Numbered from the stretch's first letter, positions 1 to 32,000 are shown. The stretch: DNA of 32,000 bases from Parcubacteria group bacterium GW2011_GWA2_38_13b (GCA_000992445.2 LBUF02000001.1:94393-126392); one strand, 5' to 3'. The notes: generated by a model from the sequence alone, not told the origin. Program-made: numbers and translations.

Positions 1-458
1 ATGAAATATGAATGGAAGTATGGATACCAAACGGTTGATTCGGCTAAAAACACTCCTTCGGGAGAAATTATACCGGGCGTCGCGCTGAATCCGCGCGCGT
101 ATTCTTCGCTATCTTCATCAACGGGATGAAAAATTTCGCCTCCATACGCAATCGTGAATTGATGAGTCCCAAACGGCAAAGTTATTTCAAAAATTTCCAA
201 TCCTTCTTCAACACCTATTTTTTTAAGCACCGCGCCTTCACTTAAAACTTTCGGATTAAGATCTTGGTGCAACGCGAAAATAATTGGCCGCGCATCCGCC
301 CTTTCCGGTAAAATAATAGTATCAACAACTTCAATCCGATAACTATCCGGAAACAACACGACTTTCAAATTATGATTTATCTGGCCGGATACCGCGGTTG
401 ACGCTACAAAAACAAAGAAAACAATTCCCCAAAAATACCGCAATAATCTATAATCCAT
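1..458 (-). CDS. Secreted or membrane-anchored protein, N-terminal 152 aa only (gene runs off the left edge). It is loosely reminiscent of the N-terminal beta-domain of M1-family aminopeptidases; product unresolved.
   Basis: Absent from the ORF track because it has no stop in the window. The reverse complement from the ATG at 456-458 reads MDYRLLRYFWGIVFFVFVASTAVSGQINHNLKVVLFPDSYRIEVVD...STVWYPYFHSYF and stays open to base 1. A GGAGG Shine-Dalgarno (rc of 464-468) lies 5 nt upstream. There is a hydrophobic N-terminal segment. Confidence 0.6.
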   Translation of the reverse strand, partial: MDYRLLRYFWGIVFFVFVASTAVSGQINHNLKVVLFPDSYRIEVVDTIILPERADARPIIFALHQDLNPKVLSEGAVLKKIGVEEGLEIFEITLPFGTHQFTIAYGGEIFHPVDEDSEEYARGFSATPGIISPEGVFLAESTVWYPYFHSYF

Positions 459-552
459 TTTCGCCTCCTTGTTCCGTAAATAAAAATATAAAATTTCAAA
501 TAACATACAATGCGATAGTTTAACAATGCATTTTCCAAATGTCAATTTAAAT

Positions 553-583
553 TAAAAACCCACTTCGCGTTGCTGCGAAATGG
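553..583 (-). terminator. Intrinsic terminator after the PD40 propeller gene
   Basis: On the minus strand, the 9-bp stem CCATTTCGC/GCGAAGTGG (one G-U pair, 6-nt loop) is followed by GTTTTTAATTT. It lies 8 nt after the stop codon at 591-593. Confidence 0.6.
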
Positions 584-590
584 ATTTTGA

Positions 591-1649
591 TTAATCTTCC
601 CAATCGGCTATAAAAATATTGGTTTCACCATGGACTTTTCCATTTCTATTGGAAGCGAAAACCAATTTTTTCCCGTCATAAGAAAACATTGGGAACCCGT
701 CAAATGACGGATTACAAGTTATTCTTTCAATTTTTCGTGTCTCTATGTCAACCATATATAGCTCGAAATTGTGACTTTTCGGGCTATCTAAGTTTGACGA
801 AAAAATAACTTTCTTACCATTCGGATGAAAATAAGGCGCGAAATTGGCAGCGCCATTATTTGTTAACTGAATAGGTTTACGTTCCTTCAAATTCATTATG
901 TATATTTCCAGTTTGCCGGGCCGAATCAAATTTTTGCCAAGCAAACACCTGTAATCTTCAAACTCTTTTCCTTGCGGCCTTGACGCTCTCCAGCAAATCC
1001 ACTGACCGTCTAAAGAAAAGAAACCCCCGCCATCATAACCCGGAATATCCGTTAACTGTTCTTGATCGGATCCATCTGGATTCATCAAAAATAATTCCAA
1101 GTCGCCGGTACGCGCCGAAGTAAAAAGAATCTTATCGCCTTTAAGCGAATAAACTCCCTCCGCATCATACCCCTTGGCGGTAGTCAATTGCCTTATATTG
1201 CTTCCATCTTTATCGGCTTGAAAAATATCATAATCTTCATATAAAGGCCAAACGTAACCGTGCGACATATCTGGTTTAGCGGGACATTTATATATCCCCG
1301 AATGAGTGGAGGCGTAAATAATTGATTTTCCGTCGGGAGAAATAAATGAACAGGTGGTTACGCCCTCTCCGGACGATACCATTTTTACATTTGTGCCGTC
1401 AGTATTCATTGTATAGATTGCATCATACTCCATTCCATCGCGCTTAGACTGAAATACCAACTGTTTGCCATCGCGCGAAAAGTAAGCCTCAGCGTTTTCC
1501 CCGCCAAAAGTAAGCTGCCAAATATTTTTGAAATGCGTTTCGCCTTCAAAAATATTTTTATTATTACTAACTGTACTAAATATAATGCTGGCGAAGACAA
1601 AAACGAATAACAAAAACAATCCAAGATTAATCTTCCAAAATTTTCTCAT
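591..1649 (-). CDS. TolB-like periplasmic/extracytoplasmic WD40-like (PD40) beta-propeller protein with N-terminal signal/anchor
   Basis: The 352-aa ORF has repeated PD40-type motifs (FSRDGKQLVF, ISPDGKSIIY, NPDGSDQEQLT, FHPNGKKVIFSSN, FSYDGKKLVFASNRNG). It has a hydrophobic N-terminus, and a GGAG SD precedes the ATG at 1649. Confidence 0.8.
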   Translation of the reverse strand: MRKFWKINLGLFLLFVFVFASIIFSTVSNNKNIFEGETHFKNIWQLTFGGENAEAYFSRDGKQLVFQSKRDGMEYDAIYTMNTDGTNVKMVSSGEGVTTCSFISPDGKSIIYASTHSGIYKCPAKPDMSHGYVWPLYEDYDIFQADKDGSNIRQLTTAKGYDAEGVYSLKGDKILFTSARTGDLELFLMNPDGSDQEQLTDIPGYDGGGFFSLDGQWICWRASRPQGKEFEDYRCLLGKNLIRPGKLEIYIMNLKERKPIQLTNNGAANFAPYFHPNGKKVIFSSNLDSPKSHNFELYMVDIETRKIERITCNPSFDGFPMFSYDGKKLVFASNRNGKVHGETNIFIADWED

Positions 1650-1689
1650 ACATTATCTCCTGTAAAAAATTTTATTAAATTATGAACGA

Positions 1690-1717
1690 ACCTGCCTGCC
1701 GATAGGCAAGCTTGACT
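1690..1717. repeat. GC-rich REP-like element, half copy (ACCTGCCTGCCGATAGGCAAGCTTGAC)
   Basis: It shares CCTGCCTGCCGAT with 1794-1807, and the ...GCAAGC..CTTGAC tail with 1836-1858. It forms an imperfect hairpin, CCTGCC/GGCAAG. Confidence 0.55.
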
Positions 1718-1741
1718 GTATATGTTACTGTATTTTATAAA
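1712..1741 (+). promoter_or_regulatory. Possible sigma70-type promoter carried on the REP-like element
   Basis: TTGACT (1712-1717), 18-nt spacer, TATAAA (1736-1741). Confidence 0.3.
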
Positions 1742-1793
1742 ATTTGTCAATATTTCGGACATATTTTAAGGCATAATTTCGGTCCAAATGCAT

Positions 1794-1858
1794 ACCTGCC
1801 TGCCGATGGGTCTGCCTATCGGCAGGCAGGTATGACCTGCCGGCAAGCAGGCTTGACA
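1794..1858. repeat. GC-rich REP-like palindromic element (full hairpin plus a second degenerate copy)
   Basis: ACCTGCCTGCCGAT (1794-1807) and ATCGGCAGGCAGGT (1818-1831) are perfect 14-nt inverted repeats around a 10-nt loop. They are followed by CCTGCCGGCAAGCAGGCTTGACA (1836-1858). The element stands out in otherwise AT-rich intergenic DNA. Confidence 0.7.
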
Positions 1859-1945
1859 AATTTTAAATAACTCGATAAGTTATAAGTAACATACGGGTTA
1901 CTGTTTTTTATATTATTTTTGTTATTTAATAAATAAGGAGACAAT

Positions 1946-2089
1946 ATGCGCACACTAGCAGGTGTAGGTTTGTCGTTTTTCGTTGTTGGCGTAGCGGCAA
2001 TAGCATTTATGACCTTCCAGGCCTTTAATCCCGTATTTTGGGGAGTTGAAATCGGTCTCGGAGCAGGAGCATATTATTGCTTTAAATAA
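1946..2089 (+). CDS. Small hydrophobic membrane peptide, 47 aa (below the ORF-track cutoff)
   Basis: ATG at 1946 is preceded by AAGGAG (1936-1941). It translates to MRTLAGVGLSFFVVGVAAIAFMTFQAFNPVFWGVEIGLGAGAYYCFK with TAA at 2087-2089, followed by the terminator at 2113-2148. Confidence 0.6.
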   Translation: MRTLAGVGLSFFVVGVAAIAFMTFQAFNPVFWGVEIGLGAGAYYCFK

Positions 2090-2112
2090 GCAAAAAAGAA
2101 ACGGAGACAAAA

Positions 2113-2148
2113 ATCCCTCTTGAAAAAATCAAGACGGGATTTTTTTTA
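2113..2148. terminator. Bidirectional intrinsic terminator between convergent genes
   Basis: Stem ATCCC-CTTGA / TCAAG-CGGGAT with a small internal loop. A T8 run follows on the plus strand, and an A-run (T-run on the minus strand) precedes it. Confidence 0.7.
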
Positions 2149-2161
2149 TTCAATAAAATCG

Positions 2162-2590
2162 TTAATTAATTGCTATTTTACCTGTTCGCAAACCCAAACC
2201 GCCAATTACCGCGATAACCACATATATTCCCAACCCGACAACGCACGCCGGAATTCCGGTAAAATTAATGTCCAAAACATAAATTTCGTAAAAAGATAAA
2301 AATCCAGCGAAAGCCGTTCCGAAAAGACCGAAACAAAAAATAATTTTTAAAAAATTGCGTTTATTTTCCGAAATTAAACCGACTAAAGAAAACCCCAAAA
2401 CCGCCAAATACATAAAAAATCCGTAAACGCATGTCGGTAAACTAAAAATCAAAACCTGATCCGGTCCGCCACAGGAAATTATCGTCTTGGAACAACCGCC
2501 GACAAAAACATTGTAATAAGACAAATAACCGGAAAACAAAAGACCGGCTATAGAAAAAAATAAAATTATTTTTAAAAACATGCTAACCAT
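2162..2590 (-). CDS. VKOR-like (vitamin K epoxide reductase family-like) four-TM membrane protein lacking the canonical CXXC
   Basis: 142 aa with 4 hydrophobic helices. The first half fits the VKOR pattern: helix GLLFSGYLSYY, loop Cys pair C-x6-C (CSKTIISC), then VLIFSLPTCVYG. The second half (AGFLSFYEIYVL...GIPACVVG) resembles VKOR TM3/4 but has no CXXC. Confidence 0.4.
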   Translation of the reverse strand: MVSMFLKIILFFSIAGLLFSGYLSYYNVFVGGCSKTIISCGGPDQVLIFSLPTCVYGFFMYLAVLGFSLVGLISENKRNFLKIIFCFGLFGTAFAGFLSFYEIYVLDINFTGIPACVVGLGIYVVIAVIGGLGLRTGKIAIN

Positions 2591-2681
2591 AAAAAATCGT
2601 AATCCGCACTATTCATTAACAACACTCAATCAATATAATTGTAATCTTAAAAATATAAATCTGTCAATTTTTTAGTCATTT

Positions 2682-2710
2682 AAAAAGGTCTTCCTCGATC
2701 GGAAAACCTT
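2682..2710 (-). terminator. Intrinsic terminator after the malic enzyme gene
   Basis: On the minus strand, the 10-bp stem AAGGTTTTCC/GGAAGACCTT (one G-U pair, 6-nt loop) is followed by TTTTT. It lies 8 nt after the stop. Confidence 0.65.
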
Positions 2711-2718
2711 TGAACAAA

Positions 2719-4059
2719 TTATTTGTATTTTTTTATCAATTTCTCCTTCATTAAACTCTTGATTATATTACGAACGAGCGAAATTTTTGATTCAACCGTT
2801 TTTCTTAACTTTTCCTCGTTCATCGGTTTTTGAGCAATCCCCTGTTCAATCGCTTTCATTCCAACGAATACCGCTTCTTCAATGAAAACGCCGACTTCGT
2901 TCATTGAAGGCAAAATACGCTTCGGACAAAGACCTTTTTTCTCCTGATATTCCGCCACGGCTTTACTTGCCGCTACCGTCATTTCCATGGTGATTTTTGA
3001 AGCCCGCACATCAAGAGCGCAGCGAAAAACCGCCGGAAAAATCAATGAATTATTACACTGATTGGGATAATCACCCCTGCCGGTGCAAACTATTTCAACG
3101 CCCGACCTGCGCAAATCTTCAGGCCAAATACTTGGCACAGGATTTTCGCCGGCAATAAAAATCGCGCGAGAAGCCATCTTTTTCACCCATTTCGAATTAA
3201 CGGAATTTTCTTTTGCTGCCGAATAAGAAACGGCGATATCAGCGCCACGCAATGCTTTGTCCGCATTACCGGATAAGCATTTTAGGTTTGTAATCTTTGC
3301 ATATTGCCATTTTTCCTCTTCACCGTTACGCGGATTACCGTTTTTTATATCAAAACGATCCCTATGCAAAATTCCCCTTGAATCCACGATAATAATATTT
3401 CCCGGTTTAGCGCCGGCGGGAATCAACATTCTCATCAAAGCGGTATTCGCCGCTCCCAAACCTATAATGACAAATCGCGCTTCTTCAATTTTTTTACCGA
3501 CTACTTTTAATCCATTGATGATAGCCGCAAGCGTTACAGCGGCAGTCCCCTGCTGATCATCGTGCCAAATTGGAATTTCAAGTTCATTATGAAGTTTATT
3601 CAGAATATAGAAACAATCGGGTTTCTTGATGTCTTCCAAATTAATCCCACCAACGCTTGGCGTAATATTTTTAACGATATTTATAAATTCATCCGGGTCT
3701 TTCGTTTTAAGCGATAAAGACATGGCGTCAATACCGCCTAAAAAATTAAAGATCAACGCTTTCCCCTCCATCACCGGTTCGCCAGCCCATGGCCCGATAT
3801 CGCCCAAACCAAGAACTCTCGTACCGTTGGAAATAATTAAAACCCTATTGCTTTTATCGGTTAAATCGTAAACTTTCGCCTGATCTTTTATGATTTCCCT
3901 GCATGCCTCGGCAACACCCGGCGTGTATGCCCATTCGAAAAGATTCACTCCATCAATCGTCTTGGTCCAACATCGCGGAATAACCATAGTATCACCATGA
4001 TAAAATTTATGGAGAACGGCGGACATTTCGTCAATTTTTTTCTTTCTATCTTTTCCCAT
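2719..4059 (-). CDS. NAD(P)-dependent malic enzyme (oxaloacetate-decarboxylating malate dehydrogenase)
   Basis: Malic-enzyme hallmarks are present: YTPGVAEACREI, GTRVLGLGDIGPWAGEPVMEGKALIF, and the dinucleotide fold IIGLGAANTA. I moved the start from 4161 to ATG 4059 (MGKDRKKK...). The 4060-4161 extension contains a good promoter (4115-4143), and a terminator hairpin (4175-4206) lies just upstream of it. ATG 4026 is also possible. Confidence 0.85.
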   Translation of the reverse strand: MGKDRKKKIDEMSAVLHKFYHGDTMVIPRCWTKTIDGVNLFEWAYTPGVAEACREIIKDQAKVYDLTDKSNRVLIISNGTRVLGLGDIGPWAGEPVMEGKALIFNFLGGIDAMSLSLKTKDPDEFINIVKNITPSVGGINLEDIKKPDCFYILNKLHNELEIPIWHDDQQGTAAVTLAAIINGLKVVGKKIEEARFVIIGLGAANTALMRMLIPAGAKPGNIIIVDSRGILHRDRFDIKNGNPRNGEEEKWQYAKITNLKCLSGNADKALRGADIAVSYSAAKENSVNSKWVKKMASRAIFIAGENPVPSIWPEDLRRSGVEIVCTGRGDYPNQCNNSLIFPAVFRCALDVRASKITMEMTVAASKAVAEYQEKKGLCPKRILPSMNEVGVFIEEAVFVGMKAIEQGIAQKPMNEEKLRKTVESKISLVRNIIKSLMKEKLIKKYK

Positions 4060-4114
4060 TTTTATCACGCTTTCTTGTAAAAATTGTAAATGAACTGCGT
4101 TTAAATATCTATAA

Positions 4115-4143
4115 ATCATACTCTTTTTTACAAAATCCGTCAA
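4115..4143 (-). promoter_or_regulatory. Promoter of the malic enzyme gene
   Basis: On the minus strand: TTGACG (rc of 4138-4143), 17-nt spacer, TATGAT (rc of 4115-4120). Confidence 0.45.
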
Positions 4144-4174
4144 TCTTTTAGTCATTTTCACGAATGGGAAAAGA

Positions 4175-4206
4175 AAACGTCTCTTTGCTTCCGCAAAAAG
4201 ACGTTT
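4175..4206 (-). terminator. Intrinsic terminator after hydG
   Basis: On the minus strand, the long stem AAACGTCTTT..GC ggaa GC..AAAGAGACGTTT (one bulge) is followed by TCTTTTCCC. It starts 7 nt after the hydG stop. Confidence 0.55.
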
Positions 4207-4212
4207 ATTTTT

Positions 4213-5601
4213 TTATGTGTAAAAATACTTTTTCTCTCCCCGGTCAAGCCGCCGCAACCATTCTTCCGTTGTTGATCTGCGTAATGCCGGTAATAAACTC
4301 AATTCCCATTCTATTATTTCTTGCCCCAATCTGTTGGTTGCTATAGAGGCGTAATTTAATAGATACTCTTTTAGAGTAATCAAGGCGTTGGGTTGGCAGA
4401 AATTTTTTATATTTCCGGATTTGGCAAACGGCATAAAATTTTTACCCATCCGTCCCTGAAATTCGCAAGCTGTGCAATGGCTGGGAATAAAACCCTTAAC
4501 CAATAATTCGTAACTGATTTCGTCCAAACTGCGATTATCATGCAATTCAAATTGTTTAAGCATTTTTTTGCCTTTATTCGGGCAAGCATATCCCCCGGGA
4601 ACAGTGGAAGAACCGGCCGATGTCTGTGAGATCCCTATTCTAAAAGCTTTTAATCTTATTTCCGGATTTTCTCTCGTGGATATAACCATACCGGCATAAG
4701 GAATCGCCATTCTGATGATGGCGATGATCTTCAAAAAATCGTCATCTGAAACCGGAAACGGCGGCATAAATTCTACGCCGCCCGCCTGCTGTATTCTTGG
4801 AAACGAAATAGCATGCGGTCCTATGCCAAAAGTCCTGTCAAGATATTGAGCGTGGCTGATTAAAGCCAAAAGTTCAAAACGCCAGTCATAAAGACCATAA
4901 AGTACTCCCATTCCCAAATCCCCCAATCCTCCTTCAATCGCGCGGTTCATCGCGAAAAGCTGTCTTTCATAATTGCCTTTTGGCGTATTTTGCGGATGAA
5001 CTTTTTCGTATGTCGGCTGATGATATGTCTCCTGGAAAAGATTATACGTTCCGATTCCAACTTCCGCTAATCTTCTATAATCTTCAACGCTTCCGGCGGC
5101 AATATTAACATTGACTCTGCGGATAGAATCGCCTTTGCTGTTTTTCGTGCCGTAAATTTGCCTTATAGCGCTTAACACATAATCCAATGAATTATGCGAA
5201 GGGTCTTCTCCGCATTCCAATAACGCTCTCTTGTGCCCCATATCCAATAAGGCTTCCGTTTCAAGCCTGATTCTCACTGAATCCAATTTCATTCTCGGCT
5301 GATGATTTTGCGCCTGAAATCCGCAATAAGCGCATCTGTTAACGCAATAACTTGAAACATATAAGGGCGCGAACAAAACTGTTCTGTTGCCGTAAATTTC
5401 CCTTCTAATCCAACTTGATGTTTTAAAAAGATAATCCGACATTTCTTGCGGCGCCGTTATGAAAATCGCGACATCTTCAAGCGACAAACCTTTTTTCTCT
5501 TTTGACTTTTCAATAATATCTAAAAATTTTTTCTCGTCAAAAACGACCCGATTGATTATTTCTTCTATTCTCTGCTGATTAATAATATCATCAATTTTCA
5601 T
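4213..5601 (-). CDS. hydG: [FeFe]-hydrogenase maturase HydG (radical SAM tyrosine lyase producing CO/CN)
   Basis: It has the radical-SAM CX3CX2C motif (CVNRCAYCGF). It also has the HydG-specific C-terminal CX2CX22C (CTACEFQGRMGKNFMPFAKSGNIKNFC), followed by QPNALITLKEYL; ThiH lacks this domain. The start is set at ATG 5601 (MKIDDIIN), which has GGAGGGG 4 nt upstream and lies 1 nt after the hydE stop. Confidence 0.9.
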   Translation of the reverse strand: MKIDDIINQQRIEEIINRVVFDEKKFLDIIEKSKEKKGLSLEDVAIFITAPQEMSDYLFKTSSWIRREIYGNRTVLFAPLYVSSYCVNRCAYCGFQAQNHQPRMKLDSVRIRLETEALLDMGHKRALLECGEDPSHNSLDYVLSAIRQIYGTKNSKGDSIRRVNVNIAAGSVEDYRRLAEVGIGTYNLFQETYHQPTYEKVHPQNTPKGNYERQLFAMNRAIEGGLGDLGMGVLYGLYDWRFELLALISHAQYLDRTFGIGPHAISFPRIQQAGGVEFMPPFPVSDDDFLKIIAIIRMAIPYAGMVISTRENPEIRLKAFRIGISQTSAGSSTVPGGYACPNKGKKMLKQFELHDNRSLDEISYELLVKGFIPSHCTACEFQGRMGKNFMPFAKSGNIKNFCQPNALITLKEYLLNYASIATNRLGQEIIEWELSLLPALRRSTTEEWLRRLDRGEKKYFYT

Positions 5602-5602
5602 C

Positions 5603-6658
5603 TTACCCCTCCATATTACAAAGCGAAGCAAAATTTTTCTTATTCAAAGTAAAATCAGTTCCCCATCCCCGACAAACTTTTCGGCCGCACGCTTTAATGA
5701 GTTTCGTTAATTCGCCTACCGCCTGCAAAGAATGAAGATGCGATTCCATTTTATTCTTATCATCATAAATTGCGTAATATTCCCTATATTGAGACGGCGT
5801 CAAATTCAGCATAAAAGCATTGCCGCCGCCGTTCAAAGCCGCAATCCTAGCTTCATTTCCGCCGATTTTCTCCAATGCGGTGGTAACGGGAATTCTTGCT
5901 CTAGGATAAATAATCCGCGTTAACGCTATCATTTTCAATGCCAAACTAACGGTTCCGCCGATATTATCCTCCAAAGGAGTGCCGCTCGCCGGAATAAATG
6001 GTCCCATAGTAGCCATAGTCACTTTCAATTTTTTCATTAAATAAATATCGTCTACCAAAGATTCCATTGTCTGCCCATGAAGCCCTATGATCGGTCCTGA
6101 AGCCGTCAAATAACCTATTTCTCTCATAAATTCAAGATGGTTTATTCTTTCGGAAAAAGAACAATTCGGACGCACTTTTTCATAAAGCGCTACATCGGAA
6201 GTTTCAAAGCGAAAAAGCACGCCCCTGGCGCCGGCATTATAAAGAACTTTGTAAGTATTATAATCCCTATCGCCAATGCTTAAAAACAACAAACAACGAC
6301 GGCATTCTTTGTGTATACTTTTTATAAGCCACGCCAGTTTGTCGGTATCGTACCACAAATCTTCGCCAGATTGTAAAACAAGCATTTTATAGCCCAAATT
6401 ATTTGAAGCGCTAACCGCCGTTCTTTTTATTTCTTCAAGCGGCATTCTGTACCGTTTTATTTTTTTATTGCCCGTTCTAATCCCGCAATAAAGACAATTT
6501 TGCGAACAATAATTGGAAAATTCAATTATGCCGTGAATGCACACTTGATCGCCAACATTTTCTGCTCGCGATAAATTAGCCAACGCTACTAAAACTTCAA
6601 ATTCTTTTGTATTATTGCCCTTTAATAAATTTAAAGCATTTTCACGCAAAATAATCAT
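5603..6658 (-). CDS. hydE: [FeFe]-hydrogenase maturase HydE (radical SAM)
   Basis: 351 aa. It recalls the characterised Thermotoga HydE over its whole length: IIEFSNYCSQNCLYCGIR..KRYRM..EEI, LQSGED, GPFIPASGTPL, LKMIALTRI. A GAGGGAG SD precedes the ATG. Confidence 0.88.
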   Translation of the reverse strand: MIILRENALNLLKGNNTKEFEVLVALANLSRAENVGDQVCIHGIIEFSNYCSQNCLYCGIRTGNKKIKRYRMPLEEIKRTAVSASNNLGYKMLVLQSGEDLWYDTDKLAWLIKSIHKECRRCLLFLSIGDRDYNTYKVLYNAGARGVLFRFETSDVALYEKVRPNCSFSERINHLEFMREIGYLTASGPIIGLHGQTMESLVDDIYLMKKLKVTMATMGPFIPASGTPLEDNIGGTVSLALKMIALTRIIYPRARIPVTTALEKIGGNEARIAALNGGGNAFMLNLTPSQYREYYAIYDDKNKMESHLHSLQAVGELTKLIKACGRKVCRGWGTDFTLNKKNFASLCNMEG

Positions 6659-6745
6659 AATAATTCTCCCTCAATAACTGTTTTTATGGTTTTTTATTTC
6701 TTTTCAATAATTTTATCCTAAATTTTCAATGTTCAAGAACATAAA

Positions 6746-6774
6746 AGTTTACGATATTTTATCGTAAATGTCAA
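6746..6774 (-). promoter_or_regulatory. hydEG promoter with an embedded perfect palindromic operator
   Basis: On the minus strand: TTGACA (rc of 6769-6774), 17-nt spacer, TAAACT (rc of 6746-6751). The spacer and -10 are occupied by TTTACGATA-N3-TATCGTAAA (6748-6768), a perfect 9-3-9 inverted repeat. Confidence 0.55.
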
Positions 6775-6791
6775 TAACAAAAACTTGCAAT

Positions 6792-6817
6792 AAAAAAGCG
6801 AGGTTTAAATCCCCGCT
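6792..6817 (-). terminator. Intrinsic terminator ending the sdh-fum operon
   Basis: On the minus strand, the stem AGCGGGG/CCTCGCT (one G-U pair, 6-nt loop) is followed by TTTTTTATT. It lies 11 nt after the fumB stop. Confidence 0.7.
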
Positions 6818-6828
6818 TTATTTCCTTC

Positions 6829-7389
6829 TTATTTTTTTATTTCATACTGAACATATTTTTTTCTTCCCTCTTCGTACGCGTCTCCGCCATAAATGTCGTT
6901 TACAACGATGGCGGAAAAATTTTCAACAATTATTCTGCAAATCGCTTCCGGACCCAATTCCGGAAAAGCGATAACTTCGCATCTTTTCACGCATTTAGCG
7001 ATCAACGCGCCGCAGCCGCCGAGAGCCGCAAAATAAACCGCTTTATATTCCACAATCGCTTTTTTAACTTCCGCGGAACGAAATCCCTTACCAATCATTC
7101 CCTTCAATCCGCGCCGTAAAAGTTCCGGCGCGTACTTATCCATTCGCCCGCTGGTTGTTGGACCGGCGGAACCGATAACCATATTCGGTCTTGTCGGCGA
7201 AGGACCCATATAATAAACCGTAGCGCCATTCAATTCAAACGGCAACTTATCGCCCTTTTCAAGCGCTTCAATAATCTTTTTATGCGCCGAATCACGCGCC
7301 ACATAAATAACGCCATTAAGCAGAACTTGGTCTCCGGCGCGAAAATCGGCAACAATTTCTTCCCTTAAAGGCAGATTTATTATTTTCAT
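6829..7389 (-). CDS. fumB: Class I (Fe-S) fumarate hydratase, beta subunit (tartrate/fumarate hydro-lyase family)
   Basis: 186 aa with the family motif GPTTSGRMDKYAPELL..GLKGMIGKG.R. Its ATG overlaps the alpha-subunit TGA (ATGA at 7386-7389). L-tartrate dehydratase cannot be excluded from sequence alone. Confidence 0.8.
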   Translation of the reverse strand: MKIINLPLREEIVADFRAGDQVLLNGVIYVARDSAHKKIIEALEKGDKLPFELNGATVYYMGPSPTRPNMVIGSAGPTTSGRMDKYAPELLRRGLKGMIGKGFRSAEVKKAIVEYKAVYFAALGGCGALIAKCVKRCEVIAFPELGPEAICRIIVENFSAIVVNDIYGGDAYEEGRKKYVQYEIKK

Positions 7390-8228
7390 AATATCGTCTC
7401 CGCGTATCTTACGCTATGACATTGTAAATTTACCGCAACCGGCAAACTGGCAATATGGCACGGCTCCATTTCAATATAAACAGCGAGCGCCGTTACGCTT
7501 CCACCCAATCCTTGCGGCCCAATGCCTAAACCGTTTATTTTTCCTAAAAGTTCATTTTCAAATTCCGCCATTTCCTTATCGCTGTTAACACCGGCTCTCA
7601 AAAGAGCTTTCTTTGCCAAAAACATTGCCCGTTCTGCCGTTCCTCCGCCTATGCCAATACCGACAATAACCGGAGGGCAGGGATTGCTTCCTGCGTCGCT
7701 GACGCTTTTTACGACAAAATTCGCAATACCTTCTTTGCCGTCCGACGGTTTCAACATCGCCAATTTTGCCATATTTTCGGCGCCGCCGCCTTTCGACATA
7801 ACCACTATCCTTAAATTATTTCCGGGCACTATCTCAAAATGTATTACTGCCGGAGTATTATTGCCCGTATTTTTTCTTGTCAACGGATGGCATATTGATT
7901 TGCGCAAAAAACCTTCCTTATAACCATTAACCACTCCTTGATTTATGGCATCGCGCAAATCTCCGCCTTTTATTACAACGTTCTGTCCCAATTCAACAAA
8001 AACAACCGCTGCCCCGCAATCCTGGCAAAGGGGAAATCGGCCGCCACAAGCAACATCGGCGTTGTCCAAAATATTTTTTAATATTTCTTTTCCCTGCGAA
8101 GAAACTTCTTTCTCGCAAGCTTCTTCCAGTAAATCCGTTATATTGTCCGGCAAATAATAATTTGCGTCATTGCAAAGCCATTTAATATGATAAATGATCT
8201 GGCGAACAGTTATTTTTTTCCTTCTCAT
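7386..8228 (-). CDS. fumA: Class I (Fe-S) fumarate hydratase, alpha subunit
   Basis: It has the PLCQDCGAAVVFVELGQ (CQDxG) motif and GIGIGGTAE. The start is reassigned to ATG 8228 (MRRKKITV). That ATG has GGAGGAGG upstream and overlaps the sdhB TGA (ATGA at 8225-8228). Confidence 0.8.
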   Translation of the reverse strand: MRRKKITVRQIIYHIKWLCNDANYYLPDNITDLLEEACEKEVSSQGKEILKNILDNADVACGGRFPLCQDCGAAVVFVELGQNVVIKGGDLRDAINQGVVNGYKEGFLRKSICHPLTRKNTGNNTPAVIHFEIVPGNNLRIVVMSKGGGAENMAKLAMLKPSDGKEGIANFVVKSVSDAGSNPCPPVIVGIGIGGGTAERAMFLAKKALLRAGVNSDKEMAEFENELLGKINGLGIGPQGLGGSVTALAVYIEMEPCHIASLPVAVNLQCHSVRYAETIL

Positions 8229-8980
8229 TTCCTCCTCCAAAACTTTGCCAATCCCAACCATTCTTTAAACAATATCTTCAATGTTTCTTTTCTTGCTAAT
8301 GCCAATTGTCGGCCAAGCGGGATTTCTTTGGGACAAAAATTATCGCATGCTTCAATGGCATGGCAGCCCCACAGGCCGTCATCGGAAGATAAAATATTAA
8401 TTAATTTTTGACGGGCTCCCAAATCTTCGTTTCGCGGATCCTGTAAAAATCTGTGTGCCGTAATACAACCGCTCGCGCCGATGAATTTTCCGAAACTTGC
8501 CGCGGCGCAAGCGGAAACGCAAATTCCGCACTTAACGCACCGTTCGTTTTCGTAAAGAGCATCGGCCAATTCCGGAACCATCAAATCTTCTTTTTCCGGA
8601 TTAAATTCTTTTTGGCGATGAACCCACGCTTCCATTTTTTGTTCAAGCCGGTTAAAAAATTCCGATTTATCCACCGCCAAATCTTTAACAATGGGAAAAA
8701 AATCCAGCGGTTCCAAAACAATTTCATACGGCAAATCCGCTGTCTGCGTCTTACATGCCAATTTCGGCCGGCCATTTATTTTTATGGCGCAAATGCCGCA
8801 ATTGGCGCAACCGCACTGACCATCATAATAAATACTTGAATCCTGACCGGTTTGTATTTCATCCAAAAGCGCCAAAACGCTCATTCCTCTTTGTTCATCA
8901 ACAATGAAATCATTAAAATATTCTCTTCTTATTCGTCCGCTGATTCGCTTTATTTTCACAATTAATTTTCTATCGTTCAT
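8225..8980 (-). CDS. sdhB: Succinate dehydrogenase / fumarate reductase iron-sulfur subunit
   Basis: Three Cys clusters are present: CGCANCGICAIKINGRPKLAC (2Fe-2S), CVKCGICVSAC, and CHAIEACDNFCPKEI. There is an ATGA overlap with sdhA at 8977-8980. Confidence 0.85.
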   Translation of the reverse strand: MNDRKLIVKIKRISGRIRREYFNDFIVDEQRGMSVLALLDEIQTGQDSSIYYDGQCGCANCGICAIKINGRPKLACKTQTADLPYEIVLEPLDFFPIVKDLAVDKSEFFNRLEQKMEAWVHRQKEFNPEKEDLMVPELADALYENERCVKCGICVSACAAASFGKFIGASGCITAHRFLQDPRNEDLGARQKLINILSSDDGLWGCHAIEACDNFCPKEIPLGRQLALARKETLKILFKEWLGLAKFWRRK

Positions 8981-10719
8981 TTTTTCTCTCCATATCCGCG
9001 ATCCCCAGGCGGAAGCAATGTGATTTTTACCGGTTCATAATTTATCTCCGGCTCTTGTACGCCAATCGGGAAAGAAGCCAATGTCCGTTTCAGCCAATTT
9101 TTATCGTCTCTTTTGGGAAAATCGTCTCGCCAATGGCTTCCCCGGCTTTCTGTCCGCAAAAGAGCCGATTTCATAACGCAAAGCGCTATTTTTGCCATTC
9201 CAGAAAAACGCAAAGCCAGCTGAAGCTCTAAATTCAAGGCAATTTCCTTGCAATCAATCTTAACATTCGCCGTTTTCTCAAAAATTTTATTTAAAGCCGC
9301 GAGTCCGATTTCTATATCCTGCCCGTTTCTAAAAATTCCGGCATTCTGCGACATAATTCCCCGCATTTCCGAAAATAAACGATAAACATTTTCACCGTCT
9401 TTTTTTCCCAATATATTTTTAATCCTTGTTTCCTGCCGTTTAATTTCGTCTTCAACCAAACCGTCTTTGCAAATTTGAATTTTATCTTTTGCTAAATTTT
9501 CTAAAATCTTTTGTCCGGCAATATATCCCGAAGCAACCGTTTCCAATAAACTGTTTCCGCCAAGACGGTTCGCTCCGTGCAAATCCCAGCAAGCGCATTC
9601 GCCTATGGCGTACAATCCTTGAATTCCATACGCTTCACAACGCTTATTTGTTTTTACGCCAAACATCGTGTAATGTTGCGCCGGACGCACCGGAATATAT
9701 TCTTTGGTCGGATCAACGCCGATAAAATTCCGGCATAAAAAATAAACATCTCTCAATTTAGTAGCCACATGCTCATATCCTAATCTCTTTATATCCAGCC
9801 ACAAATGCGTAGTACTGAAACCTTCGATACCGCGACCAGCAACGATTTCCCGCATCATTGAACGCGACACAACATCGCGCGAAGCCAAATTTCCTTTCAT
9901 TGAACTATAATCCCACATAAATTCCTTTTCTTCGCTATTTAATAACACCCCGCCATCGCCTCGACAACCTTCGGTTGCCAAAATATAACGCGGGGGCATA
10001 GGTGTCGGATGAAATTGGACAAATTCCGGATTACCAATTTGCGCTAAACCCGTTTCCAAAGCAATCGTCATACCATCGCCAAAACAAGTTCTGGCGTTGG
10101 TAGTTTCCTTATACAAAAGTCCAGCGCCGCCCGTCGCCAAAATAACGGCATTTCCCAAAAACGCTTCAATTTCTCCGTTAACCAAATTAAGTGTCGTGAC
10201 GCCGACAACTTTAACGCCGTCTAAAATCAAAGAAAGCGCTTGCCGCCTTGAAAAAACCGGAATATTAAGGCAGGTCGCTCGCGATTCAATTAAATTCATC
10301 AGAACATGGCCCGTCCCGTCGGATGCGAAAACGCATCTCGGATAAGTGGCTCCGCCAAACTGCCGTTGATTTATCAACCCCTTGTCGGTCCGGCTAAAAA
10401 CCGCTCCCCAATAATCCATTTCACGAATAAGAAAAGGCGCTAATTTGACAACTTCTTCAACGATATCCTGATCAGCCAACCAATCAGAGCCCTTAATAGT
10501 ATCATAGGCATGGACGCGCCAATCATCCCCGATACTTTCAGTAGTATTGGCAAGTGACGCCTGAATGCCTCCTTGAGCCGCGTTGGAATGCGATCTTATC
10601 AACTTATCCAACAATGTCAGGAGGCAAATCTTATAACCCTTGGATGCAATTTCAACCGCCGCTCTAACGCCGGCAAGGCCGCCCCCGACAATAATAGAAT
10701 CAAATTTATAAATTTTCAT
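8977..10719 (-). CDS. sdhA: Succinate dehydrogenase / fumarate reductase flavoprotein subunit
   Basis: 580 aa. It has the FAD fold IVGGGLAGVRAA, HSNAAQGGI (covalent-FAD His context), HPT, RGDGG, ANRLGGNSL and ESRGSHWR. A GGAGG SD is present. Confidence 0.92.
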   Translation of the reverse strand: MKIYKFDSIIVGGGLAGVRAAVEIASKGYKICLLTLLDKLIRSHSNAAQGGIQASLANTTESIGDDWRVHAYDTIKGSDWLADQDIVEEVVKLAPFLIREMDYWGAVFSRTDKGLINQRQFGGATYPRCVFASDGTGHVLMNLIESRATCLNIPVFSRRQALSLILDGVKVVGVTTLNLVNGEIEAFLGNAVILATGGAGLLYKETTNARTCFGDGMTIALETGLAQIGNPEFVQFHPTPMPPRYILATEGCRGDGGVLLNSEEKEFMWDYSSMKGNLASRDVVSRSMMREIVAGRGIEGFSTTHLWLDIKRLGYEHVATKLRDVYFLCRNFIGVDPTKEYIPVRPAQHYTMFGVKTNKRCEAYGIQGLYAIGECACWDLHGANRLGGNSLLETVASGYIAGQKILENLAKDKIQICKDGLVEDEIKRQETRIKNILGKKDGENVYRLFSEMRGIMSQNAGIFRNGQDIEIGLAALNKIFEKTANVKIDCKEIALNLELQLALRFSGMAKIALCVMKSALLRTESRGSHWRDDFPKRDDKNWLKRTLASFPIGVQEPEINYEPVKITLLPPGDRGYGEKK

Positions 10720-10739
10720 TATTTATTTCCTCCATCGCG

Positions 10740-11387
10740 TTACGCCCAAAAAAGCAAAAAGAGGTTTAAAATCCCGAAGAACAAAACATTCGCGCCGATT
10801 GCGATTAAAATAAAATTTACAATCCCGCGCTTTCTTAATAAAATACCATATTTTATTAGAATGCTTCTGATCCCGCATAAAGAATGGATAAACGCAAAAA
10901 TTAACAAAGCGATTAATGATCCGAAATAAAAACCATCCTGCAAATGCTTCGCGGCCATTGCCGCCGTAGTGACATTATGTCCCCAATAAGCGATGTACAA
11001 ATGAATAATCCCTAACGCAAAGATACAAACTCCCGACAAAAAATGAACATACCACAGCCATGAACCGCGATAATTCATATCTGCCAAATATTTATACACT
11101 TTTAGCGTTTTTAAAAAATAACCCCAAATGATTTTGAAACCGTTTGCGGCATGCGCCAAAAATATTCCAAAAATCAGAAACACGGCGGCTTTGATAAAAA
11201 AATTATTCTTATCAAGATGCGCCGTGTACCAATTAAACCACCTTGAACCACCCCAAACAGTTGATACGCCTAAAAAATGGACAAATAAAAAACTCGTAAG
11301 AAATAAACCCGTAATTGTCTGCAAAAAATATAAAACCGTTTGCCAACGCACTTTCCCGCTCAAAATCAAATATCCTTCCTTTTTCAT
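10740..11387 (-). CDS. sdhC: Succinate dehydrogenase / fumarate reductase membrane anchor, single five-TM cytochrome b type
   Basis: 215 aa with about five hydrophobic helices and conserved-looking His residues (FLAHAANG, YVHFLSG, IHLYIAYWGH, FIHSLCG). It is the first gene of the operon and has an AAGGAGG SD. Confidence 0.65.
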   Translation of the reverse strand: MKKEGYLILSGKVRWQTVLYFLQTITGLFLTSFLFVHFLGVSTVWGGSRWFNWYTAHLDKNNFFIKAAVFLIFGIFLAHAANGFKIIWGYFLKTLKVYKYLADMNYRGSWLWYVHFLSGVCIFALGIIHLYIAYWGHNVTTAAMAAKHLQDGFYFGSLIALLIFAFIHSLCGIRSILIKYGILLRKRGIVNFILIAIGANVLFFGILNLFLLFWA

Positions 11388-11437
11388 AACAATCCTCCTT
11401 ACTTTTTAATTTAATTGTCAAGTAACCTGTCTAATCA

Positions 11438-11465
11438 ATATTAATCTTCAAGCAGCAAAAGTCAA
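11438..11465 (-). promoter_or_regulatory. Promoter of the sdhCAB-fumAB operon
   Basis: On the minus strand: TTGACT (rc of 11460-11465), 16-nt spacer, TAATAT (rc of 11438-11443). Confidence 0.45.
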
Positions 11466-11529
11466 CTGTAAATTTGCAAATAAAAAAATACAAAGTGACG
11501 AGAATATTAACAAATATCAAAATTAAAGT

Positions 11530-11555
11530 CCCGCCCCGCAGTACTGCGGGGCGGG
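11530..11555 (-). terminator. GC-rich perfect-palindrome terminator after the regulator gene
   Basis: CCCGCCCCGCAGTACTGCGGGGCGGG is a perfect 26-nt palindrome. On the minus strand it is followed by the T-rich ACTTTAATTTTGAT. Confidence 0.7.
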
Positions 11556-11591
11556 GCACGCGTTTCTTAACAAATATTCTTTTAATAAATA

Positions 11592-12299
11592 CTAATCTCT
11601 TTCTCTTGAAATGGCGAGAATATTGATAATTTTCCCTTCCTCGTCTCTCATGGGCGAAAGAGATAAACTGCACTGATCCCGAGTTGACAAGCTTTTGACA
11701 TGCCTGATGTTAATGGTAACGGATTTCCCTTGAAGGCATTTTCCAAGCAATTTCAAGACATATTCTCTTTGCTCTTCAATAATGGAAGACAACCAATCCC
11801 ATCCAATCGCTTCTTTTTCCGTTTTAAATCCATGCTCTTCCATCCCGCCTTTGTTCAAATAAACGAGGCGTCCGTTAGTATCCAAAATTTTAACGCAATC
11901 AGGCGAAGAATCAAGAATAGCCCTGATGCCTTTCTTGTCTTTATAAAACTCTCTTTGCGTTTTTGCTTTATAAACCGCCCTATGAATTGACCGCAACCAC
12001 GGTAATGCCCTTTTTAACAACTGGACATTTCTTTCGGCGACATACAAAAGATTGACGGGATCTCCGGTGGAATAATATTTGCCTCTTTTCTTTTTTCGCG
12101 CCGTCACTAATTTTCTTTCAACCAAATATTCAACAACATTATAAACCGTTGTTCTTGGAAGACCTGTTTTTCGCGCGATATCAGTGACAGTCGCTTCGCC
12201 TAATTCCAAAACGGCGAACCATGTTTTGGCTTCATTGGCTTCTTTGCCCGTAAGCCCAAGTTTCATTAAAAAATTAAAAATAACGCTATTTATGCTCAT
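11592..12299 (-). CDS. TrmB-family winged-HTH transcriptional regulator fused to a PAS sensor domain
   Basis: The N-terminus has ELGEATVTDIARKTGLPRTTVYNVVEYLVERKLV (TrmB/MarR-like HTH). The C-terminal 110 aa are PAS-like (ILDSSPDCVKILDTNGRLVYLNKGGMEEHGF...). It is transcribed divergently from the hydrogenase operon. Confidence 0.75.
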   Translation of the reverse strand: MSINSVIFNFLMKLGLTGKEANEAKTWFAVLELGEATVTDIARKTGLPRTTVYNVVEYLVERKLVTARKKKRGKYYSTGDPVNLLYVAERNVQLLKRALPWLRSIHRAVYKAKTQREFYKDKKGIRAILDSSPDCVKILDTNGRLVYLNKGGMEEHGFKTEKEAIGWDWLSSIIEEQREYVLKLLGKCLQGKSVTINIRHVKSLSTRDQCSLSLSPMRDEEGKIINILAISRERD

Positions 12300-12448
12300 A
12301 ATATTAATTTACTGCTTTATTTTCGCATTAATTTTCGGTAGTTTTACCTATTTTAATGCAAAAAATTCGGCAGATTAAATAACTAATTACTTTACTATAA
12401 TATACTCCTTTTAACGAAAGTTGTCAATAAAATTTTAGTGGTAGAAAT

Positions 12449-12473
12449 AATGACGAAAAAATGGACATTTTTA
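12449..12473 (+). repeat. 25-nt box, copy A (AATGACGAAAAAATGGACATTTTTA)
   Basis: It matches copy B at 23 of 25 positions and lies exactly 90 bp upstream of it. Confidence 0.7.
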
Positions 12474-12538
12474 ACTTTAATTTAATGCACCGAAACACTA
12501 CTTTTATCTTAAACTGGACTTGTTTCACAAAAAATCAA

Positions 12539-12563
12539 AATGACGAAAAAGTTGACATTTTTA
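12539..12563 (+). repeat. 25-nt box, copy B (AATGACGAAAAAGTTGACATTTTTA), overlapping the -35 of the hydrogenase promoter
   Basis: See copy A. It contains the TTGACA at 12552-12557. Confidence 0.7.
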
Positions 12564-12579
12564 TAAAAAAGCCTACAAT
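12552..12579 (+). promoter_or_regulatory. Near-consensus promoter of the [NiFe] hydrogenase operon
   Basis: TTGACA (12552-12557), 16-nt spacer, TACAAT (12574-12579). It lies about 68 nt upstream of the ATG at 12647, which has a GGAGGAGG SD. Confidence 0.6.
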
Positions 12580-12646
12580 TACAACGATAAACTGTTATTT
12601 GAAAATTTAATTCTAGTTTAAATTTCAATGGGAGGAGGAAAAAAAT

Positions 12647-13678
12647 ATGCGTTTTGTATCCGTAAATAAGGAAAAGTTTTTTGAATTGGTAAATCTCCTC
12701 ATAAAACAGAAGAAAGAAAGAATTGTCGGGGTTGTCAAAAAAGACGACGATTATATTTTTAACGATTTGGAAAATGCCGTTGAATTATGTTTAGATTACG
12801 GCAAGCCAACGCTGCTCCCTCCGGGGAAAAAATACTTACTCCCCCGCAAAGAAACATTACTTAAATTTCAAAATGCATCAAGCGAAATCGTGAACGAAGC
12901 AAAACCGATAACGCTTATCGGCGTTCATCCTTACGACTTATGGGCAATAAAAGTTATGAACGCGGTGTTTCTGTCGGAACCGATTGATCGAAACTATGCC
13001 GAAAAAAGAAAAAACATGTTCATTATCGGCGTAGATTATCTAAATCCTCATCCGAATTCATTCTGCGCCAGTATCGGAACTTATGAAATACACGACGGAT
13101 TTGATCTATTACTTACCGACATAGGCAAAAAATATATTATAACCATTGATTCCGAAAAGGGCGAAAAATTCATTGATAAATATATTGAATTCACGAAAGA
13201 AGCGACCGCGATTGACCTGCTTTTTCTTGACAATGCCGTTAATAAAGCGAAAGAAAAATATAAACTCGCAATGCCGTTAAAAAAAGAAGAATTACCAAAA
13301 TTCCTTGAAGACAAATACGATAATCCTCTTTGGACGGAACTCGCAAAAAAATGTTTTTCTTGCGGCAAATGCAATTTGGTCTGCCCGACCTGCGTCTGTT
13401 TCAATATTGAAGACAAGGCGGAATTGAATCTGCAAGAAGGCGTCCGTGAACGAGAATGGCACGGTTGCGCGTTGAAAGAATTTGCCGAAGTGGCCATGGG
13501 ACACAATTTCAGGGGAAAAATCGAACAACGCCTGCGCCACAGAATATACAGAAAACTATCTTATACGGTATCGCGATACGGCATCTATGGCTGTGTCGGC
13601 TGCGGACGATGCATTAATTCCTGCAAAGCGGGAATAGCCAGTCCCGTAGAAATTATAAAAAAATTGAATAAAGAATAG
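12647..13678 (+). CDS. hyhB: Group 3b-type [NiFe] hydrogenase beta subunit (AsrA-like 4Fe-4S protein)
   Basis: It has the ferredoxin-type Cys motifs CFSCGKCNLVCPTCVC and CVGCGRCINSC. It is the first gene in the beta-gamma-small-large order known from Pyrococcus sulfhydrogenase. Confidence 0.8.
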   Translation: MRFVSVNKEKFFELVNLLIKQKKERIVGVVKKDDDYIFNDLENAVELCLDYGKPTLLPPGKKYLLPRKETLLKFQNASSEIVNEAKPITLIGVHPYDLWAIKVMNAVFLSEPIDRNYAEKRKNMFIIGVDYLNPHPNSFCASIGTYEIHDGFDLLLTDIGKKYIITIDSEKGEKFIDKYIEFTKEATAIDLLFLDNAVNKAKEKYKLAMPLKKEELPKFLEDKYDNPLWTELAKKCFSCGKCNLVCPTCVCFNIEDKAELNLQEGVREREWHGCALKEFAEVAMGHNFRGKIEQRLRHRIYRKLSYTVSRYGIYGCVGCGRCINSCKAGIASPVEIIKKLNKE

Positions 13679-13687
13679 GGGGAAGGA

Positions 13688-14527
13688 ATGAATAACGAAA
13701 AAAACTATATGGAACCGGAACCGGCGAAAATACTTAAAATACTTTCTTTGGGAGAATATGAAAAACTTTTCCGGCTAGAATTAAAATCCGAAAAAAAATT
13801 AGGACATAAGCCGCTCCAATTCGTAAAAGTTTCAATACCGCTTATCGGCGAAGCGCCGATAAGCGTCTGTAATTGGCAAGAAGAATTTTTTGAAATAGCG
13901 GTTCGCAAGGTTGGCGATGTAACGAATAAAATTCACACTATGGAAACGGGGGAAACAATCGGAATAACAGGCCCGTTGGGAAATGGATTTCCGATTGACG
14001 AAATGCGCGGCAAAGATTTGCTTGTTATTGCCGGCGGAATAGGATTATTTCCGGCTCGTTCGCTAATACACTACTCTCTCGCCAATCACGATAACTTCGG
14101 CAGAATTATTATTCTTTTTGGAACAAAATCTTTTGATGAAAGATATTTCCCGGAAGAATTATTAAACTGGCAATACAGAGGCGATCTGGAATTACACCAA
14201 GCACTGGATAAAGGCGATGCGCGCTGGGGCGGACATATAGGACTTATTACTACGCTCATTCCGCCAGTTCAAATTAACGCTGAAAATACTTGCGCCGTGA
14301 TTGTAGGACCCCCAATTATGTACAGATTCGTCATACCCGAACTCCGCAAAAAAAATATTCCCGACACGCAAATTCTTATGTCTTTTGAAAGACGAATGGA
14401 ATGCGGCGCGGGAAAATGCGGCCGTTGCCAAATTAACGGTCCGAAAACAACTTGGTATACTTGTAAAGATGGCCCGGTTATCAGTTATGCCGATGTACTG
14501 CGGCTTAAACTAAAGGAGGCGATTTAA
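13688..14527 (+). CDS. hyhG: Group 3b-type [NiFe] hydrogenase gamma subunit (FAD/NAD(P)-binding, 2Fe-2S; AsrB/PyrK-like)
   Basis: It has a flavoprotein-reductase fold (LLVIAGGIGLFP) and the C-terminal cluster motif CGAGKCGRCQ. A GGGGGAAGG SD is present. Confidence 0.8.
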   Translation: MNNEKNYMEPEPAKILKILSLGEYEKLFRLELKSEKKLGHKPLQFVKVSIPLIGEAPISVCNWQEEFFEIAVRKVGDVTNKIHTMETGETIGITGPLGNGFPIDEMRGKDLLVIAGGIGLFPARSLIHYSLANHDNFGRIIILFGTKSFDERYFPEELLNWQYRGDLELHQALDKGDARWGGHIGLITTLIPPVQINAENTCAVIVGPPIMYRFVIPELRKKNIPDTQILMSFERRMECGAGKCGRCQINGPKTTWYTCKDGPVISYADVLRLKLKEAI

Positions 14528-14528
14528 T

Positions 14529-15299
14529 ATGGCAAAACCGAAAGTGGCGATATTCAGTATGGCCTGCTGCGCCGGATGCGCCCTGCAAATCGTAAATCTT
14601 GAAGAAAAAATTCTTGACTTGGTTGGAGCCATTGATGTGGTGGAATGGCAGGAAGGATTAAGCGAAAAATCCGGCGGCAATTACGATATTGCCATTATTG
14701 AAGGCAGTATCGTTACGGAAAAAGAAGCCGAAGAATTGCGAAAAATCCGCCAAACGGCAAAAATTGTAATCGCTATCGGCGCTTGCGCCCATACGGGAGG
14801 AATAAACTGCTTGGGCAACCATATGAGCGTTGAAGAAAAAAAATCAATAGTTTACGACGGCGATGCCGGAAAAATAGACGGTTTAAAAGACGCGATTCAG
14901 CCACGACCGCTTAACGCAATAATAAAGGTTGATGCCGTTGTGCCGGGTTGCCCGATAAACAAAAATGAATTGGTTGAAGCGGTAAAATGCCTGCTACTGG
15001 GGAAAAAATTCCGTCTGCCGGATTATCCGGTTTGTTTTGAATGCGCGCTCAAAGAAAACGGCTGTTTATTTGATTTGGACATTATTTGCCTGGGACCGAT
15101 AACCCGCGCCGGCTGTGAAGCGGCTTGTCCATCAATAAATAAAGAATGCAATGGTTGCCGAGGATGGGTTGACGACCCGAATCAAAACGCGGCAAAAGAT
15201 ATTCTGGAAAAATACGGATTAAGCATTGAAGACATCAAAAAAAGATTTGAAATATTCAATGCTTACAAAACCGAGATAATGGAGAAAAAAAATGCATAA
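14529..15299 (+). CDS. hyhS: [NiFe] hydrogenase small (delta) subunit, group 3 type
   Basis: The N-terminus is FSMACCAGC, followed by IGACAHTGG, VPGCP and a C-terminal Cys-rich cluster. An AAGGAGG SD is present. Confidence 0.82.
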   Translation: MAKPKVAIFSMACCAGCALQIVNLEEKILDLVGAIDVVEWQEGLSEKSGGNYDIAIIEGSIVTEKEAEELRKIRQTAKIVIAIGACAHTGGINCLGNHMSVEEKKSIVYDGDAGKIDGLKDAIQPRPLNAIIKVDAVVPGCPINKNELVEAVKCLLLGKKFRLPDYPVCFECALKENGCLFDLDIICLGPITRAGCEAACPSINKECNGCRGWVDDPNQNAAKDILEKYGLSIEDIKKRFEIFNAYKTEIMEKKNA

Positions 15300-16629
15300 T
15301 AATAAAAATATGGAAATTCATGTGGAAAATGTGACCCGCGTAGAAGGCCACGGAATCATTGATGTTGAAATAAAAAACGGCGAGGTGACGAAATGCCTTT
15401 GGAAAATACCGGAAACGGCAAGATTTTTTGAAGCGATGGTGAGGGGAAGACGCTACGATGAAATTGCCGGCATTACTTCCCGCGTTTGCGGCATTTGTTC
15501 CATAGGACACCATACGGCAAGCCAAAAAGCGACGGAGAACGCTTTTGGCATAACGATTTCTCCGCAAACGGAAAAATTCCGAAAATTATTAATGCACGCG
15601 GAAAATTTCCAGAGCCACATCCTCCATACTCTTTATTTGGTGCTTCCCGATCTTTTGGGGATGAAAAGCGTCGTGGAAGTGGCGATGGCTTGTCCCGAAG
15701 AAGCGAAAATCGTTACGCGCCTTCACGGATTAGGCAATGAAATGTCCGCCTTAATAGGAGGACGCGCAACTCATCCTATTACATCAATCATTGGCGGTTT
15801 CACAAAATTGCCGAGCGAAAAAGAGTTGGCGGATATGCGAAAAAAATTGCTTAACTCCCTGAATGATTATTTCGCAATCGTTGAACTGCTGGGGAAAATA
15901 GCCGAAAAAATTCCCGTATTCACAAGAGAAACGGAATACATCTCTTTAAAAAACAATACGGATTATGCCATTTTAAACGGCAATCTGTATTCAAGCGATA
16001 ACGAATTTTATAATAATGCGGATTACCGAAACGTAATGAACGAATTCTGCGTGCCGCATTCCACTGCAAAATTCACGAAAAATCTGCGCGCTTCATTTAT
16101 GGTCGGAGCTTTAGCAAGATTTAACAACAATTACGCTATGATTCGCCCGCTGGCTCGAAGCATCGCGGAAAAACTCGGGCTAAAAGCACCGTGCCATAAT
16201 CCATTTATGAATAGCGTTGCCCAAGTGATTGAAACCGCGCATTCCATTGAAGACAGTATTGTTCTTATTCAAGAAATATTGGAAGAAGGAATAAAAAAAG
16301 AATGCCTAAGAGACATTTACGGCAAAGCCGATGCGGTAATCAAAGCGGGAGAAGGGATAGGTATGGTTGAAGTGCCGAGAGGATTACTTATTCATAATTA
16401 TAAATATGACGAAAAAGGCAAGGTCATTGAAGCAAACTGCGTAATTCCAACAAATATGAACCACTGGAACATCCAGCACGATTTGGAAAAACTGGTTCCG
16501 GAATTACTGGCGCAAGAAAAAACCAAAGAAGAAATCCAGCTCGCCTGCGAAATGAATGTCCGGGCTTATGACCCATGCATTTCCTGTTCCGTCCATGAAA
16601 TGCGATTAGTAAATATGGATTGGAAATAA
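15292..16629 (+). CDS. hyhL: [NiFe] hydrogenase large (alpha) catalytic subunit, group 3b type
   Basis: It has the N-terminal Ni-binding RVCGICS and the C-terminal DPCISCSVH; its size is about 445 aa. ATG 15310 is an alternative start. Confidence 0.9.
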   Translation: MHNNKNMEIHVENVTRVEGHGIIDVEIKNGEVTKCLWKIPETARFFEAMVRGRRYDEIAGITSRVCGICSIGHHTASQKATENAFGITISPQTEKFRKLLMHAENFQSHILHTLYLVLPDLLGMKSVVEVAMACPEEAKIVTRLHGLGNEMSALIGGRATHPITSIIGGFTKLPSEKELADMRKKLLNSLNDYFAIVELLGKIAEKIPVFTRETEYISLKNNTDYAILNGNLYSSDNEFYNNADYRNVMNEFCVPHSTAKFTKNLRASFMVGALARFNNNYAMIRPLARSIAEKLGLKAPCHNPFMNSVAQVIETAHSIEDSIVLIQEILEEGIKKECLRDIYGKADAVIKAGEGIGMVEVPRGLLIHNYKYDEKGKVIEANCVIPTNMNHWNIQHDLEKLVPELLAQEKTKEEIQLACEMNVRAYDPCISCSVHEMRLVNMDWK

Positions 16630-16631
16630 AA

Positions 16632-17099
16632 ATGAAAAAAATATTAATTTTGGGCATCGGTAATCCGCTTTTCAGCGATGAAGGAATTGGACCGTATATC
16701 GTTGAAGAATTAAAAAAATACTCGTTGCCAACCAATGTTAATGTAATTAACGGCGGAACCGGCGGCTTTGAGCTGATTCATTGCCTTCAAAAGCATGACA
16801 ACATAATAGTAATAGACGCGGTAGATATGAATATGACACCGGGAACGATTAAAAAATTGAAATTAAGCGATGTTTCAGGGAAAACGCATACTTGCCATTC
16901 ATTACATCAAACAAGTTTTACGGAAATAGTAGAACTGGCAAACGCACTTGGCAGTTATCCGAAAATTGTTATTTTCGGCGTCCAACCGAAAAATACGAAA
17001 GATTTAGGCGAATTAACGCCGGAAGTGAAAAATATGGTACCGACACTACTTGTTTGGCTGATAAAAGAAATTAAAAAAATCACTTACGAAAAAACATAA
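16632..17099 (+). CDS. Hydrogenase maturation endopeptidase (HycI/HoxW family)
   Basis: It has ILILGIGNPLFSDEGIG and IVIDAVD motifs. I prefer ATG 16632 (2 nt after the large-subunit stop) over the TTG at 16620. Confidence 0.85.
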   Translation: MKKILILGIGNPLFSDEGIGPYIVEELKKYSLPTNVNVINGGTGGFELIHCLQKHDNIIVIDAVDMNMTPGTIKKLKLSDVSGKTHTCHSLHQTSFTEIVELANALGSYPKIVIFGVQPKNTKDLGELTPEVKNMVPTLLVWLIKEIKKITYEKT

Positions 17100-17109
17100 G
17101 GAAAAATAA

Positions 17110-17149
17110 AACGCCTTGCTGTGCTAAACACAGCAAGGCGTTATTTTTT
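17110..17149. terminator. Bidirectional terminator between the hydrogenase operon and tdh
   Basis: The 14-bp stem AACGCCTTGCTGTG / CACAGCAAGGCGTT has a 5-nt loop. It is followed by ATTTTTT on the plus strand and preceded by an A-run. Confidence 0.85.
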
Positions 17150-17159
17150 GTCCTTATTA

Positions 17160-18203
17160 TTACATCAGCAACACAACTTTACCACAATCCCTACTTTTTA
17201 TCATCAAATCAAATCCGCGTTGCCATTCATTAAAAGGCAACTTATGGGTAATGATTGGCTCCACGGAATTGCGATAATGATTCAAAAAAAATACCGCAAT
17301 TTCCCAAGTTTTCCAAATATTCCTGCCGTAAATTCCCTGCGCCATTATACCTTTCAATGCAATCTTATTGTATGGCACGAAAACTGAATTATTTTCCGAC
17401 AAACCAAAAACCATAATTTTACCGCCCGGACGGCAAACGTTAATCGCGGTATTTATGCCAGACTCGCTGCCGGTCATCTCAAAAACAACATCAAACCAAC
17501 CACCATCTTTCTTTCCGATAAATTCATCCATAAAATCAACGCGCTTCTTAACACAATTTATTGAAGATACGCCGATTTTTTCAGCAATTTGCAAACGATA
17601 ATCATTATACCCAAGCATAGTGATGCTCTTTGCTTTCGATATTACGGCGACAACAGCAGTAAATAAAGCGGCGGGACCATCGCCTATGATCAAAATATCT
17701 TTATGTCTAACTTCCGCTTTATTAACGCAATAAACCGCGTTGCCCAATGGTTCCTGGATAGAAGCCAAATAAGGCGGTAACGAAATATCATTACGAATCA
17801 AAACTTTTTCCGGAACCGCGATATATTCGGCAAAACATCCATCGCGATCCACACCTAAAAGTTTTAAATTAGGGCATAAATTTTTATCTTCGCGTTCACA
17901 AGTCGGACATTTTCCGCAATAAATATGCGTCTCAGCGGAAACATAATCGCCAATTTTCCATTTGACGATATTTCTCCCAATAGCTTTAATATACCCGGCA
18001 AATTCGTGTCCTAAAATATGCGGAAATTTTTTGATCCTTTTTTGCATAGCCGGAGTATATTTATAAATACTGCAATCCGTGCCGCAAATAGATACAGCCG
18101 CTACTTTTATCAAAACTTCATCCGGCGCGATTTTCGGAACAGGCATATCACGCATTTCAACTATCGGATTGCCCTCTTTCAAATCCAGCACTATCGCTTT
18201 CAT
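17160..18203 (-). CDS. tdh: L-threonine 3-dehydrogenase (zinc-dependent MDR family)
   Basis: It recalls E. coli Tdh along its length: ICGTD, GHEFAG, the structural Zn motif CGKCPTCEREDKNLC, GCFAEY, EPLGNAV, QGIYGRNIWKTW, PIITHK and GKVVL. An AAAGGAG SD is present. Confidence 0.8.
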   Translation of the reverse strand: MKAIVLDLKEGNPIVEMRDMPVPKIAPDEVLIKVAAVSICGTDCSIYKYTPAMQKRIKKFPHILGHEFAGYIKAIGRNIVKWKIGDYVSAETHIYCGKCPTCEREDKNLCPNLKLLGVDRDGCFAEYIAVPEKVLIRNDISLPPYLASIQEPLGNAVYCVNKAEVRHKDILIIGDGPAALFTAVVAVISKAKSITMLGYNDYRLQIAEKIGVSSINCVKKRVDFMDEFIGKKDGGWFDVVFEMTGSESGINTAINVCRPGGKIMVFGLSENNSVFVPYNKIALKGIMAQGIYGRNIWKTWEIAVFFLNHYRNSVEPIITHKLPFNEWQRGFDLMIKSRDCGKVVLLM

Positions 18204-18248
18204 ATTTTCTCCTTTACTGAAAAAATTTCAAAAAACAAAATTCTTAAT

Positions 18249-18277
18249 ATAATACCGGCAAAAATCAACACAGTCAA
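18249..18277 (-). promoter_or_regulatory. tdh promoter
   Basis: On the minus strand: TTGACT (rc of 18272-18277), 17-nt spacer, TATTAT (rc of 18249-18254). Confidence 0.45.
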
Positions 18278-18280
18278 CTA

Positions 18281-18308
18281 AAAAAGGCTTTGCCGAATTA
18301 ACGCAAAG
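18281..18308 (-). terminator. Intrinsic terminator downstream of the pyrH remnant
   Basis: On the minus strand, the stem CTTTGC/GCAAAG (9-nt loop) is followed by CCTTTTTT. Confidence 0.5.
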
Positions 18309-18349
18309 TCACCATTTCATCAAATTCCATAAAATAAAAAAATGTTTAA

Positions 18350-18715
18350 CTAATCAAAGTACCAATGAATTTTTTCCCTAAAATACTTTTTTTTGCGAAA
18401 ATCGTCAATAATACCCTCAACGGCATACTCGTAAGATACGTTACGGACAAGATGAGCGTTAATATGAGTAGCGTAAATTCCTATCAAATCCAAGTCCCCG
18501 CAAGAAACAATGCCCAATTTCCGCGCGGCTTCCTGATAAATCCTCGCTGTTTTGCCTCCTCCCACAACAATAATGAACCTAAATCCTTATTTCAGCATTT
18601 TCAGAATAAAGGCGCGAAAATTTTTCAAAAATTCAACATTAACTTCCCCGGCAACAGGAACAACGATTGACCCGCCGAGATCTATTATCACCGTCTTGTT
18701 ATTTTTATTTTTCAT
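18350..18715 (-). pseudogene. pyrH: Archaeal-type UMP kinase (amino-acid kinase fold) remnant with an in-frame TAA and no C-terminal half
   Basis: The reverse complement from ATG 18713-18715 reads MKNKNNKTVIIDLGGSIVVPVAGEVNVEFLKNFRAFILKMLK, then TAA (18587-18589). The same frame continues GFRFIIVVGGGKTARIYQEAARKLG...DLIGIYATHINAHLV. It stops about 110 aa short of a full-length UMP kinase. Confidence 0.6.
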
Positions 18716-18828
18716 AATACGTGGTCAATTTTAGAAAAAATCCGAATTCATTTTCAAGAAAATCCCGACGACGACTTCTGATAATTTCCGCTCGGGCGAA
18801 CAAAAAGGAGTAGAGGGGTTAAGGAAAA

Positions 18829-18842
18829 GCCTGCCGGCAGGC
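18829..18842. repeat. REP-like GC-rich palindrome (GCCTGCCGGCAGGC), third locus; probably the terminator of the hydrolase gene
   Basis: This is a perfect 14-nt palindrome of the same CCTGCC..GGCAGG family as at 1690-1858. T-runs flank it on both strands. Confidence 0.55.
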
Positions 18843-18895
18843 AGGGAATTTTTTCCCGCCCTCGCTTCTGGCATTTCGGCGAAAAAATTCGGCGG

Positions 18896-19465
18896 CTACT
18901 GTGAAAGAATTGCTTCTAAAATAACTGGCAATTCTTTCACCCCATCACTTCCGCTAAAATGTCCTTTCCCGTGTTCAATCGCAGTCTTTGCGCCAAGCCG
19001 TTCACCAAAAAGTTTTTTATTTTCCTGCGGCACAACATCGTCATTGTCAGAGAAAACCGCAAAAAACTTTTTGGTATGTTGCTTCACTTTAGCAAAATCA
19101 ATCGGTGTTTCCAACCACGGCTTGGCGATTTCTTCTTCCTCATCGGTTTTCAAGTTCATTAAAGTGAACCAACCGGCGACAAAAGTCGCACCTCCAACTT
19201 TTTTGTCGGCGGGCAGACTTTCCAAAAATCGGAGAATAGTTTGGCAACCGATACTATGCCCGACAAAATAAGTATTCTCGTCAACATCGCCGACAGTTTT
19301 AGAAAGGTGCGAAACCCACGCTTCAATTTTCGGCTCCGCCGGTTCCGGCATAGCCGGAACATGAACCTGAAAACCGTTTTTCTCTAGCTCTGTTTTGAGC
19401 CACGGAAACCAGCCCTCATCAGGGTAGCCGTCCCAACTATGAATTATGAAAGCGCGTTTAGTCAT
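18896..19465 (-). CDS. Alpha/beta serine hydrolase, YdeN/RBBP9-like
   Basis: 189 aa with the nucleophile elbow GHSIGC plus downstream Asp and His (DNDDVV, GKGHF). An ATGA overlap with the upstream methyltransferase lies at 19462-19465. Confidence 0.7.
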   Translation of the reverse strand: MTKRAFIIHSWDGYPDEGWFPWLKTELEKNGFQVHVPAMPEPAEPKIEAWVSHLSKTVGDVDENTYFVGHSIGCQTILRFLESLPADKKVGGATFVAGWFTLMNLKTDEEEEIAKPWLETPIDFAKVKQHTKKFFAVFSDNDDVVPQENKKLFGERLGAKTAIEHGKGHFSGSDGVKELPVILEAILSQ

Positions 19466-20259
19466 ACTTTTTTCAATTCAAAAATCATAAAAAGCGGGAT
19501 TTTTGAATACCTTTTGTAAAAACCGGGACCACCATTTTTGATAATCGATTTTAACGGTTTTGGTTCAATAAAATCCATGATCATAAACCCGCTTTTCAGA
19601 ATATCGCCGATAATGTTAGATAGGGGCCGATGATAGTAAGTAACCTTAATGTCCGGGAAGTCAATGGCATTAAACTCATTAAACATAATATCATTAATTT
19701 TTTTGGTATTAAGGTAACTACCAAAAACTTCACACTTCCCGTCTTTATATTTTTCGTATCCAAGCAGAGAAGAATACTTTTCTTTCGAACGATTTGTTTC
19801 GGCTCCCCAGCTTACCGGATGATGCGTGGAGAACAAAAATGTTCCGCCTTTTTTCAAAATCTTATAAACCCCTTGCAAGGTTTTTGTCCAATCTTTGACA
19901 TAGTGCATAGTCAAACCTGAATACACAAAATCAAAAGAGTCATCGGCAAAATTCAGTTTTTCCATATCCATAACTTGAAATTCCAAATCGGGATAACTCT
20001 TTTTTGCAAAATCAATCAGCCCCTTTGAAATATCTATGCCGATGACTCTTTTTGCTCCAAGAGATTTTAAGTGTTCACATTCTTCACCAGTTCCACAACC
20101 AATACATAAAACAGACTTATCTTTTAGGTCGGGTAGTTTTTTATACATCGCGGGTTTCTCCAAAAATTTGTGCGCGATGTTTTTTCCACTTCGCATTCTT
20201 TCCGCCCACTTAAGAGCGTAATCGTCATAAGATTTGATTGTCTTTTTATCGATAGCCAT
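19462..20259 (-). CDS. Class I SAM-dependent methyltransferase
   Basis: It has motif I VLCIGCGTGEE and the post-I motif VIGIDIS, with a Methyltransf_11-like layout. Confidence 0.8.
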   Translation of the reverse strand: MAIDKKTIKSYDDYALKWAERMRSGKNIAHKFLEKPAMYKKLPDLKDKSVLCIGCGTGEECEHLKSLGAKRVIGIDISKGLIDFAKKSYPDLEFQVMDMEKLNFADDSFDFVYSGLTMHYVKDWTKTLQGVYKILKKGGTFLFSTHHPVSWGAETNRSKEKYSSLLGYEKYKDGKCEVFGSYLNTKKINDIMFNEFNAIDFPDIKVTYYHRPLSNIIGDILKSGFMIMDFIEPKPLKSIIKNGGPGFYKRYSKIPLFMIFELKKV

Positions 20260-20271
20260 ATTGATATTGAA

Positions 20272-20400
20272 TTATTTTAAAAGCTCGTCAGCCGATACCC
20301 CAAGCGCATTAGCTATTTTAGCAACTGTCGCAAGGGTAGGATTTTTCTTCCCATTCTCAATATTGCTGATATAACCTCTATTAACCTCTAAAACGCTCAC
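20272..20400 (-). pseudogene. 5'-truncated XRE-family HTH gene remnant (42 codons)
   Basis: Only the C-terminal two thirds of an XRE HTH is recognisable (VLEVNRGYISNIENGKKNPTLATVAKIANALGVSADELLK). The best start is GTG 20400, with AAGGAG 7 nt upstream. The ORF-track extension to 20463 runs through the tRNA terminator hairpin. Confidence 0.45.
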
Positions 20401-20436
20401 GCAATATCTCCTTACTTCCGCGTTTTTCAGAAAGGA

Positions 20437-20463
20437 TTGCCGCGGGGCGAAGCCCCGCGGCAA
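20437..20463 (-). terminator. Hairpin terminator downstream of tRNA-Ala
   Basis: The 11-bp GC-rich stem TTGCCGCGGGG / CCCCGCGGCAA has a 5-nt loop. On the minus strand it is followed by TCCTTTCT. Confidence 0.5.
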
Positions 20464-20483
20464 CTTCTTCGGTAAATCTGAAC

Positions 20484-20557
20484 TGGTGGACCTGGGGGGA
20501 ATTGGACCCCCGTCCCCGCAATGCGAATGCGATGCACTACCACTATGCTACAGGCCC
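20484..20557 (-). tRNA. tRNA-Ala (anticodon CGC), CCA encoded
   Basis: The reverse complement is GGGCCTGTAGCATAGTGGTAGTGCATCGCATTCGCATTGCGGGGACGGGGGTCCAATTCCCCCCAGGTCCACCA. It folds as a cloverleaf with a 7-bp acceptor stem carrying the G3:U70 alanine identity pair. The anticodon loop is TTCGCAT and the T-stem is 5 bp GGGGG/CCCCC. Confidence 0.9.
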
Positions 20558-20570
20558 GTTTACATAAATA

Positions 20571-20599
20571 ATTCTACGGCTTCCAAGCAACAATTACAA
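20571..20599 (-). promoter_or_regulatory. Possible tRNA-Ala promoter
   Basis: On the minus strand: TTGTAA (rc of 20594-20599), 17-nt spacer, TAGAAT (rc of 20571-20576). It lies 13 nt upstream of tRNA position 1. Confidence 0.4.
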
Positions 20600-20621
20600 T
20601 ACAAATTCATTGATTAAAATC

Positions 20622-20650
20622 AATACGGCGCGGAAAATCCGCGCCGTATT
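20622..20650 (-). terminator. Intrinsic terminator after the surface-protein gene
   Basis: Perfect 12-bp stem AATACGGCGCGG / CCGCGCCGTATT with a 5-nt loop. T-rich sequence follows on the minus strand. Confidence 0.65.
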
Positions 20651-20677
20651 GCGAAATATAAACAATAATTATACTTA

Positions 20678-22183
20678 TTATTCCCCATGTTCTCCTGTCT
20701 GTTCTTCTTGATTTTCAGTTAAAATTTTTAATTTTTGCTCCAATTCTTTAATCGTATCCGCCAAGACCAAAGATTCTTTTTCTTTTCTATCGCGATAAAG
20801 ACGATGACGGTAAAAGAGAATAATCAATAAACCCAAAAGCGCGATTATGATTATGGAAACAATAACACTCGGTAAAGTATTGTTTTCAATTATCGCCGCC
20901 GTCAAATTCATAAAATCCTTGTCAACAATGCTTTCAGCGACAACAGTCAAAAGCTCTTCGTTTAAAGAAAGATTTTTTTGATACTTAATTGTCGCGAAGA
21001 CGACAATAGTTTTTTTATTCTTCGCCGCCTCAGATACAACTGCGGTAAATTGGATAATATCTTCCTGTCCGGGCTTTATTTCGCCTATTTCCAAACTCAA
21101 CGCGTTGTCTTTTTCGGCGAATTTTCTATCGCTCTCCTTGAATTGCAATTCTTCCGGCAAAAAGATTTGCAAATTGGCGTTTATCAAAGAAATTTCCGCT
21201 TCATTACGATAATAAATTTCATATTCGCTTATGCCGCCCGGCGGAACTTTTTTGTTTTTGGATTTGAAGATAAGTTCAAGCGGAGAATTATTCAAAAGAA
21301 TGGTTGTTGTCGCAGAATCCACCAAAAAATCTTTATTCGCAACCGTAACAATATTTTCTATTACAACATTTTCCGAGAATTTTTTTCCCCTGACCTTGAT
21401 CGTAAATTCTAAACGCGCTCTGGACGCAATTTTTGGAATATCCCACGAAACTTCATTCTGCGAACTATTGCTGTATTTATAATTCGGCGAAGCTTCAAAA
21501 AATTCCAGAAAAACCGAAAGCTTGTCTGAAATATGCAAATTATAGACAGGCTTATCGCTTATATTTTCTATACCTACCAAAAACTCGAAAACGTCCCCCG
21601 CCTTTCCGGCTACCACCGATTCGGCGCCATTGGGAAAAGATAAATTAGCGATGGTATGATTGACAGCCAATGGCAAAACGGCGGCGACAACCAATGTATC
21701 TGTGTTTGATTGCGAAATCAATAATGATGTCCCGGATACCGTATTTGAAAATGATTTGGAATCAATCGTTTCATTCGGCACCTTAAGCAACATTATTTGC
21801 CCATATTCTTTGCTTTCATGATTTTGAATAACAACTCTAAAAAAGTAATTCACGGCTGGATCGGGTAATGTAATCCGTTCTGAAATTGACCGAGAAGCGG
21901 TAGTACGAACGGTTCTTGGATAAGTAAAATTTCCCAACGCATCCGTTCGCCCCCATTCAAACCAATAATTAGCCGGGAGCGACAAATCGGACGGATTAAG
22001 AAATCCGTTTAATTGAACCCGCGTTTTGCTCAAAAATAAAGCCGGCTTGGTTTCAATCACGGATGCCGCAGTCGCCGTTCGAAAAGAAAACGCGAAAAAA
22101 AACAAAGGCAAAATCAAAACTGCCGCAACGATAATCTTTGTAAATAATTTATTATTTTTCATATATGTGATTATAATATCCAT
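20678..22183 (-). CDS. Cell-surface protein with an N-terminal signal, an Fn3-like WFEWG module, two DUF11-like repeats, a C-terminal TM anchor and a charged coiled-coil tail
   Basis: 501 aa with the signal FFFAFSFRTATAAS and the module LNGFLNPSDLSLPANYWFEWGRTDALG. Its DUF11-like segments are AGDVFEFLVGIENISDKPVYNLHISDKL and PGGISEYEIYYRNEAEISLINANLQIFLPEEL. The TM anchor is LPSVIVSIIIIALLGLLIILFY, followed by a K/E-rich tail. Start may be M8 (22162). Confidence 0.6.
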   Translation of the reverse strand: MDIIITYMKNNKLFTKIIVAAVLILPLFFFAFSFRTATAASVIETKPALFLSKTRVQLNGFLNPSDLSLPANYWFEWGRTDALGNFTYPRTVRTTASRSISERITLPDPAVNYFFRVVIQNHESKEYGQIMLLKVPNETIDSKSFSNTVSGTSLLISQSNTDTLVVAAVLPLAVNHTIANLSFPNGAESVVAGKAGDVFEFLVGIENISDKPVYNLHISDKLSVFLEFFEASPNYKYSNSSQNEVSWDIPKIASRARLEFTIKVRGKKFSENVVIENIVTVANKDFLVDSATTTILLNNSPLELIFKSKNKKVPPGGISEYEIYYRNEAEISLINANLQIFLPEELQFKESDRKFAEKDNALSLEIGEIKPGQEDIIQFTAVVSEAAKNKKTIVVFATIKYQKNLSLNEELLTVVAESIVDKDFMNLTAAIIENNTLPSVIVSIIIIALLGLLIILFYRHRLYRDRKEKESLVLADTIKELEQKLKILTENQEEQTGEHGE

Positions 22184-22206
22184 TTAACTATAAATCTTAA
22201 TATTCA

Positions 22207-22235
22207 TAATAACACTAATTTATGTATTTTGTCAA
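22207..22235 (-). promoter_or_regulatory. Promoter of the surface-protein gene
   Basis: On the minus strand: TTGACA (rc of 22230-22235), 17-nt spacer, TTATTA (or 18-nt spacer, TATTAT). Confidence 0.4.
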
Positions 22236-22292
22236 TAGTTTGTACCGGCACTACTAACCTTAAATACCCGAAAATATACTGTAAACGTAAAT

Positions 22293-22320
22293 AAAAAATC
22301 CCGTCATCCGACGGAATTTT
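22293..22320 (-). terminator. Intrinsic terminator after rpsA
   Basis: On the minus strand, the hairpin AAAATTCCGTC ggat GACGGGATTTT (one mismatch) runs into TTTTTTAT. Confidence 0.55.
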
Positions 22321-22343
22321 CCCGAAACACAAAATTCAAAAAC

Positions 22344-23561
22344 CTATTTTTCGCTTTTTGTTTCGTCCGGTTTTTCCTTTTCTGAAACATTATCTTTTTC
22401 AGCAATATCCTTTTTATCATCTTTCTTTTCTTTTTTATCCGCAGCTTCTTTTACGTCTTCCAAAACATTTTCCTTAACTAATCCCAGCGCCATCCTATGG
22501 CTAGACGCATCAATTGATAATATTTTAAAATTATATTCTTTACCGATCTCCAGCGTTTCTTCCATTTTTTTCTGCGTTCCGAATTCGGAAATATGGCAAA
22601 GTCCGTGGATCTCTTTATCCAACGCCACGAACATACCAAAAGAATTCAATTTAGTAATCACGCCTTTGACTTCATCGCCTTTTTTGTATTTTTTATCGAT
22701 ATCTATCCAGGGATCCTGCTGAAGCGCCTTGAGAGACAAGGATATTTTATTATTATCCAAAGTAATGATCTTCGCTTTTACATTATCGCCAACTTTGATT
22801 ATATCGCCGGGATTTTCAATCAACTGCCAGGCAAGTTCCGAAATATGCACCAAGCCCTCGACTCCTTTTTCCATTTGCACAAAAATTCCAAAATTCACTA
22901 TACCGCTTACCACTCCATCGACAATATCGCCTTTCTTATATTTTTTTGACAAATCTTGCATTTTTTCTTCAGCCGCTTTTTCAGAAAATATTATCTTTTT
23001 TTCTTTTTGATTTAAATCTATTATCTTTACATTCAAACTGATTTTTATAAGTTTTTTTAATTCCTGCACTATTTTACCCTTATCTCCGCCTTCGACTTTC
23101 GGATAATGATTACCCGCCAATTGCGATACGGGCATAAACCCGGAAATTCCTCGAAACTTTACCAATAACCCGCCCTTATTAGCTTCCGCAACTTCAACAA
23201 TCATAGGTTCGTTCGCGATAAATTTATTTTCCAACTCTTTCCATGTTGTTTGAAAAGCGGCATTTTTCACGGAAAGCTCGATATACCCTTCCTTATTTTC
23301 AATAACCAAAACTTGCCCTGAAATTTCATCGCCTTTTTTAAATTTCCCCAAAACATCAATAGCTCCTTTGAATTCCGGTCCTATCAATAATCCAATCCCC
23401 GTTGGTCCGAGATCAATAATAGCCTTATTATTATCAACGCTTAAAACAACGCCTTTCAACAAAGCGTCTTTTTGCGGCACGGGAATTTGCCGCACGTTAT
23501 TTTTCAATAACATGCTCAAAATTGACTCTTTTGGATTTTGAAATATTTTAACTGCTCCCAT
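22344..23561 (-). CDS. rpsA: 30S ribosomal protein S1 (short, four S1 domains, K/E/D-rich C-terminal tail)
   Basis: It has four repeats of the S1 OB-fold signature (G.V..v...G.fV.l....GL.HiSE), for example GVVSGIVNFGIFVQMEKGVEGLVHISEL and GVITKLNSFGMFVALDKEIHGLCHISEF. Confidence 0.85.
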   Translation of the reverse strand: MGAVKIFQNPKESILSMLLKNNVRQIPVPQKDALLKGVVLSVDNNKAIIDLGPTGIGLLIGPEFKGAIDVLGKFKKGDEISGQVLVIENKEGYIELSVKNAAFQTTWKELENKFIANEPMIVEVAEANKGGLLVKFRGISGFMPVSQLAGNHYPKVEGGDKGKIVQELKKLIKISLNVKIIDLNQKEKKIIFSEKAAEEKMQDLSKKYKKGDIVDGVVSGIVNFGIFVQMEKGVEGLVHISELAWQLIENPGDIIKVGDNVKAKIITLDNNKISLSLKALQQDPWIDIDKKYKKGDEVKGVITKLNSFGMFVALDKEIHGLCHISEFGTQKKMEETLEIGKEYNFKILSIDASSHRMALGLVKENVLEDVKEAADKKEKKDDKKDIAEKDNVSEKEKPDETKSEK

Positions 23562-23676
23562 AATTGAACAGTATATATTAACAAATAAATATTGTAAAGA
23601 GGATTAAATTGATGTAGAATTAAAATATAATATATTTAGTCGCTTTTTCGTCTTAAAGAAAGCTGACTGTCAAATT

Positions 23677-24324
23677 GTGTACATAACTTATTACGGCTAT
23701 ACTTGTTTTAAAATTCAATCCCAGCAAAAAATAACGGCAATCACCGATATTTTTGATAAAAGCATCGGACTGAAACCGCCTTTTCCAAAAGCGGATATTT
23801 TGACTTACTCTTGCTCTCACTTTGATTGCAGCGATACCGCGGAAAAAAACAGCGAAAATCAGCCGTTTATCATTAACAGTCCGGGCGAATACGAAATTTC
23901 CGGAATAGCCATAGACGGCATTCCGGCAAAACACGGCGAAAAATTACAACAAGAATCTTTTGACACCGCGCTGTATGTCTTCCGAACCGAAGGAATGTCT
24001 TTGTGCCATTTGGGAGATTTGGGTCAAAAAGAATTAAACGACAACCAGCTGGAAGCTATCGGAGAAATTGATATCTTAATGGTGCCGGTCGGGGGCAATT
24101 ACACGATTGACTATAAAAGCGCCGCGCATATCGTCAACCAAATTGAACCGCGTCTTGTGATCCCCATGGCTTACCATCTGCCAAATATGAAAGTCGAGCT
24201 GGATAAAATAGATTTATTTTTCAAAGAAATCGGAATTTCTCCGAAAGAAAAAATCGATAAATTGAAAATTACTAAAAAAGATTTGCCGCCGGAAGAAATG
24301 GAGGTCGTAGAATTTAAAATCTAA
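23677..24324 (+). CDS. MBL-fold metal-dependent hydrolase (UPF0173-like)
   Basis: 215 aa with the N-terminus MYITYYGYTCFKIQ typical of the family, plus later HLGDLG and MVPVGGNYT motifs. It has a GTG start. Confidence 0.65.
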   Translation: MYITYYGYTCFKIQSQQKITAITDIFDKSIGLKPPFPKADILTYSCSHFDCSDTAEKNSENQPFIINSPGEYEISGIAIDGIPAKHGEKLQQESFDTALYVFRTEGMSLCHLGDLGQKELNDNQLEAIGEIDILMVPVGGNYTIDYKSAAHIVNQIEPRLVIPMAYHLPNMKVELDKIDLFFKEIGISPKEKIDKLKITKKDLPPEEMEVVEFKI

Positions 24325-24402
24325 AATTTATAATTTTAAATATTTAAATTTTAAATTAAAAATTAGAATTTGATTGAAAATTAAAAATTAAAAATTAACG
24401 CA

Positions 24403-24735
24403 ATGTCTCTTGTTGATTTTATTGAAAATTTACAACGCAAACCTTATCCGAAAAGATTAAAAATTTTTTTGGCGGCTATACTGATTTCAATCGCATTGAC
24501 AATAACAGGTTTCGGTTTTTCTATAAACTATTCTCTGCACAATTCAACGCCAACCAACGCCAAGGCCGGCAAAAAAGAAAAAAATAACGACACTATGCCT
24601 TCTTTGCGGGAAATGATTAAATCATCTGCTGCCGAAATTTTTAATTTCAAAAATCGCTTTAATCAAAATGCACCCGACCCGAACAAACAAAAACAATATA
24701 ATCAAGAAAACGCGGGATTACGTTTGCCCCATTAA
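24403..24735 (+). CDS. Hypothetical single-pass membrane protein
   Basis: A 110-aa ORF with one TM (IFLAAILISIALTITGFGF) and a low-complexity N/K/Q-rich tail. I see no recognisable domain. Confidence 0.45.
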   Translation: MSLVDFIENLQRKPYPKRLKIFLAAILISIALTITGFGFSINYSLHNSTPTNAKAGKKEKNNDTMPSLREMIKSSAAEIFNFKNRFNQNAPDPNKQKQYNQENAGLRLPH

Positions 24736-24900
24736 AAGTTTAAAATAAATTATTTCAAAAGATAGTATTTAAGCCCTAAGGTGATTTCGCGTTAAGATTA
24801 GACTTAAAAATAAAAACTTTCGATGAGCTTCTAACGGAGTCTGCCAATCGCGGATTAAAATTTCATACTTTACAGTTAAAAAATGCTTTTTTAATTTTTT

Positions 24901-27330
24901 ATGGATAATGAAAAAATAGAAAAAAGAGAAATCAAAGAAGAAATGCGGGAATCCTATCTTAATTACGCGATGAGCGTAATTGTGGATAGAGCGTTGCCCG
25001 ATGTAAGAGATGGATTAAAGCCCGTGCACAGGCGTATTTTGATTACGCTAAAAGACCTCGGACTCCATCCCAATTCCCGTTTTCGAAAAAGCGCGAAAAT
25101 TTGCGGCGATGTTTCAGGAAATTATCATCCGCATGGCGAACAAATCGTCTATCCTTCAATGGTCCATTTGGCTCAAATATTCAAAATGCGCTATCCATTG
25201 GTTTTTAGTCAAGGAAACTTCGGTTCCATTGACGGCGATCCACCGGCCGCTATGCGTTATACTGAAGCGAAAATGAGCAAATTCGCGCAAGAAATACTCC
25301 ACGACCTGGACAAAGATACCGTTGACTGGAAATCAAATTACGACGGCACCAGAAAAGAACCGCAAGTTCTCCCCGCCCTCCTGCCCAATCTGATCATTAA
25401 TGGAACGATGGGCATAGCGGTTGGAATGGCTACCAATATACCGCCGCACAATCTTGGAGAAATTATTGACGGGTTGATTTATCTCATAGACAACCCCAAG
25501 GCATCAATCGAAAATCTTGTGGAATTTATAAAGGGTCCTGATTTCCCGACAGGAGGAATTATTTATAACAAAAATGATATTATTCAAGCGTACGGAACAG
25601 GAAAAGGAGGAATTATTAACCGCGCAAGAGCCGAAATCGTGGAAGATAAAAACAAACGCTTTCAAATCATTACGACGGAAATCCCCTATCAAGTCAATAA
25701 ATCATCTTTAATAGAAAAAATCGCGCAATTAGTCAAAGACAAAAAAATAGAAGGTATTAAAGACGTAAGAGATGAATCGGATAAAGACGGCATCAGGATA
25801 GTCATTGATTTGAAAAACGATGTTTACCCGCAGAAAATTCTTAACCGACTCTACAAACTGACCGATATGCAGCGTGTTTTCCATTTAAATATGCTGGCGT
25901 TGGTTGATGGAATACAACCCCAAGTCTTATCTTTAAAGAGCATTTTGGAATATTACATTGAGCATAGAAAGATTGTGGTGGAACGCCGCACTCGTTTCGA
26001 TCTTGCAAAAGCCAAAGAGAGAGCTCACATTCTTGAAGGACTGAAAAAAGCCCTTGACCACATTGACGCCGTCATCACGACGATCAGACAATCAAAAGAC
26101 AAAGAAACCGCTCATACGAATTTGATGAAAAAATTCGGCTTTTCCGATACTCAAACAAAAGCGATTTTAGAAATGAAATTACAAACGTTGGCCGGACTGG
26201 AGAGAGAAAAAATCGAAGACGAATTAAAAGAAAAGAAAAAATTGATCGGCGAATTGACCGCGATCCTGGAAACACCTAAACGAATACTGCAAGTGATAAA
26301 AGACGAGCTTAAAAAACTGAGAGAAGATCATGCGGACGAAAGAAGGACAAAGGTTGTCGCTTCGGGCGTCGCTGAATTTAAAGTGGAAGATTTAATACCG
26401 AACGAAGAAGCGATATTGGTTTTAACCAGAAGCGGTTATATAAAACGGGTTAATCCGAATATTTATCGGACACAAAAAAGGGGCGGCAAAGGGATGATCG
26501 GAATGATGACAAAAGAAGAAGATCAGGTCGAAAGTATGCTGGGAGTTGAAACGCATGACGACATCCTATTTTTTACCGATTCCGGAAAAGTTTTCAAAGT
26601 AAAAGCTTATGAAATACCCGAATCATCGCGGGTCAGCAAAGGACAAGCAATTATGAATTTCCTGCAAATCAACAATAAGGAGCACGTAACCAGCATAATT
26701 TCTCTGGGCAAAGAAGACAAAGAAAATAAATTTTTAGTGATGGCAACGAAATATGGTATAATTAAAAAAACAAACATCAGCGAATTCGCCAATGTGCGGC
26801 GCGTTGGTCTTGTCGCCATAAAACTGCAAAAAGAAGATTCGCTCAAATGGGTTAATATAACGCAAGGAAACGATGAAGTCATTTTGGTTACGAGCAAAGG
26901 ACAAGCCATACGTTTTTCCGAAAAAGACGTAAGATCAATGGGGCGAGGAGCTTCCGGAGTACGCGGCATCCGGTTGAAAAAAGATGATTATATGGTCGGT
27001 ATGGACATAATAAAAAAAGACAGGCCGGTTGATCTTTTAATCGTAACGGAAAACGGCTTTGGAAAAAAAACGCCGGTTAAATACTATAAAAACCAAAAAC
27101 GCGGAGGATCGGGAATAAAAACCGCCAAAATAACCTCGAAAAACGGCGGCATTATAGCGGCGACGACCATTGCGGCCGGCGAAGCGTCGGATATCGTTAC
27201 CATATCTTCGCAAGGAAAAGTTATCCGTACGCCGCTTGACAGCATATCGGTATTGGGACGATCAACGCAAGGAGTAAGAATTATGCGCTTGGATCAAAAC
27301 GACAAAGCCGTATCAATAACTTGCTTATAA
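24901..27330 (+). CDS. gyrA: DNA gyrase subunit A
   Basis: 809 aa. It has [30 protein letters not shown], the active-site region [10 protein letters not shown], and a C-terminal beta-pinwheel with repeated G.G...i.l motifs. Confidence 0.95.
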
Positions 27331-27344
27331 AAAAATTTTGTAAA

Positions 27345-27875
27345 ATGAACTTTATACATCCCGAAAAAATCATCCCCTTACTCCAAATTTCGGAAGGTAT
27401 GAAAATCGCCGATCTGGGATGCGGAGCGGGATTTTTTACCATTCTTCTGGCAAAAGCCGTTGGTGAAAACGGAGAAATATTCGCGGCGGATGTCCAAAAA
27501 AGTTCTCTGGAAAGCGTTAAAATCAAAGCACAGGCGGAAAAAATTTCCAATATTAAAACTATCTGGGCCGATCTTGAAATTTACGGAACCACAAAAATAG
27601 CCGACGATTCCCTGGATATGGTTTTGATTTCCGATGTTTTATTTCAATCGAAAAAAAAAGGCGCAATCATAAAAGAAGCATGGCGAATCGTATCGCCAAA
27701 CGGCAAACTGGCTATTATTGACTGGAAACCGGAATCATTGGAAATTGGCCCCAAAAACAGTTATCGTTTGGCAAAAAACGATATGATAAAAATAGCCGAA
27801 GAGACGGGATTTAAATTAACCAGCGAATTTGACGCGAGTGATTATCATTACGGATTATTTTTCAGCAAGGAGTAA
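27345..27875 (+). CDS. Class I SAM-dependent methyltransferase (small, about 176 aa)
   Basis: It has motif I IADLGCGAGFFT. I prefer ATG 27345 over the TTG at 27321, which overlaps the gyrA end. Confidence 0.75.
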   Translation: MNFIHPEKIIPLLQISEGMKIADLGCGAGFFTILLAKAVGENGEIFAADVQKSSLESVKIKAQAEKISNIKTIWADLEIYGTTKIADDSLDMVLISDVLFQSKKKGAIIKEAWRIVSPNGKLAIIDWKPESLEIGPKNSYRLAKNDMIKIAEETGFKLTSEFDASDYHYGLFFSKE

Positions 27876-27880
27876 TCGCG

Positions 27881-27900
27881 AATATACGAATTCGTATATT
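27881..27900. promoter_or_regulatory. Perfect 20-bp palindrome (AATATACGAATTCGTATATT) plus an adjacent half-site; candidate operator or terminator
   Basis: The sequence is its own reverse complement. The half-site GAATTTGTATATTCG is repeated at 27906-27920. It sits between the methyltransferase stop and the SBP gene start. Confidence 0.5.
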
Positions 27901-27919
27901 TACGTGAATTTGTATATTC

Positions 27920-29251
27920 GTGACTACTTCATTTATAAATAGTTTATCTATGTCCACAACCGCTCAACGAATGATATTTTTAACAATAATTTTTATAATT
28001 ATTGCAATTACTATTTTTGCCGTTATATTCGGTCTTAAAAAACCGAAACAGACGCAAAAAATCAATTTGGAATTTTGGAGCGTTTACGATCAAGACGAAT
28101 ATTTTATCAATATCATAAAAGAATACAAACGTTTGTATCCGTCAGTAACCATAACTTATGTTAAAAAAACATTTAATGATTACGAGAAAGATTTAATTGA
28201 CGCTTTTGCCGCCGGTCGCGGACCGGATATTTGGAGCATCCATAATACATGGCTTCCGAAACACAAAAATAAAATAATTCCATTATCGCCGGAAATGATG
28301 ACAATCCAATCTTTCAAGGATACTTTTGTCGATGTAACATTTCAAGATTTGGTAAACAATAACCAAATCTATGGCTTACCTCTTTTTGTAGACACGCTGG
28401 CTTTATACTGGAATAAAAATATTTTTCAATCCAATGGCATAGCGGAACCCCCTCAAACTTGGGACGACTTCGTAAAAGACGCAAAGCTTCTGACCAAAAA
28501 AGATGATTTTGGGAATATCATTAGAGTCGGCGCATCTCTTGGTACGGCAAAAAACATAAATCGTTCAACCGACATTCTCGGCCTTTTAATGTTGCAAACC
28601 GGCACCCAAATGACCGACCTCGAAAATACTAAAGTCATATTCAACAAATTCGTTTCCTTAAACGGCCAACCATTCGCCGCGGGCGAAGAAGCACTGAGAT
28701 TTTATACCGATTTCGCCAATCCCCAAAAAGAAGTTTATACATGGAATTCGGAAATGGACTATTCCATAGACGCTTTTTACCAAGGGGAAACCGCTATGAT
28801 GATAAATTACTCCCACCACATTGACACTATTAAAAACAAAGCGCCTTATCTTAATTTCGGCGTTGCGACCATCCCGCAAATCGCCGGCAGCGGAAACAAT
28901 ATCGCTTATGCCAACTATTGGGCGCCTGCTGTTTTTATAAACTCTAAAAATCCCGGCTGGGCCTGGCATTTTATCCAATTTATGACATTAAAAGATAATG
29001 CGCTGAAATACTTGGAATCGTCAAAAAGACCGACGGCCAGAAGGGATTTGGTTGATTTACAAAAAGACAAACTGCATCTTGGCGTTTTCGCGCGGCAATC
29101 GCTCACCGCTAAATCATGGTATCAAATTGACAATGTCACAATCGAAACAATATTCTCCGATATGATTGAAACGGTTGTTCTTGGTCAAGCCACAATCAAA
29201 CAAGCGATAGAAAAATCGGCAAACCAGATAAATGTGCTGTATCGAAAATAA
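27920..29251 (+). CDS. Extracellular solute-binding protein (ABC-type, family 1, sugar-like), TM-anchored, with no cognate permease or ATPase nearby
   Basis: 443 aa with an N-terminal TM (IFLTIIFIIIAITIFAVIFGL) and no lipobox Cys. The SBP_bac_1-like body has GPDIWSIHNTWLP, IYGLPLFVDTLALYWNK and PQTWDDF. ATG 27950 is an alternative start. Confidence 0.75.
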   Translation: MTTSFINSLSMSTTAQRMIFLTIIFIIIAITIFAVIFGLKKPKQTQKINLEFWSVYDQDEYFINIIKEYKRLYPSVTITYVKKTFNDYEKDLIDAFAAGRGPDIWSIHNTWLPKHKNKIIPLSPEMMTIQSFKDTFVDVTFQDLVNNNQIYGLPLFVDTLALYWNKNIFQSNGIAEPPQTWDDFVKDAKLLTKKDDFGNIIRVGASLGTAKNINRSTDILGLLMLQTGTQMTDLENTKVIFNKFVSLNGQPFAAGEEALRFYTDFANPQKEVYTWNSEMDYSIDAFYQGETAMMINYSHHIDTIKNKAPYLNFGVATIPQIAGSGNNIAYANYWAPAVFINSKNPGWAWHFIQFMTLKDNALKYLESSKRPTARRDLVDLQKDKLHLGVFARQSLTAKSWYQIDNVTIETIFSDMIETVVLGQATIKQAIEKSANQINVLYRK

Positions 29252-29320
29252 TTGATAAGTCCCAATCTTAAAATCCTAAATAAATTCCAATGACCAAAAT
29301 AAAAAATTCAAAACATTTTT

Positions 29321-29731
29321 ATGGCATCAATTTATAAACCTACATTATTATTTATTACGGTATTATCTATTTTTTTGCCGTTAATGTCTAATGCCGCCGG
29401 TCTCGTTCCCTGCGGCGGCGAAGGAGAAGCGGATTGCACAACTTGCGATTTTTTCGTTATGACAAAAGGCGCCATCGATTTTATAATAATAGACTTAGTC
29501 ACTCCGCTAGCAGCCTTATTTGTGGTAACAGCCGGAATTATTTTGTTTACTTCCGGCGGCAGCGACAATCAGATTTCTTTGGCGAAGAGAATGTTATATG
29601 GCGTGATAATAGGCGCGCTGATTATTTACGGAGCATGGCTAATCGTAGATTCAATCTTGCTTATGCTAACCGGCTCCGGCGCCGACCAACCGGCAGGATT
29701 TCCTTGGCCTTGGCATACGATTAAATGTTAA
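29321..29731 (+). CDS. VirB2/TrbC-like (T4SS-pilin-type) small membrane protein, paralog 1, LVPCGG..C..C head
   Basis: 136 aa. It has the signal LPLMSNA, then AGLVPCGGEGEADCTTCDFF, helix 1, the loop ILFTSGGSDNQISLAKR, and helix 2 VIIGALIIYGAWLIV. Confidence 0.6.
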   Translation: MASIYKPTLLFITVLSIFLPLMSNAAGLVPCGGEGEADCTTCDFFVMTKGAIDFIIIDLVTPLAALFVVTAGIILFTSGGSDNQISLAKRMLYGVIIGALIIYGAWLIVDSILLMLTGSGADQPAGFPWPWHTIKC

Positions 29732-29750
29732 TCATTTTTTATGCTACTTT

Positions 29751-30482
29751 ATGGATTTATGGTATAATTATCTTATGTATGGTAAATATTTGAAAAAAAT
29801 ATTGTTGCGGTTCAGCATCCTATTTTTTATACTGTTTTTCGCGGTAAATGCGTTTTTTACCGCACCTGTTCAAGCGGTTAAAATTAACGGCAAATGCGGC
29901 CCTGCCAACGGAAACACATATGCTAATTATTCTGCCTTCGAAGATGCTGGAACGTGCAACCCCGGAATTTTTCAATTACTTAATGTTGAATTTGGCAGCA
30001 CCAAAGATAAATGGCTATGGAGTTGCGTCGGCGAAGAAGACGGTGCGTCAGTTACCGACTGTTACGCTTTTATCGAAAAATCTGAAGAAACCGGTTATTG
30101 TGGAGATGGTATCGTTGATCTTGCGGAAGAATGCGACGACGGCAATACGAATAACAACGATAGTTGCTCCAATAACTGCAAAATAAATGATGATGATAAA
30201 ATCGGAACGAGTACAAAAATAATTGAATATGATAATCCGCTAAAAACAGACAGTATCATAGATATCGTGAAAAGAATCGCCGACTATTTTTATTATGTAG
30301 CTATCGCGATTGTTCCGATTATAATGATTTACGCCGCTGTTTTATTATTAACGGCTGGCGGCAATGATCAGCAAGTAACAAAAGCGAAAAAAACATTTAT
30401 TTGGCTGGTAATCGGCATCGCGATTTTGTTAATCGGCAGTGGCGTAATAACGCTTCTAAAAGATATATTGAATACTGGATAA
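29751..30482 (+). CDS. VirB2/TrbC-like pilin-type protein, paralog 2, with Cys-rich head domains
   Basis: 243 aa. After the signal peptide come the CGPANG...LWSCVGEEDGASVTDC module and CGDGIVDLAEECDDGNTNNNDSCSNNC (a Myxococcus-type cysteine-rich repeat pattern). The pilin core is LLLTAGGNDQQVTKAKKTFIWLVIGIAILLIGSG. Start may be ATG 29775. Confidence 0.6.
   Translation: MDLWYNYLMYGKYLKKILLRFSILFFILFFAVNAFFTAPVQAVKINGKCGPANGNTYANYSAFEDAGTCNPGIFQLLNVEFGSTKDKWLWSCVGEEDGASVTDCYAFIEKSEETGYCGDGIVDLAEECDDGNTNNNDSCSNNCKINDDDKIGTSTKIIEYDNPLKTDSIIDIVKRIADYFYYVAIAIVPIIMIYAAVLLLTAGGNDQQVTKAKKTFIWLVIGIAILLIGSGVITLLKDILNTG
29760..29768 (+). promoter_or_regulatory. Possible extended -10 promoter (TGGTATAAT) for paralog 2
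   Basis: TGnTATAAT lies at 29760-29768, 6 nt before ATG 29775. I saw no clear -35. Confidence 0.25.
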
Positions 30483-30531
30483 AACGAATATTTTTTAACC
30501 ATTATACAATATGTGATAGTAGCATACAAAA

Positions 30532-30987
30532 ATGACAAAACAAAAATTGAACAAAAAAATTTCGCAATTCGGCATCTTATTTTTTATATTATTTTTCGCG
30601 ACGAGCGCATTTTTCGTCGCATATGCTTATGGCGATTCCGGCACCAGCACAAACAATACATCCCCTGAATACATTGATTTAACCCTGGATAAGATAGTAA
30701 GTATTTTAGAAAGATTTTCCAGATATTTTTATTCTATAGCAATCGTGCTAGCCGTAATTTTAACGGTTTATATCGGCATAACATTCCTGACGGCCGGCGG
30801 CGATGATTCACAAATAACAAAAGTAAAAAAAATGTTGATTTGGTTGGTACTCGGCGTAGCGATTTTATTGATCGGCCGCGGAATAATAACGTTTGTGAGG
30901 GATATACTGGAAACGGGGGATGAAGAAAGCGCGCTTGATGCAATTAATTTATTTGTACGAATCTTAAATGAAGGAAAATATTTTTAA
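30532..30987 (+). CDS. VirB2/TrbC-like pilin-type protein, paralog 3
   Basis: 151 aa. Its signal peptide and core are close to paralog 2 (GILFFILFFATSAFF; TFLTAGGDDSQITKVKKMLIWLVLGVAILLIGRG), but the head is short and Cys-free. Confidence 0.6.
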   Translation: MTKQKLNKKISQFGILFFILFFATSAFFVAYAYGDSGTSTNNTSPEYIDLTLDKIVSILERFSRYFYSIAIVLAVILTVYIGITFLTAGGDDSQITKVKKMLIWLVLGVAILLIGRGIITFVRDILETGDEESALDAINLFVRILNEGKYF

Positions 30988-31444
30988 TAAAATTTTTGTC
31001 ATATTTATCGTTTTTGCGGTTTTGGGTTTTGCATTTTTCCCCTATTTTTCAGTTTTTGCCGATTCATTGGAATTAGAAAATCTTCCTGGCATTGGTTTCG
31101 TATTCGGCGATATGTATTGCATATTTTTAAAAATAATGACGTGGTTGTTCAGTTTCGCGCTTATATTGGCGGTAACTTCTTTGGTTATAAACGGTCTTCG
31201 CTATATATTTTCTTCCGGAGATCCGCAAGTGCTTTTATCAGTACATAAAAATTTGAGTTGGATTGCGATAGGAATTGTCATAATTTTGCTTTCCACGTCG
31301 ATTTTAATAATGATAGCGATGTTTTTGGGCGTATTTACAGCGGCTTTTGAAACGCTTATACTGCCAATCTATATGGTAAAATGCGAAATAGTATGGTGGG
31401 CCGGGTTAATCGGAAAATTATTTTCAATTATAAAAGGTATTTAA
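30968..31444 (+). CDS. VirB2/TrbC-like pilin-type protein, paralog 4 (divergent loop)
   Basis: 158 aa with YCIFLKIMTWLFSFALILAV, the loop YIFSSGDPQVLLSVHKN, and helix WIAIGIVIILLS. It overlaps paralog 3 by 20 nt. Confidence 0.5.
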   Translation: MKENIFNKIFVIFIVFAVLGFAFFPYFSVFADSLELENLPGIGFVFGDMYCIFLKIMTWLFSFALILAVTSLVINGLRYIFSSGDPQVLLSVHKNLSWIAIGIVIILLSTSILIMIAMFLGVFTAAFETLILPIYMVKCEIVWWAGLIGKLFSIIKGI

Positions 31445-31469
31445 TGCTAATTCCAATTAGTTAATCACG

Positions 31470-31868
31470 ATGTTCATATTTAATTTTTTCATCAAATCTG
31501 CCGAAGCGGTAAGCGGAGTGGGCGCGCTGGGAATGGTTCCCACCATCGGCGTTCTCTATTGTCTTTTCCTAAAAGCGCTTTATTGGTTTTTTTCTTTTTC
31601 TTTAATAATAGCGATCGTCTATGCGATTTCAGTGGGAATCAGCATACTAACCTCTGGAGGCAATGCTGATACAAAAAAAACATCGTTAAATAAATTATAT
31701 TTTGTTGCGATTGGCGTAATGGTTATTCTCGCGGCAAGAATAATAGTTGAACGAGTTATACCGAAATTTTTAGGATTGGGCGAGCTAAATATTGAATCGG
31801 GAAGTCTTTCGTCCGGCATACTTGATTGGCTTTTTGGCATAAATCTTTGCGAATTATTAGGAGTTTAA
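31470..31868 (+). CDS. VirB2/TrbC-like pilin-type protein, paralog 5
   Basis: 132 aa with YCLFLKALYWFFSFSLIIAI, the loop SILTSGGNADTKKTSLNK, and helix YFVAIGVMVILAARIIV. Confidence 0.55.
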   Translation: MFIFNFFIKSAEAVSGVGALGMVPTIGVLYCLFLKALYWFFSFSLIIAIVYAISVGISILTSGGNADTKKTSLNKLYFVAIGVMVILAARIIVERVIPKFLGLGELNIESGSLSSGILDWLFGINLCELLGV

Positions 31869-31884
31869 AGGTCGCTTAACCAAG

Positions 31885-31930
31885 TCCCCACGCCTTTCCG
31901 TAAAAAAATGTTTACGAAAAGGCGTGGGGA
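31885..31930 (+). terminator. Long hairpin after the pilin-like array (possible terminator or processing site)
   Basis: TCCCCACGCCTTTCCGTAAA (31885-31904) pairs with TTTACGAAAAGGCGTGGGGA (31911-31930). That is 20 bp with one mismatch and a 6-nt loop. No strong T-run follows. Confidence 0.4.
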
Positions 31931-32000
31931 TAAATAAAAGCAAAAATCAAATAAAAGTATCGTTAAACAACTTGCTTTTATATCATTTTTCTTTTATAAT

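Follow-up and report, generated by a model that had tools for sequence, protein, structure and literature searches.

The genome of Parcubacteria group bacterium GW2011_GWA2_38_13b (Ca. Parcunitrobacter nitroensis; GTDB class Paceibacteria, CPR/Patescibacteria) carries a tandem array of six pilin-like genes, P1 to P6, immediately behind the gene of a membrane-anchored sugar-binding protein (SBP) (Table 1). The array lies at the end of the 32,000-nucleotide stretch analysed here (the window; LBUF02000001.1:94393–126392), and flanking sequence was supplied by a Rifle groundwater contig, k127_837767, which matches the window with 100% identity over 10,531 nt. The gyrA, SDH/FRD and type 3b hydrogenase genes carried by the scaffold agree with Castelle 2017. 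In NCBI, the proteins of the array region are entered as OWK27427–OWK27431.

Table 1. Features of the SBP–pilin locus, in window coordinates.
Feature	Position	Strand	Description
SBP, MalE/CUT1-type, membrane-anchored	27920..29251	+	443 aa from GTG start
P1, pilin-like	29321..29731	+	136 aa; LVPCGG..C..C head, last residue Cys
P2, pilin-like	29751..30482	+	243 aa; 8-Cys head (about 110 aa long) preceding the hairpin
P3, pilin-like	30532..30987	+	151 aa; most canonical paralog
P4, pilin-like	30968..31444	+	158 aa; extra hydrophobic C-terminal tail; 20-nt overlap with P3
P5, pilin-like	31470..31868	+	132 aa; short leader, C-terminal tail
Stem-loop in P5–P6 spacer	31884..31931	+	RNA fold
P6, pilin-like	starts at window-equivalent 32007 (7 nt beyond window end)		111 aa

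The five plus-strand reading frames described in the first-pass annotation all exist as real genes, and the count of paralogs rises from five to six with P6, which lies just past the window end. Successive genes from P1 to P5 are separated by 19, 49, −20 and 25 nt, and the spacing across the whole six-gene set ranges from −20 to 138 nt. An alternative start at 29775 would give P2 a 235-aa form, P1 is present in the NCBI annotation only as a 90-aa version, and the SBP is called elsewhere as 433 or 426 aa.

Each protein starts with a hydrophobic segment whose C-terminal end is a small-x-A site (SNA↓A, VQA↓V, AYA↓Y, VFA↓D and AEA↓V in the five window proteins), at which the leaders are predicted to be cleaved; in P5 and P6 this segment has only 13–15 residues and makes a weak, atypically short signal peptide. 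Each protein contains two hydrophobic helices, joined by a short (T/S)(A/S)GG(N/D)D loop that is followed by K/R residues, with 1–3 Lys/Arg per loop. The loop sequences and the YC[IL]FLK..W.FSF motif had been read correctly at first pass, and the leader and two-helix hairpin with a basic loop proposed there are borne out by the hydropathy segments, the alignment and an AlphaFold2 model of mature P3. This model, based on a 122-sequence alignment (mean pLDDT 84), comprises a helix at residues 18–53, a loop at 54–57, a second helix at 58–93 and a third helix at 97–113; the model of full-length P3 is of low confidence (pLDDT 58). At least 90% of 122 relatives keep the turn motif T/S-x-G-G and a Gly in helix 2, and the pattern LVPC..C..C with a C-terminal Cys, as found in P1, is seen again in 13 of 121 members of the family. 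A cleavable-looking leader, a two-helix hairpin and a short positively charged loop, the layout of VirB2/TraA-type pilins, are thus all present. Type IV pilin (PilA or pseudopilin) identity was rejected, as no class III leader (G↓F/M-x-x-x-E) occurs in the first 45 residues of any of the six. Sequence and profile searches of solved structures in the PDB, using the paralog core and the 122-sequence family alignment, returned designed or unrelated helical proteins only, and Foldseek searches of the PDB with both P3 models gave no significant match, simple helical hairpins being poorly discriminated by this approach.

The paralogs have diverged strongly from one another. BLASTP comparisons give E-values of 1e-28 (P2–P3), 1e-14 (P4–P5), 3e-12 (P3–P4) and 5e-8 (P1–P3); P5 and P6 share 41% identity (E = 4e-22), P2 and P3 share 51% over the hairpin, and the mean core identity among the six is 27% (range 16.5–52%). 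Of the three subtypes distinguished at first pass, P1 on its own and the P2/P3 pair stand, and the P4/P5 group was incomplete because P6 joins it (P4/P5/P6). In one GTDB genome found with a P2/P3 subfamily query (L011), all six genes are present as one-to-one orthologs in the same order, with 55–82% identity and dN/dS values of 0.07–0.26, and the six pilin genes are under purifying selection. P1 is 78% identical to its L011 ortholog (dN/dS 0.09) and P5 70% (dN/dS 0.18), and P1 and P6 are conserved as strongly in this comparison as the flanking housekeeping genes. Cys51 and Cys139 of P4 are kept in L011, where the ortholog of P2 has 134 aa and is devoid of the Cys-rich head.

The VirB2/TrbC-type pilin relationship claimed for the array is supported by profile comparison, in which PF18895 (T4SS_pilin) is the best Pfam match for all six proteins. 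The gathering cut-off of this family (26.6 bits) is passed by P2 (29.0 bits), P3 (29.4 bits) and P6 (35.9 bits), and not by P1 (20.7 bits), P4 (22.9 bits) or P5 (17.2 bits), for which it is still the top match; the L011 ortholog of P4 scores above it, at 28.5 bits. The other family suggested at first pass, PF04956 (TrbC/VirB2; cut-off 27.9 bits), has its cut-off passed by none: P3 scores best at 25.8 bits (E = 1.3e-5), the other paralogs give 13.8–19.3 bits or no match, and the L011 ortholog of P6 reaches 27.3 bits. Roughly one in three of the relatives retrieved has a precomputed PF04956 match, and on sequence grounds the six paralogs are related to PF04956 TrbC/VirB2 at the superfamily level.

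A profile made from 102 PF18895-annotated relatives matches all six proteins with E-values from 1e-12 to 4e-25 (P1 1e-19, P4 6e-14, P5 1e-12), the relatives themselves having been chosen by a profile that contains the six; P1 and P5 are tied to the family only through this custom profile and paralogy. The six-paralog profile retrieved 125 proteins, almost all of them already annotated as PF18895 and many also as PF04956, and, when run against the full library, 36,197 cluster representatives. Such profile searches were needed, as a word-indexed homolog search with P3 alone returned six proteins only. P2 additionally matches DUF4215 (29.3 bits) and the TIGR02232 cysteine-rich acidic repeat (37.2 bits), and the Pfam scan of the window ORFs also yielded weak matches to unrelated membrane families. 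PKD or Cys-rich heads are fused to some members of the family, and some relatives are single polypeptides in which 2–16 hairpin modules are joined and which look like polytopic membrane proteins; these multi-hairpin forms could not serve as pilus subunits without processing.

The SBP matches SBP_bac_8 (6e-27) and SBP_bac_1 (6e-25) in Pfam, and among solved structures its best matches are sugar- and maltose-binding proteins. ABC permease or ATPase genes are absent from its immediate neighbourhood here and in the related loci inspected. This conserved partner, directly upstream of the array, had been missed at first pass. Of 67 metagenomic loci that could be evaluated, 60 have 1–9 pilin genes behind the SBP ortholog, with a median gap of 7 nt, and in 80 SBP loci all 178 pilin-profile matches fall at that single position, compared with none among about 1,800 other ORFs. 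Even loci that share no other neighbour keep the pair. Conserved synteny of the gyrA block across the lineage was rejected as the whole explanation of the adjacency, because the pair persists where the upstream gyrA/MTase genes are swapped for SMC/ComM/NTP-transferase genes and because the downstream flanks are not conserved. The SBP–pilin gene order is therefore tight and conserved. No literature report of such an operon was found, and the word ‘solute’ has no occurrence in the accessible text of the survey of patescibacterial arrays by Quinonero-Coronel et al. 2025, from which the SBP link is likewise absent.

Partner genes had been expected just downstream of the window, but extension of the contig revealed no VirB4, VirB6, VirD4, VirB11 or relaxase gene in 38 kb upstream or 28.7 kb downstream (on a 94-kb contig, covered up to its last 24.7 kb), and over that span the array is not encoded together with a T4SS (VirB4 ATPase, VirB6/VirB3 platform). 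Likewise, VirB4, VirB6 and VirD4 were not found within ±8 kb in 80 related loci. In the accessible table of Quinonero-Coronel et al. 2025, VirB4 is scored ‘No’ for GW2011_GWA2_38_13b, a draft genome, which elsewhere encodes a PrgI/VirB3-like protein (OWK27196) and a TrsD-like protein (OWK27197); a second Paceibacteria genome with a VirB3 and TrsD pair is likewise scored VirB4-negative there. VirB4 of the Patescibacteria clade is recorded in 2,407 of 3,035 assemblies in the same source and, together with the VirB3-like and TrsD-like genes of this genome, makes a T4SS machine acting in trans likely.

The reading that we favour, with a probability of roughly 60%, is that the locus is a chromosomal operon for a membrane-tethered SBP and six pilin-like proteins of the VirB2/TrbC superfamily, which together would make a T4SS-type pilus with glycan capture. 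It builds on the PF18895 membership, the hairpin with its conserved turn and basic residues, the orthologs under purifying selection and the SBP–pilin order. That the proteins form a filament is inferred. By analogy with VirB2 and TraA, each pilin would be inserted through Sec and its leader cut at the small-x-A site, leaving a mature hairpin whose termini are extracellular and whose basic loop is cytoplasmic. The hairpins would then be pulled from the membrane by a VirB4-type machine whose genes lie elsewhere, and would polymerise into a pilus with the loops lining the lumen and the N- and C-terminal extensions on the surface. Each of the six paralogs would be a fixed subunit that the others could not replace, with a surface of its own: P1 would be stapled by cysteines, P2 would expose its Cys-rich head, and P4 and P5 their hydrophobic tails. 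The SBP, co-transcribed in this model, would recognise or capture glycans at the cell surface when a host or partner cell is contacted. To our knowledge, a pilus has been observed for no member of the PF18895 family. Against this reading count the lack of nearby VirB4, VirB6 and VirD4 genes, the VirB4-negative score in the survey and the scores of P1, P4 and P5 below the cut-off, as well as the lack of a match to solved VirB2 or TraA structures, the fused-hairpin relatives and the non-independence of the 102-relative profile.

Several of these observations also speak for a surface module that works independently of a T4SS, which we consider a serious contender but clearly the less probable one. 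The hairpins would stay in the cytoplasmic membrane, or would form a short envelope-spanning assembly alone or with another machine, and with the tethered SBP they would act as a scaffold, anchor or conduit that shows the head domains and captures glycans, in place of a VirB4-driven pilus. The retention of the SBP–pilin order despite changed upstream neighbours, the lack of a VirB4-like ORF in any of the 80 loci, the members with fused heads or serial hairpins and the two Paceibacteria genomes scored VirB4-negative in the accessible survey data are all consistent with this. The homology of the family to TrbC/VirB2 and the likely trans-acting machine argue against it, the VirB4-negative genome is a draft, and arrays in Saccharibacteria and Microgenomatia are located, according to the published portions at hand, within or next to T4SS clusters, with which they are jointly essential.

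An account in which the paralogs are interchangeable cassettes, expressed singly or recombined for host change or defence evasion, as proposed for Bartonella and Anaplasma, is improbable. It would fit the strong divergence (mean 27% identity), the presence of the P2 head here and not in L011, and the host-range versatility suggested in the accessible discussion of Quinonero-Coronel et al. 2025. The genes are, however, tightly packed or overlapping in the style of a single operon, and each is retained in L011 in the same order under purifying selection, an individual conservation indicative of fixed structural roles rather than variation. The suggestion that the proteins are not pilin relatives at all, being chance hydrophobic ORFs, PilA-type pilins or unrelated small membrane proteins matching by composition, could draw on the three of five window ORFs under the Pfam cut-off, the weak matches to unrelated membrane families and the searches of solved structures without matches, but it is effectively refuted by the conserved orthologs with dN/dS well below 1, the conserved turn and helix 2 Gly, the confinement of the pilin-profile matches to one position in the SBP loci and the lack of a class III leader (G↓FxxxE) in all six.

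The array belongs to an already published kind, the VirB2-like arrays of Patescibacteria, and its coupling to an SBP is the unexpected part. Five paralogs in a row had been called unusual, which holds against classical T4SS loci but not within Patescibacteria, where the accessible part of Quinonero-Coronel et al. 2025 records 441 divergent arrays of 2–11 genes with a mean identity of 25% and a maximum of 54%. These arrays are defined by at least two VirB2-like genes of low mutual identity that stand in tandem or have one gene between them in a Patescibacteria genome; the present locus has six, with closely similar values (mean 27%, maximum 52%). It shares with them the phylum, the PF18895/VirB2-like family, the tandem layout and the lack of a relaxase nearby, and differs in its Paceibacteria host and in its position behind a conserved SBP, published arrays being most abundant in Microgenomatia and Saccharimonadia. 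An array inside or near a virB4 cluster is reported for 1,135 of 1,948 assemblies in the same material, a placement not found here; since some other arrays in the published table, such as those in Falkowbacteria, are marked as lying away from VirB4, proximity to virB4 is common but not defining. Of the six, the accessible survey data flag P3 (OWK27428.1) alone as VirB2, so this array went uncounted, and because the thresholds miss most array members (one of six flagged), the published array counts are lower bounds.

In Nanosynbacter lyticus TM7x, a VirB2-like pilin array is also known, and Southlakia epibionticum has an essential series of predicted pilins, likewise of six genes. The Southlakia pilins lie inside a T4SS cluster (SEML1_0006–0019), whereas the 38 kb upstream and 29 kb downstream of the present array contain nothing T4SS-like. 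VirB2 of Agrobacterium, TrbC of RP4 and TraA of F resemble the present proteins in their leader, hydrophobic two-helix hairpin, short basic loop and small mature size. They differ in that the classical loci have one pilin gene in place of six paralogs; the present host is monoderm, some of its paralogs bear large extensions as N-terminal heads or C-terminal tails, and VirB4/VirB6 linkage is lacking. T-pilin and TrbC undergo head-to-tail cyclisation, and N-to-C disulfides might possibly stand in for it in the present proteins.

Similarity is also seen to the Mbov_0395/MMCAP2_0565 pilin-like conjugal transfer protein of Mycoplasma ICEs (NCBIfam NF045849), to which P2, P3 and P6 align over nearly the full length (model positions 6–79 of 80; E about 1e-6 to 5e-7) at 27–29 bits, below the 40-bit cut-off, so that they are not members. 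The Mycoplasma host is also a monoderm and its conjugation system is of the MPF-FATA class, to which the Patescibacteria VirB4 is assigned in the accessible part of Quinonero-Coronel et al. 2025; unlike the six-gene array, the Mycoplasma gene occurs singly, within a mobile element. Bartonella and Anaplasma phagocytophilum likewise have several divergent VirB2 copies in tandem, and there, according to the same part of that source, the paralogs are proposed to vary the exposed surface. Those bacteria are diderm pathogens of eukaryotes with a canonical VirB system, whereas the paralogs here are ancient, individually conserved and not rapidly varying.

Patescibacteria account for much of bacterial diversity and presumably live in attachment to other cells; in the only genetic study so far (Southlakia) the T4SS and the pilin series were essential for the attached lifestyle. 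The present locus provides a full six-pilin set in Paceibacteria, in the unusual respiring Ca. Parcunitrobacter, and its conserved, putatively translationally coupled SBP is a lead on what the pilus-like structure recognises or helps to take up. As a tentative extension, the SBP and pilin array may be a distinct, ancient and widespread Parcubacterial operon that is uncoupled from any T4SS cluster and builds a glycan-recognising or nutrient-scavenging filament or conduit, in the strongest form of this proposal without need of VirB4. If true, genes would for the first time tie a conjugative-type pilus to solute capture; solute capture by the T4SS of Patescibacteria has so far been speculation only.

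Scans for promoters (18, compared with 13.9 expected from shuffles) and terminators (3, compared with 3.8) across the sequence were not above shuffle expectation. The stem-loop in the P5–P6 spacer folds at −36.2 kcal/mol (z = −8.45), and none of 200 shuffles folded equally well. It is not a canonical intrinsic terminator, as no U-tract follows it, and it may be a terminator, an attenuator or an mRNA-stabilising hairpin that sets off P6. A hairpin is present in the same P5–P6 spacer of L011.

Five consecutive forward-strand genes, P1 to P5, whose positions, sizes and loop sequences all agree with the first-pass annotation, encode proteins with an N-terminal hydrophobic segment ending in a small-x-A site and two long hydrophobic segments around a short (T/S)(A/S)GG(N/D)D turn, with Lys/Arg after the turn. 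The hairpin with a basic loop behind a leader-like N terminus, as that annotation had read it, is borne out by these segments, by the alignment and by an AlphaFold2 model of mature P3 (122 sequences, pLDDT 84), in which helices of residues 18–53 and 58–93 are joined by a four-residue turn and followed by a third helix. At least 90% of relatives keep the T, G and G of the turn and one helix-2 Gly. The genes are packed as in an operon, with intergenic gaps of 19, 49, −20 and 25 nt. A public contig extending past the window, 100% identical over 10,531 nt, contains a sixth paralog, P6 (111 aa), which starts 138 nt past P5 and is 41% identical to it (E 4e-22). The closest other pairs are P2–P3 (51% identity, E 1e-28) and P4–P5 (33%, E 1e-14), with similarity also between P3 and P4 (E 3e-12) and between P1 and P3 (E 5e-8); over the 80-residue core, paralog identity averages 27.3% (range 16.5–51.9%). 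The proposed three subtypes stand, with P1 alone and P2 paired with P3, although the genes number six rather than five and the third subtype comprises P4, P5 and P6. Exact-sequence matches are OWK27427–OWK27431 (US76_04330 to US76_04350) of 'Parcubacteria group bacterium GW2011_GWA2_38_13b', every one annotated 'hypothetical protein', and the NCBI annotation of P1 is a 90-aa fragment (US76_04325). The P5–P6 spacer holds a stem-loop (−36.2 kcal/mol, z −8.45) without a U-tract, which may be a terminator, attenuator or mRNA stabiliser; a hairpin is also present in the same spacer of L011, a locus from a second genome with an orthologous array.

Features of the window and related loci, with scores of the six paralogs against PF18895 (T4SS_pilin; cut-off 26.6 bits)
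Feature	Position (window unless stated)	Strand	PF18895 (bits)	Against cut-off
VKOR homolog	2162-2590	-		
Fumarase, four-gene SDH/FRD, TrmB-PAS regulator, four-subunit type 3b NiFe hydrogenase and maturation protease	6829-17099			
tRNA-Ala (CGC)	20484-20557	-		
DUF11/CLIPPER-repeat protein, 501 aa	20678-22183	-		
UbiE/COQ5-like SAM methyltransferase	27321-27875			
Sugar-binding protein (SBP)	27920-29251	+		
P1	29321-29731	+	20.7	below
P2	29751-30482	+	29.0	passes
P3	30532-30987	+	29.4	passes
P4	30968-31444	+	22.9	below (P4 ortholog, 28.5)
P5	31470-31868	+	17.2	below
P5–P6 stem-loop	31884-31931			
P6	start at window-equivalent 32007 (extended contig)		35.9	passes
Multihaem cytochrome, just upstream of the window	L007:16461-17447			
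P0033, eight-module relative	L012:9925-12387			

PF18895 is the top Pfam match for each of the six paralogs, and P3 also scores 25.8 bits against PF04956 (TrbC/VirB2), just short of its cut-off of 27.9. A profile of the six cores retrieved 125 proteins in a word-indexed search, nearly all with precomputed PF18895 matches and about one-third also with PF04956, and 36,197 cluster representatives in an exhaustive search. An HMM built from 102 relatives, leaving out the source genome and close orthologs, matched every paralog, with E-values between 4e-25 and 1e-12 for a nominal database size of one million, the relatives having been picked by a profile containing the six. On these comparisons we conclude that the six proteins belong to the PF18895 family or lie close to it, with kinship to VirB2/TrbC at superfamily level, which supports the earlier pilin reading at family level. 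A type IV pilin identity was rejected, the paralogs having no class III leader, and searches of solved structures with the pilin-like proteins gave no informative match. P2, P3, P5 and P6 also have sub-threshold, near full-length matches (E ~1e-6) to NCBIfam NF045849, the Mbov_0395 pilin-like conjugal transfer protein of Mycoplasma ICEs, whose context is monoderm and MPF-FATA-type; this likeness may be relevant to the origin of Patescibacteria pilins, which published work leaves open.

Arrays of this kind are already known. A series of predicted pilins in the Southlakia T4SS cluster is essential for epibiotic growth (Wang et al.), and a survey that ran PF18895, PF04956 and CONJScan profiles over 3,035 genomes (Quinonero-Coronel et al. 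2025, PMC12102498) reports 441 arrays of 2–11 pilin genes, most abundant in Microgenomatia and Saccharimonadia, with a mean identity of 25% and a maximum of 54%, which the identities found here fit exactly. The first-pass view that five paralogs in a row are unusual holds against classical T4SS loci and is not supported for this phylum. The survey lists GCA_000992445.2 as 874,952 bp with 839 CDS, of GTDB class Paceibacteria, and its tables give this genome a single VirB2 (OWK27428.1, P3), three T4CP-like matches, one PrgI/VirB3-like gene, one TrsD-like gene and 'Presence of VirB4: No'. With only P3 of the six flagged as VirB2 (Table S3), the array was not counted in those tables, so array counts from standard thresholds are underestimates.

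The part meriting follow-up is the conserved operon that the pilins form with the gene directly upstream, encoding a MalE/CUT1-type sugar binder by sequence with an N-terminal membrane anchor (SBP) and no permease or ATPase gene adjacent to it. Three loci found through pilin matches (L015, L016 and L017, with 3, 2 and 6 pilins) share the window order S1 | MBL, small ORF, gyrA, (SAM methyltransferase), SBP, pilins, and their SBPs are 31–50% identical to that of the window. The SBP alone was used to fetch 80 metagenomic loci (39–60% identity). Of these, 67 extend 450 nt or more past the SBP, and in 60 of them a same-strand ORF matching the pilin profile starts within 1.2 kb; six of the other seven loci run for under 1.1 kb beyond that gene. 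The 178 pilin-profile ORFs of the set are all placed after the SBP, and none is found among the other ~1,800 ORFs. The first pilin starts a median of 7 nt after the SBP stop; the distance is at most 30 nt in 52 of 63 loci, and the two genes frequently overlap by 1 or 4 nt. Arrays hold 1–9 genes, and the median is 3 in loci whose available sequence exceeds 5 kb. Upstream, 33 of 44 loci have gyrA and then the methyltransferase ahead of the SBP; in the most divergent loci SMC, ComM and NTP-transferase take their place and the SBP–pilin adjacency is kept. The downstream flank is conserved in none of 23 loci. The SBP orthogroup has 2,602 matches at E ≤ 1e-10, its named members all Parcubacteria or Patescibacteria. 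A limited literature search found nothing linking the SBP to these pilins, which is absence of evidence only. In the window the methyltransferase gene overlaps the gyrA stop by 10 nt, and the two rearranged loci L093 and L094 instead have it directly after an SBP–pilin–RodZ-like run; synteny may not be the whole reason for its association with the module.

By analogy with the F- and T-pilus structures and the VirB2/TraA pilins, each protein would be inserted by Sec and lose its leader, giving a hairpin whose two termini are extracytoplasmic and whose basic loop is in the cytoplasm. Subunits would be extracted by a VirB4-family machine into a filament with loops toward the lumen and N- and C-terminal extensions outward, so placed that the heads and tails differing among P1–P6 would decorate its surface. 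Together with the filament or at its base, the membrane-anchored SBP would serve in host-glycan recognition or capture. Partner genes had been expected just downstream; the stretch of contig analysed, record positions 24,677–94,405 (the contig end), has no T4SS match in the 28.7 kb past P6 or the 38 kb upstream of P1. Every ORF with a family assignment in that span is housekeeping or metabolic, and the largest unassigned one (691 aa) lacks a Walker A motif. The main alternative, in which the pilin-like proteins and the SBP form an assembly in the membrane or envelope and need no T4SS, is rather unlikely in our estimate. It gains some weight because VirB4 is consistently absent nearby (no VirB4-like ORF in any of the 80 SBP loci), because of the survey's VirB4-negative call (PMC12102498) and because relatives carry many fused hairpin modules. 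Against it, the draft genome's VirB3-like and TrsD-like genes point to a T4SS encoded elsewhere; since TrsD is remotely related to the VirB4 N terminus (PMC12102498), a divergent or truncated VirB4 adjoining the TrsD-like gene is possible.

In L011 (GTDB genome 'Patescibacteria group bacterium H52-bin103_1') the order SBP, P1' to P6', FtsH, Band_7 is as here, with orthologs of P1–P6 at 78, 63, 55, 65, 70 and 82% identity and flanking genes at 82–92%. The six genes are under purifying selection (dN/dS 0.07–0.26, rough values because dS is near saturation). One-to-one retention of six distinct subunits argues for fixed, different roles and makes it improbable that the paralogs are interchangeable variation cassettes. 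The P2 head (residues ~45–150) is an 8-Cys domain of the DUF4215/TIGR02232 cysteine-rich acidic repeat type ahead of the hairpin; the 134-aa L011 ortholog lacks it, which makes the heads look like exchangeable modules added to an otherwise constant hairpin. A relative, P0030, has a shorter CG...W.W.C head. Cysteines C31/C39/C42 and C136 (the last residue) of P1, C51 and C139 of P4, and C31 and C127 of P5 are kept in L011 and sit on both predicted extracytoplasmic hairpin ends; 13 of 121 relatives have [LI]VPC..C..C near the N terminus and a Cys within two residues of the C terminus. This pattern suggests a putative N-to-C disulfide staple in P1, P4, P5 and like relatives, recalling the head-to-tail cyclisation of T-pilin and TrbC. 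The window also encodes a VKOR homolog (weak Pfam match), VKOR being a DsbB-like disulfide-forming enzyme, which would fit the export of Cys-rich proteins, P1 and P2 among them. The top pilin-core matches are single polypeptides with 2–16 complete tandem hairpin modules, among them P0033 (8 modules in 820 aa), P0034 (6 in 552 aa), P0047 (16 matched stretches in 1,775 aa) and P0052, so the family has been amplified by gene fusion besides gene duplication. Downstream of the 8-module gene, L012 encodes a 155-aa pilin, a pilin–PKD fusion and a PKD-repeat protein; the surrounding genes are housekeeping ones, with no VirB4 among them.

Elsewhere in the window are gyrA, the fumarase and SDH/FRD genes and those of the type 3b NiFe hydrogenase. 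Its genes match the curated scaffold_1 of Ca. Parcunitrobacter nitroensis, a Parcubacterium with unusual respiratory capacity; such respiratory genes, unusual for CPR, were already described for this genome by Castelle et al. (2017), who discuss type IV pili and not the array genes. The DUF11/CLIPPER-repeat protein adjoining tRNA-Ala is probably a surface protein.
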